This document shows, piece after piece, positions 1-64,000 of a stretch of 64,000 nucleotides of DNA; position 1 is the stretch's first letter; each line of letters opens with the position of its first letter. The notes under the pieces are model-generated. The model was not told the origin of the DNA and did not search any database. It saw only the letters and a list, made by a program, of their open reading frames with translations. Where the stretch lies: contig CAVTXF010000002.1 in NCBI GenBank assembly GCA_963738595.1, positions 215,168 to 279,167 of the forward strand, read 5' to 3'. Both the position numbers and the translations under genes were made by a program. The DNA comes from an uncultured Alphaproteobacteria bacterium (GTDB lineage: Bacteria > Pseudomonadota > Alphaproteobacteria > Rhizobiales > Aestuariivirgaceae).

Positions 1-47
1 GGCATCAAGGGCACGAGCGGCGGTTGCGATATCCTTGTCCGCCAGCA

Positions 48-911
48 TCAGATCACCTCGTCTGCGACTGCATTGCGCAAGGTGCCAATACCGTCAGCCT
101 CCACCTCTATCACATCGCCCGACTTCAGCCAGATGGGCGGATCGAAGCGCGCCCCTGCACCGGTTGGTGTTCCCGTGATGATGACATCGCCTGGCATCAG
201 GGTTGTGAACGTGGAAATGTAATTGATGATCTTGCGGAAGGAGAAAATCATCCGCGAGGTCCTGTCCTGTTGCCGCACCTCGCCATTGACGCGGGTGGTG
301 AGCTTTATGTCAGCCAATTGCGATTCATCCGTATACGGAACAAGCCACGGACCCATGGAACCTGAGCGATCAAAGTTCTTGCCTTGGGTCACATTGAACT
401 TGGCGTGGCGCACCCAGTCGCGCAAGGTGCCCTCATTGCACAGTGAAAGCGCTGCAATATGAGACAATGCGGTTTTTTCCGGAATGCGACGGCCTGCCCT
501 GCCGATGACAATGACGATTTCGCCTTCATAGTCGAGTTGCACTGATTCAGGTGGGCGGATCAGGGCCTGATTGTGGCCCACAAACGAGCGCGGGAAGCGG
601 ATGAACAATGATGGATTGGAAGGAGCGGCCTGATTGTCCTTGTACTCTTCATTGCGATCCGGAAAATTGACGCCAACGCAGATGATTTTTTCCGGACGTG
701 CCAGCGGAATGCTGAAGGAAACTTCATCCAATTTGTAGGTTACGGGTTTTCCTCGAAGATCGCTACCCAACCTCGACAATGCGTCTGCCTCCACCACAGC
801 CTGAAGCGTCGGCCACTTTTCGGTCGAGGCCACGATAATGCCGGCCTCGGTCCATAATCCATAACCACTTTTTGACTTGTGCTCAAAACTGACAAATCTT
901 TGGTGGTTCAT
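48..911 (-). CDS. Fumarylacetoacetate hydrolase family protein (HpaG-like isomerase/decarboxylase of the homoprotocatechuate pathway)
   Basis: FAH motifs KIICVGVNF, DYEGEIVIVIG, CNEGTLRDW, QGKNF, GDVIITGTPTG; 4-nt overlap with the decarboxylase stop; last visible gene of the hpa operon. Confidence 0.88.
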   Translation of the reverse strand: MNHQRFVSFEHKSKSGYGLWTEAGIIVASTEKWPTLQAVVEADALSRLGSDLRGKPVTYKLDEVSFSIPLARPEKIICVGVNFPDRNEEYKDNQAAPSNPSLFIRFPRSFVGHNQALIRPPESVQLDYEGEIVIVIGRAGRRIPEKTALSHIAALSLCNEGTLRDWVRHAKFNVTQGKNFDRSGSMGPWLVPYTDESQLADIKLTTRVNGEVRQQDRTSRMIFSFRKIINYISTFTTLMPGDVIITGTPTGAGARFDPPIWLKSGDVIEVEADGIGTLRNAVADEVI

Positions 912-2323
912 GGCGATAGTCTCCGCGATACTTCTGTGATGACGTGCAAGGCCATGTCGGCATCCGCTTCCATCATGTCGAATGATCCCGCCTGAAAGCG
1001 GATCGCAATTTCGCCGTCCACTTTAGTCTGGGTGAGATAGATGCGGCCGTCATCATTGATGGCGTTGACCAGTTCGAGATTGTGTTTGTCGAGATCTGCA
1101 ACGTTCTTTGGTTCATGACGGAATGAAAACAACGACAGCATTGGCTTACTGGTGATTCTGAAATTCGCGACACGCGCCAGTTTTTCCGCCAGGCATTCTG
1201 ACCACTTGACATGATTGCGGATCATGCCGCGCAATCCCTCCAAGCCATAGGCCCGCAGCAGAAACCAGATTTTCAAGGCACGAAAGCGGCGGCCCAAGGG
1301 AACCGTCCATTCCGAGTAATTGATCAAGCCATCGTGGCCATGAGTCTTGAGATATTCCGGCTGGATGGCCAGTGTTTTGACAAGACTCTTGGCATCGCGA
1401 ACGAAATGGATGGAGCAATCGAACTGCGCGCCAAGCCACTTGTGCGGATTGAAAACAATCGAGTCGGCATTTTCAATGCCGGCCCAGAAGTGCCGGTATT
1501 CCGGGCAGATCATGGCGGAACCCGCCCATGCGGCATCAACGTGAACGTAGAGCCCGTGACGTTTGGCCACTTCGCATACACTTGCAATATCATCGGTTGC
1601 GCCGATGCTGGTGCCGCCGACGCAGGCTATAAGTCCGGCTGGCATATGTCCCGATTTCTTGTCGGCCACAATAGCTGCTTCAAGCGCTGTGATATCCATG
1701 CCGCGCCTTTCACCGGTGACGGGAATGCGGACCAGATTGTCTTCGCCGATGCCCGACACCCAGATGGCGCGGTCAATCGAGGTATGAACCTGGCCGGAAC
1801 AATAGACGCGCAGTTGTGGGTTTTGTGCCAGCCCCTGTTTGTTGCCGCGCCATTGCAATGCCTTCTCGCGCATGACCAATACGGCAGACAGTGTCGCCGA
1901 CGAGGCCGAGTCCTGGATGACGCCGGAGAATGCATCGGGCAGGCCCACGGCGCGGCGCAACCAGTCTATCACGCGGGTTTCAAGTTCAGTCGCTGCGGGC
2001 GACGTTTGCCACAGCATGCATTGCGCACCCATGGCGGCAACGAGTTGCTCGGCTATCACCGAGGCGGGTGCCGCATTGGCCGGAAAATAGGCGAAGAAGC
2101 GAGGGTGCTGCCAATGGGTCATGCCGGGCATGATGATGTTTTCGAAATCGGCAAAGATCGCTTCCATCGTCTCGGCGGATTCCGGCGGATCGGCAGGTAG
2201 TGCTTTGTATGTGTCGCCGGGTTTGTTTTGTGCCCGTACGGGGCGATCACGCAAGTTCGCGCGATAATCGGCGCTCCAGTCTGCGGCCTTGTGACCCCAT
2301 ATGCGAAACGCTTCGTTGTCCAT
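908..2323 (-). CDS. PLP-dependent aromatic L-amino acid decarboxylase (group II, DOPA/tyrosine decarboxylase family)
   Basis: PGMTHWQHPRFFAYFP, SPAATELE, HVDAAWAG, PLP-lysine motif FNPHKW, PLGRRFRALK; start overlaps the hpaD stop. Confidence 0.93.
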   Translation of the reverse strand: MDNEAFRIWGHKAADWSADYRANLRDRPVRAQNKPGDTYKALPADPPESAETMEAIFADFENIIMPGMTHWQHPRFFAYFPANAAPASVIAEQLVAAMGAQCMLWQTSPAATELETRVIDWLRRAVGLPDAFSGVIQDSASSATLSAVLVMREKALQWRGNKQGLAQNPQLRVYCSGQVHTSIDRAIWVSGIGEDNLVRIPVTGERRGMDITALEAAIVADKKSGHMPAGLIACVGGTSIGATDDIASVCEVAKRHGLYVHVDAAWAGSAMICPEYRHFWAGIENADSIVFNPHKWLGAQFDCSIHFVRDAKSLVKTLAIQPEYLKTHGHDGLINYSEWTVPLGRRFRALKIWFLLRAYGLEGLRGMIRNHVKWSECLAEKLARVANFRITSKPMLSLFSFRHEPKNVADLDKHNLELVNAINDDGRIYLTQTKVDGEIAIRFQAGSFDMMEADADMALHVITEVSRRLSP

Positions 2324-3303
2324 CAGGGTGCCACGATGGGTTGGGCCTTGAGCACGGCGTCTTGCGGTTCGATGCCTTCAAATAAAGTTCCCTCTTCGAA
2401 CCAGGACCTTGGTGCTGGCGCGCCCCACAGGGTTTGACGTTGTGGATCTTTCAGGTCCCATTTGATTGGTTCAAGATCGGGATCAACAGTGAGATAGTCG
2501 GAGCAGTAGATTTCAATGCGGTGGCCATCGGGATCTCTCACATAGAGAAAAAAAGCGTTTGAGATGCCGTGGCGGCCGGGGCCGCGCTCGATATTGGCGA
2601 GATAGCCGGTGGTCGACATGAGATCGAGTAGATCAATGATGTTCAATGGCGTTGGCACCCAAAAGGCCACATGATGAAGACGGGGACCGCGGCCATTGGT
2701 GAAGGCCATGTCATGCACGCCACCCTTGCGGTGCATCCAGGCGGCCCATAGTTTTTTCGAAGCATCGTCTTCGGTGTATTCGGTGACGCGAAAACCCATG
2801 GCGTTATAGAAGGCAACGGAGTCATCGACGCTTTGCGAGAAGCAGTTGAAGTGGTCAATGCGCAGCGGCTTCACGCCCTTGTAGAGCGCATATTTCTGGT
2901 GAATGTTCGGCAGCCTGTCCATCGTTGCATAGAATTCGATGGGGACGCCTTGCGTGTCGCTGGCAAGAAGCGTGCGGCCCTGATGCGGGCGCGTGACCCA
3001 CGAGGTTTTGCGGCCCTGCGCTTCAAACCAGACTTTCGCCTTGTCGAGATCACCTTCGCTGTACACCTTGAAACCGAGCACGCGGGCGCAAGGCCTGTCG
3101 CCCTTGGTGAGGATCAGACAGTGATGGCCGCGTTCTTCCATGGCGCGCAAATAGATGTGCGAAGAGTCTTCAGCGGTGACTTGCAGGCCCAGAGTATCCG
3201 CATAAAAGGCGCGGGACTTTTTCAGGTCGGTCACGACGAGCTCAACGTGGCTCAGGCGCACCACGTTGAAGTCGGGATAGAGATTGGGTTTGGGCACGGG
3301 CAT
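2323..3303 (-). CDS. hpaD: 3,4-dihydroxyphenylacetate (homoprotocatechuate) 2,3-dioxygenase, VOC family
   Basis: RLSHVELVV, RIDHFN, HRKGGVHDMAF, ERGPGRHGISNAFFLY, DPDGHRIEIY, WGAPAPRSWF are typical of HPCD; hpa context. Confidence 0.95.
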   Translation of the reverse strand: MPVPKPNLYPDFNVVRLSHVELVVTDLKKSRAFYADTLGLQVTAEDSSHIYLRAMEERGHHCLILTKGDRPCARVLGFKVYSEGDLDKAKVWFEAQGRKTSWVTRPHQGRTLLASDTQGVPIEFYATMDRLPNIHQKYALYKGVKPLRIDHFNCFSQSVDDSVAFYNAMGFRVTEYTEDDASKKLWAAWMHRKGGVHDMAFTNGRGPRLHHVAFWVPTPLNIIDLLDLMSTTGYLANIERGPGRHGISNAFFLYVRDPDGHRIEIYCSDYLTVDPDLEPIKWDLKDPQRQTLWGAPAPRSWFEEGTLFEGIEPQDAVLKAQPIVAP

Positions 3304-3305
3304 GA

Positions 3306-4823
3306 TCAGCCTCCGAGCTGTGGAATTGAATGTTGCGAAGTGGCGAAGGAGACATTCTTGGTTTCCATGTAGAAATCAAATGACCAGTCGCCGCCATCAC
3401 GGCCGATACCGGAATTTTTCACGCCGCCAAAGGGAGTGGGCAAATGGCGGAGGTTTTCTGAATTCACCCAGATCATGCCGGCCTGCAGGGCGCTGCTGAA
3501 ACGAAAGGCGCGCGTGACATCTGAGGTCCAGAGATAGCCTGTCAAACCATATTGCACATCATTGGCTATGGCCAGCGCCTCGGCTTCATCCTTGAAGGGA
3601 ATGGATGTGAGCACAGGGCCAAAGATTTCTTCCTGTGCTATGCGCATAGCGTTGGTTGCATTGGTGAACAGCGTGGGTGCCACATAGCATCCGCCACCCG
3701 GACCATCGACCTTGGTGCCGCCTGCGCCGAGCGTGGCACCTTCGGCTTTTCCGATGGCGATGTAGTCCAGCACTTTCTTTTCGTGCACTGGATGGATGAG
3801 GGGGCCGACCACGGTTGAAGGATCAAGCGGATGACCCACCTTGATGCGCCTGGCCTTCTCTGCCACCATTTTGGTAAACTTGTCGTAGATTGATTGCTCG
3901 ACGAGCAACCGCGATGATGAGGTGCAGCGTTCACCGTTGAGTGAATAGATCATGAAGACGGCAGCATCGGCGGCGCGTTCCAGATCTGCATCTGCGAACA
4001 CGATCACGGGGTTTTTTCCGCCAAGTTCGAAATGGACGCGCTTCAAGGTATCCGCACCTTGCTTCATGATCATGCTGCCCGTGCGGCTTTCACCGACAAA
4101 GCCTATGGCCTTGATGTCAGCATGCTGGGTCAAGGCCTTGCCTGCGTCTTCGCCCATGCCGTTGACGAGATTCCACACGCCTTTCGGCAAGCCGGCCTGC
4201 TCAGCTATCTCGACGAGCAGACGTGCTGACAGGGGCGAAAATTCCGCAGGCTTGTGAACGAGGGTGCAGCCCGCAGCCAAGGCTGGCGCGATTTTCCAGG
4301 TCGACAACATGAACGGCGTATTCCAAGGCGTGATGATGCCGACGGGACCAATGGGTGAGCGCGATGTCATGTTCACCTGGCCGGGCGCGTTCAATACCTT
4401 GCCGTCGCGCGCTTCGGGGGCACGATCCGCGAAGAACCGGAAATTCTCTGCTCCGCGCAGTGCGGCTTTCGACATGAACCTGATGGCCTGGCCTGTGTCC
4501 ATTGCTTCCACAAAAGCGATTTCATCGGCGCGGGCCACAATGGCGTCGGCAATCTTGTGCAGCAGCGCCTTGCGCTTGTCGCCATCCATCGCCGCCCAGG
4601 CAGGGAATGCGGCTTTCGCCGCTTTGGCTGCCTTGTCGATGTCGGCTGCCTTGCCGTGGGCCACGCGTGCGAGCGGCTTTACATCAACGGGCGAGATGAT
4701 TTCGAAAGTCGTGGCGTCGGCAGCCGAAACCGCTTCGCCATTGATGTGGTTCAAAACGCCGTCGCGCTTGAAGCGTTCAAGGAAGCCGTTGGCGCGTTCG
4801 ATGTTGTCTTCGAGAGTTGTCAT
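3306..4823 (-). CDS. hpaE: 5-carboxymethyl-2-hydroxymuconate semialdehyde dehydrogenase
   Basis: ALDH motifs ITPWNTPF, ELGGKNP, NGERCTSSSR, EEIFGP, PFGGVKNSGIGR; adjacent to hpaD. Confidence 0.94.
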   Translation of the reverse strand: MTTLEDNIERANGFLERFKRDGVLNHINGEAVSAADATTFEIISPVDVKPLARVAHGKAADIDKAAKAAKAAFPAWAAMDGDKRKALLHKIADAIVARADEIAFVEAMDTGQAIRFMSKAALRGAENFRFFADRAPEARDGKVLNAPGQVNMTSRSPIGPVGIITPWNTPFMLSTWKIAPALAAGCTLVHKPAEFSPLSARLLVEIAEQAGLPKGVWNLVNGMGEDAGKALTQHADIKAIGFVGESRTGSMIMKQGADTLKRVHFELGGKNPVIVFADADLERAADAAVFMIYSLNGERCTSSSRLLVEQSIYDKFTKMVAEKARRIKVGHPLDPSTVVGPLIHPVHEKKVLDYIAIGKAEGATLGAGGTKVDGPGGGCYVAPTLFTNATNAMRIAQEEIFGPVLTSIPFKDEAEALAIANDVQYGLTGYLWTSDVTRAFRFSSALQAGMIWVNSENLRHLPTPFGGVKNSGIGRDGGDWSFDFYMETKNVSFATSQHSIPQLGG

Positions 4824-5206
4824 GTGGTGCGCAGCCTTGGGTGCATGGCGTTTTTCTTCCAGCTCAGGTTGCCGTTGATTTCCGTGATCTGGAAACTCAG
4901 GGCAAAGTGTGGCGTTGCGAAGAGAGACGCGAGGTGTTCACTTGCAGCCTTGAAAATATTCTCCCCTGCCTGCCTGAGGTCATCTGTACTGCGGCCCTGG
5001 CCCACCGCAAACTGCATGTCAAGGAAGGCGTTCTCCGGCAACTGATCAGCAATGGCATAGTGATCGGCGGGAAAGGCGCGAACCCTCACAGCACCCAATT
5101 CAAACAATCCTGTTTCCATGATGGCCTTGTGGATGACAGCACAGAACTCCGTCATATCCAATTTGGCCAAGATGTTCGATGAATATTCAATGCGGAAATG
5201 TGGCAT
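4820..5206 (-). CDS. hpaF: 5-carboxymethyl-2-hydroxymuconate isomerase
   Basis: Start reassigned to the ATG at 5206 (MPHFRIEYSSN, Pro-1 tautomerase N-terminus); GAVRVRA, GQGRS, C-terminal WKKNAMHPRL; 128 aa. Confidence 0.9.
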   Translation of the reverse strand: MPHFRIEYSSNILAKLDMTEFCAVIHKAIMETGLFELGAVRVRAFPADHYAIADQLPENAFLDMQFAVGQGRSTDDLRQAGENIFKAASEHLASLFATPHFALSFQITEINGNLSWKKNAMHPRLRTT

Positions 5207-5226
5207 CGGTGTTGACCCTGAATTAC

Positions 5227-5238
5227 TTAACATGTTAA
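5227..5238. promoter_or_regulatory. Perfect palindrome TTAACATGTTAA in the 42-bp hpaF/hpaR divergent gap; candidate HpaR operator
   Basis: Palindrome read directly from the sequence; MarR dimers usually bind short AT-rich inverted repeats between divergent genes. Confidence 0.6.
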
Positions 5239-5248
5239 TTGTTTGGCC

Positions 5249-5713
5249 ATGCCAGTCAAGAGCCAAATCAGGCGCAAACGCGTGAAGCCAAAACAGACGC
5301 GGCGCTCCCTTCCCATGGCGCTGTTGCGGGCGCGCGAGACAGTCATGGAGCAATTTCGGCCGATGCTGGCGCGGCACGAGGTGACGGAGCAGCAGTGGCG
5401 GGTGATCCGCGTTGTGGCCGAAGCAGGCAAGCTTGATGCCAGCGAGGTGGCGGCCCGTGCGTCGATCCTTGCACCAAGCCTGACACGCATGATCCGCGCG
5501 CTTGAATCACGGAAACTCATCAAGCGCCGCAAGGATACGGGTGATGGACGGCGCGTCATTCTCGAAATTGCGGCGGCTGGATCAGCTCTCATTGAACGCG
5601 CCAGCCCCGAGAGCCTCGCTGTATATGACCGGCTTGAGCTTCGGTTTGGCGTGCGGAAACTTGAAACGCTGCTCGATCTTCTCGATGAATTGACAGCAAG
5701 ACCACTGGATTAG
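5249..5713 (+). CDS. hpaR: MarR-family repressor of the homoprotocatechuate operon
   Basis: RSLPMALLRARETVM..FRP.L..H..TEQQWRVIR..SLTRMIRALE; divergent from hpaF; ATG at 5249. Confidence 0.93.
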   Translation: MPVKSQIRRKRVKPKQTRRSLPMALLRARETVMEQFRPMLARHEVTEQQWRVIRVVAEAGKLDASEVAARASILAPSLTRMIRALESRKLIKRRKDTGDGRRVILEIAAAGSALIERASPESLAVYDRLELRFGVRKLETLLDLLDELTARPLD

Positions 5714-6222
5714 CCGCCAAAGCTTCCCGATTGCGTCGGCACGTGTACATAGTGGCGGTCGAAATACAGAAGTGCATGGCCATCAGGCCGCTGCCGGAGG
5801 TCGATGACAGTGCCAATCAGAATGTTGTGGGTGCCGACGCGCTGTATCGCAGAAATCTCGCATGCAAACGAGACAATGGCATTGCGCAGTGCGGGAAGGC
5901 CCGACTTGAAGATGTGCCACTCCGCCGCGTCATAGCGCGTTTTCATGTCGGCCACGCCGCCTGCAAAGCCTGCAGCCAGGTCCTTGTGCTCGGCATGCAG
6001 GACATTCACGCAGAAGGCGTTGTTCCTCACAAACAGATCTGTCTGCGTTGACTTCGCATTCATGCACACGAGCAGTGTAGGGGGTTCATCGGTGACGCTG
6101 CACATGGCCGTTGCGGTAAATCCACCGCGGCCTGCAGGACCATCAGTCGTGACCACATTGACGGGTGCGCATACACGCGCCATGGCATTGCGAAACTCTG
6201 TCCGCGAAACGTGAGGTTCCAC
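5710..6222 (-). CDS. hpaC: Flavin reductase component of 4-HPA 3-monooxygenase
   Basis: FRNAMARV..VNVVTT.GPAGRGGFTATAMCSVTDEPPTLLVC, GTHNILIG, LLYFDR. Confidence 0.92.
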   Translation of the reverse strand: MEPHVSRTEFRNAMARVCAPVNVVTTDGPAGRGGFTATAMCSVTDEPPTLLVCMNAKSTQTDLFVRNNAFCVNVLHAEHKDLAAGFAGGVADMKTRYDAAEWHIFKSGLPALRNAIVSFACEISAIQRVGTHNILIGTVIDLRQRPDGHALLYFDRHYVHVPTQSGSFGG

Positions 6223-6226
6223 CTGG

Positions 6227-7786
6227 CTATTCCGCAGCCTTCAAGTCGGCGTTCCCACTGAGCGGTGGCAACCATGTATCCCCGGTCCAGCCATTCTCAT
6301 CGTAATCACTCATGCACGTGTCGACGAGTTCCTCCATGCGTTTCAGCGTGCCGGTGCGCTCGGCACCCTTCAGCACCTGTACACGCACTTCTTCGGGCGC
6401 ACCGGCATAATTCAGTTCATACAATGCATGGCGCCCACCAAACTCTGTGCCTGTTGCATCCCACAGGAGTTTCATGATCTTGATACGCTCAATATGCCCC
6501 ATGTCGTTGGAGCCACGCACATATTGCGCCAGGTACTTGTTGATTTCCGGATTCTTGAAATCCGCCGCCGAGGACGGAAGATAAATGAGACCCGATGCCA
6601 CGATCTTGCGCACCGTTTCAATCACACGCGGATAGGCTTCCGACATGAATGTGCGGTAGCAAAGGGCTGACTCCATGTTGGGCAGCACAGCGCCACTGGC
6701 CCAGGGTTGCGGGTTATGCGCCATGGCGTTGGAGAAACTCCAGAACATGTGGCGCAGTGCAATCACCTCGCCCAGTGCTGCCTGGTTGCCGCGGAAGGCA
6801 TCTCCGCCGGTGGCGCGCAGGGCCTTGGCCAAAAGACCAGCGAGGAAATCCATCTTCACTGCAAGGCGCGTGCAGCCCTGGAAGCAATAGCCATGCATGA
6901 AGCCCGATGCGGGATGAAACGACAAAATCTTTTGCGCATCACGCAGTACCAAAACATCTTCCCAGGGGATAAACACATTGTCGAGCACGAGGATGGCGTC
7001 GTTCTCGTCAAAGCGTGAGGACAGTGGGTAGTCGAATGGGTGCCCGACAGTATTGGCTGTCTGCTCATAGGACACGCGGCAGATCATCTTGATGCCCGGC
7101 GCGTTCATGGGCACGATGAACATCACGGAAAGCGATGGATCTTCCGTGACTGTCGCTGAACTTTGTGCCAAAAAATTGTAATGAGTGAGCGCTGCCGACG
7201 TAGCCACCACCTTGGCACCCGACACATATATGCCAGCATCAGTTTCCTTGGTGATGTGAACAAACACATCTTTCACGGCATCGGCGGGTTTATGCCGGTC
7301 GATGGGTGGATTGACGATGGCGTGGTTCATGAACAGCACGGATTCCTGGGCGCGCTTGTGCCAGGACAAGGCATTATCCTTGAAGGGGCCATACCAATCG
7401 GCATTGGCACCCAGCGTGTTCATGAGGGCCGCCTTGTAATCCGGCGTGCGGCCCATCCAGCCGTAGCTCATGCGTGACCAATCAGCGATGGCGCTTTGCT
7501 GGGCGACCAGTTCTGCTGAAGATTTTGCCACACGGAAATATTTGTGGGTGTAGCCGCCAGAGCCAGTATCGGTTTCAATTGTCAGCTTTGCCCTGGTCTT
7601 TTCGTCATGCAGGGCATCATAAAGTCGTGCCAATGAGCGGGCGGAATTGCGCATGGCGGGATGGGTCGTCACATCCTTGATGCGCTCGCCGTTGATGAAC
7701 ACGGTCCTGCCATCTTGCAGGCTCTTGAGATATTCAGCGCCGGTAAAGGGGCGTTTCCTGTCGGCTCGAAAATCTTCTGAACGCAT
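6227..7786 (-). CDS. hpaB: 4-hydroxyphenylacetate 3-monooxygenase, oxygenase component
   Basis: N-terminus MRSEDFRA..RPFTGAEYLKSLQDGR closely resembles the enterobacterial HpaB; GRTPDYKA, HAIVNPPIDR, SGAKVVAT, SSRFDENDAIL; 519 aa. Confidence 0.95.
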   Translation of the reverse strand: MRSEDFRADRKRPFTGAEYLKSLQDGRTVFINGERIKDVTTHPAMRNSARSLARLYDALHDEKTRAKLTIETDTGSGGYTHKYFRVAKSSAELVAQQSAIADWSRMSYGWMGRTPDYKAALMNTLGANADWYGPFKDNALSWHKRAQESVLFMNHAIVNPPIDRHKPADAVKDVFVHITKETDAGIYVSGAKVVATSAALTHYNFLAQSSATVTEDPSLSVMFIVPMNAPGIKMICRVSYEQTANTVGHPFDYPLSSRFDENDAILVLDNVFIPWEDVLVLRDAQKILSFHPASGFMHGYCFQGCTRLAVKMDFLAGLLAKALRATGGDAFRGNQAALGEVIALRHMFWSFSNAMAHNPQPWASGAVLPNMESALCYRTFMSEAYPRVIETVRKIVASGLIYLPSSAADFKNPEINKYLAQYVRGSNDMGHIERIKIMKLLWDATGTEFGGRHALYELNYAGAPEEVRVQVLKGAERTGTLKRMEELVDTCMSDYDENGWTGDTWLPPLSGNADLKAAE

Positions 7787-7880
7787 GGCGGAATTCCTCT
7801 CGGTTACAATCTTCTTAGGCGGAATTGCAGATTTCTGAAATTGACAAATCCATCAAATTGATTGTACTTTTTCAGGCACC

Positions 7881-8738
7881 ATGCCCCGCAACAGCATTCC
7901 CAGCTACTTTGTCTATGGAGAGTCTGTCCGCAACCTGGATGTGGGCTTCCTCCATGTTGAACTGGTTTCCACCCGTAAAAGTCTACATCGCGGCAATGTT
8001 GCGGCCCACAAGCATCCGCAACTGGCACAGATCACGTTGTGGACGAAAGGCGGCGGCACCTATCATATAGAAGATTCTTCTTGGACTTTTTCGGTACCCG
8101 CCATCAGCTTTGTGCCAAGCGGCGTTGTGCACGGTTTTGTCGCACGGCCAGGATCAGACGCAATTGTCGTTTCCATCGCAAATGACGCGCTTGACGGGAT
8201 TTTGCGACAACAAGAATCGCCCGCGCTGAAAGCGGTGTTCGTTGACCGGCAGGTGAACAGAAACGACTGGCAGGTCATTCGCACCTTGATGGACTTGCTG
8301 CTGCAGGAATATGGCAGTCTGCGCAGCTATCATACGTCGGTCATGGCGCACTTGATTGGCGCAGTGTTGGGGTACATCGCGCGGCAACAGGTCGCTGCGG
8401 AAGTCTCCATGCCACAACAAGCCTTGTTGGCGCAAAGACTTCAACAGGCCGTGGACCGGAATTTTCGCGAAAAGCTTGCCATCGAAGACTATGTCATTGA
8501 ACTTCATACAACCCATCATCTGCTCGACAAGGCGGCGAAGGCGGCTTTTGCAATGCCTGTGAAGCAATTCGTCCTGCAGCGGCGCCTGCTGGAAGCAAAA
8601 CGCCTCTTGCAGTTCACCATCCGCAGCGCCGAAGACATCGCCCATGAACTGGGCTTCAATGATCCTGCCTATTTCAATCGTGAATTCAAAAAGCAGACAG
8701 GGCTATCGCCAGGCATGTGGCGATCGAAGCGTGGTTGA
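7881..8738 (+). CDS. AraC-family activator (HpaA/PobR-like), divergent from hpaBC
   Basis: N-terminal cupin (HKHPQLAQI, VPSGVVHGF) and C-terminal AraC HTH (RRLLEAKRLL..IAHELGFNDPAYFNREFKK.TG.SP). Confidence 0.88.
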   Translation: MPRNSIPSYFVYGESVRNLDVGFLHVELVSTRKSLHRGNVAAHKHPQLAQITLWTKGGGTYHIEDSSWTFSVPAISFVPSGVVHGFVARPGSDAIVVSIANDALDGILRQQESPALKAVFVDRQVNRNDWQVIRTLMDLLLQEYGSLRSYHTSVMAHLIGAVLGYIARQQVAAEVSMPQQALLAQRLQQAVDRNFREKLAIEDYVIELHTTHHLLDKAAKAAFAMPVKQFVLQRRLLEAKRLLQFTIRSAEDIAHELGFNDPAYFNREFKKQTGLSPGMWRSKRG

Positions 8739-8793
8739 GGTCCATTCAGCGGGCGCGGCTTCGCTCGGGGTCCGGCCCGAACTTGATTGTTTG

Positions 8794-9648
8794 CTATTGC
8801 CGGCGCTTGGTTCGCACCGCTGACATGGTGCGCGACAGATTGTCTTCTGCCGAACTATAGCTTTTTTGTGCCACCGCCATGAAGATGGCATCCATGATGT
8901 TGAGTTGAGCGATGCGCGCTGCGGCATTTTCACTGGTCAGCGGCGAGCCCAGAGCGGTGGAGCATAGGACCACATCGGAGAGTTCTGCCAATGGCGACGA
9001 TTCGTAGTTGGTGAGCGCAATCACGCTTGCGCCCTTGTCGCGCGCAATTTGTGTTGCCTCAAGAACACCGGTGGTGCGCCCCGAATGGGAAAAGGCGACA
9101 ACAACATCGTTCGGATGCAGCAAGGCGGCGGACATCGCCATCATGTGGGTATCGTCCAGCACCGTTGCCCTTGTGCCGATGCGCAGGAACTTGTGAGCGA
9201 CGTCACGGGCGATCTGGGCTGACCCGCCAAGACCGTAGAAGTCCAGCTGCCGCGCCCCGTGAATGAGATCGGCCGCACGGCGAAAACCGGACATGTCGAG
9301 AATCGCCAGTGTTTCTTCGAGAGCCTGAATGGCCGTGCGAAATACTTTCTGCACAATGACCTCTGCGCTGTCGTGCTCGCCCAGGTCCTCATGAAGATCG
9401 ACATTGGGCTGCTTTTTGTAAGCGCTGAGGGCCGCGCGCAACTCCCTGAATCCCGAAAAGCCCAGCCGCTTTGCCGTCTTGACCACCATGGCTTCTGAAA
9501 TATCGGCGTCCGCAGCAACCTGCTTCAAGGGCAGGGGATCGTCGGATGCGCTGCGCAACATCAGTTCGGCAACGCGCGCCTCACTGGGGGTCAGCTCAGG
9601 CAAAAGCATGCGGATACGGGGACCGACGGTGCGGGGATCGTAGTTCAA
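8794..9648 (-). CDS. RpiR/MurR-family regulator (HTH + SIS), resembles AlsR
   Basis: SEAMVVKTAKRLGFSGFREL, FYGLGGS, KFLRIG, FSHSGRT, ARIAQL; TTG start directly after the permease stop. Confidence 0.9.
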   Translation of the reverse strand: MNYDPRTVGPRIRMLLPELTPSEARVAELMLRSASDDPLPLKQVAADADISEAMVVKTAKRLGFSGFRELRAALSAYKKQPNVDLHEDLGEHDSAEVIVQKVFRTAIQALEETLAILDMSGFRRAADLIHGARQLDFYGLGGSAQIARDVAHKFLRIGTRATVLDDTHMMAMSAALLHPNDVVVAFSHSGRTTGVLEATQIARDKGASVIALTNYESSPLAELSDVVLCSTALGSPLTSENAAARIAQLNIMDAIFMAVAQKSYSSAEDNLSRTMSAVRTKRRQ

Positions 9649-9651
9649 GAC

Positions 9652-10605
9652 TTATCCTTTGCCGCGCGCAAGCCGGTCCACCAGCATGGCGAGGATGATG
9701 ATGATACCGGTGGCCAGCAGTTGATAGAATGCTTGGACGTTCAACAAAGTCAATCCATTGCGCATGGCACCGAGAACAATTGCGCCAAGGATGGTACCAA
9801 AGATGGAGCCCTTGCCGCCCATCAAAGACGCACCCCCAATGGCCGCAGCAGCGATGGCTTCGAGTTCCCAGAGATTCCCGAGGATGGGCTCAGCGGCACC
9901 GAGGCGCGCAATCAGAATGATGGCCGCGAGTGAAGCAAGGCCGCCGGAGATCATGTAGGTGATGACTTTGGTGCGCTCGATGGGAACACCGCTGACACGT
10001 GCTGCCTCTTCATTGCCGCCCACCGCCAGAATATATTCGCCAAGAGGCGTTTTCTTCAACAGCACCGTTGCGGCAATTGCCAATATGCCAACGACGATCA
10101 CAGGAACAGGCAATCCGAAGATCTCGGATGCAAACAGGCGCCGGAATTCATTGGGCAGTCCCAGCACCGGATTGCCACCGGTGTAGATCAGGGCCAGGGC
10201 GCGAAACAGGCTGAGCGTGCCAAGCGTCACTATGAATGGCTGCAGGCCCCCATAGGCAATCAGGGCACCGTTGACGAAGCCACAGGCAAGCCCCACAGCC
10301 AGGGCCGACAACAAGACAACAGGCACCGGAAGACCGGCCATCAAAAGGCTCGCACTGATCACGGCAGCCAGTGCTGCAGCCGGGCCAACCGACAAGTCTA
10401 TCCCACCACTGATGATGACCAGCGTCATGCCGATGGCGATGCAGGCGTTGATGCTTGATTGCTGCAGGATGTTGATGAGATTGCGTTCTGTCAGGAATAC
10501 CTGCGACATGCTGGAGAACACGACGACCATGATCAGCAGGCCGACAACGGTGCCCATGTCGCGCCAGCTGATTTTCCATCCACCCAGTTTGTCGGTCAGT
10601 GCCAT
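9652..10605 (-). CDS. Monosaccharide ABC permease (RbsC/AlsC family)
   Basis: GMTLVIISGGIDLSVG, PFIVTLGT, GGNEEAARVSG, ELEAIAAAAIGGASL.GG.G. Confidence 0.93.
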   Translation of the reverse strand: MALTDKLGGWKISWRDMGTVVGLLIMVVVFSSMSQVFLTERNLINILQQSSINACIAIGMTLVIISGGIDLSVGPAAALAAVISASLLMAGLPVPVVLLSALAVGLACGFVNGALIAYGGLQPFIVTLGTLSLFRALALIYTGGNPVLGLPNEFRRLFASEIFGLPVPVIVVGILAIAATVLLKKTPLGEYILAVGGNEEAARVSGVPIERTKVITYMISGGLASLAAIILIARLGAAEPILGNLWELEAIAAAAIGGASLMGGKGSIFGTILGAIVLGAMRNGLTLLNVQAFYQLLATGIIIILAMLVDRLARGKG

Positions 10606-10638
10606 TTGATTTTTTCCGTCTGCATTCAGGCTCTTCGT

Positions 10639-12147
10639 TCAGGCCGCCAGCTTGCCGGTGATGGCAAGGCTCATGACGGATTCTTCAGTCAATTGCTCGC
10701 GGCTCAGGCGGCCCGCCATGGCACCGGCGCGCATCACAATCACGTTGTCTGACAGGCGCAGGATTTCCGGCAATTCAGATGACACGACAATGATGGCACG
10801 GCCCGCTTCGGCCAGGGATTCTATAAGTTTGTAAATCTCGCCCTTGGCACCGACGTCAATACCGCGTGTCGGTTCGTCAAAGACCAGAATATCCGAGCCC
10901 GCCATCAGCCAGCGGCACAGAATTGCCTTTTGCTGGTTGCCGCCGCTGAACAGGCGAATGGCGCGTTCAATATCGGGGGGCCGCAAATTCACGGTTCGGG
11001 CAAGTTCATTTACCTGTGCACTCAGTTGCGCAGTCCGGATAAACCCCACGCTTGTGAGCTTGCGATAGCTCGGCATCGCCGCATTGACGGCGACGGAGCG
11101 CAGGGGAATGATCCCCTCCTTCTTGCGATCCTCTGGCAACAGCGCAATGCCTGCCGCAATCGCCTCACGCGGATTGGCAAAAACCACCGCCTTGCCATTC
11201 AACACCATCCTGCCGCCCGTCGGCCTGTCCACACCAGCAAGAAGTTTCACCAGCTCCGTGCGTCCTGAGCCGACCAGACCTGCAATGCCGAGCACTTCAC
11301 CCTTGCGCAGTTCCAGCGATACATCGCGCACCTGGCGACCGCGCCCCAGGCCTTCAACAGAAAGCACCACCTGGTCCTGCACATGGCTGCGATGCGGCGG
11401 GATGTCGAGGCTACGACCCACCATCATGTTGACCAATGCATCCTGGGTGGTTTTTGACAGATCGACGTCTGCGACCTGCTTGCCATCACGCAGGACAGTG
11501 GCATGTGAGGCGACACGAAACACTTCATCCAGCTTGTGCGACACATAGATTACAGCCACGTCATTGGCTTTGAGGCGATCTATCACATGCACCAGCTTTT
11601 CAAATTCAACAGGCGTGAGACTTGACGTCGGTTCATCCATGGCAATGATGCGTGCCTGCCCGAGCAAGGCCTTGGCAATCTCGACGATCTGCCGTTGGGC
11701 CACGCGCAGTGTTCTCACTTTGGCGCACACATCGATTGTCGGGTCAAGTTGCAGCAGCAATTCCCTGGCGCGTGCCTGCATGGCGCTGCGGTCAGTGATA
11801 AAACCAAGTTTGGTCACCTGGTTTGCGAGAAACATGTTTTGCGCCACGTCAAGTTCGGGAACCTGTTGCAGTTCTTGATGAATGAGTGCGATGCCCGCAC
11901 GTTGCGCTGCCTTCGGATTGTGGAGGTCAACTGGCTTTGCGTTGATCAGAACTTCACCTGCGTCAGCGTGATAGATGCCGGACAGGATTTTGAGCAGGGT
12001 TGACTTGCCGGCACCATTTTCGCCCAGCAGGGCGCGTACCTGGCCTGGCTCGACGGCAAAACTGACATTCTCCAGCGCCTGCACGCCGGGAAACCCCTTG
12101 GAAATATCCTTCAGCTCGATTGCTGCGGTCGATCTATCGTCAGCCAT
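10639..12147 (-). CDS. Monosaccharide ABC ATPase with two NBDs (RbsA/AlsA family)
   Basis: GENGAGKST, MDEPTSSL, GLVGSGRTE, SGGNQQK, DEPTRGIDVGAK; start 12147 or 12159. Confidence 0.93.
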   Translation of the reverse strand: MADDRSTAAIELKDISKGFPGVQALENVSFAVEPGQVRALLGENGAGKSTLLKILSGIYHADAGEVLINAKPVDLHNPKAAQRAGIALIHQELQQVPELDVAQNMFLANQVTKLGFITDRSAMQARARELLLQLDPTIDVCAKVRTLRVAQRQIVEIAKALLGQARIIAMDEPTSSLTPVEFEKLVHVIDRLKANDVAVIYVSHKLDEVFRVASHATVLRDGKQVADVDLSKTTQDALVNMMVGRSLDIPPHRSHVQDQVVLSVEGLGRGRQVRDVSLELRKGEVLGIAGLVGSGRTELVKLLAGVDRPTGGRMVLNGKAVVFANPREAIAAGIALLPEDRKKEGIIPLRSVAVNAAMPSYRKLTSVGFIRTAQLSAQVNELARTVNLRPPDIERAIRLFSGGNQQKAILCRWLMAGSDILVFDEPTRGIDVGAKGEIYKLIESLAEAGRAIIVVSSELPEILRLSDNVIVMRAGAMAGRLSREQLTEESVMSLAITGKLAA

Positions 12148-12210
12148 TGAATGGTCCATGAAATCCAGCTCCGCCCAGAGGCGAAGCTGAATGAGCAACC
12201 GCTATCCGGG

Positions 12211-12242
12211 GCGCGGCGAAAGCAGGGAGACAGTCGCCGCGC
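12211..12242. other. Inverted repeat (9-bp stem, 14-nt loop) downstream of the binding-protein gene
   Basis: GCGCGGCGA (12211-12219) pairs with TCGCCGCGC (12234-12242). Confidence 0.55.
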
Positions 12243-12254
12243 GCCATCATACGA

Positions 12255-13319
12255 TTACTGCTTGGCGTCTTCCATCAGATTTGCACGCACGGCGGCTTCA
12301 TCACCGGTATAGCGGGCAATGTTATCCTTGGTGACGAGGGCCTGTGGCGTTGCGACGACCCGGGGCAGTTTCTGCCCGGCCTGCAGGCGCAGTGCCACTT
12401 CCATTGCCACTTCCCCTGTCAACACAGGAAAGCTGTCGACGGTCGCGGTCAGCTCGCCTGCCTTGATGGAAGCATAGGCATCGCTTATTCCGTCGGTGCC
12501 AATGACAGCGATCTTGTCAAGCTTGCCTGCGGCCTTTACAGCTTCAACAACACCCAGCGCCATGCCATCATTGTTGCAATAGAAGCCGATCACGTCAGGA
12601 TTCTGTGACATGATGTTGGTGGCGGCATCATATGATTTCTGACGATCCCAGTCACCCGGAACGGAGGCGACGACTTCAAAGCCCTTGCCTTCTGCGGCAA
12701 TGGTTTCCTTGAAGCCAGCGGTGCGTTGCACAGCGGCATAAACACCGGCCATGCCTTCGATCACAGCCAGCTTGCCGCCATCCTTGCGGTTGGCGATGAA
12801 CCAGCGGGCAGCGCGTACGCCATTGTCCTTCTGGACGTTGCCAATGTAGTTCTTGGCCGACGGAATGACGGCGTCATTGACGTTGATCACAGGCACACCA
12901 GCCTTTTCAGCTGCTTCGACAGCGGGCTGCAGGTTGGAATCTGTCTGTGGTGATACAAGCAAGAGCTTGTAGCCCTGTGACAGCATGTTTTCAGCGATTG
13001 CCAATTGGGCCAGCTGATCATTTTCATTTTGACCGGCTTGCAGATCAACCGTGACGCCAACCTTTGAGCCGAACTTGACGTAACCTTCACCAAGGCTGCG
13101 CCAGTATTCATTGGTCAAGGCCTTGGCCACGGCGCCAACCTTCATGCCTTTTTCAACAGCAGGCAGCGGGCCGAATTTGGCTTCAAGCTGCGACCAGTCC
13201 ATGCGGTCTGCTTCGACGTCAGAGTTCAAGGGGGCGAGACCCTGTGCATAGGCAACGGTAGAAAGCGCAACAGCGGCAATCGCACCCAGCAGCACTGAAC
13301 GCTTTGTCATCTTCATCAT
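12255..13319 (-). CDS. Periplasmic sugar-binding protein, RbsB/AlsB family
   Basis: Start reassigned to 13319 (GGGAGG RBS; signal MMKMTKRSVLLGAIAAVALSTVAYA); K.L.NEYW, DWDRQK..D.ATN, YCNNDGMALG, GTDGI. Confidence 0.9.
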   Translation of the reverse strand: MMKMTKRSVLLGAIAAVALSTVAYAQGLAPLNSDVEADRMDWSQLEAKFGPLPAVEKGMKVGAVAKALTNEYWRSLGEGYVKFGSKVGVTVDLQAGQNENDQLAQLAIAENMLSQGYKLLLVSPQTDSNLQPAVEAAEKAGVPVINVNDAVIPSAKNYIGNVQKDNGVRAARWFIANRKDGGKLAVIEGMAGVYAAVQRTAGFKETIAAEGKGFEVVASVPGDWDRQKSYDAATNIMSQNPDVIGFYCNNDGMALGVVEAVKAAGKLDKIAVIGTDGISDAYASIKAGELTATVDSFPVLTGEVAMEVALRLQAGQKLPRVVATPQALVTKDNIARYTGDEAAVRANLMEDAKQ

Positions 13320-13383
13320 ATTGGTATCCTCCCAAAGGTTAAAATCGAAAACGGCCGAGCGCACCGCATTCATGTGCAGGTGC

Positions 13384-14388
13384 TCAGATTTTTGCTGTGT
13401 CTGCTGACGGACCTCCATAAAATGCCTCGCGCACGACATTGTTGCTGGTCACAGCATCTTGTCCGGCAATGGCCGTCTTGAGGCGGTTGTCTGCTTGCAG
13501 TTTTCTGACGACTTTTCGCATGGCCTCCACGGTTGCAATGTTGGCACTGCACTCGGCGACCGGGTCCATGCCTGTCATATCCGGGAAAGTGTCGAAATAG
13601 ATGGGGCGGTCATATTTGATCTCCTCCAGCACGTAGAGCAGCTCCATGGTCTGGACGGGATGCACGGTGCCAACCATCAGGCCGTCGTCACGCTTGGCGT
13701 ATCCATCATTGAGATGCACACCGAACAATCTTGAAGCGCGCGCCGCCAGCGCTGCGGCATAGGCCGGCATTTCATCAGCATACAGAACATGGGCAAAGTC
13801 GATGGTGACGCCAACGTTCCTGCGACCCATTTCCTGAATGGCCAAAAGCGTCGTGCCGATATCAGGCATCAAGGCAAAGCTGCGCGGTTCATTCGGCTTG
13901 TATTCGATGCTGAGTTCGGACGACGGCACATGATCGGCCACTTCCGAGATGGCTTCCAAGGTCTGGTTCCAGAGCCGTGCATAATCTGCCTGGAAGGAGT
14001 AATCAAAACCGTCCTGGCCCATCCACAAGGTCATCAACGAGCCACCGAGTTCCAGCATCTGGTCGATGCCGCGCCTGGTCTGGTCAATTGCAAGGCGGCG
14101 CAGCCTGGCATCCGGATTGGTGAAGGCCCCGATCTTGAAGCCAGGATCGCTGTAATAGCGCATGGCGAAGCCATTGACCGAGAGGCCCAGCCGGTCGAGA
14201 TGGCGCTTCATCTCTTTTAAATCCGCGCCCTCCAGATGATCTGGAAAATTCAGGTCAACAGCATTCAGACCTTGAACTTTTGCAGCACGTGACAGGCAAT
14301 CGAAGACGCCTATTCCGCCATCGCCAGTCCTGAATGAATTGAGCCGGGCTGCATATTTGTGGTGTTGATGTGGCGCGGATATTGCCAT
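13384..14388 (-). CDS. Xylose-isomerase-fold sugar isomerase, substrate unknown
   Basis: Metal-site pattern WMGQDGFDY, IEYKPNEPR, TIDFAH, HLNDG..RDDG, YFDTFP, as in the XylA/L-rhamnose isomerase superfamily. Confidence 0.8.
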   Translation of the reverse strand: MAISAPHQHHKYAARLNSFRTGDGGIGVFDCLSRAAKVQGLNAVDLNFPDHLEGADLKEMKRHLDRLGLSVNGFAMRYYSDPGFKIGAFTNPDARLRRLAIDQTRRGIDQMLELGGSLMTLWMGQDGFDYSFQADYARLWNQTLEAISEVADHVPSSELSIEYKPNEPRSFALMPDIGTTLLAIQEMGRRNVGVTIDFAHVLYADEMPAYAAALAARASRLFGVHLNDGYAKRDDGLMVGTVHPVQTMELLYVLEEIKYDRPIYFDTFPDMTGMDPVAECSANIATVEAMRKVVRKLQADNRLKTAIAGQDAVTSNNVVREAFYGGPSADTAKI

Positions 14389-14457
14389 GTCGATCTTCCA
14401 TGAGACCCAACAAACTTCACATCATGATACATTTCTGTAAAGTTGAATCTGCCGGTG

Positions 14458-14718
14458 TGAAGAAAAACTGAAGACTTCATATGTTGATCTATCACCAATC
14501 GACTGCAAATGCATGATTTCAGTGATTTGACGGAGGCATTCGACTGGTCCCTGTGGAATTTGCGTAAAGTTACTTCAGAAACTTTACAAAAGATGTGCAG
14601 CCAACACCAAGTCAAACTGATCGTAAACACGCCGTGACGCTTTTGAATGCGATGATTGCCAACTGAAGCCCAAGAATGATTGCAATGGCAAAGTGTGAAG
14701 GGCTTTCATTTGACTTCA
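14458..14718. promoter_or_regulatory. Three related inverted repeats TRAAG-N12/13-CTTYA (14458-14479, 14565-14586, 14696-14718); candidate RpiR operators
   Basis: TGAAG-N12-CTTCA; GTAAAGTT-N8-AACTTTAC (perfect 8-bp arms, 14564-14587); TGAAG-N13-CTTCA overlapping a -35 box. Confidence 0.55.
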
Positions 14719-14738
14719 AAAATTCTACGCCATAGAAT
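14710..14738 (+). promoter_or_regulatory. Sigma70-type promoter for the CUT1 sugar operon
   Basis: TTGACT (14710-14715), 17-nt spacer, TAGAAT (14733-14738); GGAGG RBS before the ATG at 14803. Confidence 0.7.
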
Positions 14739-14802
14739 AATTTCATAAAAAGAAATCCGGGAAAGAAGCCTGGCCAAGTATTTCATCAAGGGAGGAAAAC
14801 CG

Positions 14803-16065
14803 ATGAAAGTCCTGAAGACCCTGCTGGCCGCTGCGGCGGTTTCCACACTCGCCATTGGCGCTGCCATGGCCCAGCCGAAGACATTGATGCTGCATCAATG
14901 GGCCACTGGCTCTGATGCCGCCTCGATTGCCAAGCTCGGTGAAATGTTTGAAGCCAAAGGCGGCAAGTGGGAACAGAACGCCATTGCCGGTCACACCGCC
15001 AATACGCTGGCCAAACTTCGCGCGGACGTGCTGTCGGGCAACGCGCCTGCTGCTGTCCAGTTGAAGGGACCGGAAATTGCCGAGTGGAATGAAACCGGCA
15101 AGACGGCAAACCTTGACGAACTCGCTGCCGCTGAAGGCTGGGAAAAAGTTGTTGCACCGGAACTGTTTCCAGTGATGAAGCCCAAGGGTTCATGGGTGGC
15201 GGCACCGATGAATATCCACCGCATCAACTGGATCTGGGGTTCGGTTCCAGCCATGAAAGCGGCAGGTGTTGCTGAATTGCCCAAGACCTGGGCCGAATTC
15301 AATGCTGCCTGCGACAAGGGCATTGCCGCTGGCAAGATTTGCCTGGCTCACTACTCTGCCGACTGGACCGATTCGACGACGTTTGAAGTCGTGCTCTATG
15401 GCATGGACAGGGATGTCTATACCAAGGCGTTTGTGGAAGGCGACACCGAAGCCATGCGTTCGCCAGGCATGATCAAGGCGTTTGAACAAATGCGCCTGAT
15501 GGTCACCAAGTACATGGATCCCGGCATTGTCGGTCGTGACTATGACACCGCTTCCAACCTGATGGCCAATGGCGATGCGCTTTTCCACATCATGGGTGAC
15601 TGGCAAGTTGGCGTGCTGAAGGCCGTCAACAAGGAACATGGCAAGGACTATGTCTGCGCCCAGGCTCCAACCGATTGGGGCAAGCCCGGCTTCATTCTGA
15701 ACTCGGACTCGGTGGTGTTCTTCCAGCAGTCTGACCCTGACTATGTCGAAGGCCAGAAGTTGCTCGCTTCAACCATCCTGTCGCCGGAATTCCAGACGGT
15801 GTTCAATATCACCAAGGGCTCGATCCCGGCGCGGCTGGATGTTGACCTGAGCAATGGCTTCAATCCCTGCCAGCAAACGTCACAGAAAGACCTTGCGGCA
15901 TCGATCAAGGAAGGCACGCTGGTTCGTTCGATGGCCCACAACATGACCGTGCTGCAAAAATATCGCGGTGCGATGATGGAAACCATCACGGAATTCGTGA
16001 ACTCGGACATTTCAGCAGCAGATGCCGCCAATGCCATGGCTGATGCGGTTGAAGCACAGAAGTAA
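14803..16065 (+). CDS. CUT1 sugar ABC substrate-binding protein (GtsA-like)
   Basis: Sec signal ending AMA-Q; LHQWATGSDAA, APMNIHRINWIW, MGDWQVG, KGSIPAR. Confidence 0.9.
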   Translation: MKVLKTLLAAAAVSTLAIGAAMAQPKTLMLHQWATGSDAASIAKLGEMFEAKGGKWEQNAIAGHTANTLAKLRADVLSGNAPAAVQLKGPEIAEWNETGKTANLDELAAAEGWEKVVAPELFPVMKPKGSWVAAPMNIHRINWIWGSVPAMKAAGVAELPKTWAEFNAACDKGIAAGKICLAHYSADWTDSTTFEVVLYGMDRDVYTKAFVEGDTEAMRSPGMIKAFEQMRLMVTKYMDPGIVGRDYDTASNLMANGDALFHIMGDWQVGVLKAVNKEHGKDYVCAQAPTDWGKPGFILNSDSVVFFQQSDPDYVEGQKLLASTILSPEFQTVFNITKGSIPARLDVDLSNGFNPCQQTSQKDLAASIKEGTLVRSMAHNMTVLQKYRGAMMETITEFVNSDISAADAANAMADAVEAQK

Positions 16066-16089
16066 CAACGAACACATACCTGACACGTC

Positions 16090-16112
16090 ATGGCCCGCAT
16101 CATGCGGGCCAT
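16090..16112. other. Inverted repeat ATGGCCCGCAT-C-ATGCGGGCCAT after the SBP gene
   Basis: 11-bp perfect arms, 24 nt after the stop; no U-tract. Confidence 0.65.
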
Positions 16113-16203
16113 CCACTGCGCATCAATCCGAAGCCCGGTGGATTCTCCGCATCAATGGAGGATGACGGATTGAGGGTGGAAAAGACATTTGAACCAGGCA
16201 GCA

Positions 16204-17112
16204 ATGAAACAACCACAACGGACAGGTGCGAGCCGCCTTCGCGACTTGCTGCCGTTTTGGCTGATCCTTCCTTCGCTCATTGCCTCGTTTCTCTATACGT
16301 TCGGTTTCACTGCCTGGACGGCCTACCTTTCCCTGTCTGATTCCGGCCAGCTGCCGAGCTACAATTTTCTCGGCCTTGAGAATTACGAACGGCTGTGGGC
16401 CAATCGACGCTGGAACATCGCGTTTTCAAACCTGTTTTTCTTCAGCGGTTTTTATGTCCTCGGCACCATGGCCGTTGGGCTTCTGCTGGCCATCCTGATC
16501 GACCAAAAAGTTCGGGCCGAAAGTTTCTGGCGCACGATTTTTCTCTATCCTCTCGCTGTGTCCTTTGTCGTCACCGGCGCGATCTGGAGCTGGCTCTACA
16601 ATCCGACATCCGGCATCGAATTTCTGGTGCGCGGACTGGGTTGGGAAAGTTTCTCTTTCTCACTCGCAACCAGCCGGAAATATGCAATCTGGGCCGTGAT
16701 CATCACCGGCATCTGGCAGGCGTCGGGGTTTGCCATGGCGCTGTTTCTTGCAGGGCTGAGGTCAGTCGATCAGGACCTGGTGAAGGCCGCGCAGATTGAT
16801 GGCGCAGGACCATTTCGGACTTATGTGCGGGTCATTCTTCCTTCCATCGCACCGATCTTCATCGCTGTTGCGGTGATCATGCTGCAATTCGCCATCAAGA
16901 CGTTCGATCTGGTTGTGGCACTCACGCGCGGCGGGCCGGGAATCTCGACGACCTTTCCGGCGAATTACGTCTACGACCTGATGTTCCAGCGCGGACAAAT
17001 TGGTGAAGGGGCGGCTGCCTCGATCATGATGGTTGCGGCATTGGCAGTGGTGCTTGTACCTTACTCCTTCTATCTCGTCTGGCGGCAGCACAAGGAACGG
17101 CAGAATGGCTGA
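16204..17112 (+). CDS. CUT1 ABC permease (MalF-like)
   Basis: YP.AVSFVVTG..W.W, EAA-like loop AGLRSVDQDLVKAAQIDGA, FDLVVALT.GGPG. Confidence 0.92.
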   Translation: MKQPQRTGASRLRDLLPFWLILPSLIASFLYTFGFTAWTAYLSLSDSGQLPSYNFLGLENYERLWANRRWNIAFSNLFFFSGFYVLGTMAVGLLLAILIDQKVRAESFWRTIFLYPLAVSFVVTGAIWSWLYNPTSGIEFLVRGLGWESFSFSLATSRKYAIWAVIITGIWQASGFAMALFLAGLRSVDQDLVKAAQIDGAGPFRTYVRVILPSIAPIFIAVAVIMLQFAIKTFDLVVALTRGGPGISTTFPANYVYDLMFQRGQIGEGAAASIMMVAALAVVLVPYSFYLVWRQHKERQNG

Positions 17113-17998
17113 CGCAATACTGCATGACGGGGAAGCTGCCGGTGCAGCTCGAAACTACCTGTTTTCGCGGATCGCCATCTATGGGTTACTGCTGCTCTTT
17201 GCCCTCATATACCTGATACCGCTTGTCGTTGTTGTGATGAATACCTTCCGCGAAAACGTCGATGTGGGGCGCAATGGCCTCATTGCTTTCCCGCGTTCAT
17301 TCACGCTTGAAGCTTGGCCCAAGGCGTGGGGCAGTTACTGCCTGAATGGGCGCTGCGAAGGCATGTCCGCGAATTTCTGGAATTCCGTTTACATGACCAT
17401 CCCTGCAACCATCATATCCACGGTGCTTGGCGCGCTGAATGGCTATATTCTCTCCAAGTGGAAGTTTACGGGATCAGATGTGATTTTCACCATCCTGCTT
17501 TTCGGCGTGTTCATGCCGGGCCAGATCGCGTTGATGCCCTGGGCCTATATCCTTGGCACAACCGGGCTCAACCAGACCCTCTGGGGCCTCATCATGGTGC
17601 ATGTGATCCAGGGCATTTCCTTCACAACGCTGTTCTGCCGCAATTTCTATGTCAACATTCCCGATGACCTGATCAAGGCCGCGCGCATTGACGGTGCCGG
17701 CTTCTGGCGAATCTTCTGGAAGATCATCCTGCCGATTTCACCACCCATCCTCATCGTCACGGTGATCTGGCAGTTTACCGGCATCTGGAACGAGTTTCTC
17801 TATGGCGTGGTCTTGACGACTGGCAAAACCCAACCCGTTACGGCTGCTGTTGTTGCCTTTGCGGCGCAAGAGCAGAATGTGAAAGAATACAACGTCATCA
17901 GCGCAGGCGTGCTGATTGCCGCGCTGCCACCGCTGCTGGTTTATTTCTTTGGCGGGAAATATTTTGTGCGTGGCCTGACACAGGGTGCGATCAAGTGA
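17105..17998 (+). CDS. CUT1 ABC permease (MalG-like)
   Basis: Start reassigned to the ATG at 17105 overlapping the previous gene; IPDDLIKAARIDGAG, WNEFL, LPPLLVY. Confidence 0.92.
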   Translation: MADAILHDGEAAGAARNYLFSRIAIYGLLLLFALIYLIPLVVVVMNTFRENVDVGRNGLIAFPRSFTLEAWPKAWGSYCLNGRCEGMSANFWNSVYMTIPATIISTVLGALNGYILSKWKFTGSDVIFTILLFGVFMPGQIALMPWAYILGTTGLNQTLWGLIMVHVIQGISFTTLFCRNFYVNIPDDLIKAARIDGAGFWRIFWKIILPISPPILIVTVIWQFTGIWNEFLYGVVLTTGKTQPVTAAVVAFAAQEQNVKEYNVISAGVLIAALPPLLVYFFGGKYFVRGLTQGAIK

Positions 17999-18014
17999 TG
18001 GGGGCGATCAAGTA

Positions 18015-19094
18015 ATGGCCGTTTTGCAGATCAGTGGCGTGAACAAGAGCTTTGGCGCAGTTGAAGTGTTGAAGGACATCAACCTTGATGTGAAGTCCGG
18101 AGAGTTCATCGCGCTTGTCGGCCCATCAGGCTGTGGCAAGTCAACATTGCTCGCCATCATCGCCGGACTGGAAAAGGCATCCGCGGGCACGATCACCATA
18201 GGAAATCGTGTGGTCAACAGTGTGGCACCGAAGGATCGCGATATCGCCATGGTGTTCCAGTCCTATGCCCTCTATCCCACCATGACAGTGCGCGAGAACA
18301 TGATGTTCGGCATGGAAGCGCGCGGGGTGCCAAAGGACCAGCGCGAAGCCGCGCTGAAGCGCGTGTCAGAGCTCCTGCAAATTGACCAGTTGCTGAAGCG
18401 CAAGCCGGGTCAACTTTCGGGCGGCCAGCGGCAACGTGTTGCCATGGGGCGCGCGCTGGTGCGTGATCCGGCACTGTTTCTTTTTGATGAACCACTTTCC
18501 AATCTCGATGCGAAACTTCGTGTCGAGATGCGCGGTGAAATCAAGAAGCTGCACCAAACCATCGGCAAGACCACGGTTTATGTGACGCATGACCAGGTTG
18601 AAGCGATGACCCTTTCGTCGCGCATTGCGGTTTTGAACAAGGGCGTGCTGCAGCAGTTTGACGAGCCACAGCAGATCTATGATTGTCCAGCCAACATGTT
18701 TGTTGCTGGCTTCATGGGATCGCCTGCGATGAACTTTCTGCCCGCACAGATGCGGGTGAATGGCGGCGTTACCGAACTTTTCCTTGAAGGTGGCTCGTCG
18801 CTGAAATTCAATCGCAAGGCGACGCCTGCGGGCAATGGCAATGTCATTGTCGGCATCAGGCCGGAACATCTGACAAGGGGTGACGCAAAGACTGCCAACA
18901 GTCTCATCTGCAAGGTGACGCTCGTCGAGCCTACAGGTTCTGAAACGCATGTGATATCGCGTTTTGGCAAGAGCGATGTCACAGCCAAGTTCTTCCCGAA
19001 CCAGGCGCCTAAATTGGGTGAGGATGTCTGGCTTAATGTCGACACCGATCGGATTTGCATTTTTGATGCACAAACTGAACAGGCCCTGGCGTGA
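18015..19094 (+). CDS. CUT1 ABC ATPase (MalK family)
   Basis: [38 protein letters not shown]-terminal TOBE region GIRPEH; start at ATG 18015. Confidence 0.94.
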   Translation: MAVLQISGVNKSFGAVEVLKDINLDVKSGEFIALVGPSGCGKSTLLAIIAGLEKASAGTITIGNRVVNSVAPKDRDIAMVFQSYALYPTMTVRENMMFGMEARGVPKDQREAALKRVSELLQIDQLLKRKPGQLSGGQRQRVAMGRALVRDPALFLFDEPLSNLDAKLRVEMRGEIKKLHQTIGKTTVYVTHDQVEAMTLSSRIAVLNKGVLQQFDEPQQIYDCPANMFVAGFMGSPAMNFLPAQMRVNGGVTELFLEGGSSLKFNRKATPAGNGNVIVGIRPEHLTRGDAKTANSLICKVTLVEPTGSETHVISRFGKSDVTAKFFPNQAPKLGEDVWLNVDTDRICIFDAQTEQALA

Positions 19095-19849
19095 GCAGTG
19101 GTTTTGCACTTTATCCAAGCCTGAAGGATACAGTGTGGCTGGTTTCGGGGGGAGCCAGCGGCATCGGTGCAAGTATCGTTGAGGCAGCGCATGGCCAGGG
19201 TGCCAAAGTGGCATTTCTCGATGTCTTGCAGAATGAGGGTGAGGCACTGGCAGCGTCCCTGCCCGGCTCGATATTCTTTCATTGTGATGTCACTGATACT
19301 TCGGCAACGGCACGTGCCGTTGCAACCGTGCGTGAACGGTCGGGGTCCATCGGTGTGCTGGTCAACAACGCCGCGAATGATGATCGACGTGCGCCAGCGG
19401 ACGTGACGCCTGATTATTGGGACAGGTCGATGGATATCAATCTCAAGCACCAGTTTTTCCTGGCACAACAGGTTCATCCCCACATGAAAGAATTGGGCTG
19501 TGGTTCCATCATCAATTTCTCGTCCATTGCCTGGCGCTTTGGCGCTGATGCAATGATCGCATACGCCACCGCAAAGTCCGCCATTACCGGCCTCACGCGC
19601 GCCTTGTCACGCAGCTTCGGTGCCGACAATATCCGCGTGAACACCATTGAACCCGGTGCCGTCATGACCGAAAGGCAAAAGCGCGTGTGGTATACGAAGC
19701 AGGACCAGATTGATGCAATGATTGCGCGCCAACGCATCCAGCGCGTGCTGGAGCCAGAAGAGATTGCCCGTGCCGTGTTGTTTCTCGCGTCTGATGACAG
19801 CCGCATGATCACCGGGCAAACCCTGATTGTGGATGCGGGGATGTCATGA
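19091..19849 (+). CDS. SDR aldose 1-dehydrogenase, similar to Caulobacter-type xylose dehydrogenase XylB
   Basis: YPSLK..V.VSGGASGIG, LVNNAANDDR, YATAKSA, RQKRVWY, FLASDDS. Confidence 0.8.
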   Translation: MSSGFALYPSLKDTVWLVSGGASGIGASIVEAAHGQGAKVAFLDVLQNEGEALAASLPGSIFFHCDVTDTSATARAVATVRERSGSIGVLVNNAANDDRRAPADVTPDYWDRSMDINLKHQFFLAQQVHPHMKELGCGSIINFSSIAWRFGADAMIAYATAKSAITGLTRALSRSFGADNIRVNTIEPGAVMTERQKRVWYTKQDQIDAMIARQRIQRVLEPEEIARAVLFLASDDSRMITGQTLIVDAGMS

Positions 19850-20835
19850 AAATTGATGTTGGACTGAACCCCTATGGCCTGACCTATCATCTTGGGTTGC
19901 AGGGCAAGGGCACGTCCCGTGCCAATCCACAAGGCAAGGGACTTGAGGGGTTCATTGAAATCGCCACTGAGCTGAAGGCAAGAGTGCTGGAGATTTTTGA
20001 CCCGTGGCTGGCTGAGCTGTCAGATGACGCGTTGCGTGATTTGAAAAAGCGGCTCACCGACCTTGGCATGACACCCGTGATCAGCGCCGGCCTCAACATG
20101 ATGGGTCCGATTGAAAGCGCATTTCGTTCGGCCCGCTTGCTTGATGCAAAGGTTATCAGGTTGGGACTTTCACCCGTGCTGGAAGGCAGCCGCAATGCCT
20201 GGGGGGCAAAGTGGTTTGAGTTGCAGCATGCAATACGGGATGGTTTGGCAAAGTATGTTCCTGTGGCAGAGGCTGAAGACCGGATTCTGGCGGTCGAAAA
20301 TCACCAGGATTTTGGCAGTGACGAGCTTGTCGGTTTCTGCCGTGAATTCGGCCCCGCCATGGGCATCACGATGGACACGGGCAATACGTTTCCCGTGGGC
20401 GAGGCACCGATGGATTTCGTCCGTCGCGTTGCAGCCTTCGTGCGACATGTGCATCTCAAGGATTACCGCGTACAATTCACCGATGAAGGCTATCGGCTGA
20501 TCCGCTGCGCCATTGGTGACGGGGCTGTTCCACTGACAGAGATGCTGGCGGAGCTTGCAAAACATCACAGGCAAATGAATGCCGTGCTTGAGCCCGGTGC
20601 GCTGGAAGCGCGGCATATCCGTTTTCTGAGACCTGAGTGGTGGAATGGCTACCGGCCAGCAGTGGCACAGGATTTCGCAGCTACGCTTGCGGCGGCCCGC
20701 GTCCATCGATTGGCGGATGATGCAGACTTCCGCACCCCTTGGGAACGTCATGCAGACGATGAACTGATCGACTATGAATTGGCGATGATCCGCCGCAGTG
20801 CCGCCAACATGCGCACACTTGGCATCATGAATTGA
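19846..20835 (+). CDS. Sugar phosphate isomerase/epimerase-like TIM-barrel protein (IolE/AP-endonuclease-2 fold)
   Basis: Metal-ligand pattern VENHQD, MDTGN, HVHLKDY, VLEPG. Confidence 0.72.
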   Translation: MKIDVGLNPYGLTYHLGLQGKGTSRANPQGKGLEGFIEIATELKARVLEIFDPWLAELSDDALRDLKKRLTDLGMTPVISAGLNMMGPIESAFRSARLLDAKVIRLGLSPVLEGSRNAWGAKWFELQHAIRDGLAKYVPVAEAEDRILAVENHQDFGSDELVGFCREFGPAMGITMDTGNTFPVGEAPMDFVRRVAAFVRHVHLKDYRVQFTDEGYRLIRCAIGDGAVPLTEMLAELAKHHRQMNAVLEPGALEARHIRFLRPEWWNGYRPAVAQDFAATLAAARVHRLADDADFRTPWERHADDELIDYELAMIRRSAANMRTLGIMN

Positions 20836-20844
20836 GAGGATGAC

Positions 20845-21654
20845 ATGACACAGGAACTTGCAGGAAAGATCGCATTCGTCACGGGTTCGGGCCGTGGCCT
20901 CGGCAGTTTCATGGCCAGGCGTCTGGCAGAACTTGGGGCACATGTCGCCGTGCATGACCTGTCAATGACGGAGACTGCCAAATATGGCGAGTCTGCAACT
21001 CTTGATGCGATGGTGAAGGAGATCGAGGCCCATGGCGTCAAGAGTGTTGGTGTCACCGGCAATATTGGCGACCAGGCCGCCGTGGCGCGGATGAAGGAAA
21101 CCATCGAGTCCAAACTGGGGGAGGTGGAAATCCTGGTGAATTGTGCAGGCGGCGACATTGGTGCCACTGGAAACAAGCCCAAGCCCAACAATGCTCTCGA
21201 TATCTCGTTTGAAGATATCAAGGTCCTGACCGACAACAATCTCATTGGGACAATGCTGGTGTGCCAGGCTTTCGTTCCACCGATGGTGAAACGTGGTGCC
21301 GGGAGTGTGATCAACATTGCCTCGGCAGCTGCGCATATGGGCTGCTCGCCAGAAGTCGTCTATTCAACACTGAAAGCCGCTGTCGTTCACTACACACGCT
21401 GCCTCGCCAAGGAACTCTACCACGAGGGTGTGCGCGTCAATGCGGTGAGCCCGGGTCCGGCCAAGACGGCACGCTTCCAGAACACGCGGGTGATTGATCC
21501 GGAGCGGATGAAGTCAGACAAGAAATCGTTTGACCGGTATGCGGAGCCAACGGAAATTGCCGATGCCGTGGCCTTTCTTGCGGGGCCTCGTGCCAAGTTT
21601 ATCAACGGCCAGGTCATTCGTGTGGACGGCGGACTGACGTTGTTCCCCGGCTGA
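20845..21654 (+). CDS. SDR oxidoreductase
   Basis: TGSGRGLG, LVNCAGG, YSTLK (YxxxK), VNAVSPG, INGQVIRVDGG. Confidence 0.9.
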   Translation: MTQELAGKIAFVTGSGRGLGSFMARRLAELGAHVAVHDLSMTETAKYGESATLDAMVKEIEAHGVKSVGVTGNIGDQAAVARMKETIESKLGEVEILVNCAGGDIGATGNKPKPNNALDISFEDIKVLTDNNLIGTMLVCQAFVPPMVKRGAGSVINIASAAAHMGCSPEVVYSTLKAAVVHYTRCLAKELYHEGVRVNAVSPGPAKTARFQNTRVIDPERMKSDKKSFDRYAEPTEIADAVAFLAGPRAKFINGQVIRVDGGLTLFPG

Positions 21655-21664
21655 AACGAAATGC

Positions 21665-22396
21665 TCAGATATCGAGCGCTTCAATATTCTTGAAGGCTGT
21701 CCGCAGTGCCTTGGACCATTCGGTGGAAAGCATCTTGAAATAAGGATCATCCGGGCCGATGCGCTTGGCATGTTCGATCTTCAAGGTTCCTGTTTCATAG
21801 GTCATGAGGTCAATCGGCAGGCCCACGCTGAGGTTCGAACGCAGGGTGGAATCAAATGACACAAGCACCATTTTCGCGGCCTCGCCCAGCTCCATATCAC
21901 TGCGTGCCACGCGGTCGAGGATGGGTTTGCCGTATTTGTGTTCGCCAATCTGGAAAAAGGGCGTGTCCGGCGTGGCTTCGATAAAATTTCCTGCCGCGTA
22001 AATATTGAACAGTCGCGGCTTCTCCTTGCCGATCTGGCCTGCAAAAATGAAACTGGCGGCGAAGGATTCTCCGTTGGCCGTGAGATGGCCTTCATCGGTT
22101 TCCTTGATCGCCCGCACAGCGGTTCCCACGACGTTTGCGGCCTGAAACATGGTTTTCGCACTCTTCAAGGTGTCGCCATGTTCGGGTGGATGCTCGACCT
22201 GCTCAGACAGAAGGCTGGTGACAGCTTGCGTGACAGCGAGGTTGCCTGCGGTGAGCAAGACGAAAACGCGCTCGCCCGGAAATTCCCAGGTGTAAAGTTT
22301 CTTGAATTTGCCCACATTGTCGACACCGGCATTGGTGCGCGTGTCCGCCGCCATGACCAAGCCCTTGTCGAGCAAAATACCTACACAATACGTCAT
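21665..22396 (-). CDS. anbu: Anbu proteasome-type protease (Ntn hydrolase)
   Basis: MTYCVG N-terminus with Thr nucleophile, DTRTNAGVD, QIGEHKYGKPILDR, DSTLRSNLSVGLPID. Confidence 0.93.
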   Translation of the reverse strand: MTYCVGILLDKGLVMAADTRTNAGVDNVGKFKKLYTWEFPGERVFVLLTAGNLAVTQAVTSLLSEQVEHPPEHGDTLKSAKTMFQAANVVGTAVRAIKETDEGHLTANGESFAASFIFAGQIGKEKPRLFNIYAAGNFIEATPDTPFFQIGEHKYGKPILDRVARSDMELGEAAKMVLVSFDSTLRSNLSVGLPIDLMTYETGTLKIEHAKRIGPDDPYFKMLSTEWSKALRTAFKNIEALDI

Positions 22397-22423
22397 TGAT
22401 GTGATTCCAGATTCCCGTTGGGC

Positions 22424-23242
22424 CTATTGTTGCGCAATCTCGGCCCGCACCGCAACAGTCAGTTGTTCTGAACCGAACGCACCGCGCCGCGAACCTTTCA
22501 CGGGTGCCACTGCACTGGCATCGAGCCCGGCAGCAAGGCGCACGTAATGATCGGTTGGACACTGGCCATTGGCGGCGTCAAAGCCAACCCAGCCGAGATC
22601 GGCTATATGCAGTTCCGCCCAGGCATGTGCTGCTGCTGATGATGCGCCAATACCTGTCACCAGATAGCCCGTCACATAACGGGATGGAATGTTGAGCGCG
22701 CGCGCCATGCCGACAATGATGTGGGCATGGTCCTGGCATACGCCGCGCCCCGATGCGAATGCCTGTGCAGCCGTTGTTTCCGCCACCGACGCACCAACCT
22801 CATAAACAATCCTGTCATGTACAAACTGCATCAAGGCGTGTGAACGCTCGAGCAATGTCCCCTTTTTTGACAGGTGCGAGAGAGACTCCTTTATCGCTTC
22901 ATCAGGTTGGGTTGCCGGGGTCTGGCGCAAATAAATGTTGTCGGGCAATGTGCTCGCCATTCCGCTCACAACGCCTGCAGCATCTGTGGTTTCAATTTCA
23001 CCTGCCGCGACGATCTTGTATACCTGGTCTGTCACTTCAGCGGTAACAAGATGCACCCTGTTGCCGAAGCCATCGATGTAGCTCAGCGCTTTTTCCATGC
23101 CAGGAGCCGAAATATTCCAGCTCAAGGTCTTTTGCGCAGAAAATTCATTTGGTGTCAGGTGCAAGCGCTGCACCAGATGGCTTGGGTACACATCGTAACG
23201 ATAAATTGTCTCGTGATGAATCCTGATGCGCATGGGGCTCAC
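22424..23242 (-). CDS. Transglutaminase-family protein of the Anbu module
   Basis: Catalytic triad GVCQDHAH / HAWAE / GFDAAN; GTG start overlaps the alpha-E stop (alternative ATG at 23233). Confidence 0.92.
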   Translation of the reverse strand: MSPMRIRIHHETIYRYDVYPSHLVQRLHLTPNEFSAQKTLSWNISAPGMEKALSYIDGFGNRVHLVTAEVTDQVYKIVAAGEIETTDAAGVVSGMASTLPDNIYLRQTPATQPDEAIKESLSHLSKKGTLLERSHALMQFVHDRIVYEVGASVAETTAAQAFASGRGVCQDHAHIIVGMARALNIPSRYVTGYLVTGIGASSAAAHAWAELHIADLGWVGFDAANGQCPTDHYVRLAAGLDASAVAPVKGSRRGAFGSEQLTVAVRAEIAQQ

Positions 23243-24186
23243 GGGAAATGATAGGTTTGTGCAATGCTGGACGACAGCGCGCGATTATTGTCGACAAAGG
23301 CTGTGATATATTCATGCAAGCCCGACTGGAAAATCTCTTCCATCTTTCCGCCCCGCAACCTGCTCAATGCCAGGGCTGCCATGTCGTGGCAGGCATAACG
23401 TTGGCCGTGCAGATGCCCCAAGCCATCCAGTGCGGTGTTGATCCACTGATAGCTGAAAACCAGCGAGCGCGGCATTTCCTCACGCAAAATGAGAAATTCG
23501 GCGACCAGCCATGGGCGGTAATGACTATCGCGATAAAACCAGCGATAGGCCCGGTGGGCCGAGACACTGCGCAGAATTTGCGCCCACTGCTGCATGTCGA
23601 CATCCGAACCAACATCTGACGGCTTCGGCAAAAGGATATAATATTTTACATCCAGTATGCGGGCTGTGTTGTCAGCGCGCTCGGTGAAATTACCAAGCTG
23701 GCTGAAGTAATAATTCTCGTTGCGCAGCATGGTGCCAAGCACGGCACCGCGAAATGCCATGGACCTCTGCTTTACCCATTCGAGAAACTCCGGCAGGCGG
23801 TCGGCGCCGAGATCCGTGTGCTTCACCGCGACCAACTCATTCCATGTGGCATTGATGCTTTCCCACACATCGCGGGTGATGGCCGTGCGCACCGCGCGGC
23901 AGTTGTTGCGCGCCGTGCGTATGGCAGACTTGATGCTGGATGGATTGCTCTCATCGAAGACAAGAAAATCGACGACATATTCAGCGCTGATGTCAGCGTA
24001 CTTGTCGTCATAACCCTGCTCACAGGCTGCACTCATCAAAGTTGACCGCCATTCGTCGCGGTGGCCTTCAATGGCGCCAGGCATGAGCGAAATGCGGTGG
24101 CCGACTTCGAGAAGCCGCGCCATGTTCTCAGCGCGCTCCATGTAGCGCGACATCCAGAACAGTGAAGAAGCGGTGCGGCCGAGCAT
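23239..24186 (-). CDS. Alpha-E domain protein
   Basis: [26 protein letters not shown] motifs (ERADNTARILDVKY), PRSL. Confidence 0.93.
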   Translation of the reverse strand: MLGRTASSLFWMSRYMERAENMARLLEVGHRISLMPGAIEGHRDEWRSTLMSAACEQGYDDKYADISAEYVVDFLVFDESNPSSIKSAIRTARNNCRAVRTAITRDVWESINATWNELVAVKHTDLGADRLPEFLEWVKQRSMAFRGAVLGTMLRNENYYFSQLGNFTERADNTARILDVKYYILLPKPSDVGSDVDMQQWAQILRSVSAHRAYRWFYRDSHYRPWLVAEFLILREEMPRSLVFSYQWINTALDGLGHLHGQRYACHDMAALALSRLRGGKMEEIFQSGLHEYITAFVDNNRALSSSIAQTYHFP

Positions 24187-25601
24187 CAGTCCTCCAAAAC
24201 CCAGGTGTCTTTCGTGCCGCCGCCTTGGCTGGAATTGACCACGAGCGAATCCTTTTTCAATGCCACACGGGTCAATCCACCGGGCGTAATGCGCACCTGG
24301 TCGCCAGACAAGACAAAGGGGCGCAAATCAACATGGCGCGGTGCCAGGCCGGAATTCGTGTAGGTCGGAACGGCTGAAAGTGCCAATGTGGGCTGCGCGA
24401 TATAATTCGCCGGGTTCGATTTGAGCTTTGCACGAAACGCCTCGATCTCCTTCTTTGAAGATGTTGGCCCGACCAGCATGCCATAGCCACCGGAGCCATG
24501 AACTTCCTTGACCACCAGTTCGCTCAAATGTTCGAGCACATAGGCCAGAGCCTTTGACTCACTGCAGCGCCATGTGGGCACATTCTTCAGCAGGGGTTTT
24601 TCGCCCGTATAGAATTCGATGACATCAGGCAGGTAAGTGTAGATCGACTTGTCATCGGCAATGCCGGTACCTGGAGCATTGACGATGGTCACACGGCCCG
24701 CGCGATACAGATCAATCAGTCCCGGAATGCCAATTGTGGAATCGGGGCGGAAGGACAGAGGATCAAGGTAGGCATCGTCAATACGGCGGTAGACGACATC
24801 AACGCGCCGTGGTGCTTGCGTCGTGCGCATATAGAGGTAGCCATCTGACACAAAAAGATCCCCGCCTTCACACAGTTCAACGCCCATTTCATCGGCGAGA
24901 AAGGCGTGTTCGAAAAAGGCCGAATTGAAGATTCCCGGCGTCAGTACAACAATTGTCGGCTCACCTTCACAGGCTGGTGGAGCAACACTCTCCAGTGTCT
25001 TGCGCAACATGGCGGGATAACCATCGACCGGTGCCACGCGCTGCTGCGCAAACAGGTCAGGGAACAGCCGCATCATCGCCTCGCGGCCTTCCAGCATATA
25101 AGAAACGCCAGATGGCGTGCGACAATTGTCTTCCAGAACATAAAACTCGTTCTCCGACACGCGCACCAGGTCAACGCCAGTGATATGTGCATAGACCCCG
25201 CGCGCCGGATTTACACCCATCATATCGGGAACGAAAGCCGCGTTCTGCACGATGACCTCTGCCGGGATCCGTCCGGCGCGGATGATTTCCTGGCGGTGAT
25301 ATATATCATGTAGAAAAGCGTTGAGCGCGCGTACCCGCTGTTCGAGGCCGGCGGACAGCTTGCGCCACTCGCGACCTGAAAAAACCCGCGGAATGATATC
25401 GAATGGGATGAGACGTTCAGCTGCCTCGCCATCGCCATAGACAGCGAACGTGATGCCCTGGCGGCGGAAAAGTTTCTCTGCCTCGCGCTTGGCACGATCA
25501 ACATCCTTCCGCGAAATTGTCTTTAGCCATGCAGCCACATGCGCGTAGGGTCGCCGTGCGGTGTCCTTGCTTTCTCCCAATTCGTTGAAGCTCTTGCTCA
25601 A
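24186..25601 (-). CDS. Circularly permuted ATP-grasp (type 2) peptide ligase
   Basis: [78 protein letters not shown]; TTG start overlaps the ureG stop. Confidence 0.93.
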
Positions 25602-26212
25602 GGGTTCAGCCCGCCCGTCTTTTCCAGAAAGGCCACGATGTCACTCACGCCACGCAAGCGCAAGAGATCGGTGAAAACATATGGTCTGGTACCGCGCGCC
25701 TTTCTGGTATCGCTCTCCATCACCGACAAATCCGCCATCACGTGGGGTGCCAGGTCGGTCTTGTTGATGATCAGCAGATCAGAGCGGGTGATGGCCGGAC
25801 CACCTTTGCGCGGGATTTTTTCGCCCTGGCACACGGAGATGACATAGAGAGTGATATCAGCCAGTTCGGGTGAGAAAGTTGCCGCGAGATTGTCGCCGCC
25901 GGATTCTATGAAGATGACGTCGAGACCTGTATGGCGCTTCACCATTTCATCGATGGCGGCGAGATTGATTGATGCGTCCTCACGGATTGCTGTGTGCGGG
26001 CAGCCGCCGGTTTCAACGCCCATGATACGGTCTTCCGGCAATGCCTGGAGCCGGTTCAGGATCAATGCGTCTTCCTTTGTGTAAATGTCATTGGTGATTG
26101 CCGCGACGGAATATTTGTCGCGCATGGCCTTGCAAAGTTTTTCGGTGAGGGTGGTCTTGCCTGAGCCGACAGGACCGCCAATGCCGACGCGAAGCGGGCC
26201 GTGCTTGCTCAT
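25598..26212 (-). CDS. ureG: Urease accessory GTPase
   Basis: [35 protein letters not shown]. Confidence 0.97.
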
Positions 26213-26853
26213 GTGCGAAAGATCCTTGGTTCAAGGGTTTCGTGTTGCATGGCTGCGATGTCTGCGGCCACACAATTGGTACCGATGTCTTCCCGTGTTG
26301 CTGCAGCGGCGCGATTTGCAATTGTTGCAATCAGCGGAGAGAGGTTGCGCAAAATTCTGAGGCCCGCTGTTTGGCCGATTGGCACCAGGCGCACGGCGAC
26401 CGAAACCTGTGCCGCGCAGAAACCTTGCAGGAAGGCGAGCAAAGCCTGTGACTGTGATATTCCCATGGCCTTGCAGGAGCAGCCTGCTGCGACCGGATAG
26501 GCCATCACGCTGCCTTGCTGTTCATCTCCAGTCCATACCGCTGCGGCGAGGTTGAAGTTGCGGCCCAGTTGGATGGTTTCGGAATATCGTTCAGCAGAAC
26601 CTGCAAGAGCCAGCGCCTGTTCGTTGATTTCCTCTGGAGAGCCAAGCCAACATTGTGCAAAAAGTACAGCGTCGTTCCAGGCTGTACCTGCTTGCAGGAG
26701 ATCGGCGATCCAGCGTGCGACATCGTCTGGTGCCGTGATGCGGCCATCAGCGATGGCTTGTTCCAGACCGTGGCTGTAGGCGAAGGAACCTATCGGGAAT
26801 GTCGGGGACATCCAATTGAGGAGGAGCAGGAATGAGGTCTGGTCAGTGGCCAT
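26209..26853 (-). CDS. ureF: Urease accessory protein
   Basis: [36 protein letters not shown]. Confidence 0.95.
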
Positions 26854-27283
26854 GGCTGTAGGCGCCGTGTTCGGGAAAGAAGACTTCGCTCACCGTTGTA
26901 AGTGTTGCGCCCAACTGCTCGAGCATTTGTGCGATCACATGGTCGCGGCGGATGAGAATGCGCGTTTCTTCAATCTGCGCTTCCAGATGGCGATTGCCGA
27001 TATGCCAGGCGAGTTGTGCGAGGTGCGTGGCATCACGTGCCGTCACCTGCAGCAATTCTTCATCGGACGCGATGATCTGCACCAATCTTCCGTCTTCAAG
27101 TATCAGACTGTCACGATCAGAAAAATAGACGGGTTTCTCCAAATCAACCAATACTTCATCGCCGCTTTTCAGTGTGATGAGCTTGCGCCGGAGGTGGCGC
27201 GCGGCAGAATCCATCACAACAATAGCCCATGGCGTTTCCGTGAGATACCGGGCGCGAACAAATGATGTGGCACGCAGGGTCAT
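26843..27283 (-). CDS. ureE: Urease nickel chaperone
   Basis: [26 protein letters not shown]; ATG overlaps the ureC stop (TGATG). Confidence 0.94.
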   Translation of the reverse strand: MTLRATSFVRARYLTETPWAIVVMDSAARHLRRKLITLKSGDEVLVDLEKPVYFSDRDSLILEDGRLVQIIASDEELLQVTARDATHLAQLAWHIGNRHLEAQIEETRILIRRDHVIAQMLEQLGATLTTVSEVFFPEHGAYSHGH

Positions 27284-28986
27284 CAAAACAGAAAGTATCG
27301 CTGCGCCATCGGCAGGCTGGTGGCGGGTTCGCAGACGAGCAGTTCGCCATCAGCGCGGACTTCGTAGGTTTCGGGATCGACTTCGATATTGAGAAGGGCG
27401 TGGTTGTGGACCATGTCTTTCTTGCCGATGCCGCCCCGTGTGTTTTTCACGGCGACCATTTTCTTGGCGGTGCCCAAGCGGTTTTGCAGTCCTGACGCAA
27501 GAGCGGCTTGCGATACAAAAGTAACCGACGAATTGGTGCGCAGTTTGCCGAAGCTGGCGAACATCGGCCGGTAGTGCACGGGTTGTGGCGTAGGGATCGA
27601 TGCGTTGGGGTCACCCATCGGGGCAGCTGCAATTGAGCCGCCGAGCAAGACCATTTCCGGCTTCACACCAAAGAAGGCGGGATTCCAGATGACAATGTCA
27701 GCGCGTTTTCCAATTTCGATGGCGCCGACTTCGTGGGACAGGCCATGGGCGATGGCCGGGTTGATGGTGTATTTGGCGATGTAGCGTTTGGCGCGGGAGT
27801 TGTCGTTTCCGTTATCGCCTGCAAGGCTGCCGCGTTGTTGCTTCATCTTGTGGGCGGTCTGCCAGCATCGGATTATGACTTCACCAACGCGGCCCATGGC
27901 TTGTGAATCAGAAGAGATCATCGAGAAGGCACCAAGATCATGCAAGATGTCTTCTGCGGCAATGGTTTCCTTGCGGATGCGGCTTTCGGCAAAGGCGATG
28001 TCTTCGGGTATTTGGGGGCTGAGGTGGTGGCAGACCATGAGCATGTCAAGATGCTCGGCAACCGTGTTAATGGTGAAAGGGCGCGTAGGGTTTGTTGATG
28101 ACGGCAAGACATTGGGCAGAGATGCCACCTTGATGATGTCGGGGGCGTGGCCGCCGCCTGCGCCTTCTGTGTGAAAGGTATGAATGGTGCGGCCCTTGAA
28201 GGCGGCGATAGTGGCTTCGACGAAGCCAGATTCGTTCAATGTGTCAGTGTGGATCGCCACTTGCACATCCATGGCATCGGCCACGGAGAGACAGCAATCA
28301 ATGGCTGCCGGTGTGGTGCCCCAATCCTCATGCAGTTTCAATCCACATGCGCCGGCCAGCACCATTTCTTCCAAAGCTGCGGGACGCGAGGCGTTGCCCT
28401 TGCCCATCAATCCGAGATTCATCGGGAAAGCGTCTGCGGCTTCGATCATGCGCTCAATATGCCAGGCACCGGTGCATGTGGTGGCGAGAGTGCCGTGGGC
28501 AGGGCCGGTGCCACCACCCAGCATGGTGGTGATGCCGGAGTAAAGTGCTTCTTCAATTTGCTGCGGTGCGATGAAATGGATGTGGCTGTCGATGCCACCT
28601 GCGGTGATGATCTTGCCTTCGCCCGCAATAATCTCCGTGGACGGACCAATGATGATGGTCACGGCGTTTTGCGTGTCCGGATTGCCGGCCTTGCCGATGG
28701 CGGCGATGCGGCCATCCTTCAGGCCGATGTCGGCCTTGTAAATGCCGGAGTGATCGAGGATCAATGCGTTGGTGATGACAGTATCCATCGCACCTTCGAC
28801 GCGCGTGGCTTGTGATTGCCCCATGCCATCGCGGATCACCTTGCCGCCACCGAATTTCACTTCCTCGCCATAGTGTGTGAAATCGTTTTCAACTTCAATG
28901 ATGAGATCGGTATCCGCCAATCGCACCTTGTCACCGACCGTCGGGCCGTACATCTGGGCGTAGGTTGAGCGGGAGATTTTGGCCAT
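27283..28986 (-). CDS. ureC: Urease alpha subunit
   Basis: [52 protein letters not shown]. Confidence 0.98.
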
Positions 28987-29291
28987 CAGAGTTCTCCCAT
29001 GATCTTTTGCTGGAAGCCGAATACCCGGCGTGCGCCGCCGAGCGGCACGAGCGTAACTTCACGACGCTGACCGGGTTCAAAGCGCACGGCTGTGCCTGCT
29101 GCGATGTCGAGGCGCATTCCCCGTGCCTTGGCCCGATCAAAACGCAGCGATTCATTGGTTTCGAAGAAGTGATAATGCGATCCCACCTGAATGGGCCTGT
29201 CACCCGTATTGGCAACCTCCAATGCCTCGCGTTCGACGCCGACATTCAATTCAATGTCGCCAGACTTCGCAATGATTTCACCTGGGATCAT
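28986..29291 (-). CDS. ureB: Urease beta subunit
   Basis: [35 protein letters not shown]; ATG at 29291. Confidence 0.96.
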
Positions 29292-29299
29292 GTTTGGCC

Positions 29300-29602
29300 T
29301 CAACGGATGGGATGATGAACGGTGACAAGTTTAGTGCCGTCGGGAAATGTGGCCTCCACCTGCACGTCATGGATCATGTCGGGAACACCATCCATACAAT
29401 CGGATTTCGTCACCACGTGGGCGGCTGCTTCCATCAGGTCGGCCACGCTGCGGCCATCACGTGCCCCTTCCACGACATAATCGGTGATCAGTGCAATGGC
29501 TTCCGGGTGATTGAGCTTTACGCCACGCTCCTTGCGGGCACGGGCGACGATGGCCGCCATGGCGACCAGCAACTTGTCTTTCTCTCTTGGCGTAAGATGC
29601 AT
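29300..29602 (-). CDS. ureA: Urease gamma subunit
   Basis: [32 protein letters not shown]. Confidence 0.97.
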
Positions 29603-29611
29603 AAATTTTCC

Positions 29612-30397
29612 TCAGCGTGCCCAAGATGTTGGCAGTTTTTCGCCGTCCAAACATGTCGAAAGCGCCTGAATCAGGGTCTTTCGCAAGTGAAAGCCATCTC
29701 TTGCCAATAGCCTAGCAACTAGCTTGCCATTCCAGGCTGAGGCGCCGCCGTGGGGACCAAGAACATCGCGCAACCGCTGTAGACGTGATTCCGCCCGTGG
29801 CGAAACAAACAGGACTGCGGCTGCAGCGTGATTGCCCGAGAAGGTTGCTGCGGATTGCGGCCAGTCTGGCCCAATGGTGAAGGCTTCGGCATGGATGAGC
29901 TTGCCGGCCTGAGAGATTTTCCAACGATCCTTCACTGACACATGCTTCACATGCTCGCCCATTTCGCGGCGGCCAAACACCATCGGCTCGACGGCAAGAA
30001 AGGTTGCGCCTTCGGCGAGATCAACATCCAATGAACGGGCGAGTGCGCTGCCTTCGAAAAAAATGCTTTCCTGCGGCATCCACAACAATGTTGCGCCTTT
30101 TGCGGCGGACAAGGTCACGCGCACGTCTGCCGCCGGACCGAGCGTGCGATATATACGTTCTGCCGCTTGCGATGTCAGCGTCAGGGTAGCTCGTTCGCCT
30201 ACTTCGGCCTTGATGTTCACCGTGTCGCCACCAGCAAGCCCACCAGCCGTATTGATCAGTATTGCTTCGTGTGAGCCGCGGGGCATGCGGCACTTCGATG
30301 AGCCCGCTTCGCGCATAACGGCCAGGCCGTCGCGCTCCATGCGGATGTGCACATGTCCAGTGCTGCGCTGTTCAAGAAGACGGGCTGTCGCGTTCAT
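29612..30397 (-). CDS. ureD: Urease accessory protein
   Basis: LINTAGGLAGGD, LTSQAAERIYR, LLWMPQESIFF, GASAWNGKLVARLLA, LPTSW. Confidence 0.93.
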   Translation of the reverse strand: MNATARLLEQRSTGHVHIRMERDGLAVMREAGSSKCRMPRGSHEAILINTAGGLAGGDTVNIKAEVGERATLTLTSQAAERIYRTLGPAADVRVTLSAAKGATLLWMPQESIFFEGSALARSLDVDLAEGATFLAVEPMVFGRREMGEHVKHVSVKDRWKISQAGKLIHAEAFTIGPDWPQSAATFSGNHAAAAVLFVSPRAESRLQRLRDVLGPHGGASAWNGKLVARLLARDGFHLRKTLIQALSTCLDGEKLPTSWAR

Positions 30398-30427
30398 AGG
30401 ATCAGACTAGAGGGATGCGGGCGGATG

Positions 30428-31123
30428 TCAAACCGTCAGGTAAGCGCGCACGTCGGTTGTTTCCAGAATCTTGCGGTCTCCCGACAGAACCGAGCGGCCA
30501 CGATCGAGCACCAAAAAATCATCTGCGAGCCTCTTGGCAAAATCAAAGTATTGCTCAACCAAAACTATGGCCATGGTGCCGCGGTCACGCAAGAGTGAGA
30601 TCACACGCTCAATGTCCTTGATGATAGAGGGCTGAATGCCTTCGGTTGGTTCATCGAGCAGCAGAAGTGTTGGACGCATGACCAAAGCGCGGGCAATGGC
30701 GAGTTGCTGCTGCTGCCCGCCGGAAAGATCGCCGCCGCGCCTGTGCAGCATGGACTTGAGAACCGGAAAGAGTTCGAAAATGTCCATGGGCAAGGTGCGA
30801 TCCTTGCGAGGCAGTGAAGCAAAGCCGGTCTTGAGATTTTCCTCGACAGTGAGCTGCGCAAATATCTCACGTCCTTGCGGTACCAGGGCAATGCCACTGC
30901 GCGCGCGTTCTGCGGTGGACAGGCGCGACAGGTCCGTGCCGGCAAATTCCAAACGTCCTGACCTGACCGGGGTCAGGCCCGATATCGCGCGAATGAGACT
31001 GGTTTTGCCCACGCCATTGCGGCCAAGAATGCACGTCACCTTGCCGACTTTGGCAGTCACTGATACGCCATGCAAGGTCTGGCTTGCGCCGTAGAACAGG
31101 TCGATGTTGGAAACGGTGAGCAT
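30428..31123 (-). CDS. urtE: Urea ABC transporter ATPase
   Basis: GRNGVGKT, VPQGREIF, DLSGGQQQQLAIARAL, VEQYFDFA. Confidence 0.93.
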   Translation of the reverse strand: MLTVSNIDLFYGASQTLHGVSVTAKVGKVTCILGRNGVGKTSLIRAISGLTPVRSGRLEFAGTDLSRLSTAERARSGIALVPQGREIFAQLTVEENLKTGFASLPRKDRTLPMDIFELFPVLKSMLHRRGGDLSGGQQQQLAIARALVMRPTLLLLDEPTEGIQPSIIKDIERVISLLRDRGTMAIVLVEQYFDFAKRLADDFLVLDRGRSVLSGDRKILETTDVRAYLTV

Positions 31124-31125
31124 GT

Positions 31126-31887
31126 TCAACGGCCCAGATACACGTCGATGACGCGTTGATTGTTTTGCACGGTATCAAGATTTCCTTCTGCCAGCACGGT
31201 TCCCTCGTGCAGAACTGTCACTCTCACATTCAGTGCACGGATGAATGTCATATCATGCTCGACGACAACGACTGACCGCGTTCTGGCGATGTCACGGAGC
31301 ATATCGGCGGTTTTTTCCGTTTCCGCATCAGTCATCCCGGCAACAGGTTCATCGACCAGCAGAAGCTCCGGTTGCTGCATCAGCAACATGCCGATTTCAA
31401 GCCATTGCTTCTGTCCATGCGACAGGTTTCCCGCCAGTGCGGCGAAAGACTGCTTCAGATTGATGCGCTCGAGCACTTCAATAATCTGCGACTTGTCTTC
31501 ACCTTTCAGATTCCAGCGCAGCGATGCCCAGGGCGAACGATTGGCCTTTAACGCCAATTCCAAATTGTCCCATACTGTATGGTTTTCAAACACGGTGGGC
31601 TTCTGGAATTTGCGGCCAATGCCGAAGTTGGCAATTGCTGCCTCATCAAGACGCGTGATGTCCGTGTTGTTGAACATGACGCGGCCTGAATCGGGGCGTG
31701 TCTTGCCAGTGATCACATCCATCATCGTGGTCTTGCCTGCACCATTGGGGCCGATCATGGCGCGCATCTCACCGCGGCCGACAGCGAGGCTGAGATCGTT
31801 AAGGGCCTTGAAGCCGTCAAATGACACGCTGACGCCCTCCAGAAAAAGCAGGGTTTCCGCGACAGCTGCTTTGGCGAGTGCTGTCAT
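31126..31887 (-). CDS. urtD: Urea ABC transporter ATPase
   Basis: GPNGAGKTT, GIGRKFQKPTVF, LSHGQKQWLEIGM, VVEHDM. Confidence 0.94.
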   Translation of the reverse strand: MTALAKAAVAETLLFLEGVSVSFDGFKALNDLSLAVGRGEMRAMIGPNGAGKTTMMDVITGKTRPDSGRVMFNNTDITRLDEAAIANFGIGRKFQKPTVFENHTVWDNLELALKANRSPWASLRWNLKGEDKSQIIEVLERINLKQSFAALAGNLSHGQKQWLEIGMLLMQQPELLLVDEPVAGMTDAETEKTADMLRDIARTRSVVVVEHDMTFIRALNVRVTVLHEGTVLAEGNLDTVQNNQRVIDVYLGR

Positions 31888-33017
31888 TCTGCGGCCTGCG
31901 GGACGTGCGCGCCTCTTGGCTTACGTGCGACAGCGTTGCGCCAACCGGCGAAGAACCCGGCAAGCCCCTTGGGCATGTACAGCGTTACCAGAATGAATAA
32001 CCCACCCAGCATGAACAGCCAGGCGTCGGGCAACAATCCGGTGAACCAGCTCTTCGCGGCGTTGATGACGATCGCACCGAATGCGGCACCCCACAACGTT
32101 CCGCGTCCGCCAAAGGCTGTCCAGACTACGGTTTCAATCGAATTTTCCGGTGAGAACTCTGACGGATTGATGATCCCGACTTGCGGCACATAAAGTGAGC
32201 CAGCGATGCCTGCCATGACAGCAGAAATTGCAAAGACAAACAGCTTGTAGTGTTCGACGCGATAGCCGAGGAAGCGTGTGCGGGATTCGGCGTCGCGGAT
32301 GCTGACGAGAATGCGTCCCAGTTTCGAAGACACAATCTTGCGTGCAATGATGAAGCACAGCGCCAAGGCCGCTGCAGAGGCGAAGAACAATGCACCGCGT
32401 GTTGATGCCGCCTGGACCGGGAAGCCGATAATGTCCTTGAAGTCTGTGAGGCCATTGTTGCCGCCAAATCCCATGTCATTGCGGAAGAAGGCAAGCAGCA
32501 AGGCATAGGTCATGGCCTGCGTGATGATCGAGAGATAGACGCCGGTGACGCGGGAGCGGAAAGTCAACCATCCGAACAGAAAGGCGAGAATGCCTGGTGC
32601 GAGCACCACCATGATCATGGCAAACGTGAAATACTCAAACCCTTGCCAGTACCAGGGCAATTCCTTCCAGTTCAGGAACACCATGAAGTCTGGCAAATCC
32701 GGGTTTCCATAAACGCCACGTGTTCCAACCTGGCGCATCAGATACATGCCCATGGCATAGCCACCCAACGCGAAAAATGCACCATGACCGAGACTGAGGA
32801 TTCCGCAAAAACCCCATACGAGATCCACAGACAAGGCGAGCAAGGCATAGCAGAGATATTTTCCGAGCAGTGTTACCATATGGTCCGGCACGTGGAATGG
32901 CGAGGTGGCTGGCATCAGCAAGTTCAGTGCGGGGACCAACAAGCCCGTGGCCATGACGACTGCCAAGAACAGCTTCGCGGCAGGATCCAACACTGGTGTT
33001 ATTGGCGCGGTGATCAT
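31884..33017 (-). CDS. urtC: Urea ABC transporter permease
   Basis: WGFCGILSLGHGAFF, PDFMVFL.W.ELPWYW, GVYLSIITQA, GGNNGLTDF, YVPQVGIINP. Confidence 0.95.
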   Translation of the reverse strand: MITAPITPVLDPAAKLFLAVVMATGLLVPALNLLMPATSPFHVPDHMVTLLGKYLCYALLALSVDLVWGFCGILSLGHGAFFALGGYAMGMYLMRQVGTRGVYGNPDLPDFMVFLNWKELPWYWQGFEYFTFAMIMVVLAPGILAFLFGWLTFRSRVTGVYLSIITQAMTYALLLAFFRNDMGFGGNNGLTDFKDIIGFPVQAASTRGALFFASAAALALCFIIARKIVSSKLGRILVSIRDAESRTRFLGYRVEHYKLFVFAISAVMAGIAGSLYVPQVGIINPSEFSPENSIETVVWTAFGGRGTLWGAAFGAIVINAAKSWFTGLLPDAWLFMLGGLFILVTLYMPKGLAGFFAGWRNAVARKPRGAHVPQAAE

Positions 33018-34612
33018 GCGTCCACCCAACGACCTTTCAATGCAAACAGTCCGCGTGGCCGCTTCTGGATGAACAGGATTACGGCAACGAGAATAATAAT
33101 TTTGCCGAGTACGGTTCCGGTGAAGGGCTCAAGAAACTTGTTTGTGATTCCGAGTGTTACGGCGCCTGCCAGCGTGCCCCAGAGATTTCCGACGCCGCCA
33201 AATACCACGACAAGGAAGCTGTCAATAATATAGCTTTGACCGAGATTGGGACTGACATTGTCAATCTGGGTGAGCGCAACACCTGCAAGGCCGGCGATGC
33301 CTGATCCCAGTCCGAATGTCAGCGCATCAACCCAACGCGAACGGATGCCCATGGCATTGGCCATTTGCCGGTTCTGCGTCACGGCACGCATGTGCAGGCC
33401 GATGGCGGATTTCTTCATCAACGCCATGAGCCCCATGAAGACTGCGATTGCAAAGACCAGAATGACCACGCGGTTCATGGTCAGCGCCAGTCCACCTGCG
33501 AGTTCAATCGACCCGTTCATCCAGTCAGGCTGTGTCACTTCCTTGTTGGTGGGACCGAAGATGGAACGCACCGCCTGTTGCAATATGAGCGAAATGCCCC
33601 AGGTCGCCAGCAACGTTTCCAGTGGCCTGCCATAGAGGTAACGGATTATGCCACGCTCTATTGCGATGCCGACGCCACCAGATACCATAAATGCAGCAGG
33701 AACGGCGAGCAGCAGCGACACCGGCATGATCGCTGGCGCATGAGCCGCTATTATCCCTTGCACCACATAAGTTGTGTAAGCACCGAGCATCACCATCTCG
33801 CCATGTGCCATGTTGATGATGCCCATGACACCAAAGGTGATGGCAAGGCCGATTGCTGCAAGAAGCAGGACGGACGCCAGCGACAGTCCATACCAGATAT
33901 TCTGAACTGCGGCCCATTTGGCCTGGCTGCTTTCAATGGAGTTGGCTGCAGCAAGCGCTGCGGCTTTCAGACTGTCTTCGGCAGTTGCGGCAAAACCTTT
34001 CAACAAGGCAACGGTGTCGCGGTCGGTGCGCGTTCTGAGCGTGTCAATCGCGGCGCGCTTGTCTGTTTCGGGGCGGTCACTGTTGAGCGTAGCGGCAGCG
34101 GCGGCCTGTTTCAGCAATTGTGCAAGGCCCGCATCTTTTTCAGACGCAATGGCGTTCTCAAGCGCTGGCAATGCAGCAGGATCGCCTGATTTCAAGACAG
34201 ACAGAACTGCCTTGCGGCGCGTGCCGATGTCAGGGTTGAGAAGTGTGAGGCTTCCCAGCGCATTCTGAAGAACGCGGCGCACCGCATTGTTGACCTTGAT
34301 TTTCTCAAATCCGGCTTTGGGCCCTTCACCTTCCGGCTTCATCCCCTCAGGGTTTGTCAGGGTAAGAAGGTCGCCATTTGCCGTGGTGATGAAAACCTTG
34401 CTGTCGGATTTTCGAACATAGAGTGTCCCTGCTGTCAGGGCGTCCAGCACTGGTATTGCGGCCTTGCTGCCTGATGCTGCGAGCGATGTGATCGCCGTTT
34501 CGCGATCCTTGAAATTGCCTTGCCCGAGCGCATCGATGAAAGTTGTTGCATCCTGCGCGATTGCGGTGATGCTCATGAGGAAGATGGCAATGGCAGTGAT
34601 AATCAGGCGCAT
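33014..34612 (-). CDS. urtB: Urea ABC transporter permease with N-terminal periplasmic helical extension
   Basis: GLAITFGVMGIINMAHGEMVMLGAY, YGRPLETLLATWG, IIDSFLVVVFGGVG, FIQKRPRGLF. Confidence 0.95.
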   Translation of the reverse strand: MRLIITAIAIFLMSITAIAQDATTFIDALGQGNFKDRETAITSLAASGSKAAIPVLDALTAGTLYVRKSDSKVFITTANGDLLTLTNPEGMKPEGEGPKAGFEKIKVNNAVRRVLQNALGSLTLLNPDIGTRRKAVLSVLKSGDPAALPALENAIASEKDAGLAQLLKQAAAAATLNSDRPETDKRAAIDTLRTRTDRDTVALLKGFAATAEDSLKAAALAAANSIESSQAKWAAVQNIWYGLSLASVLLLAAIGLAITFGVMGIINMAHGEMVMLGAYTTYVVQGIIAAHAPAIMPVSLLLAVPAAFMVSGGVGIAIERGIIRYLYGRPLETLLATWGISLILQQAVRSIFGPTNKEVTQPDWMNGSIELAGGLALTMNRVVILVFAIAVFMGLMALMKKSAIGLHMRAVTQNRQMANAMGIRSRWVDALTFGLGSGIAGLAGVALTQIDNVSPNLGQSYIIDSFLVVVFGGVGNLWGTLAGAVTLGITNKFLEPFTGTVLGKIIILVAVILFIQKRPRGLFALKGRWVDA

Positions 34613-34632
34613 GATGACTTTGTGAAAAATTG

Positions 34633-34668
34633 GAGTCCGCCCGACGGGAGGAGGTGCCAGGCGGACTC
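34633..34668. other. Inverted repeat (9-bp stem, 18-nt loop) between urtA and urtB
   Basis: GAGTCCGCC (34633-34641) pairs with GGCGGACTC (34660-34668). Confidence 0.55.
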
Positions 34669-34690
34669 GGGGTTGCGGTGGCTTTACATC

Positions 34691-36007
34691 TCAGCCGCCG
34701 GACGTGACTGCGGCTCCGCCACATTTTCCGGAGGCAACATTGAAGTTGCCGCATGACATCGGGGCGCGCCAATCAGAGATCAGGTCTTTTGATTCAGGCA
34801 GGAAGTCCGACCATTCATCACCGACGACGAGGCCAGGTGTTTGCCAGACAATTTCGAACTGGCCGGTCTCCTGGATTTCGCCGATCAATACCGGTTTGGT
34901 GATGTGATGGTTTGGCATCATGGTCGAGACGCCACCAGAAAGATTCGGGACGGCAACACCGATGATGGAAGCGGCCACTGGATCGGTCTCCGTGGTGCCT
35001 GCCTTCTTCACCGCCTCGACCCACATGTTGAAGCCGATGAAATGCGCCTCCATCGGATCATTGGTCACGCGCTTCTCGTCCTTGATGAAGGTCTTCCAAT
35101 CTTTGATGAATGCGGCATTGGTCGGGTTATCAATCGACATGAAATAGTTCCAGGCCGCGAGATGGCCAACGAGTGGGCCCTTGTCGATACCGGCAAGCTC
35201 TTCTTCACCCACGGAGAAGGCGACGACCGGAATGTCTGTTGCAGCAACGCCTTGTTGACCGAGTTCCTTGTAGAAGGGCACATTGGCGTCGCCATTGATG
35301 GTGGAGACAACTGCTGTCTTCTTGCCTGCGGAGCCAAACTTCTTGATATCGGCGACAATTGACTGCCAGTCGGCATGGCCAAACGGTGTATAGTTGATCA
35401 TAATGTCATCCGGTGCCACTTTCAGAACATCCTTGAGATAGGTCTCGAGTATCTTGTTTGTGGTGCGCGGATAGACATAGTCTGTGCCTGCGAGCACCCA
35501 GCGCGTTACCCCTTCATTGGCAAGATAATCGACGGCGGGAATGGCTTGCTGGTTGGGTGCAGCACCCGTGTAAAAGACATTCTTCGAGCTTTCCTCGCCC
35601 TCATATTGCACGGGATAGAACAGCAGACCGTTCAGCTCTTCAAACACCGGCAATACAGACTTGCGCGACACGGAGGTCCAGCAACCGAAGACTGCTGCGC
35701 ATTTGTCTGCTGAAATCAGGCCACGGGCCTTTTCTGCAAAGAGCGGCCAATCAGACGCCGGGTCAACCACAACGGCTTCAAGTTTCTTGCCCAGCAATCC
35801 GCCTTTGGCGTTTTGCCCTTCGATCAACATCAGCATGACATCTTTCAATGTGGTTTCGCTGATCGCCATGGTGCCGGACAGCGAATGCAGGACACCAACC
35901 TTGATTGTCTCACCTTCAGCGAAAGCGTATTGCGGCAGTCCCAATGCCGCTGCAGTGGCGGCGAATGCTGCTGCAGATTTCAAGAATCCCCGTCTGTTGG
36001 TCATCAT
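34691..36007 (-). CDS. urtA: Urea ABC transporter substrate-binding protein with a twin-arginine-type signal
   Basis: VGVLHSLSGTMAISE, FGCWTSVSRKSVLPV, YPVQYEGEE, GTDYVYPRTTN; start 36007 after a CAGGAG RBS; N-terminus NRRGFLK. Confidence 0.96.
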   Translation of the reverse strand: MMTNRRGFLKSAAAFAATAAALGLPQYAFAEGETIKVGVLHSLSGTMAISETTLKDVMLMLIEGQNAKGGLLGKKLEAVVVDPASDWPLFAEKARGLISADKCAAVFGCWTSVSRKSVLPVFEELNGLLFYPVQYEGEESSKNVFYTGAAPNQQAIPAVDYLANEGVTRWVLAGTDYVYPRTTNKILETYLKDVLKVAPDDIMINYTPFGHADWQSIVADIKKFGSAGKKTAVVSTINGDANVPFYKELGQQGVAATDIPVVAFSVGEEELAGIDKGPLVGHLAAWNYFMSIDNPTNAAFIKDWKTFIKDEKRVTNDPMEAHFIGFNMWVEAVKKAGTTETDPVAASIIGVAVPNLSGGVSTMMPNHHITKPVLIGEIQETGQFEIVWQTPGLVVGDEWSDFLPESKDLISDWRAPMSCGNFNVASGKCGGAAVTSGG

Positions 36008-36043
36008 TTTCTCCTGTGGTGCCTTGTGCACTGCAGGAGAGAT

Positions 36044-36059
36044 TGCAACGGGCGTGCCA
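36044..36059 (-). promoter_or_regulatory. Sigma54 (RpoN) -24/-12 promoter for the urt-ure-Anbu operon
   Basis: Minus strand reads TGGCACGCCCGTTGCA, a full match to TGGCACG-N4-TTGC(A/T), 37 nt upstream of the urtA ATG. Confidence 0.88.
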
Positions 36060-36203
36060 AGTGTTAATTGGCGTTAAGTAGCTGTGATATATGTATTTTA
36101 ATTGTGCCTCGTTTTTAGCCTTTTGTGATATGTGACTGTTAAATCACCAGTTCGGCAGTTTCAGGTGCATTTTTGTGCAATGCGGCGAAAACTTGCCTGG
36201 GTC

Positions 36204-37715
36204 TCAAACCTTGAGGCGCAGCATGTGGTACGTGAATGGTGCCAGTTTGACGGTGAGCCTGTCATCATCCACCGTGGCACCCGCGCCTTTTTGCGGGACC
36301 ACATTGTTCTGGTTCTTCAGCGTGTTGGTCGCCTCGAGATCCTTGTTGCTGATCATTTGATGATCGATGACCTTGGCCTTGTCAAAACCCTGCAACGAGA
36401 ACCCGGTATCGAGCGATTCCGTGGCGTGGCGGTTGACGAGGAAGAACGTGAGCGTTCCCTCCGCTTCATTGTGAACACCTGCAACATCGAGATAAGGCAC
36501 ATTGTCGGCGACGTCGGCGTCATAGCCTTTGCAGTTGACCGCGAGTTGCAGTGCGGTGCCACGGCCATAAATGGAAGCAAAGTAGTAAGGGTAGTAAATC
36601 GTCTGGCGCCAGGCATCGCCGCCGGGTTCGGTCATGATGGGAGCGATGACATTCACCAATTGCGCAATGCAGGCAATTTTCACGACATTGCTGCGCCTGA
36701 TAAAGGTGTTGAGAATGCAGCCCACCTGCAGCACGTCCTCAAAATTATAGGCGTCCTCCAACAGGCGCGGCGCATGCGGCCAGCCGGCATTGCCACCCAG
36801 AATGTCGCGGTCCCCGGCGCGCGAATGATACCACACGTTCCATTCATCGAATGAAATATGCACCTTGTGTTTCGAGCGCTTGTTGGCCTTCACCACATTG
36901 ATGGTGCTTTCGATGGTGCCGATATAGGCATCGAGCTTGTGGCTGAGCGCCAAAAAATTCGCCGTGTGCTTGGCGTGGTTGGCGAAATACATGTGGAGCG
37001 AAATGTGATCGACTGATTCATAGGAATGTTCGAGCACGGTGCGCTCCCATTCCGGGTAGGTTTTCATGTCCGAGTTGGAGGAACCGCAGACGATCAGTTC
37101 GAGTGACTTGTCGAAGGCGCGCAAGGTTTTCGCCGTTTCATTGGCGAGACGGCCATATTCATCCGCGGTCTTGTGGCCCACTTGCCAGGGGCCATCGAGT
37201 TCATTGCCCAGGCACCACATTTTCACATTGAAGGGATCTTTCTGGCCGTTCTTCTTGCGCAAGTCCCCCCAATAAGAGCCCGTCGGGCCGTTGACATATT
37301 CCACGAAATTGCGCGCCTCGTCGAGGCCGCGCGAACCCAGATTGATGGCCAGCATCATTTCGGTGTTCACCGTCTTGCACCAGGCGGCGAATTCGTGAAT
37401 GCCGACGTGATTGCTTTCAGACGTGTGCCAGGCAAGATCGAGCCGCACCGGCCGGTCCTTCACGGGGCCGATGCCATCTTCCCAATTGTAGGCCGAGACG
37501 AAATTGCCGCCTGGATAACGTACGCAGGGGATGTTCAGCTCACGGACGAGTTCGGCAACGTCACCGCGCATGCCGTCCTTGTCAGCCGTCTTGTGGCCTG
37601 GCTCATGAATGCCAGTGTAGACTGCCCGGCCCAGATGCTCGAGGAAGGCGCCGTAGACCCGGTCGTCGATCTTGGCGATGGCGTAGTCCTTGTGTGCAGT
37701 GACGGTTGCTTTCAT
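36204..37715 (-). CDS. abfA: Alpha-L-arabinofuranosidase, GH51, no signal peptide
   Basis: YGAFLEHLGRAVYTG, RYPGGNFVS.Y.WEDG, WCLGNELDGPWQ (acid/base Glu), ISFDEWNVW (nucleophile Glu), AQLVNVIAPI. Confidence 0.95.
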   Translation of the reverse strand: MKATVTAHKDYAIAKIDDRVYGAFLEHLGRAVYTGIHEPGHKTADKDGMRGDVAELVRELNIPCVRYPGGNFVSAYNWEDGIGPVKDRPVRLDLAWHTSESNHVGIHEFAAWCKTVNTEMMLAINLGSRGLDEARNFVEYVNGPTGSYWGDLRKKNGQKDPFNVKMWCLGNELDGPWQVGHKTADEYGRLANETAKTLRAFDKSLELIVCGSSNSDMKTYPEWERTVLEHSYESVDHISLHMYFANHAKHTANFLALSHKLDAYIGTIESTINVVKANKRSKHKVHISFDEWNVWYHSRAGDRDILGGNAGWPHAPRLLEDAYNFEDVLQVGCILNTFIRRSNVVKIACIAQLVNVIAPIMTEPGGDAWRQTIYYPYYFASIYGRGTALQLAVNCKGYDADVADNVPYLDVAGVHNEAEGTLTFFLVNRHATESLDTGFSLQGFDKAKVIDHQMISNKDLEATNTLKNQNNVVPQKGAGATVDDDRLTVKLAPFTYHMLRLKV

Positions 37716-37753
37716 GGCGGTCTCCCGGGTGTGTCTTGCAATTCATGTTTTTG

Positions 37754-37765
37754 GGTTTATATCGG
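37754..37765 (-). promoter_or_regulatory. Motif CCGATATAAACC upstream of abfA; related copies at 38900-38911 and 43211-43222
   Basis: 11/12 identical to CCGATACAAACC at 43211; read directly from the sequence. Confidence 0.5.
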
Positions 37766-37861
37766 GAAGATGGGTATGTAAAGGTGAAGGTCAGCAGCCC
37801 ATTTGCCACTGACAAGATTTTCTAAGTGGTTTGATCGGAGGTGGGGGACACGGACCGCATC

Positions 37862-38794
37862 TCACCCCCGCGCCACTTGCAGCCGCATGACGATATCCTG
37901 ATCGTAATTCCCAAACCCGCGCCCGAAGATGTTGATGCCGCCCCTATGTTTGGCGTCTTCTCTTACTTCTATGCGCAGGCGGATGCTGTGGTGGTTGTCG
38001 AGGTCGAGCTCTTTCAATGACACCGGCGATATCTTGGTGCCGTCGACGTAGGTTCCATCGTCCAGCACGCGCCAGGTTTTGAGCATGCCGTATTGGCTGC
38101 CTTTGAGTTTCCACCAGGCGGGGGTGTAGACACCGCGCTTGTCGCCGAAATCGCCCGGCGACATCCAGGTGCCGATCTCGATACCGTTGACGGAGAGCGT
38201 GATGTCAGACGGCCAGTCAGCTGAGGTGCCGGGCACTTCGGAGGAGAGTTCCATGGCGAATTCGAGTCCGCCCAATTTGCGGTTTCCCAGCTTGGCATTG
38301 TTGGGGAACTGGTATTCGAGAAATCCCCTGGTGAACCAGATGAGGCCTGCATGCATGCGGTCAGGATCAAGAAACGCGTTCGGCACGTCGAGCAAGCCGA
38401 TGATGCCTTGCGGCGAACAGAGGCCGCAGGGGCCAGCGACTTCGCAGCTTGTATAGAGACCCAGCGGCATGGCCACTTCGATGGAATCAGCGCGAAGGTT
38501 TTCGGTGTCCTCCTTGAACATCACCAGCACCTGATCAAAAGTGGAGTGACAGATTTTCTGGTTGCCCTTCTTGGCGCGTTGCGACTGGGTGCGGATCAGG
38601 CCTGCATCTTCCAGCACCTGAATGTTCGACGAGATGGTGGATTGCGGCAATGCCAGCGCCGCAGCGATGTCGTTGACGTTCATGCCACCCTTGAGATGCA
38701 AGAGCTTCAGCACCTTGACGCGCACATCCGACGCAAAGGCCTTTAACACGTCGAGGCTGTCTTCCGGATCGATGACGAGAAATTCGCGGCTCAC
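37862..38794 (-). CDS. ArsR-type HTH regulator with a large C-terminal effector domain (arabinoside locus regulator)
   Basis: N-terminal HTH KAFASDVRVKVL..NVNDIAAAL.LPQSTISSNIQVLEDAGLI; C-terminal CGLCS, ELSSE.P, SPGDFG..RG, GINIFG..FGNY; GTG start. Confidence 0.8.
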   Translation of the reverse strand: MSREFLVIDPEDSLDVLKAFASDVRVKVLKLLHLKGGMNVNDIAAALALPQSTISSNIQVLEDAGLIRTQSQRAKKGNQKICHSTFDQVLVMFKEDTENLRADSIEVAMPLGLYTSCEVAGPCGLCSPQGIIGLLDVPNAFLDPDRMHAGLIWFTRGFLEYQFPNNAKLGNRKLGGLEFAMELSSEVPGTSADWPSDITLSVNGIEIGTWMSPGDFGDKRGVYTPAWWKLKGSQYGMLKTWRVLDDGTYVDGTKISPVSLKELDLDNHHSIRLRIEVREDAKHRGGINIFGRGFGNYDQDIVMRLQVARG

Positions 38795-38899
38795 GGGGTA
38801 TTCTTTCTTTTGATGGCGACAGGTTCTGTATCAGCAATGACGGTACAGTCAAGATTGGCTCGCCAGACCGATGCCAAACCAGTTACCATAACGGAATAT

Positions 38900-38911
38900 C
38901 CGATACATATC
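38900..38911 (+). promoter_or_regulatory. Motif CCGATACATATC in the regulator/SBP divergent region, just upstream of a TTGACA hexamer (38922-38927)
   Basis: 10/12 match to the 43211 copy; weaker variants at 38822-38834 (minus strand) and 38868-38880. Confidence 0.4.
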
Positions 38912-39026
38912 TTGCAAAGCGTTGACAGTTGCCTGCGATTGCTAGAGTGTCATGCCGTCAGGCTCATGAAGAATGACGTATCTGGGCCGCGGCGCAATGG
39001 CGAAAGACCAACCCTGGGAGGATCCA

Positions 39027-40295
39027 ATGATCAAGAGAATGTTATCGGCGGCAGTATTGTCCACTGCACTTTTCATTTCCAATGCCTATGCCAAGGAAAC
39101 TGTCGTGTGGTGGGATTTCCTCGGCGGCGGTGATGGCGTGCGCATGAAGAAGATGATCGAAGACTTCAACAAGGAACATGCTGACAAGATTGAGATCAAC
39201 GCCACCACGCTGGAATGGGGTGTGCCGTTCTACACCAAGGTGCAGACATCTGCCTCCGTTGGCGAAGCGCCTGACGTGATGACCTATCATGCCAGCCGCC
39301 TTCCGCTTGCTGTGTCACAGGGAATCCTGCAGGAGGTGACAGCCGCCGACTGGACCACGATGGGCATGGGCGAAGCGGATTTCGCCAAGGCGACATGGGA
39401 TGCCGTCACCGTTGATGGCAAGCAATATGCCGTGCCGCTCGATACGCATCCGATCGTGCTCTATTACAACAAGGATATTCTGGGCAAGGCCGGGCTGCTG
39501 GATGAAAACGGCAAGCCCAAAGGTTTCAATGGGGCCGACAACTTCAAGGCCGCCATGCAGAAGGCAAAAGATGCCGGAGCCAAGTGGGGCATTGCCGGCG
39601 TGACAGCTGACGGCAATTTCATGTACCGCACCATCTATTCGCTGATGGGCCAGCAGGACGGCGAGCTGATGACCGATGGCAAGTTCCTGCAAGGCGACAA
39701 TGGCAAGAAACTTGAAAATGCATTGGGCGTTCTGGCCGACTGGACCAAGAGCGGGTTGCAGTCTCCCTACACGGATTATCCGTCAGCAGTGGCGCTCTTC
39801 ACATCGGGCGAAGCCGCGATGATGATCAATGGCGTGTGGGAAGTGCCAACGATGACAGATTTGAAGGCCAACGGAAAACTGTTCGAGTGGGGCGCCATCG
39901 AATTGCCGGTGATCTTCGCGCATCCCTCGACCTATGCCGACAGCCACGCATTCGCCATCCCCGCCAACAAGGGCAAGGACATGGCTCCTGAAAAACGTGC
40001 TGCCGTTCTGGAAGTGATCAGCTGGATCGACAAGCATTCGCTGTTCTGGGCAACGGCTGGCCATATTCCGGCCTATGGGCCTGTGACCGCGACAGATGGG
40101 TACAAGAAGATGGAGCCCAACGCGACCTATTCACCCCTGACGGCCAACATGATCTTTGACCCGAAATCCACCGTGTTTGGCGTGGCAGGACCAGTGTTCG
40201 ACGTGATGTCGACGCACTTCGTCCCAACGCTCAATGGCGAAATGGATCCAGCGGCGGCGGTTGAAAAGATCAAGGCTGATCTGGACAACATGTAA
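39027..40295 (+). CDS. CUT1 oligosaccharide ABC substrate-binding protein
   Basis: Start reassigned to ATG 39027 (GGGAGG RBS, signal ending AYA-KE); WWDFLGGGDG, YAVPLDTHPIVLYYNK, MMINGVWE, GHIPA. Confidence 0.92.
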   Translation: MIKRMLSAAVLSTALFISNAYAKETVVWWDFLGGGDGVRMKKMIEDFNKEHADKIEINATTLEWGVPFYTKVQTSASVGEAPDVMTYHASRLPLAVSQGILQEVTAADWTTMGMGEADFAKATWDAVTVDGKQYAVPLDTHPIVLYYNKDILGKAGLLDENGKPKGFNGADNFKAAMQKAKDAGAKWGIAGVTADGNFMYRTIYSLMGQQDGELMTDGKFLQGDNGKKLENALGVLADWTKSGLQSPYTDYPSAVALFTSGEAAMMINGVWEVPTMTDLKANGKLFEWGAIELPVIFAHPSTYADSHAFAIPANKGKDMAPEKRAAVLEVISWIDKHSLFWATAGHIPAYGPVTATDGYKKMEPNATYSPLTANMIFDPKSTVFGVAGPVFDVMSTHFVPTLNGEMDPAAAVEKIKADLDNM

Positions 40296-40308
40296 AACCC
40301 TGCAATGA

Positions 40309-40343
40309 TCGGGCTGCCCGCAACCTCCCTGCGGGCAGCCCGA
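40309..40343. other. 14-bp perfect hairpin after the SBP gene
   Basis: TCGGGCTGCCCGCA (40309-40322), 7-nt loop, TGCGGGCAGCCCGA (40330-40343). Confidence 0.75.
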
Positions 40344-40357
40344 ATTGTGATTGATCC

Positions 40358-41245
40358 ATGCTGCGCAACGTCCGCACCGAAGCCCTGATTGCCCTGCTCT
40401 TGCTGGTGCCGTTCCTTGCCGTTTACGGCCTGATCTTCATCTATCCCACCATCCAGATGTTCATCACGTCGTTCACCGATGCGCCGCTGATCGGCGAAGG
40501 CAAGTGGGTGGGCGTGGAGAATTACGCGCGGCTGCCAAAGGACCGATTGTTTGTACTGTCGCTGTGGAACACGGGGTACTTCGTTCTTCTGTCAGTCGTT
40601 CCCGGCGCGTTCATTGCTCTGTTCATCGCGCTGGGCGTGAGCAGGCTTTCAGGCTGGTTGCAGTCCACTGTCTTGGCGCTGTTCTTTCTGCCTTTCATCC
40701 TGCCGGTCTCAGTGGTCTATTTCGTGTGGGACTGGATCCTGAATTACCAGTTCGGTGTCGGCATGCACATTCTCAATTTTTTCGGCATTCCGCGCTCACC
40801 CGTATTCAAGACCATCACCTGGTTCATGCCCGCTGTTGCGCTTGTTACAATCTGGTGGACGGCCGGATTTTCATTGTTGCTTTTTCTCGCTGGTATTCGT
40901 GCCATCCCGCCAGAAATCTATGAAGCCGCAGCACTCGACAATTCCGGCCCGTGGCGCACGTTTCGAAGAATCACCTGGCCGCTGTTGTGGCCCGTGACCG
41001 CTTTGGTGCTGACAATCCAGCTGATCCTGCAGTTGAAGATATTCGACCAGGTCTATCTGTTTTCGATCGGCAGCAGGCCGAACGACACCATGGTTATGGT
41101 GCAGTATATCTACACCCGCGCCTTTGTGAACAATCAGGGCGGCCGCGCGGCAGCGATTGCCGTTACATTGTTTGTCATCGTCATTATCATCACTGTCTTT
41201 CAATTCCAGCTCCTGCGGATGGCAGGGGGAGCGGAGCGCAAATGA
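40358..41245 (+). CDS. CUT1 ABC permease
   Basis: FFLPFILPVSVV, EAA loop IPPEIYEAAALD..G.WR.FRRITWPLL, QLKIFDQVY. Confidence 0.93.
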   Translation: MLRNVRTEALIALLLLVPFLAVYGLIFIYPTIQMFITSFTDAPLIGEGKWVGVENYARLPKDRLFVLSLWNTGYFVLLSVVPGAFIALFIALGVSRLSGWLQSTVLALFFLPFILPVSVVYFVWDWILNYQFGVGMHILNFFGIPRSPVFKTITWFMPAVALVTIWWTAGFSLLLFLAGIRAIPPEIYEAAALDNSGPWRTFRRITWPLLWPVTALVLTIQLILQLKIFDQVYLFSIGSRPNDTMVMVQYIYTRAFVNNQGGRAAAIAVTLFVIVIIITVFQFQLLRMAGGAERK

Positions 41246-42084
41246 ATTACGCTTCGGCCCAGCGCTGGAACCTGTTCGGCGGCATCGCTACCATACTGAC
41301 GGTTGTCTTTGCCGTGATCTGGGCGTTTCCCTTGTATTGGGGTGTCATATCGTCACTCAAACCCGAGGACGAAGTGATCCGCCCCTATGTGGAATTGTGG
41401 CCGCAGCATTTGACGTTTGAACATTATACCAATGCGCTTTTCAAAACGCAGATTGGAATCTGGTATCTCAATTCTGTTGCTGTTGCGATTGGCGCAACAG
41501 TCATCACCATCATCTCGGCAATGCTTTGTGGCTATGCGATTTCGCAACTGAAATTTCCGGGACGGACCGTTCTGTGGTGGCTGATCCTCGCCAGTTTCAT
41601 GGTGCCGACGCAAACCCTGATCATCAATCATTTTCAGTTGATGGCGGGCATGGGATTGTTGAACACCTGGGCCGGGATGATCCTGCCGCAACTCATTCAT
41701 CCGGTGATCATCATCGTCTACAAGCAGTTCTTCGACAACGTGCCCAAGGACTTTCGCGAGGCTGCGGTGATGGACAATGCCTCGGAGCTGCGCATTCTTG
41801 TCAAGGTGTTCATGCCGATGAACTGGGGGATTACGACGGCGCTGTCCATTGTGGTTTTCATCTGGACCTGGAACGCATTCCTGTGGCCATTCCTTGCTGT
41901 CTCGAAATCAGAAATGATGACGGTGCCGGTGGGCATCACGCAAGTGAACGATAATTTTGGTGTATTCTATGCGCGGCAGTTGGCGGCGGCGATCCTGGCG
42001 GGGCTGCCAGTTGCCATTGTGTATCTGCTGTTCCAGCGGCAGGTGACGCGGGCGATAACCTTGTCGGCGGGAATCAAGGGGTAG
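41242..42084 (+). CDS. CUT1 ABC permease
   Basis: Start reassigned to ATG 41242 (ATGA overlap); YKQFFDNVPKDFREAAVMD, WNAFLWP. Confidence 0.92.
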   Translation: MNYASAQRWNLFGGIATILTVVFAVIWAFPLYWGVISSLKPEDEVIRPYVELWPQHLTFEHYTNALFKTQIGIWYLNSVAVAIGATVITIISAMLCGYAISQLKFPGRTVLWWLILASFMVPTQTLIINHFQLMAGMGLLNTWAGMILPQLIHPVIIIVYKQFFDNVPKDFREAAVMDNASELRILVKVFMPMNWGITTALSIVVFIWTWNAFLWPFLAVSKSEMMTVPVGITQVNDNFGVFYARQLAAAILAGLPVAIVYLLFQRQVTRAITLSAGIKG

Positions 42085-42115
42085 CACCACGGGTGCCCGA
42101 ATGGCAGAGGTGGGG

Positions 42116-43177
42116 TCAATCTGCGTGATACGCCTTGCCTGATGCATCAAAAAAATGGCTCTGCGTCATGTCGAAGGAAAGCTGCACAATGTCTTTCGGT
42201 TGCAGCGATGAATTGCCGATATCCTGCGCTGTGAGCAAAGCACCATCGCCCATGCGGGTGTAAACCAACGTTCGATCACCGAGGCGTTCGACGACTTTGA
42301 CCTGGCCACTGGCGTCGCCGCCCTTGGGGACGACCCGCAAGGATTCGGGGCGGATGCCCAGTTCATAAGTACCGGAGGAAAAATTTGCCGGTGGGCGCGG
42401 GAGCTTGGTGCCATCTGCTGCGGTGATGCCGCCGTCCGACACCTTGACCTTTATGAAGTTCATCGCCGGTGAGCCGACAAAGCCTGCGACAAAGCGCGAG
42501 GCTGGCTTTGAGTACACTTCCATCGGTGTGCCGATCTGCTCGATCTTGCGGTCATTCAGCACAACAATGCGGTCGGCGAGCGTCATCGCTTCGGTCTGGT
42601 CATGGGTGACATAGACCATCGTTGATTTCATGCGCTGATGCAGCTCGGCGAGTTCAACGCGGGTGCGCACGCGCAAAGCCGCATCGAGATTGGACAGCGG
42701 TTCATCAAACAGAAACGCCTTCGGCTCCTTGACGATAGCACGGCCAATGGCGACGCGCTGGCGCTGGCCACCGGACAGCTGCGAGGGTTTGCGGGCCATG
42801 AGCGGCTCGATTTCCAGAATGCGTGCCGCATCCTTCACACGTCGCTCAATTTCGGCTGCTGGCAGGCCAATGTTTTCGAGCCCGAAGGCCATGTTTTGCT
42901 GCACACTCATGTGCGGGTAAAGCGCGTAATTCTGGAACACCATCGCAACATTGCGCTGGCCGGGTGGCAAGGTTTCGCAACGCACGCCGCCAATCATCAA
43001 TGTGCCGCTATCAATGGTTTCAAGACCGGCAATCATGCGCAGCAACGTCGTCTTGCCCGATCCCGACGGCCCCAGGAACACGATGAACTCGCCGTCATTT
43101 ACCGACAGCGACACGTTCTCAATGACCGACACAGTGCCAAATTTTTTTGACACGGAATCGAGAGTGATATCTGCCAT
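42116..43177 (-). CDS. CUT1 ABC ATPase (MalK family), inverted relative to its permeases
   Basis: [43 protein letters not shown]. Confidence 0.94.
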   Translation of the reverse strand: MADITLDSVSKKFGTVSVIENVSLSVNDGEFIVFLGPSGSGKTTLLRMIAGLETIDSGTLMIGGVRCETLPPGQRNVAMVFQNYALYPHMSVQQNMAFGLENIGLPAAEIERRVKDAARILEIEPLMARKPSQLSGGQRQRVAIGRAIVKEPKAFLFDEPLSNLDAALRVRTRVELAELHQRMKSTMVYVTHDQTEAMTLADRIVVLNDRKIEQIGTPMEVYSKPASRFVAGFVGSPAMNFIKVKVSDGGITAADGTKLPRPPANFSSGTYELGIRPESLRVVPKGGDASGQVKVVERLGDRTLVYTRMGDGALLTAQDIGNSSLQPKDIVQLSFDMTQSHFFDASGKAYHAD

Positions 43178-43210
43178 TGCGTGCGCCCTCCAGGTTCAAT
43201 ACCATCATTT

Positions 43211-43239
43211 CCGATACAAACCAGAAGTCAAGGTATAAT
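43211..43239 (+). promoter_or_regulatory. Motif CCGATACAAACC (43211-43222) and TATAAT -10 box (43234-43239) in the malK/GH127 divergent gap
   Basis: Read directly from the sequence; a minus-strand TTGACT lies at 43226-43231. Confidence 0.5.
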
Positions 43240-43272
43240 AGAAGCGACATTACCGGAAGAAGAACTGCCACC

Positions 43273-45186
43273 ATGACACTTCGCCAATTTCACCCCGTCA
43301 ATTTCAAGGCTGTTGCGCTCACGGGAAAGTTCTGGTCGGAGCGCCTCGACACAGTGCTCGAAAAAACCATTCCCAGCCAATATGACAAGCTCGTTGAATA
43401 CAACATGGTGGAGAGCCTGAAAGTGGTGCAACCACCGCCCCCGCTGACCATTCCGCGCAACAACCATAATTTCACCACGCAGATCTTCTGGGACTCGGAC
43501 ATCGGCAAATGGATCGAAGCGGCGAGTTATGCACTGGCGCACGGGCCGGATGCCGATATCGAGGAAAAGATCGATGGCATTGCCGATCTCCTGGAGAAGG
43601 CACAGTTGCCGGATGGCTATCTCAATACCTGGTATATCGGCCGCGAGATTGACAAGCGCTGGAGCAATCTGCGCGACAATCATGAACTCTACAATGCGGG
43701 CCATATGCTGGAAGGTGCCATTGCGTATTTCCAGACCACCGGGAAACGCAAGCTGCTGGGCCTCATGGAAAAATATCTGGGGCATATCGAGAAAACACTT
43801 GGCCCCGGCGCTGCGCAGAAGCATGGTTATTGTGGACACCAGGAAATCGAAATAGCCCTGGTCAAGCTCTATCACCTGACACAGGAACGGCGCTGGCTGA
43901 ACCTGTGCGCCTACTTCATCAACGAACGCGGGAAGCAGCCGCATTATTTCGACCAGGAAGCAGTGGCACGCGGTGCTGATCCCAAGACATTTGTGCAGAA
44001 GACGCATGAATACAGCCAGTCACACAAGCCGGTGCGTGAGCAGACCAAGGTTGTGGGCCATGCGGTGCGGGCTTTCTACATGTATACCGCAATGGCGGAT
44101 CTGGCCGCCGAGCTTGATGACAAGACTCTGAAGAAGGCTTGCGAGGTCTTGTGGCGCGATGCCGTGACAACCAAAATGTATGTGACAGCAGGGTTTGGCC
44201 CTTCGGCATCCAATGAAGGCTTTACCTCGGATTATGACCTGCCGAACGACACGGCCTATGCGGAAACCTGTGCGACTGTCGCGATGATATTCTTTGCACA
44301 GCGCATGCTGAACCTCGATCTTGATCGTCAGTATGCGGACATTATGGAACTGGGGATCTACAATGGCGGGCTTTCCGGCCTGTCATTTGACGGCAAACAT
44401 TATTTCTACGAGAACAAGCTGGAGAGCAGCGGCAAAGACAGCCGCTGGGCCTGGCATGTGTGCCCGTGCTGCACCATGAATGTGTCGCGGCTGGTGGCAT
44501 CAATTGGCAGCTATTTCTATTCGAGCGGCAAAGACCTGATTGCCATCCATCTCTATGGCGGCGCTGAAACCGAAATCGAGCTTGGCGACACCAAGGTCAA
44601 AGTGTCCGAAAGCAGCAATTATCCGTGGGATGGTGCCATTTCCATCAAGATCAATCCGGCGAAGGAAAAAACCTTCAAGCTGAAACTGCGCATTCCGGCC
44701 TGGGCTGAAGCGGGCGCCAAGGCAACAGTCAACGGCAAGGCCGTGAAGATCAAGGGCGCATTGCAAAAGGGCTATCTCAGCCTCGATCGCACATGGCACA
44801 AGGGTGACGTCGTGAAGCTCGACCTGCCGATGGATGCGCGGCGCATCTATGCCAATCCGCTGGTCAAGGCCGATCAAAACAAGGTGGCGCTGGCGCGCGG
44901 ACCACTGGTTTATTGCATCGAACAAAAAGACAATGGCAAGACACCTGTGGCAACGCTGGCGCTGCCGCGCAAAGGCAAGATCAACGTAACGAAGACGGGA
45001 TTGTTCGGCGGCATTACTGTGTTGCAGGCCAAGGGCAAGGCACTGTCAAAGAAGGGGTGGGAAGGTTTGCTCTATCGCAATCTGCCGCCAGCGGCAGTAC
45101 CTGCAACCATCACCGCTGTACCCTATTACGTGTGGAACAACCGGGGGCCCAACGCCATGCGCGTTTGGATCAACGAAGAGACGTGA
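43273..45186 (+). CDS. Beta-L-arabinofuranosidase, GH127 (HypBA1-like cysteine glycosidase), no signal peptide
   Basis: Start reassigned to ATG 43273; DSDIGKWIEA, HELYNAGH, GHQEIEIAL, GHAVRA.YMY, YAETCA, CPCC (Zn/nucleophile cysteines), PYYVWNNRG. Confidence 0.93.
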   Translation: MTLRQFHPVNFKAVALTGKFWSERLDTVLEKTIPSQYDKLVEYNMVESLKVVQPPPPLTIPRNNHNFTTQIFWDSDIGKWIEAASYALAHGPDADIEEKIDGIADLLEKAQLPDGYLNTWYIGREIDKRWSNLRDNHELYNAGHMLEGAIAYFQTTGKRKLLGLMEKYLGHIEKTLGPGAAQKHGYCGHQEIEIALVKLYHLTQERRWLNLCAYFINERGKQPHYFDQEAVARGADPKTFVQKTHEYSQSHKPVREQTKVVGHAVRAFYMYTAMADLAAELDDKTLKKACEVLWRDAVTTKMYVTAGFGPSASNEGFTSDYDLPNDTAYAETCATVAMIFFAQRMLNLDLDRQYADIMELGIYNGGLSGLSFDGKHYFYENKLESSGKDSRWAWHVCPCCTMNVSRLVASIGSYFYSSGKDLIAIHLYGGAETEIELGDTKVKVSESSNYPWDGAISIKINPAKEKTFKLKLRIPAWAEAGAKATVNGKAVKIKGALQKGYLSLDRTWHKGDVVKLDLPMDARRIYANPLVKADQNKVALARGPLVYCIEQKDNGKTPVATLALPRKGKINVTKTGLFGGITVLQAKGKALSKKGWEGLLYRNLPPAAVPATITAVPYYVWNNRGPNAMRVWINEET

Positions 45187-45225
45187 AACAGCCTGTTTGC
45201 CCAGAATTCGGTGCGAAGCAAACGT

Positions 45226-46575
45226 TCAGTTCAAGGCCTGGATCAACGTCGGTGAACCCAGGCGTTCGGCAATTTTTTCGGGCGTGTCGCGGGATATGGT
45301 GCGTGACGTGGTCGAACCACCTGCGTCGACGACCAATTTTGCGATATCAGCCCGGTCGATCCGTACTGCCAGTGTAAGAACCGTGTCGCCATCAAGGTTT
45401 TTCTGATTGATGTCGGCGGCGAGCGGCAGGAGGAGCCTGACGGCTTCCAATCGGCCCCTTGCTGCAGCCAACATGAGCGGCGTGTTCCCGCTCTTGTCGA
45501 GGGCCTCCACCTCGACCGGTTTTTGCAGAAGGGCATTGATGATTTTTGTGTTGCCAGTGTTGGCTGCGACATGAAGCGGCGTGAAGCCTTCATTGTCCGA
45601 GGCTGTGAAAGCTCCGTCACGCTCCAACAGCATTTTGGCCAATGGCTCATTGCCGCTGGCAATGGCACGCCACAGGGGGGTGCGTCCGGCAGCGTCGGGG
45701 AACACTGCGTCCTCTTCCGAAACCAGGTTTCCTGGCACTTCAACTTCAGGGCAATTGCGCGCCAAGACATGGGCTGCCGTTTCGCCTGCATGGTTTGAGC
45801 GTGACTGGCGGAAATGCGATTCCGCCTCCTCAAGGGTTTGCAGATTGCACTGGCGGGCGGCCAGCAGATCGGCGGAGTTGCCGTGAGCCGTTTTCTGGTC
45901 AACGTTGGCGGCAGCGCCCACAAGAATTTTTGCGAGCGCGATGTTTCCGGTTTCAATGGCCCAGAGATAGGCCGACATGCCACCCTTGTCAGACAGGTTG
46001 ACGTTGGCCTTCAAGGCCAGCAATTGTTCCACCAGTTTTGTATTGCCGCTCCGGACCGCAACAATCAGAGGCGTTTGTCCTGCAGCATCGCGCGTATTGA
46101 TATCTGCTGGCGTGGCCGGTGTATCCACTTTTTCAAATGGACGGGCCACACTCAATATCAGCCAGTCCTGCTTTCCGGACGGTTGTGGCTTCAATTTGGC
46201 CAGAGATGCAATGCGCGGATTGCGCAAGGTTGTTGCATCAGGAACCGGAACAGCTTCAGTGGTGACAATGTTTGCAAGGCTGGTGAGCAATTTCCCCGCC
46301 TCGGCATTGCCTCCTGCGGCGGACTTTCGCAACCAGTCGCGGGCCCTTGCATCGTCGCGTCTGGTGCCGAGACCGCTTCGCAACATGACAGCCAGGCGAT
46401 ATTGCGACAGTGGATTTCCTGATCTTGCGGATTTGGTGAGCAGGGCAACGGCCTGCTTGTAGTGGCGGCCGAGGATGAGTTTCTGGTAGGCGTCATCCCT
46501 GGCGAGCGCTTGCGGCGCTGTCGCAAGAGCTACAATCAGACAGGCAGTGCCAAGGAAGGTTCTAAGCGGTGCCAT
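45226..46575 (-). CDS. Exported SEL1-repeat + ankyrin-repeat protein
   Basis: Signal ending PQALA-RDD; SEL1 repeat SQYRLAVMLRSGLGTRRDDARARDWLRKSA; about 8 ankyrin repeats (GQTPLIVAV, GRTPLWRAI, GFTPLHVAA, GNTPLMLAA, GDTVLTLAV). Confidence 0.88.
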   Translation of the reverse strand: MAPLRTFLGTACLIVALATAPQALARDDAYQKLILGRHYKQAVALLTKSARSGNPLSQYRLAVMLRSGLGTRRDDARARDWLRKSAAGGNAEAGKLLTSLANIVTTEAVPVPDATTLRNPRIASLAKLKPQPSGKQDWLILSVARPFEKVDTPATPADINTRDAAGQTPLIVAVRSGNTKLVEQLLALKANVNLSDKGGMSAYLWAIETGNIALAKILVGAAANVDQKTAHGNSADLLAARQCNLQTLEEAESHFRQSRSNHAGETAAHVLARNCPEVEVPGNLVSEEDAVFPDAAGRTPLWRAIASGNEPLAKMLLERDGAFTASDNEGFTPLHVAANTGNTKIINALLQKPVEVEALDKSGNTPLMLAAARGRLEAVRLLLPLAADINQKNLDGDTVLTLAVRIDRADIAKLVVDAGGSTTSRTISRDTPEKIAERLGSPTLIQALN

Positions 46576-47866
46576 ATTTTGTCACCATGTCGATGCCTGC
46601 CGATTTCAGGAATTCGGTGGGGAGAATTCCACCAGCACAGATGATCACGGCGTCATTTTCCATGCGGCCTTCCTTGCCATCGGATGCCAGGACCACGGCG
46701 TCACCGGTGATTTCCTTGACCACTGATTTGAACAAAAGAAGCAGTTTTCCGTCACGCGCCATCGCCGAAGCCTTGTCGCGATTTTTGGAGCGGGCCCTTC
46801 CGAATGCGTCGCCACGATAGGACAGGGTGACCGTGGTGCCGGGCTGTTCGGCTATGCTGGTTGCCGCTTCAAGGGCTGAATCACCACCACCCACAACAAG
46901 CACATGCTTGTTGCGATATTGCTCGGCATCGATGAACTGGTAGACGACTTTCGGCAGGTCCTCTCCTGGAACGCCAAGTTCGCGCGGTGTGCCACGGCGG
47001 CCGATGGCCAGAAGTACGGCGCGACACAGATTTTGTACGCTGCCGGTGTTGACGGAAAATCCGTCGCCGGATTTCGCTATGCTGCTCACCCGCTGGCGGT
47101 ATTTCACATTGAGTGAATGCTTGACTTCAATGTCCTTCCAGAATTCCAAAAGCTTTTCTTTCGAGACTTCCCGGAAATTCACTTTGCCGACAATCGGAAG
47201 AATTGCCGGTGCCGTCATGACGACCTTGCCACGGGGATACTTGAACACTGTGCCACCGAGATCATCCTGCTCGATGACAAGATAGGACAGGCTCTTTTGT
47301 TTTGCAGCAAGGGCTGCGGCAATGCCTGCCGGACCCGCGCCCACGATGATCAGGTCAAAGCGGCCCGGCTGGCCGAAGCCTGTCAGTTTGCTGATTGATT
47401 CAACTGCCTGCCTTCCTTGCTCGACGGCATTGCGGATCAGGCCCATGCCACCCAATTCCCCGGCGATGAAAATCCCCGGAACATTGGATTGAAAGTCCGG
47501 CTTGACGACTGGCAGGTCAATACCGCGCTGCGCGGTTCCAAAGACCAATGTTATCGCATCGGTCGGGCAGGCCGTCTTGCAGGCACCATGGCCAATGCAA
47601 TGGGTCGGCTCGATCAATTCCGCCTTGCCGTTGATGATGCCCAGGATGTCACCCTCAGGACAGGCCAGGGTGCAGGTCGCGCAGCCCAGGCAGGTGGCGG
47701 CATTGATAACAGGATGCAGCGAGGTTGGCTCCGACAGGCCCGCTTCAAAGGCTGCCGTCTTGATCGCAATCGCGCGTTTTTCGGAACGACGGCTGATCGT
47801 CAGATATATGGCCCAGATTGTGGCCATGATGATCAGATAGGGCGAGAAGAGTTTTATGGTTTCCAT
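46562..47866 (-). CDS. Membrane-anchored ferredoxin fused to a thioredoxin-reductase-fold (YpdA/FNR-like) FAD/NAD(P)H oxidoreductase
   Basis: N-terminal TM helix; CLGCATCTLACP and CIGHGACKTACP; PGIFIAGE; GAGPAG; LAIGRRG; GGGDSA; no CxxC. Confidence 0.85.
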   Translation of the reverse strand: METIKLFSPYLIIMATIWAIYLTISRRSEKRAIAIKTAAFEAGLSEPTSLHPVINAATCLGCATCTLACPEGDILGIINGKAELIEPTHCIGHGACKTACPTDAITLVFGTAQRGIDLPVVKPDFQSNVPGIFIAGELGGMGLIRNAVEQGRQAVESISKLTGFGQPGRFDLIIVGAGPAGIAAALAAKQKSLSYLVIEQDDLGGTVFKYPRGKVVMTAPAILPIVGKVNFREVSKEKLLEFWKDIEVKHSLNVKYRQRVSSIAKSGDGFSVNTGSVQNLCRAVLLAIGRRGTPRELGVPGEDLPKVVYQFIDAEQYRNKHVLVVGGGDSALEAATSIAEQPGTTVTLSYRGDAFGRARSKNRDKASAMARDGKLLLLFKSVVKEITGDAVVLASDGKEGRMENDAVIICAGGILPTEFLKSAGIDMVTKYGTA

Positions 47867-47881
47867 GGGGCGCGGTGCTGT

Positions 47882-49084
47882 CTAGTTTTCCGATATTCCA
47901 AGTTCCGCGGCGCTGGCCTTGAGCTGCGCCTGGGTCGGTGCATCATCGGCAAATATCGTTAAGGCTTTGCTGAGTGCGGCACGGGCCTCTTCCTTCTGTT
48001 GCAGCACCATGCGCGAACGCATGAGTCTCACCCAGCCTTCGGCATCGCGGGGCGATGCATCGAGTTTTGCCGCAAGCCTGTCGACCATGGAGCGGATCAT
48101 TTCCTGCTGGTCGGCAGCGGGCATGGACTGGATTGCGGCAACATCGTCTTGCGAAATCTGCGGGGCCGCTGTCTTCATTTCCTGCGGTGGCTCTTTCAGC
48201 TGTTGTGACACGTCGCGGCCCAGCGCCTTGCCGAGATCGGCAATATGTGTGCGCACATCGGTCAGCCAGCCTTCGCCGTCTGGGGCATCGGCGAGAAGCG
48301 CCAGCCACTTGTCGAGAGAAGCTGCCTTGTCGCCCGCTTGCTCCAGTTGAAGTGCGTCATAGAAACGCGAGCGCGGATCCTTTGGTTGGCCTGCCAGCAC
48401 CTTTTTGAAGTTGGCAAGCGCTTCCGGGGTGACGATGCCTTGCGCCGCCTGAACCTGGGCTTCGGCGAGTGCCGACAGATAATCCAGATTGGCCGGGTCC
48501 AATGCAACTGCCTTGGCATAGGCTTCCATGGATTGCTGGTAGCGCTCAGTGTTGAAATAGGACCAGCCCAACATGCGCCAGCCCTCGGCATCGGCGGGAT
48601 TCTGTTTCAGGCGGTCTTCCAGCTTGGTGATCATGGCGTCAACCTGGCCCGTTGACGCGCCCATGCCGGGGGTTGCTGCGGGCTGGGCTATGGGCTGGGA
48701 TGCGACAGTGGGCCTGCTGTCAACAATTGGAACAAGCGTCGGGCTGCCGAGTTTCGCATAGAGAAAGACCGAGGCAAGCGCGACGAAGCCGGTTGTCGAG
48801 ATCAAGGCAAGGCCACGCCAAGCGGGCGAAAGTGGACGAGCCGTCGTGCTTTCTTTCAACGCCGCGATCATGCGGCGCTGGATTTCAATGCGGGCAGAGC
48901 TTGCTGCAGTTGCGTCAATCTGGCCGGACTGCAGGTCGCGATCGAGTTGCTCGAGCTGCAACTCGTAGATTGCCGATGTCCCTGCCTGCGGCGCATTGGC
49001 ATGTTCGAATTTGCGAATGAGCGGAATGCTCACTGCCACACAGGCAGCGCATGCCATGAGGGTCAGGATAATCCAGAGTGTCAT
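47882..49084 (-). CDS. ccmI: Cytochrome c maturation protein CcmI/CycH (TPR)
   Basis: Start reassigned to 49084; TM-IYELQL.QLDRD...ARIEIQRR-TM-Y..LGSP, NPADAEGW.MLG, DAEGWVRL.RS. Confidence 0.9.
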   Translation of the reverse strand: MTLWIILTLMACAACVAVSIPLIRKFEHANAPQAGTSAIYELQLEQLDRDLQSGQIDATAASSARIEIQRRMIAALKESTTARPLSPAWRGLALISTTGFVALASVFLYAKLGSPTLVPIVDSRPTVASQPIAQPAATPGMGASTGQVDAMITKLEDRLKQNPADAEGWRMLGWSYFNTERYQQSMEAYAKAVALDPANLDYLSALAEAQVQAAQGIVTPEALANFKKVLAGQPKDPRSRFYDALQLEQAGDKAASLDKWLALLADAPDGEGWLTDVRTHIADLGKALGRDVSQQLKEPPQEMKTAAPQISQDDVAAIQSMPAADQQEMIRSMVDRLAAKLDASPRDAEGWVRLMRSRMVLQQKEEARAALSKALTIFADDAPTQAQLKASAAELGISEN

Positions 49085-49563
49085 GTGTTCTTGCCCTTGA
49101 TTTCTTCCAGCAGTCTCGTTTCTTCCGGTGACAATGGTTCCGGTACGGCAGGCGAAGATGCCGACCTGCGGCGCATATAGACCAGGAAGACTGACAAAGC
49201 GCTGGCAAAAACCAGAAGCGGACCCAGCCACAGCAGTACGGTGCTTGGTTGCAGTGGCGGTTTCAACAGAACGTAGTTGCCAAACCTGTTGACGATGAAT
49301 TCCTGAACCTGCGCGTCAGTCTCGCCCAATTGCAGGCGCTCGCGCACGATCAGGCGCAGGTCGCGCGCGAGGCCGGCGTTGGAATCATCAATTGACTGGT
49401 TTTGGCAAACAAGGCAGCGCAGGTCGGCACTGATGGCGCGCGCGCGCGCTTCAAGCGCTGGGTCTTGCAGCATTTCCTGCGGCTCTACAGCCATGGCATG
49501 AACTGCCAGGTACATGAAGGAGAAGGCTGTGAAAAACAACCGTGTCATCATTGTCGCCTTCAT
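49081..49563 (-). CDS. ccmH: Cytochrome c maturation protein CcmH/CycL
   Basis: LRCLVCQNQSIDDSNA.LARDLR, RFGNYVLLKPP, LLWLGP; start 49563 (ATGA overlap) or 49551. Confidence 0.93.
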   Translation of the reverse strand: MKATMMTRLFFTAFSFMYLAVHAMAVEPQEMLQDPALEARARAISADLRCLVCQNQSIDDSNAGLARDLRLIVRERLQLGETDAQVQEFIVNRFGNYVLLKPPLQPSTVLLWLGPLLVFASALSVFLVYMRRRSASSPAVPEPLSPEETRLLEEIKGKNT

Positions 49564-51533
49564 GCCGCGGCACCTGCGAGCCTGACGCGATGCGGTGCGC
49601 CAATACGGAAACGCCGGTCGGTGAGCGAGACAAAGCCGCCCAACGCCATGGTGAAACCGCCGATCCACAGGAAGGGGGCGAGTGGGTGATAATAGAGGCG
49701 CACCGTCCACTTGCCCGACTGATCGGCCTCGCCAAGTGCAATGTAGAGATTCGAAATGATGTTGGTCCGGATTGCCGTTTGCGTTACCTGATTTTGCTGC
49801 AACGGGAAAAAGCGACGTTCTGCCACCATGGTGGCGAGCGACTTACCGTCGAGCGTCACATCGAAGGTTCCCTGCTCTGCTTCATAGTTGGGGCCATTGG
49901 CCTGGGTGATGCCCCGCAATGTGACCATGTAACCCGCAATCTCGGCTGTTTCGCCCGGGGCCATGGACAGAATGTTCTCGCGTTGCCAGGTTGATACAAC
50001 AGTAATTGCACCCACAAGGAGGCCAAGCCCGAGATGGGCGAGGACCATGCCAAAGACGCTGCGCGGTGTATTGGCGAGAAGGCTCACGGATGAATCAAGT
50101 GAAGTCTGGGCGAGCTTGATGCGGGTGAACAATGCCCAGACTGCGCCCAAGATGAGCCACAGCGACAGCGCGATACCGCCCGCGGTGAAGATGTAGGACA
50201 GGTGGCCGAATGCAAGGACCGCCAGAAATGCCGCCAGTGCAATCACCAAGGGTATGCGCAGCTTCTGCAACGCAGGCACCACTTCGTCGCGCTTCCATTT
50301 CAGCATCGGCCCAACTGACAATGTGAGCAGCAGCAGAATGAAGATCGGGACGAAGGTGCGATTGTAGAAGGGCGGGCCAACGGAGATCTTGTCGTTGCCC
50401 ATGAGGTCGATCAGCAAGGGATAGAATGTGCCGATGAAGACGGTTGCAGTTGCGGTCACAAGCAGCACATTGTTGAGGGACAATCCGCCTTCGCGGCTGA
50501 CGAGGGAGAATGGCACGCCGGATTTCACCTGCGGGATGCGCAAGGCATAGAGCAGCAATGCGCCGCCCGTTGCCACCGAGAGAATGGCGAGAATGAACAC
50601 GCCGCGTTCAGGGTCCTGGGCAAATGCATGGACACTTGTGAGGACGCCTGAGCGAACGACAAAGGTGCCGATGAGACTCAACGAGAATGTGAGAATGGCG
50701 AGCAGGATGGTCCAGCTCACCAGAGCGTGACGACGCTCGACCACGATGGCCGAGTGCAGCAGGGCCGTGCCTGCGAGCCATGGCATAAGCGACACGTTTT
50801 CAACCGGATCCCAGAACCACCAACCGCCCCAGCCAAGAATATAATAGGCCCAGAAGCTGCCGAGCGTGATGCCCATTGTGAGGAAACACCAGGCAGCCAG
50901 AACCCAGGGCCTGACCCAGCGGGCCCAAGCAGGATCCACTTTTCCCTCGATGAGAGCTGCTACCGCGAAAGAAAAGGTGACGGAAAATCCGACGTAACCG
51001 AGATAGAGACAGGGCGGGTGAATGGCGAGGCCCGGATCCTGCAAAAGCGGATTCATGCCATTGCCTTCAGCCGGTGCGAAGGCAAGGCGCGCAAAGGGAT
51101 TCGAAGTGAAAATGACAAAGGCCAAAAAAGCTGAGGCAATCATACCCTGCACTGCAAGGACACGCGCCTTCAACTGATGCGGAAGTGCTGATCCGAAAAC
51201 CGCGATGAGACATGAGAACAATGTCAACACCAGAACCCACAGCAACATCGAACCTTCATGGTTGGCCCAAACACCGGTAAATTTATAGACAAGTGGTTTG
51301 GTTGTCTGTGAATGAGTCGCAACCAAGGCCAGTGAAAAATCTGAGCTCACGAATCCTGCTGTCAGAAGTGCAAATGCGGCAGCGACGCACACAAAGGCCG
51401 CAATGGCGCCATAATTCCCTAACGCCATCAGGCTTTCATCGCGCCTGTTTGCGCCGATGATTGGTGCTACTGATTGCACCAAGCACACTGAAAAACCTAA
51501 CAAAAGCGCAAACAGTCCAAGCTCTGCAATCAT
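49560..51533 (-). CDS. ccmF: Cytochrome c heme lyase CcmF/CycK
   Basis: WANHEGSMLLW, NPLLQDPGLAIHPP, WWD motif WGGWWFWDPVEN.SLMPW, VRSGVLTSVHAFA, SVGPPFYN; start at ATG 51533. Confidence 0.97.
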   Translation of the reverse strand: MIAELGLFALLLGFSVCLVQSVAPIIGANRRDESLMALGNYGAIAAFVCVAAAFALLTAGFVSSDFSLALVATHSQTTKPLVYKFTGVWANHEGSMLLWVLVLTLFSCLIAVFGSALPHQLKARVLAVQGMIASAFLAFVIFTSNPFARLAFAPAEGNGMNPLLQDPGLAIHPPCLYLGYVGFSVTFSFAVAALIEGKVDPAWARWVRPWVLAAWCFLTMGITLGSFWAYYILGWGGWWFWDPVENVSLMPWLAGTALLHSAIVVERRHALVSWTILLAILTFSLSLIGTFVVRSGVLTSVHAFAQDPERGVFILAILSVATGGALLLYALRIPQVKSGVPFSLVSREGGLSLNNVLLVTATATVFIGTFYPLLIDLMGNDKISVGPPFYNRTFVPIFILLLLTLSVGPMLKWKRDEVVPALQKLRIPLVIALAAFLAVLAFGHLSYIFTAGGIALSLWLILGAVWALFTRIKLAQTSLDSSVSLLANTPRSVFGMVLAHLGLGLLVGAITVVSTWQRENILSMAPGETAEIAGYMVTLRGITQANGPNYEAEQGTFDVTLDGKSLATMVAERRFFPLQQNQVTQTAIRTNIISNLYIALGEADQSGKWTVRLYYHPLAPFLWIGGFTMALGGFVSLTDRRFRIGAPHRVRLAGAAA

Positions 51534-51706
51534 GTTTTTTCCATTCATCCCAGGTTATCAGGCTGCCACAAAATTGACTAAAGTTTTATCGGAGAAAAAG
51601 CAAAAAAACATCGATTTTCTCCACATTTGTTAGCTGATTGTCAGACTAAGGTATGTAAGGACGGCAGCAAGAAGAAAAGTTCCTTTTAACAGCCGGGGGC
51701 ATTCTG

Positions 51707-52687
51707 ATGAGTACTGCGTTATCGCGCAAGTCTGCGCGTGAACTTGTTGCATTTGATCCAGCCGTAAATCCGGCTTCACGACCGCCACAGCGCAGTGCAC
51801 CGCGTCCCGGCTCCAAGCCTGCGCATGTTGCTGCACCGTCTGCGCCGCGCGAAGGTCTTGGAACATATTTCATCCTTATCACATCGTTGCTGGCGATTGC
51901 CTATGGCTATTCGACACGCAATGCCGATGTGTTTGTTCCCTATGAAGGGGCCGGCTACTGGATTGGTGTTGCCGGCGGCAGCGGCATGCTGCTGCAGCTT
52001 GCCTATTCATCGGTCAAGCGGCTGAAATTTTTCCGGCGTCTTGCGGCTTCACGCATGCTCTTCCAGATGCATATGGTGCTCGGTCTCGCAGCACCCATCC
52101 TCATTCTCTATCACGCCAATTTTTCTTGGGGGGCAACGAACAGCAATGTGGCACTTGGCACCATGCTTGCCGTGGTTGCCAGCGGGCTGATTGGCCGCAT
52201 CGTTTACCGGCACATCCACTTTGGTCTGCACGGTGCCAAGGCCAACGCGAACCAGATGTTTGAACATGCCCGACACCTTTTGGGCGACATTGAAGAAGAT
52301 GTCGGCGGTTCGCAGGGTCAAATTGCGGCACGGCTTGCGAATTTCGCCGCGTTGCCGATCTTCCACGAGCGGTCATTGTCGCGGCAATTCGTTTCGGCGC
52401 TGGTCATACCTTTCAAAGTGCGGCTTGCCAGACTAAAGTTCAATTCAATGATTCGGCGAACCGTTGCTGAAAATGCGGTCAGAAACGGTTGGTCTAACGC
52501 AGAGCTGGCACGCCACAGGAAACAAGCACAACTGCATGTCAGGGATTTTCTCCAGTCTTTCAGCGCTGCCTCGCAGCTCGCCTTCTGGGAACGGTTGTTT
52601 TCAGTCTGGCACCTGCTGCATGTGCCCTTGTTCTACCTGCTGCTGGTCAGTGGCGTGGCTCACGTCATCGCAGTCCACTGGTACTGA
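51707..52687 (+). CDS. Inner-membrane bis-heme-b protein of the ferric-reductase-like transmembrane superfamily
   Basis: About 5 hydrophobic helices; two H-x13-H pairs (H-MVLGLAAPILILY-H and H-VPLFYLLLVSGVA-H); long helical soluble insert; first gene of the cytochrome operon. Confidence 0.72.
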   Translation: MSTALSRKSARELVAFDPAVNPASRPPQRSAPRPGSKPAHVAAPSAPREGLGTYFILITSLLAIAYGYSTRNADVFVPYEGAGYWIGVAGGSGMLLQLAYSSVKRLKFFRRLAASRMLFQMHMVLGLAAPILILYHANFSWGATNSNVALGTMLAVVASGLIGRIVYRHIHFGLHGAKANANQMFEHARHLLGDIEEDVGGSQGQIAARLANFAALPIFHERSLSRQFVSALVIPFKVRLARLKFNSMIRRTVAENAVRNGWSNAELARHRKQAQLHVRDFLQSFSAASQLAFWERLFSVWHLLHVPLFYLLLVSGVAHVIAVHWY

Positions 52688-52696
52688 GGATGTTCC

Positions 52697-54070
52697 GTGA
52701 TCAGGAGGCTGGCCCAATTCCAAATTGGCCTGGCCTTCCTGGTGGGTCTGGTGTTTCTTACAGGTCCCCTGTGGGCGCAAAACACAGTCGAAAACCTGGT
52801 TCAGCCTGACCTGCTGGCGACAGCACACAAGAAACTCGAAGAAGACTGCAGTACCTGCCACATGGCCTTCAAGAAGGCTGCGCAAAGCTCACTCTGTGCC
52901 GATTGCCACAAGCCGGTGAAACAAGACATTGCCAAGGGCGAGGGCTTCCACGGCAAGAATCCCCTGGTGAAAAAGTCCGAGTGTGCCAACTGTCACGCTG
53001 AACACAAGGGTCGCGACTTCAAACAGGACCGGTTCACCAGCATTACCTTCAACCATACTGAAACGGATTACCCGCTTGATGGCAAGCATGCCCAGGTGGA
53101 TTGCAATGGTTGCCATTTGCCGGGCAAGAAGTTCAGCGCAGCACCACATGCCTGTTTCGACTGTCACGAGAAGGACCAGCCACATCGCGGCAATCTGGGA
53201 AACAAGTGCGAGTCCTGCCACAACACCAAAGACTGGAAAAAGACCGCGATCTTTGACCACAGCAAGACAGACTTTCCGCTGAATGGCGCGCATGCCAAGG
53301 CGACATGCTTTGGTTGCCATGTCGGAGAAGTCTACAAGGGTGTCTCCAAAACATGTTTTGGCTGCCACGCGATGCAAGATGTGCATGATGCGCGGTTTGG
53401 CGAAAAATGTGAGAGCTGCCACACTGAAAAAGACTGGAAGCACAAGGCTTTTGATCATGGCAAGCTGACGCGCTTTGCCCTGACAGGGGCCCATGCCAAG
53501 GCCGCATGTGCCGACTGTCATGGCAAGAACCTCACATCAAAACTGCCGATGGGCTGCTTTGATTGCCACAAGAAGCAGGATGTCCACCTGGGCCAGCTTG
53601 GACAAAATTGCGAGAGCTGCCACAAGACTTCTGCCTGGCGGCAGGATGTGACATTCGACCATGCGCTCACGGCGTTTCCGCTGTCTGGTTTGCACGTCGC
53701 AGTGGCCTGCGAAAGTTGCCATGCGAGCCCAGCCTATAAAGATGCCAAGACAGATTGCTTCTCGTGCCACAAGAAGGACGACGTGCATGAAGGACGGCTC
53801 ACGGCAAAGTGTGAAAGTTGTCATTCGGCCTCCGGCTGGACAAAGGTTGCCTTCAACCACGATACCGGAACGAAATTCCCGCTGACGGGGGCGCACAAAA
53901 AGCTTGGTTGCCATGGCTGCCACAAAGAGAAAAACGTGGTTTCGGCCAGCCTTCCGGTTGCGTGTTATGCCTGCCACAAGGCCCAGGACATACATCGCGG
54001 GGCGTTTGGCCAGAACTGCGCCGAATGTCATTCAACGGTCAGTTTCAAAGGCGCAATTATCCGTAAATGA
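52697..54070 (+). CDS. Periplasmic multiheme cytochrome c, 18 CxxCH
   Basis: Hand count of 18 CxxCH; Sec signal ending PLWA-Q; GAGGA RBS, GTG start; five ~68-aa triheme repeats. Confidence 0.93.
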   Translation: MIRRLAQFQIGLAFLVGLVFLTGPLWAQNTVENLVQPDLLATAHKKLEEDCSTCHMAFKKAAQSSLCADCHKPVKQDIAKGEGFHGKNPLVKKSECANCHAEHKGRDFKQDRFTSITFNHTETDYPLDGKHAQVDCNGCHLPGKKFSAAPHACFDCHEKDQPHRGNLGNKCESCHNTKDWKKTAIFDHSKTDFPLNGAHAKATCFGCHVGEVYKGVSKTCFGCHAMQDVHDARFGEKCESCHTEKDWKHKAFDHGKLTRFALTGAHAKAACADCHGKNLTSKLPMGCFDCHKKQDVHLGQLGQNCESCHKTSAWRQDVTFDHALTAFPLSGLHVAVACESCHASPAYKDAKTDCFSCHKKDDVHEGRLTAKCESCHSASGWTKVAFNHDTGTKFPLTGAHKKLGCHGCHKEKNVVSASLPVACYACHKAQDIHRGAFGQNCAECHSTVSFKGAIIRK

Positions 54071-54211
54071 GTCATTAATCCGAATCATTTCACTAGACTT
54101 TACGAATGAATCCTGACTTTAGTTAACGCGCCAAAAGCATGGGGAAAACGGCACTCCGGCTGAAACTGACAAAGCGCTGACAGGGTTCGCGCCGCGATCG
54201 GAGAGGAAGGA

Positions 54212-54268
54212 ATGCACAGAGGAAAAAGTCCAGTGGTGCCGTTGTCGGAAGAGTCGCTGCTTTCGTGA
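54212..54268 (+). other. Possible 18-codon upstream ORF (MHRGKSPVVPLSEESLLS) whose stop overlaps the GTG of the 17-heme gene
   Basis: Purine-rich GGAGAGGAAGG just before ATG 54212; TGA 54266-54268 overlaps GTG 54265-54267. Confidence 0.3.
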
Positions 54269-55632
54269 ATGGTGCGCTGTCATATTCCACAATCGCCAAT
54301 GCCGCCTTGCGTGGCATTGTGGCGTTGTTTGTGCTTCTCGTGCTGGCTTGCGGGTCTGCTTCCGCAGAAACAGTGATCGACAAGAATTTCGACCACTCCA
54401 GGACCAACTTTCCGCTGACCGGCAAGCATATCGATGTACGGTGCGAAACATGCCATGCGGGAGCCAAGTTCAAAGGTACTCCTACTGCCTGCTTTGCCTG
54501 CCATGACGGCAAGACAGCGTCGGGCAAGAGCCGCAATCATCCACCGACCACGAACCAGTGCCTGGACTGCCATGACACGGCACGCTGGAAAAATGTAAAG
54601 GTCGATCACAGCAAGATCTCGACCAACTGCTTCAGTTGCCATGACGGAAAGATTTCAACCGGCAAAAGCAAGACACATATTCGCAGCAGCGCAACATGCG
54701 AAGACTGCCACCAGGTGAGCACGTGGAGTGTCGCAAAATTTGACCATGCGATGACGACACTTCCCTGCGCCAGCTGCCACAATGGCGTGCAGGCCATCGG
54801 CAAGGGTCCGAAACATGTTCCTTCATCCAACAATTGCCTGTCCTGCCACACGACAGCGAAGTGGGAACTCAGCGGCTTTGATCATGCCGGCATTACCGGA
54901 TCGTGCTTTGGATGCCATAACGGGCGGGTCGCGACAGGCAAAACGCGCAATCATGTGAAGACCACCAATACCTGCGAAGACTGCCATTCGGTGCGGGTGT
55001 GGATTCCGACGACACGCTTTGACCATGCGTCAGCTCTCGGCAGCTGTGTGAGCTGCCACAGCGGCAAGGTGAAATCCTCTGAAGGGACGATCCAGGGAAA
55101 GTCGCGCAGCCACTTCAAGACAACCGATGCCTGTGAAACCTGTCATAGTGTGACAACCTGGACCACCTCGCGCTTTGACCATGCGGAAGCGCTGGGGACG
55201 TGTTTTTCGTGCCACGACAACCGGCATCCGCCAGCAGGTGGCAAGGGTCGCCGGCATTTTGCAACGTCGAATGCCTGCGAGGCCTGCCATGTTGTTTCAA
55301 CGTGGATCACTTCACGTTTCGATCACGCCGAGGCCAGCGGAACATGCTACTCGTGCCACGACAACAACCATCCGCCAGCCGGTGGCAAGGGCCGCAGGCA
55401 CTTTGCCACGTCGAATGTGTGCGAGGCCTGCCATGTCAATTCGACCTGGACGACCTCGCGCTTTGATCACGCGGAGTCGACCGGGACCTGCCTGTCGTGC
55501 CATGACAACCGGCATCCGCCAGCCACCGGAAAAGGGCGCAGGCACGTTGACACGGTGAAACCCTGCGATATATGCCACCTCAGCACTGCTGACTGGACGA
55601 TCCTCGATCCCAACTGGCCGCAGCTGCAATGA
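54265..55632 (+). CDS. Exported multiheme cytochrome c, 17 CxxCH, possibly a lipoprotein
   Basis: Hand count of 17 CxxCH; hydrophobic signal with VLAC (lipobox-like) and ASA-E (SPase I-like); one triheme plus seven diheme modules. Confidence 0.92.
   Translation: MNGALSYSTIANAALRGIVALFVLLVLACGSASAETVIDKNFDHSRTNFPLTGKHIDVRCETCHAGAKFKGTPTACFACHDGKTASGKSRNHPPTTNQCLDCHDTARWKNVKVDHSKISTNCFSCHDGKISTGKSKTHIRSSATCEDCHQVSTWSVAKFDHAMTTLPCASCHNGVQAIGKGPKHVPSSNNCLSCHTTAKWELSGFDHAGITGSCFGCHNGRVATGKTRNHVKTTNTCEDCHSVRVWIPTTRFDHASALGSCVSCHSGKVKSSEGTIQGKSRSHFKTTDACETCHSVTTWTTSRFDHAEALGTCFSCHDNRHPPAGGKGRRHFATSNACEACHVVSTWITSRFDHAEASGTCYSCHDNNHPPAGGKGRRHFATSNVCEACHVNSTWTTSRFDHAESTGTCLSCHDNRHPPATGKGRRHVDTVKPCDICHLSTADWTILDPNWPQLQ
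55170..55600 (+). repeat. Three tandem 144-nt (48-aa) diheme repeats within the 17-heme gene
   Basis: GCCA(C/T)GACAA recurs at 55211, 55355 and 55499; unit FDHAE..GTC.SCHDN.HPPA.GKGRRHF.TS..CEACH...W.TSR. Confidence 0.88.
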
Positions 55633-57833
55633 AGTATCGCGCATTCAAACAGTTGCACGGATTCAGCGCCAGCGTGATCGCATGCACGGTCGCCGCTTCG
55701 AGCCAGACCAGTATCGCGCAATCCGTGCCCCAGAAACTGATGACGTCCCTGCAAGTGACCGAAGATGGAAATTGCGAGCAAATTCACCTTCGGCTGAATG
55801 AAGCGGCGAACTTTGCCGGAGCGACACAAAGCGGAACGTCGGCCATCGTCGAAATTCCCATCGAGATCCTCGCGGGTGATACTCCGACACTGCCGACGGC
55901 AGAAATTCTGCCCGTCCCGGCCGACAATGCGGCTGGTGTGAAGACAATCGGATTTTTGCGAAATGCCGGGCAAACGCCCGCGATTGCCATCCGGTTTAAC
56001 GCAGCCGTCAACTATCGCATCATCATGGACGCTGAAACGCGCCATATCAGGGTTGATGTATCCAAGTCCGGCAGCACAGCGGCCTGCAACACAGGCCAGG
56101 CTGCAGTCGGCAGCATCACGCAACAGCCGCCAGCAGGGCCACTGGCACAAGCCAGTACCGCGATTGCGGCGGGACTCCATGAAGAGGCGCTGAAACTTCT
56201 GGCTCCCCTCATCGTGTCACTTGCCGGAAACGACAAGCAGAAGGCGATGGAACTCAATGGTCTGGCACTTGAGCGTCTCGGTCGGCTTGATGATGCCAAG
56301 TTGCAGTATGAAGCAACTCTCGCGCTTTTTCCCTCCCATGAAAGCAGCGGTCGCATCCGGCAACGCCTCGCTGATGTCGTTGATGCGCTGAACGCAGCAG
56401 CAATTGATGATGCAGCCAAGGGCGACCTGCCGCGCGAACTGCAGGGCGGTGACAAGGCCAACGAGAGTCTTGCCGACAACAGCGGGGCGCTGCGGGGGAC
56501 AATTGCACCCGAGAGCACGTTGCGCAGCATGCGCAAGATCAAGGACCCGGTTGTTGATCCTGACGCCTGGACCTGGACCAAATATGGCCTGGCCGGACAA
56601 GCCTATTACCGTGACGACCAGTTGGGTGATGACCATGAGCTTGTTGAAAGCGAAGTGATCAGCAATGTCAGCGTTGCCTTCAAGGGTGAAAACCAAAAAC
56701 GTGTTGTTTCCCTGCGGGTGGATGCGCTGAACCGGCAAGACCTTGGCATCAATGGCAACGAACGCAAGAACAGTGTCGCGACGTTCTATGCCGACGTTCT
56801 CGACAAGCCTTCCGGTGCTTCGGCGCGCATCGGCCGGCAGGTGCGCAATGATGGTGGCATCTTCGGGCGGTTCGACGGCGTTTCGATGACGTACAAAGCG
56901 AACAAGGCCCTTGACCTGTTGATTGCCGCAGGTTCGCCGGTTTATGACCGTGGCGCGCTTCCCTTTGAAGATGAGATGTATTTTTTCAGCGCCAGCGGGG
57001 TTTATGAATTCCCGGACAGCCCGTGGAGCAGCGAAGTCTACGTGATCGAGCAACGGGCTGGCAGCATCGTTGACCGGCGGGCGATTGGCAGCGAACTGAG
57101 ATATGAAACCGATGACCTTTCGGGCTACACGGGCATTGATTTTGATTTCAACCAGAACAAGGTCAGCAGCGCATTCATTTCAGCAAACTGGCAAGCGAAT
57201 GACCGGCTGGCGCTGAACGCGTCCCTGGACTTCCGGACGCAGCCATTCTTGCTGACATCCAACGCGCTCTCAGGGCAAGAACTGGACAGGCTGCCGAGCC
57301 TGGTCAACCTGCTTGGTGAAAAGCAGGTGCTGATCCTGGCCAAAGACCGGACCGCTGACGCGGTGACGGCAGCACTTGGCATCAGTTATACATTCTCTGA
57401 CACATGGCAAATGTCATTCGATGCCTTGTGGTCAGATGTGTCGGGGATGCCAGCTTCCGGCGGCATTGATGAAATCCCCGAACTTGCCAATGACATTTAT
57501 GTGGGGGCCTATCTCAATGGTACCAGCATTCTCAAGACTGGCGATACATTGGGACTTGGCCTGACCTACAGTCATGGTGAAAGGCGCTCGAAGATCGGCG
57601 CTGACATTTCCTGGCGCTTCCCGGTTGACGAGGCATTGCGCCTTACCACGCGGCTCAGGACCACTGTGACCACGCGCAACGGGGACGCCATCTACAGCAT
57701 CACGCCCAGCATTGGTGCGCGTTACCGGATCGACAAGCACTGGCTGCTGGAGTCGGAGCTTGGAGTGACCCTGCAAAACGGCGAAATGCCTGCAGAACTG
57801 CAGGCATTTGCCGGATACAGATATGAATTCTGA
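55629..57833 (+). CDS. Outer-membrane beta-barrel protein with an N-terminal periplasmic beta domain and TPRs (putative cytochrome-associated porin)
   Basis: ATGA overlap with the 17-heme gene; TPR (KAMELNGLALERLGRLDDAKLQYEATL); ~420-aa C-terminal region of alternating amphipathic strands ending AGYRYEF (terminal-Phe BAM signature). Confidence 0.8.
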   Translation: MKYRAFKQLHGFSASVIACTVAASSQTSIAQSVPQKLMTSLQVTEDGNCEQIHLRLNEAANFAGATQSGTSAIVEIPIEILAGDTPTLPTAEILPVPADNAAGVKTIGFLRNAGQTPAIAIRFNAAVNYRIIMDAETRHIRVDVSKSGSTAACNTGQAAVGSITQQPPAGPLAQASTAIAAGLHEEALKLLAPLIVSLAGNDKQKAMELNGLALERLGRLDDAKLQYEATLALFPSHESSGRIRQRLADVVDALNAAAIDDAAKGDLPRELQGGDKANESLADNSGALRGTIAPESTLRSMRKIKDPVVDPDAWTWTKYGLAGQAYYRDDQLGDDHELVESEVISNVSVAFKGENQKRVVSLRVDALNRQDLGINGNERKNSVATFYADVLDKPSGASARIGRQVRNDGGIFGRFDGVSMTYKANKALDLLIAAGSPVYDRGALPFEDEMYFFSASGVYEFPDSPWSSEVYVIEQRAGSIVDRRAIGSELRYETDDLSGYTGIDFDFNQNKVSSAFISANWQANDRLALNASLDFRTQPFLLTSNALSGQELDRLPSLVNLLGEKQVLILAKDRTADAVTAALGISYTFSDTWQMSFDALWSDVSGMPASGGIDEIPELANDIYVGAYLNGTSILKTGDTLGLGLTYSHGERRSKIGADISWRFPVDEALRLTTRLRTTVTTRNGDAIYSITPSIGARYRIDKHWLLESELGVTLQNGEMPAELQAFAGYRYEF

Positions 57834-57839
57834 ACGCGC

Positions 57840-60800
57840 TTACAGAATGAAATCGACCGCTCTCAATTCGTGGTGACCTGCCAGCTCAATCTGGAAATCA
57901 GCCTTGGCATCGCCGTCAACGTCAACTGCAACAATCGTGTTGTCACCCGAGAAGCGATAGTCAACGTCTCCGGCCCGGCCCGAAAGCCCATGCCAGCCGA
58001 TGAACTTGAAGGCGTTGTTGCCGCTGGCAAAGCTGTTGGCGTCAATCGATGACAGATCAATCCTGTCGGTTCCCTGGTTGAAATCCATGACCACATCGCG
58101 TGATCCTGCAGCGGTGCCGGAGTCCTTCAGGGAATTGAAGTCGAAGACGTCCTTGCCGCCACCGCCCCGCATCGTGTCCACCCCGGTTCCGCCTGCGAGA
58201 CGGTTGGCAGATTCGTTGCCGATCATGATGTTGTCAAGCGAATTGCCGATGCCGTTAATTGCCTTGGTGCCGCTCAGTTGCACGCTTTCGACATTTGCAC
58301 CGAGGCGGAAATTGACCAAGGTCTTGACCAGATCGCGGTCGGCATTGGCGGTTTCGATAACCTGGTCGCTGGACCCGTCGACGATATAGATATCGGTGCC
58401 AGAGCCACCATAGAGCTTGTCAGCGCCGAGGCCACCATTCAGCACGTCATTGCCGCCGCCGCCGCTCAGCATGTCATCACTCTGGCCGCCGAATATCTTG
58501 TTGGCGCCCTTGTTGCCGACGATGGAATTTGCCAGGGCGTTGCCTGTTGCGTCGAGTGCTGCAGATCCCGTGAGCATGAGATTTTCGACATAGGCACCCA
58601 GCGTGTAGCTGATTGAGGATCTTACGGTGTCAGTTCCACCGTTTGCAATCTCAACAGCCCGGTCGCCAGAGTCATCGACGTAGTAAGTATCATTGCCGTC
58701 GCCGCCGTAGAGCATGTCGGCACCAGCGGCACCATTGAGCGAATCATCACCCGCGAGGCCGTAGATCGTGTTGTTGTCGGCATCGCCATTCAGCGTATCG
58801 GAATTGCCCGTGCCATTGTTGGTCGTTCCACCGCCAGTTCCACCACCTGTGCCGCCGCCTGTTCCACCACCTGTTCCTGCGGTCAGATTTGCCAAGGTGA
58901 CAGTGCCGTCGGAGAATTTGAAATTCTCGACGTTGGTGACCGTTTCGACGCCGTCGCGGCCTGTCGTCAGATCGGTAATCCTGACCGTCGTGGCATTGAT
59001 GGAAGTGACCTGATAGTTGGCCTTTGCGCCCGTAAGCACTAGCGTATCGTCACCTGCTCCGCCATCAACCGCATCGTCGCCACCGAGACCGGACAGGGTG
59101 TTGCTGGCGCTGTTGCCCGTGAGGCGGTTGGCAAGGCTATTGCCCGTGCCATTCGTTGCGCTTGTCCCGGTGAGTTCAAGGTTTTCAACGTTTGCGCCGA
59201 GGATATAGGCAATCGCAGACCTGACAGTGTCAGTTCCTTCGTTTGCCTGTTCCGTGATCGTGTTGCCGCCTGTGTTGATGACATAGATATCATCGCCCAG
59301 ACCGCCGACCAATGTGTCGGCACCCACAGCCGCCGTCAGCGTATCATTGCCGGCAAGGCCGTTGATGGTGTTGTTCATTGAATTGCCGGTCAGCGTGTCG
59401 GCACTTGCGGTGCCGTTGATCACGACAGGGTCACCGGGAACAACAACCGGAATGAAGCTTGCGACGGTATAGGAGGTGCCGCCGATTTCGATTTTGGTGA
59501 TGCCCGAGAGCGTGTCGGTGACGCCGCCAATCGTAACGGTGGCGTGGGTGGCGTCCGTTGCGGTGATGGAGTAGTTCCCAACGGCACCCGTGTAGACGGC
59601 TGTATCAGTACCGCCGCCGCCCGTCAGTGTGTTGGTGGCGCTGTTGCCGGTGAGACGGTTGTCCAACGTGTTGCCGGTTCCATTGCTTGCACCCGAACCG
59701 GTGAGTTCAAGGTTTTCGACGTTTGCGCCGAGGCTATAGGTGATTGCCGACCTGACAGTGTCGGTGCCTTCGTTTGCCTGTTCCGTGATGGTGTTGCCGC
59801 CCGCGTTGATGACATAGATATCATCGCCCAGACCGCCGACCAATGTGTCGGCACCCAAAGCTGCCGTCAGTGTATCATTGCCGCCGAGGCCATTGATGGT
59901 GTTGTTCTGCGAATTGCCAGTCAGCGTGTCGGCACCCGCGGTGCCATTGATGACGACGGGATCGGCCGGGACAACAACCGGAATGAAACTTGCGACGGTA
60001 TAGGAGGTGCCGCCGATTTCGATGGTGGTGATGCCCGAGAGCGTGTCGGTGACGCCGCCAATCGTAACGGTTGCGTGGGTGGCGTCCGTTGCGGTGATGG
60101 AATAGTTCCCCACAGCACCCGTGTAGACGGCCGTATCGGTGCCGCCGCCGCCAGTCAACATGTTGCTGGCGCTGTTGCCGGTGATGCGGTTGTTGAGTGC
60201 GTTGCCGGTGCCATTGATCGCGGTGGACCCGGTGAGGACCAGGTTTTCAACATTGGCTGTCAGGGTGTAGCTGACTGCTGCGTTGACAGTGTCGGTGCCT
60301 TCATTGGCATTTTCGACGACGACATGGCCGCCGGCATCATTGATGTTAAAGGTATCATTGCCCTGACCACCATTCATCGTGTCGGTGCCGCCGGAGGCGG
60401 TGATCGTGTCGTTGCCGGCCAGACCATTGATGGTGTTGCTGACGGAGTTGCCCGTCAATGTGTCAGCGCCTGCGGTGCCATCGATTTGGACCGGCGTGAC
60501 TGGAGGTGGAGGAGGAGGTGGTGGCGGTGGTGGAGCAACCGTGACCAGCGTGCCGATGGCAAAGGTGCCGTCAGTGAATTTCACGTTTTCGATGTTGAGC
60601 AACTGGTCAGTGCCGTCAGCACCCGTGTTATCAACGATCTGGTACGTGGTGCCACTTACTAATGTGACAGTGTAATTGGCTTTTGCGCCCTGCATCACAA
60701 CAGTGTCTGTGCCTGCCGCGCCGTCGATCGTGTCATTGCCACCCAAACCAAAAAGCCATGCATCGGATGCAGTCGTACCTGTAATCGTATTTGCAGCGGC

Positions 60801-61064
60801 AGTGCCCAAGTTCAGTGTGATGTCAGCATATTTGAACACTTCGAAATTCTTGAACTGCATTGTCCCTGCGCCGCTTGCGCTGGTTGCCACCAGTGTGCCA
60901 TCGTTGAGGGCACTGAGTGTGAAGTAGCGCGCAGCTGCCGAGCGGGTGTCGGTACAAGAAATCGTATCTGTACCGGCAAGACCATCATAAATATTATTCC
61001 AAGTGAGACCCTGCTTCAGCACGGAGTTGGTGTCATTACCTGTGGTATGATTGATCAGTGCCAT
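57840..61064 (-). CDS. Large RTX/Ca2+-binding repeat protein, probable type I secretion substrate (1074 aa, no catalytic domain seen)
   Basis: Start reassigned to ATG 61064 (GGAGA RBS); many GGxGxDxL nonapeptides, VENL.LTG beta-roll repeats, serralysin-like C-terminus D.IDLSSIDAN...DFIL; no Sec signal. Confidence 0.9.
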   Translation of the reverse strand: MALINHTTGNDTNSVLKQGLTWNNIYDGLAGTDTISCTDTRSAAARYFTLSALNDGTLVATSASGAGTMQFKNFEVFKYADITLNLGTAAANTITGTTASDAWLFGLGGNDTIDGAAGTDTVVMQGAKANYTVTLVSGTTYQIVDNTGADGTDQLLNIENVKFTDGTFAIGTLVTVAPPPPPPPPPPPVTPVQIDGTAGADTLTGNSVSNTINGLAGNDTITASGGTDTMNGGQGNDTFNINDAGGHVVVENANEGTDTVNAAVSYTLTANVENLVLTGSTAINGTGNALNNRITGNSASNMLTGGGGTDTAVYTGAVGNYSITATDATHATVTIGGVTDTLSGITTIEIGGTSYTVASFIPVVVPADPVVINGTAGADTLTGNSQNNTINGLGGNDTLTAALGADTLVGGLGDDIYVINAGGNTITEQANEGTDTVRSAITYSLGANVENLELTGSGASNGTGNTLDNRLTGNSATNTLTGGGGTDTAVYTGAVGNYSITATDATHATVTIGGVTDTLSGITKIEIGGTSYTVASFIPVVVPGDPVVINGTASADTLTGNSMNNTINGLAGNDTLTAAVGADTLVGGLGDDIYVINTGGNTITEQANEGTDTVRSAIAYILGANVENLELTGTSATNGTGNSLANRLTGNSASNTLSGLGGDDAVDGGAGDDTLVLTGAKANYQVTSINATTVRITDLTTGRDGVETVTNVENFKFSDGTVTLANLTAGTGGGTGGGTGGGTGGGTTNNGTGNSDTLNGDADNNTIYGLAGDDSLNGAAGADMLYGGDGNDTYYVDDSGDRAVEIANGGTDTVRSSISYTLGAYVENLMLTGSAALDATGNALANSIVGNKGANKIFGGQSDDMLSGGGGNDVLNGGLGADKLYGGSGTDIYIVDGSSDQVIETANADRDLVKTLVNFRLGANVESVQLSGTKAINGIGNSLDNIMIGNESANRLAGGTGVDTMRGGGGKDVFDFNSLKDSGTAAGSRDVVMDFNQGTDRIDLSSIDANSFASGNNAFKFIGWHGLSGRAGDVDYRFSGDNTIVAVDVDGDAKADFQIELAGHHELRAVDFIL
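58820..58880 (-). repeat. (GGGT)n linker inside the RTX protein
   Basis: Translation AGTGGGTGGGTGGGTGGGTT. Confidence 0.8.
59100..60180 (-). repeat. Tandem duplication with 531-nt (177-aa) period inside the RTX gene
   Basis: GTGTAGACGG at 59590 and 60121; AGGAGGTGCC at 59471 and 60002; protein copies near-identical; boundaries approximate. Confidence 0.9.
60501..60533 (-). repeat. Eleven consecutive Pro codons (poly-proline linker)
   Basis: Minus-strand CCN x11, mixed CCA/CCT/CCG. Confidence 0.9.
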
Positions 61065-61193
61065 TTCGCTTCTCCAGACGGACAGAATTTCAAATAGGGC
61101 CGACCAATGATGTTTGCCCGGCACGGGTTCAGAAAAATTTTCTCGGTTTTGATTGTTTGAGGCGGCACGCCGCCCCAAACTTACATGTCATTC

Positions 61194-62006
61194 TCAGGCG
61201 ATGAAATCGACGCTGGTCAGCGTCTTCAAGCCCAGCAAGTCAATGGTGAAATCGACAATCTTGTCGCCGTTCACGTCACCTGAAATGATCGTGTGTCCGG
61301 AGGCCTGACTGTAATGCAGTTCACCGGCGATCTTGTGGAACACAGTGCCCTTGGTAATGGTGCCAAACTTGTGCGAGGCATTTGTCGGATTGATCGTGGA
61401 CAGGTCGATCTTGTCCACACCATGGGTGAAATCGGTGATTTGGTCACGGGTCGAGGACGTTTTCCCCGTTTCCGTGATGGCGTTGAAATCAAAGATGTCC
61501 TTGTCGGCACCACCGGTCAAGCGATCTGCGCCTGCACCGCCGATCAGTTTGTCAGCTCCCGCTCCACCCATCAGCCAGTCACCGCCACCCAGACCCGAAA
61601 TCGTATCAGCGCCACCAAGTCCAAAAAGGAACTTGTCAGCAAGCTTGCCGCCAGTCACCTTGTCCGCTGCAGCTGTGCCGAGGTTGATGCTCAAATCTAC
61701 GATCGTCGAGTGGGTCTTGTACCACGTGAATTTTTCAACATTTTTGAACTTTGTGATGCTGCCACTGGACACAGTCATCGTCATCACGCCGTCGGCAGTC
61801 GCCGTCAAGGTGAAGTATTTTCCGTAATTATTGTCAGATGTAACAGTGTCTATGCCGCCAAGTCCATCAACAGTCTGTCCCTTGAGATTGGCGAACCCGG
61901 ATGTGTCATCTCCTGGAATAACGTAGCCGGGTGATCCATTCAGGTCATATGACGAACTAATAAACATATCGAGCTTATCGCTTCCAGCAGTCAGTAAAAC
62001 AGTCAT
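61194..62006 (-). CDS. Small RTX/Ca2+-binding protein, paralog of the large RTX protein, probable type I secretion substrate
   Basis: AGGAGAG RBS 12 nt after the apbE stop; GGAGADKL repeats; C-terminus D.IDLS...GDVNGD...DFIA; N-terminal domain aligns with that of 57840-61064. Confidence 0.85.
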   Translation of the reverse strand: MTVLLTAGSDKLDMFISSSYDLNGSPGYVIPGDDTSGFANLKGQTVDGLGGIDTVTSDNNYGKYFTLTATADGVMTMTVSSGSITKFKNVEKFTWYKTHSTIVDLSINLGTAAADKVTGGKLADKFLFGLGGADTISGLGGGDWLMGGAGADKLIGGAGADRLTGGADKDIFDFNAITETGKTSSTRDQITDFTHGVDKIDLSTINPTNASHKFGTITKGTVFHKIAGELHYSQASGHTIISGDVNGDKIVDFTIDLLGLKTLTSVDFIA

Positions 62007-62018
62007 TCAACTCTCTCC

Positions 62019-62924
62019 TTAGGTCGGTGGTTTATTCAAAAATTTCTGGCCGTGAATATCGACAAGTAGATATCCGCAACCTTCCTCAACTAAAAATTTC
62101 TCTGCTTTATTTTCCTTTAACATTGCAACCGTGGAATAAACGCCGGCCTTTAGCGTAGATGCCTGACTTATGCTGACAGAAGACCAACAATTCACGGGCC
62201 ATCCGGTTTTGGGATTAATAATATGACAATATCTGCGGCCATTTTGCATAAAGTACTTCACAGCATCGCCACTGGTGGCCAGTCCGCCGTTTGAAACCGG
62301 GATGGTCGCGATGATGGCCCCTTCTTCGCGGGGATTGGATACGCCGATCAGCCAATCCTCCCCGCCAAGCTGAGGACCCAGCGCACAAATATCGCCGCCG
62401 AGATTGACGTAACCGGAGCCTATACCGTGTTCTTTCAATTCCCTGCCAGCGCGGTCGGCTGCATATTCCTTGCCGAAACCGCCAAAGTCGATCTCCATTC
62501 CCGCTTCCCGCAAGCGTACTGAATCGTCTTTTATTTCAAGCTTGTTCCAGTCCACCAGTTGCAAAAATCCTGCAATGGTTTCATCAGAAGGAATGACAGG
62601 TTCGGCAAAATTCCAGGCCTTGCGCAACACACCCGAGGTGATGTCAAACAAGCCATCACTTTGAGTGTAAATCTGGTTGGCAAATCTGAAGAGACTTATT
62701 GTTTCAGGGTCACATTCAATCCATTCGCCATTTCCGGCGCGGCTGTTGATGCGATAGATAATGCTGGAATCGTCAAAGCGGTAACGCGAATACTTGTCCT
62801 GTATGCGCAGAACTTCCCTCGCAGCTGCTTCCATTGCAGTTGCTGCGTGCTGATGGCCATCTGTTACAATGACAATTTCATTTTCGCCACCCATGGCAAA
62901 AAATGTTGTTCGGAAATTCTGCAT
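62019..62924 (-). CDS. apbE: FAD:protein FMN transferase (ApbE family) with no signal peptide
   Basis: FFAMGG, FDITSG, DFGGFGKEYAAD, NLGGD, ATSGD, HIINPKTGWP; an in-frame TAG two codons upstream of the ATG rules out an N-terminal extension. Confidence 0.88.
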   Translation of the reverse strand: MQNFRTTFFAMGGENEIVIVTDGHQHAATAMEAAAREVLRIQDKYSRYRFDDSSIIYRINSRAGNGEWIECDPETISLFRFANQIYTQSDGLFDITSGVLRKAWNFAEPVIPSDETIAGFLQLVDWNKLEIKDDSVRLREAGMEIDFGGFGKEYAADRAGRELKEHGIGSGYVNLGGDICALGPQLGGEDWLIGVSNPREEGAIIATIPVSNGGLATSGDAVKYFMQNGRRYCHIINPKTGWPVNCWSSVSISQASTLKAGVYSTVAMLKENKAEKFLVEEGCGYLLVDIHGQKFLNKPPT

Positions 62925-62943
62925 TCCCTAAAGCGCCCACAAT

Positions 62944-62961
62944 GGAGCCGTTCCCGGCTCC
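62944..62961 (-). other. 7-bp hairpin with GGAA tetraloop upstream of apbE
   Basis: Minus strand GGAGCCG-GGAA-CGGCTCC; no clear U-tract. Confidence 0.45.
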
Positions 62962-63057
62962 GAACTGGTTGCCAATTGTGGCATCCTTATGTCTGACCAC
63001 TAAGGTATAGATATTATTTCCAAATATAAATTGTCACTAAAAGACGATTCAACTGTG

Positions 63058-64000
63058 TCAGCGCCGCTTCTTCTTCGCAATAGCCGGAGGGTTGAGGCGT
63101 GGTGCGGCCTGACCTTGTGCATCAAAGAGGTGGCAATTCGCAGGTTCGAAAGTGAGGTTGACCGTGTCGCCGATGTCAAAGGCTTCAACACCGTCTACGA
63201 GGGCGGTGAGGGGACGCTCCGAACCGATGTCGGCTTCAAGGAATGTCTGATGGCCGAGAAGTTCCACAAGGCCAATCGTGCCTTTGCAAGTCGCTTTTTT
63301 TGCGGTGGCCCCAACATGTTCGGGGCGGATGCCGACCTGCACCGGCTGGCCTTGCGACAGGCCCTGCGGAGAAACCGGGACATTGATCTTGCCGGTGCCC
63401 TTGCAGTCGACCGTCACACCGGTTTTTGCCACAGCCGTGATTTCGCCCGGCAGGAAGTTCATCTTGGGTGAACCGATGAAGCCTGCGACAAACTGGTTTT
63501 GCGGCTGGTGATAAAGCTCTAAGGGCGAGCCAAACTGGCGAACGGTTCCGGCATCGAGCACAACAATGCGATCCGCCAGTGTCATTGCTTCCACCTGATC
63601 ATGCGTCACATAGACCATGGTTGCACCGAGATCACGATGCAGCTTGGCGATTTCGGCTCGGGTGCCGACACGCAATGCGGCATCGAGATTGGACAGCGGT
63701 TCATCGAACAGAAAAACTTCCGGCCTGCGCACAATGGCGCGGCCGATGGCGACGCGCTGGCGCTGGCCGCCGGAGAGCTGCGAGGGTTTGCGATCGAGCA
63801 ATGGCTCGAGCTTCAACATGCGGGCGGCTTCGGCGACCTTGGTTTCGATTTCACCTTTCGGTGCGCCGGCAATGCGCAAGCCGAAGGAAACATTGTCGCG
63901 CACGGTCATGTGTGGAAACAGCGCATAGGACTGGAACACCATGGCGATGGAGCGGTCTTTGGGCGGCAGGTCGTTGACGACACGATCCGCGATGCTGATT
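63058..64000 (-). CDS. CUT1 sugar ABC ATPase (MalK family), 5' end beyond the window
   Basis: The frame continues to the edge ([23 protein letters not shown]); [35 protein letters not shown]. Confidence 0.93.

What the first reader, a model, noticed from the sequence alone, without database searches (positions are those of the whole stretch)
57840..62924. Signal-less ApbE in one operon with RTX (type I-secreted) proteins: possible cytoplasmic flavinylation of secreted surface proteins beside a porin-cytochrome system
Seen: apbE starts directly at the mature-domain motif (MQNFRTTFFAMGG) and an in-frame TAG just upstream excludes a signal peptide. The small RTX gene begins 12 nt after its stop with a strong RBS, and the large RTX gene follows on the same strand. 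Known: ApbE/Ftp enzymes are normally exported, often as lipoproteins, and attach FMN to Thr/Ser in a D-x2-[ST]-G-A-[ST] motif of extracytosolic redox proteins. Type I substrates bypass the periplasm, so only a cytoplasmic transferase could modify them. Inference: this ApbE may flavinylate the RTX proteins before export, giving surface flavoproteins that exchange electrons with the adjacent 17-heme cytochrome. Caveats: neither protein has a canonical motif in the shared N-terminal domain, only an aligned Ser/Gly-rich turn (DGTLVATSASGA versus DGVMTMTVSSGS). An isolated SGAS lies in one repeat copy of the large protein. The usual C-terminal Mg-ligand Asp (ADALAT) reads AGVYST here. No T1SS genes are in the window.
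Basis: partly seen in the sequence, partly recalled or inferred. Interest (0 to 1): 0.8.

Follow-up and report, generated by a model that had tools for sequence, protein, structure and literature searches.

The report
Cytoplasmic flavin-attaching enzyme beside secreted RTX proteins
An enzyme that attaches flavin to proteins, here without any export signal, is consistently encoded next to secreted calcium-binding (RTX) proteins whose shared front domain carries a textbook flavin-attachment site in many other bacteria; that site has decayed in this genome, so flavin attachment is likely for the family but unproven here.

Summary
apbE (62924..62019, minus strand) has no signal peptide. Two RTX genes follow it on the same strand and share an N-terminal domain (NTD) that Pfam does not describe.

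The ApbE belongs to a large signal-less subfamily. All 88 members examined have Gly at the usual Mg-ligand Asp position. Most sit in the published DUF4266-DUF3570-ApbE flavinylation system.

The ApbE-NTD pairing is conserved in very different genomic contexts, and it holds in both directions of search.

That test is positive for the family: Burkholderiales NTDs carry D-[ST]-[VIL]-S-G-A-S at the flagged turn, in a predicted exposed hairpin loop. In the window's own clade the loop is cut to a Ser-rich four-residue turn, with no Asp and no Ser/Thr at the acceptor position.

This genome has only this one ApbE. I detected none of five known substrate families (FMN_bind, DUF2271, DUF3570, NqrB/RnfD, Flavodoxin_4); FMN_red was not searched. 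It has two complete type I secretion systems elsewhere.

Verdict: a new probable ApbE substrate class, modified in the cytoplasm and exported by a non-Sec route. I put that at about 0.75 for the family and about 0.4 for these two proteins.

The scan reported the same NTD motif on another genome (e1-2138732). New here is the DUF3570-less form coupled to a porin-cytochrome cluster.

The parts
62019..62924 (-). apbE: signal-less FAD:protein FMN transferase of the DUF3570-type subfamily (301 aa)
   Evidence: PF02424 at 238 bits. In-frame TAG upstream. No hydrophobic N-terminus. His234, Thr265 and all other subfamily-invariant residues are present; Gly261 replaces the Mg-ligand Asp, as in all 88 relatives.
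63023..63052 (-). sigma-70-like promoter match in the 134-nt gap upstream of apbE
   Evidence: TTGAAT-18-TATATT, 9 of 12 matches. This is a consensus match only; the region has no more such sites than shuffled sequence.
61194..62006 (-). small RTX protein (270 aa): NTD, RTX repeats, serralysin-type C-terminal domain ending D-F-I-A
   Evidence: HemolysinCabind and Peptidase_M10_C. Starts 12 nt after apbE, behind a strong RBS. NTD profile hit at 1.9e-28.
61662..62006 (-). NTD of the small RTX protein (residues 1-115), an all-beta RTX-like domain with no Pfam family
   Evidence: AlphaFold model with pLDDT 77.7. No Pfam match. Alignments A1 and A5.
61752..61775 (-). Ser-rich hairpin turn TVSSGSIT, aligned with the canonical flavinylation loop of relatives
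   Evidence: The turn S80-S83 lies between predicted strands 74-79 and 84-88.
57840..61064 (-). large RTX protein (1074 aa from the ATG at 61064): NTD, poly-Pro linker, duplicated RTX/Ig-like units, C-terminal D-F-I-L
   Evidence: HemolysinCabind at 1.5e-53, 10 stretches. RBS GGAGAAG before the ATG at 61064. NTD profile hit at 2.4e-28.
60861..60884 (-). Ser/Gly hairpin turn TSASGAGT of the large protein's NTD
45226..51548 (-). ccmF-ccmH-ccmI, membrane-anchored Fe-S flavoprotein, exported ankyrin/Sel1 protein. In relatives this operon runs directly into apbE-RTX.
   Evidence: Pfam. Gene orders in L007, L008 and L034.
51707..57833 (+). porin-cytochrome cluster: multi-pass membrane protein, 18-heme and 17-heme cytochromes, 734-aa barrel protein. 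It converges on the RTX operon.
   Evidence: The same porin and cytochrome lie beside apbE-RTX in L003, L006 and L034.

Best explanation
apbE, the small RTX gene and the large RTX gene form one functional unit. It consists of a cytoplasmic FMN transferase and its conserved partner proteins.

The partners are type I-secreted RTX proteins. Each begins with an undescribed RTX-like beta domain (NTD) of about 90-115 aa.

In the wider family this domain carries the canonical ApbE motif D-[ST]-[VIL]-S-G-A-S. The motif sits in an exposed eight-residue hairpin loop.

Proposed mechanism (inferred):
1. ApbE recognises a short linear motif, so it can attach FMN to the still-unfolded polypeptide in the cytoplasm.
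2. A PrtD-type T1SS encoded elsewhere then exports the modified chain directly to the outside.
3. Calcium folds the chain there, giving a surface or extracellular protein with a tethered flavin.
4. In this lineage that protein works with the neighbouring ccm / Fe-S flavoprotein / porin-cytochrome electron conduit.

In the window's own clade the loop is shortened to a four-residue Ser-rich turn, without the Asp and without Ser/Thr at the canonical acceptor position. It is therefore open whether these two proteins are still modified. Candidate sites are S80, S81, S83 or T85 in the small protein and S62, S64 or T68 in the large one.

Shown: absence of a signal, conserved linkage, the canonical motif in relatives, intact enzyme residues, T1SS present in the genome.
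Inferred: the FMN transfer itself, export of the modified chain, and any redox role.

The confidence of 0.45 is for the window's own proteins being the ApbE substrate. For the NTD family as a whole I put it at about 0.75.
For: 1. Conserved adjacency. ApbE homologs at 87, 81, 64, 62, 59 and 54% identity are each followed directly by an NTD-RTX gene, although the upstream genes differ. All 10 members of the DUF3570-less ApbE clade show this, and they form one side of a branch (SH-aLRT 88).

2. Reverse test. Three of five NTD proteins picked from a profile search of 1.84 billion representatives have this ApbE immediately upstream.

3. Motif. All 17 NTDs next to Burkholderiales ApbEs carry D..SGAS at the aligned turn, and so do about 55 of the top 150 representatives. 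The motif occurs only in the N-terminal copy. It matches the D-x-[IV]-S-G-A-S-P site of DUF3570 encoded by the same operons. DUF3570 is an experimentally flavinylated substrate (PMC8238504).

4. Structure. In the AlphaFold model (pLDDT 89.9) the motif spans the end of strand 52-56 and the loop 57-64.

5. Enzyme. Every subfamily-invariant residue is kept in the window's ApbE. Only three conservative clade-specific changes were found.

6. Orphan status. This is the sole ApbE in a 99.4%-complete genome. No FMN_bind, DUF2271, DUF3570, DUF4266, NqrB/RnfD or Flavodoxin_4 was detected. In this genome the NTD occurs only in these two genes.

7. Export. Neither RTX protein has a signal peptide. Both have RTX repeats and a D-hydrophobic C-terminus, and the genome has two complete T1SS.

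8. Tolerance. ApbE accepts short motifs in tags and loops, and replacing the Asp has only a minor effect (PMC12052999).
Against: - The window's NTDs lack the canonical motif. By the N-side register the acceptor position is Ile or Gly.
- Removing the acceptor hydroxyl abolishes flavinylation in tested substrates.
- The His residues that flank the loop in most canonical NTDs are absent here.
- The predicted fold is an RTX-like beta roll with no flavin pocket.
- Two of five reverse look-ups found no adjacent ApbE.
- No T1SS gene is linked to the operon.
- Passage of an FMN-bearing chain through a T1SS has not been demonstrated (no paper links flavinylation with type I secretion).
- Another signal-less RTX protein in this genome (P0274) has an invariant TGAT and could be the real substrate.
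Confidence: 0.45

Rival explanations
1. Relic adjacency. The NTD was once flavinylated but has lost the site in this clade. The ApbE is kept for another substrate encoded elsewhere. The leading candidate is P0274 (own genome, contig C13:227588-228703), a second signal-less RTX protein. A weaker candidate is the 734-aa barrel protein of the porin-cytochrome cluster.
For: A genome-wide scan for D..[ST]GA[ST] gave 5 hits in 1.09 million residues. Two lie in P0274, an RTX protein ending D-D-F-V-L with no signal peptide. Its TGAT is invariant in 9 homologs at 52-70% identity. The barrel protein has DKPSGAS. The window's NTD loops lack the acceptor position.
Against: - The tight apbE-NTD coupling (12-nt or overlapping junctions) persists across the whole DUF3570-less clade down to 54% ApbE identity. 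That is hard to explain if the partner no longer matters.
- The P0274 motifs sit in a beta-propeller blade turn of the type 'Y-x-[VIL]-D-x-x-T-G'. Such turns produce the motif easily, and the second P0274 motif is not conserved.
- The barrel protein's motif is not conserved in three homologs.
- About 6 hits are expected by chance, so 5 is not an excess.
Confidence: 0.25
2. In this clade ApbE has a role other than modifying the RTX proteins. It could act as an FAD-binding or FAD-hydrolysing (Ftp-like) protein, or as a holding partner for the unfolded RTX chains before secretion.
For: Some Ftp/ApbE proteins are FAD pyrophosphatases rather than transferases (PMC4767422, listed). One Mg ligand is replaced by Gly. 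The NTD motif is degenerate here.
Against: The same Gly occurs in the Chlorobium and Burkholderiales members that sit beside DUF3570, and cognate ApbE flavinylates DUF3570 (PMC8238504). The catalytic His and all other invariant residues are kept. No chaperone role is known for ApbE.
Confidence: 0.1
3. The ApbE reaches the periplasm by an unrecognised route and modifies Sec-exported proteins there. The RTX genes are merely neighbours.
For: Its closest relatives serve DUF3570, an exported outer-membrane protein, within otherwise periplasmic operons (DUF4266, thioredoxin-like, DsbD).
Against: None of the 88 relatives with a reliably called start has a signal peptide, a Tat motif or a lipobox; they begin about 10 residues before the conserved A-M-G. 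The window's gene has an in-frame stop 6 nt upstream. This genome lacks DUF3570 and DUF4266.
Confidence: 0.07
4. The gene order is coincidental and has no functional meaning.
For: RTX genes are common in such genomes. The order-level survey found the pair only in this genome, so local co-occurrence statistics rest on n = 1.
Against: The pairing recurs across Alpha-, Beta- and Gammaproteobacteria, Chlorobiota and Verrucomicrobiota, and a specific N-terminal domain carries the ApbE motif.
Confidence: 0.02

Closest known systems
DUF3570 / 'DsbD-type' flavinylation system (ApbE, DUF3570, DUF4266, thioredoxin-like, with or without DsbD; Meheust et al. 2021, eLife, PMC8238504)
   Same: The window's ApbE belongs to the same subfamily (47-57% identity; same invariant residues, including Gly at the Mg-ligand Asp position; no signal peptide). 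In 23 of 69 such loci an NTD protein sits in the operon, 17 with the canonical motif.
   Different: This genome and its ApbE clade have no DUF3570, DUF4266, thioredoxin-like gene or DsbD beside apbE. The partners are only NTD-RTX proteins, with ccm, Fe-S flavoprotein, ankyrin and porin-cytochrome genes nearby. The 2021 survey discarded ApbE and FMN-binding-domain genes without a predicted signal peptide, and in the text and files I could search it does not name RTX proteins as substrates.
Cytoplasmic ApbE of Klebsiella pneumoniae, which flavinylates a soluble fumarate reductase (reviewed in PMC12052999)
   Same: An ApbE without a signal peptide, acting in the cytoplasm on a partner encoded nearby.
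   Different: The Klebsiella substrate has an FMN_bind domain and stays in the cytoplasm. Here the candidate substrates are secreted RTX proteins with a beta-roll-like domain, and the genome has no FMN_bind domain.
Serralysin/lipase-type T1SS substrates (PrtDEF / AprDEF / LipBCD class)
   Same: GGxGxD nonapeptide repeats, a Peptidase_M10_C-type C-terminal domain, no N-terminal signal, and a C-terminal Asp followed by hydrophobic residues. The genome encodes PrtD- and HlyD-type components.
   Different: There is no protease or lipase domain; an undescribed N-terminal domain linked to ApbE takes its place. The T1SS genes are not adjacent.
Engineered 'flavin-tag' (seven-residue ApbE motif placed at termini or in surface loops; PMC12052999)
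   Same: A short linear motif in an exposed loop of an otherwise unrelated fold is enough for ApbE. The canonical NTDs look like a natural version of this.
   Different: This is natural and conserved, and it is coupled to secretion. The window's own loops are non-canonical.
Porin-cytochrome conduits (MtrAB/PioAB/PCC-type) that use flavins as cofactors or shuttles (own knowledge, not tested here)
   Same: An adjacent cluster encodes a barrel protein and 18- and 17-heme cytochromes. This gives a plausible partner for a surface flavoprotein.
   Different: Known systems bind or secrete free flavins. A covalently tethered flavin on a T1SS protein has not been described.

Membership tests
ApbE/Ftp FAD:protein FMN transferase (PF02424) | ApbE domain above Pfam's gathering score | tested here: met
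   238.2 bits against a cut-off of 25.6. Matches solved ApbEs at 2e-38 to 2e-19.
ApbE/Ftp FAD:protein FMN transferase (PF02424) | Conserved His in the Y-x-H-I-x-x-P segment, taken to be the catalytic general base (His257 of V. cholerae ApbE) | tested here: met
   His234 in R-Y-C-H-I-I-N-P aligns with the His of solved ApbEs and is invariant in 88 of 88 relatives. Its equivalence to V. cholerae His257 is my inference from the motif.
ApbE/Ftp FAD:protein FMN transferase (PF02424) | Asp and Thr side-chain Mg ligands in the C-terminal A-D-x-x-S-T segment | tested here: not met
   Thr265 is present, but the Asp position is Gly261. The same holds in all 88 subfamily members, including those beside DUF3570. 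It is therefore a subfamily variant rather than a sign of inactivation.
ApbE/Ftp FAD:protein FMN transferase (PF02424) | N-terminal signal peptide or lipobox (typical but not universal) | tested here: not met
   In-frame stop 6 nt upstream. No hydrophobic N-terminus. The whole subfamily starts at the mature domain.
ApbE/Ftp FAD:protein FMN transferase (PF02424) | Mg-dependent transfer of FMN from FAD to Ser/Thr of a target | not testable with these tools
   Needs co-expression or an in vitro assay.
DUF3570-type ('DsbD system') ApbE clusters | ApbE of this sequence subfamily | tested here: met
   47-57% identity to ApbEs adjacent to DUF3570. They fall in one tree with the window's clade as one side of a branch.
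DUF3570-type ('DsbD system') ApbE clusters | DUF3570 and DUF4266 genes in the cluster or genome | tested here: not met
   Profiles built from 73 DUF3570 and 64 DUF4266 sequences gave no hit at E<=1 in the 99.4%-complete genome. Both are absent from all 10 loci of the window's clade.
Known ApbE substrates (motif D-x-x-[ST]-G-A-[ST]) | Canonical motif in the window's RTX proteins | tested here: not met
   The NTD turns read TVSSGSIT and TSASGAGT. There is no canonical motif anywhere in either protein. One isolated SGAS lies in a repeat of the large protein.
Known ApbE substrates (motif D-x-x-[ST]-G-A-[ST]) | Canonical motif at the aligned position in homologs of the domain | tested here: met
   All 17 Burkholderiales NTDs beside ApbE have it, as do about 55 of the top 150 profile hits. 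It lies in an exposed hairpin loop of the model.
Known ApbE substrates (motif D-x-x-[ST]-G-A-[ST]) | Covalent phosphoester-linked FMN on the protein | not testable with these tools
   Needs in-gel fluorescence and mass spectrometry.
Type I secretion (RTX) substrates | Nonapeptide GGxGxD repeats and an uncleaved C-terminal signal, with no N-terminal signal | tested here: met
   HemolysinCabind and Peptidase_M10_C. C-termini D-F-I-A and D-F-I-L. No hydrophobic N-terminus.
Type I secretion (RTX) substrates | Cognate ABC transporter and membrane-fusion protein | tested here: met
   Two PrtD (701 and 664 bits) plus HlyD (358 and 353 bits) pairs score above the NCBIfam cut-offs, on contigs C7 and C16. 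They are not linked to the operon, so which one serves these proteins is unknown.

The most novel reading that the evidence does not exclude
The RTX proteins receive FMN in the cytoplasm, at the Ser-rich hairpin of their N-terminal domain, from a signal-less ApbE. A type I system exports them. On the cell surface they act as covalently tethered flavin relays between the 18- and 17-heme porin-cytochrome conduit and extracellular electron donors or acceptors. This would be a protein-bound equivalent of secreted flavin shuttles, and the first post-translationally flavinylated T1SS cargo.
Probability: 0.2. Interest if true: 0.9.

Novelty: new variant of a known kind. Interest (0 to 1): 0.68.

Why it matters
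ApbE flavinylation is treated as a periplasmic or cell-wall process. The main genomic survey removed ApbE and FMN-binding genes that lack a predicted signal peptide.

Three consequences would follow if this reading holds:
- A large signal-less ApbE subfamily modifying proteins before export would mean covalent flavin can be loaded in the cytoplasm and carried out on unfolded chains. The route would be T1SS for the NTD proteins and, by implication, Sec for DUF3570.
- It would add a seventh substrate class, with more than 1000 representative clusters.
- It would identify a candidate extracellular flavoprotein family tied to electron-conduit genes.

The idea is cheap to test: co-express two genes in E. 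coli and look for a fluorescent band.

For this window specifically, the decayed motif makes it a natural test of how far ApbE specificity stretches.

Tried and rejected
- **Barrel protein as substrate.** The 734-aa barrel protein of the cytochrome cluster has a canonical DKPSGAS. The G-A is not conserved in three homologs, and profile comparison shows no relation to DUF3570 (probability 0.9%). I treat it as a probable chance motif.
- **Word-indexed search with the NTD alone.** It found only the query. The full HMMER scan was needed.
- **Fold search.** It gave RTX beta-roll matches only (best E 0.05 for the window's NTD, 3.3e-05 for the canonical type). No flavoprotein fold appeared.
- **Clade-specific ApbE residues.** I looked for changes that might signal altered specificity. 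Only three conservative changes turned up.
- **Order-level co-occurrence.** Of 151 genomes, only this one has the pair, so the survey carries no statistical weight.
- **Supplementary tables of PMC8238504.** The stored files are cut and hold no DUF3570 rows, so I could not read the authors' signal-peptide call for the Chlorobium ApbE.
- **Alignment register of the shortened loop.** It cannot be settled from sequence. Anchored on the upstream D-G, the conserved S-G matches the first S-G of SGAS. Anchored on the downstream N-x-E, the conserved Ser/Thr falls where the acceptor Ser lies.

Full report
**Observation**

Three genes lie head to tail on the minus strand.
- apbE runs 62924..62019 (301 aa; PF02424, E 1.5e-70).
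- The small RTX gene runs 62006..61194 (270 aa).
- The large RTX gene is an ORF from 61178 to 57840. Its likely start is the ATG at 61064, behind GGAGAAG, giving 1074 aa.

An in-frame TAG lies two codons before the apbE ATG. The first 45 residues of ApbE have no hydrophobic stretch, unlike the exported neighbours.

The small RTX gene starts 12 nt after the apbE stop, behind AAGGAGAGAG. A sigma-70-like match lies in the 134-nt gap upstream of apbE. No terminator-like site lies on the minus strand inside the unit. These are consensus matches only.

Both RTX proteins lack signal peptides, carry nonapeptide repeats, and end in Asp followed by hydrophobic residues. Minor corrections are the start of the large gene and the presence of two neighbouring cytochromes, with 18 and 17 CxxCH motifs.

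**What kind of ApbE this is**

A search of 5.8 billion proteins returned thousands of ApbEs. The 120 best hits listed are about 285-330 aa long. The 18 I aligned begin roughly ten residues before the conserved A-M-G of the mature domain, apart from short, variable and non-hydrophobic extensions in a few.

Against solved structures, the usual Mg-ligand Asp (ADALST, ADGLST, GDGLST) aligns with Gly261. The partner Thr (T265) and the conserved His (H234), which I take to be the catalytic base, are kept.

In 88 subfamily sequences Gly261 is invariant. So are D94, T96, G98, D146, K152, E153, D157, N174, D178, S218, G219 and H234. T217, D220 and T265 are nearly invariant. The AGVYST reading is thus a family trait, not damage.

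A scan of one genome per species found at least 570 relatives. They occur in Chlorobiaceae, many Burkholderiales, Hyphomicrobium, Gammaproteobacteria and a Chthoniobacteraceae MAG.

At 46-54% identity these relatives sit in DUF4266-DUF3570-ApbE operons, with a thioredoxin-like gene and often DsbD. This is the 'DsbD system' of Meheust et al. 2021. In that study Chlorobium luteolum DUF3570 was shown to be flavinylated by its cognate ApbE at two [ST]GA[ST] sites (PMC8238504).

That survey removed ApbE and FMN-binding-domain genes without a predicted signal peptide. Cytoplasmic ApbEs are known from Klebsiella, where the target is a cytoplasmic FMN_bind fumarate reductase (PMC12052999).

**The conserved partner**

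ApbE homologs at 87, 81, 64, 62, 59 and 54% identity are each followed directly by an RTX gene. The upstream genes differ: a sugar ABC operon, rlmL, ykuD, or an ankyrin gene.

The two window proteins and these neighbours share an N-terminal domain (NTD). D-G, a conserved T, an [ST]-G pair and N-x-E are invariant or nearly so.

A profile of the domain hits only these two genes in the window's genome. In 33 of 87 ApbE-centred loci it hits a gene beside apbE, nearly always the one directly downstream. These loci include Undibacterium, Inhella, Ideonella, Rhodoferax and Aquabacterium.

Pfam has no family for the domain.

A full HMMER scan of 1.84 billion representatives found 1297 proteins at E<=1e-3 and 286 at E<=1e-10. 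They fall into two groups. Some have the domain once, at the very N-terminus of 250-600-aa proteins. Others are giant RTX proteins with many internal copies.

Starting from five of these hits, without reference to ApbE, three have the subfamily ApbE immediately upstream. One of the three lies between ApbE and the thioredoxin-like gene of a DUF3570 operon. Two of the five do not have an adjacent ApbE.

- All 17 NTDs found beside Burkholderiales ApbEs carry it.
- About 55 of the top 150 representatives carry it, always in the N-terminal copy. The internal repeats of giant RTX proteins almost never have it.
- It is the same style of site as the invariant D-x-[IV]-S-G-A-S-P of DUF3570 in the same operons.

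In an AlphaFold model of the Undibacterium pigrum NTD (pLDDT 89.9), the Asp and the next residue end a strand (52-56). S-G-A-S lies in an eight-residue hairpin loop (57-64). The fold matches RTX-like beta rolls (best 9cse, E 3.3e-05) and no flavoprotein.

These proteins start directly at the domain, so they also lack signal peptides.

At family level the NTD is therefore a strong candidate for a new ApbE substrate. An earlier follow-up in this scan reached the same conclusion on another genome (e1-2138732). My result was obtained before I read that note.

**The window's own proteins**

The ApbEs without a DUF3570 neighbour form one side of a branch (10 rows, SH-aLRT 88). The group includes Hyphomicrobium, a Chthoniobacteraceae MAG and the window.

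In this clade the NTD loop is shortened. The model of the small protein (pLDDT 77.7) has strands 74-79 and 84-88 joined by the four-residue turn S80-S81-G82-S83.

The turns read T-V-S-S-G-S-I-T and T-S-A-S-G-A-G-T. Three canonical features are missing:
- The Asp is replaced by Thr.
- The acceptor position, by the N-side register, is Ile (small) or Gly (large).
- The His residues that flank the loop in most canonical members are absent.

A few clade members keep SGAT, SGAS, SGGS or SGSS.

The register is ambiguous. Counted back from the conserved N-x-E, the invariant Ser/Thr (S81) lies 7-9 residues upstream. The canonical acceptor lies 8 residues upstream. On that register the invariant T78 would take the -3 hydroxyl position.

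Published mutagenesis says loss of the Asp matters little. G-to-A or A-to-V changes halve modification. Loss of the acceptor hydroxyl abolishes it.

Whether these two proteins are flavinylated cannot be decided from sequence. I put it near 0.4.

**Why the enzyme still points at them**

- The genome (99.4% complete) has this one ApbE only.
- No FMN_bind, DUF2271, NqrB/RnfD or Flavodoxin_4 was found.
- No DUF3570 or DUF4266 was found with profiles built here. The Pfam DUF3570 search had a silent control.
- FMN_red (PF03358), the sixth known substrate family, was not searched.
- The enzyme keeps every invariant residue. It differs from the rest of the subfamily at only three conservative positions.
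- The only neighbour conserved through the clade is the NTD-RTX gene.

A genome-wide scan for the canonical motif found five hits, about the chance number. Two are in P0274, a second signal-less RTX protein with a propeller-like N-domain. Its TGAT is invariant in nine homologs, but the motif sits in a blade turn that often reads D-x-x-T-G. One hit is in the barrel protein and is not conserved. P0274 is the main alternative substrate. Notably, it too would need cytoplasmic modification and T1SS export.

**Export and context**

Two complete PrtD/HlyD sets above the NCBIfam cut-offs lie on other contigs.

In relatives the order is ccmF-ccmH-ccmI, Fe-S flavoprotein, ankyrin protein, apbE, NTD-RTX (L007, L008). 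In L034 this block lies next to the membrane protein, both cytochromes and the barrel. In L003 and L006 the barrel and 17-heme genes converge on the RTX gene, as they do here.

By my count, eight of ten informative loci of the clade show such links. L004 and L112 do not.

The Fe-S flavoprotein has an N-terminal anchor followed by basic residues, so its bulk probably faces the cytoplasm. The ankyrin protein has a signal peptide.

This supports a shared function with an envelope electron conduit. It does not show electron exchange.

Among 151 genomes of the order, including two congeners, only this genome has the subfamily ApbE and a strong NTD. The unit looks patchily distributed, possibly mobile.

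**Verdict**

The linkage and the motif hold at family level. Flavinylation of the window's own proteins and the link to the cytochrome remain inference.
- Relative to the literature I could search, no paper joins flavinylation with type I secretion or ApbE with RTX proteins. The published substrate classes are FMN_bind, NqrB/RnfD, DUF2271, DUF3570, Flavodoxin_4 and FMN_red.
- I class it as a new variant of a known kind.

Noticed in passing
own genome, contig C13:227588-228703 (locus L115:3589-4704, protein P0274): A second signal-less RTX protein (371 aa, ends D-D-F-V-L) with a propeller-like N-domain. It carries two canonical motifs, DPQTGAT and DAVTGAS. The TGAT is invariant in nine homologs; the second site is not conserved. 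It is a possible alternative substrate of the sole ApbE.
   Followed up: partly
window 55629-57833 (+), residues 392-398: The 734-aa barrel protein of the porin-cytochrome cluster has a canonical DKPSGAS. The last Ser is invariant, but the G-A is not conserved in three homologs. There is no detectable relation to DUF3570.
   Followed up: yes
loci L027-L104 (ApbE relatives from genome contigs): The whole DUF3570-associated ApbE subfamily lacks a signal peptide and has Gly at the Mg-ligand Asp position. Its validated substrate DUF3570 does have a signal peptide. This implies either FMN loading before Sec export or an unknown export route for the enzyme.
   Followed up: partly
locus L118:7001-8314 (protein P0151): A 437-aa protein with three tandem NTD copies, each carrying SGAS. 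It is a candidate multiply flavinylated protein. No ApbE lies within 7 kb, and the gene sits beside a block of small phage-like genes.
   Followed up: partly
window 57840-61064 (-): The large RTX protein contains two nearly identical units of about 180 aa (recent internal duplication), a run of 12 Pro after the first module, and a G-G-T-rich linker. Weak extra NTD-like copies without any S-G-A-S lie at about residues 150-213 and 682-765 of the 1115-aa stop-to-stop frame (roughly 110-173 and 642-725 counted from the ATG at 61064).
   Followed up: no
window 61065-61193 (-): The 129-nt spacer between the two RTX genes holds a G+C-rich hairpin (GGGGCGGC-GTG-CCGCCTC) with no T-run after it. It might lower expression of the large gene relative to the small one.
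   Followed up: no
loci L053, L040, L074, L095, L119 and representatives P0131-P0273: Canonical-motif NTD proteins of Burkholderiales have few or no RTX repeats, and often Big_5 and DUF4214 domains. They end in T-G-[LI]-x-[YF]-x or E-Y-x-P-[FV] rather than Asp plus hydrophobic residues. Their export route is unclear.
   Followed up: no
own genome versus 150 genomes of the same order: The subfamily ApbE and the strong NTD matches occur only in this genome. Two congeneric genomes lack both, which suggests patchy, possibly horizontal, distribution of the unit.
   Followed up: partly
window 45226-51548 (-) compared with L007, L008, L034: In relatives, apbE-RTX is the 3' end of the ccmFHI / Fe-S flavoprotein / ankyrin operon. 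In this window the pair has been moved to the far side of the porin-cytochrome cluster, next to a sugar ABC-transporter operon.
   Followed up: partly
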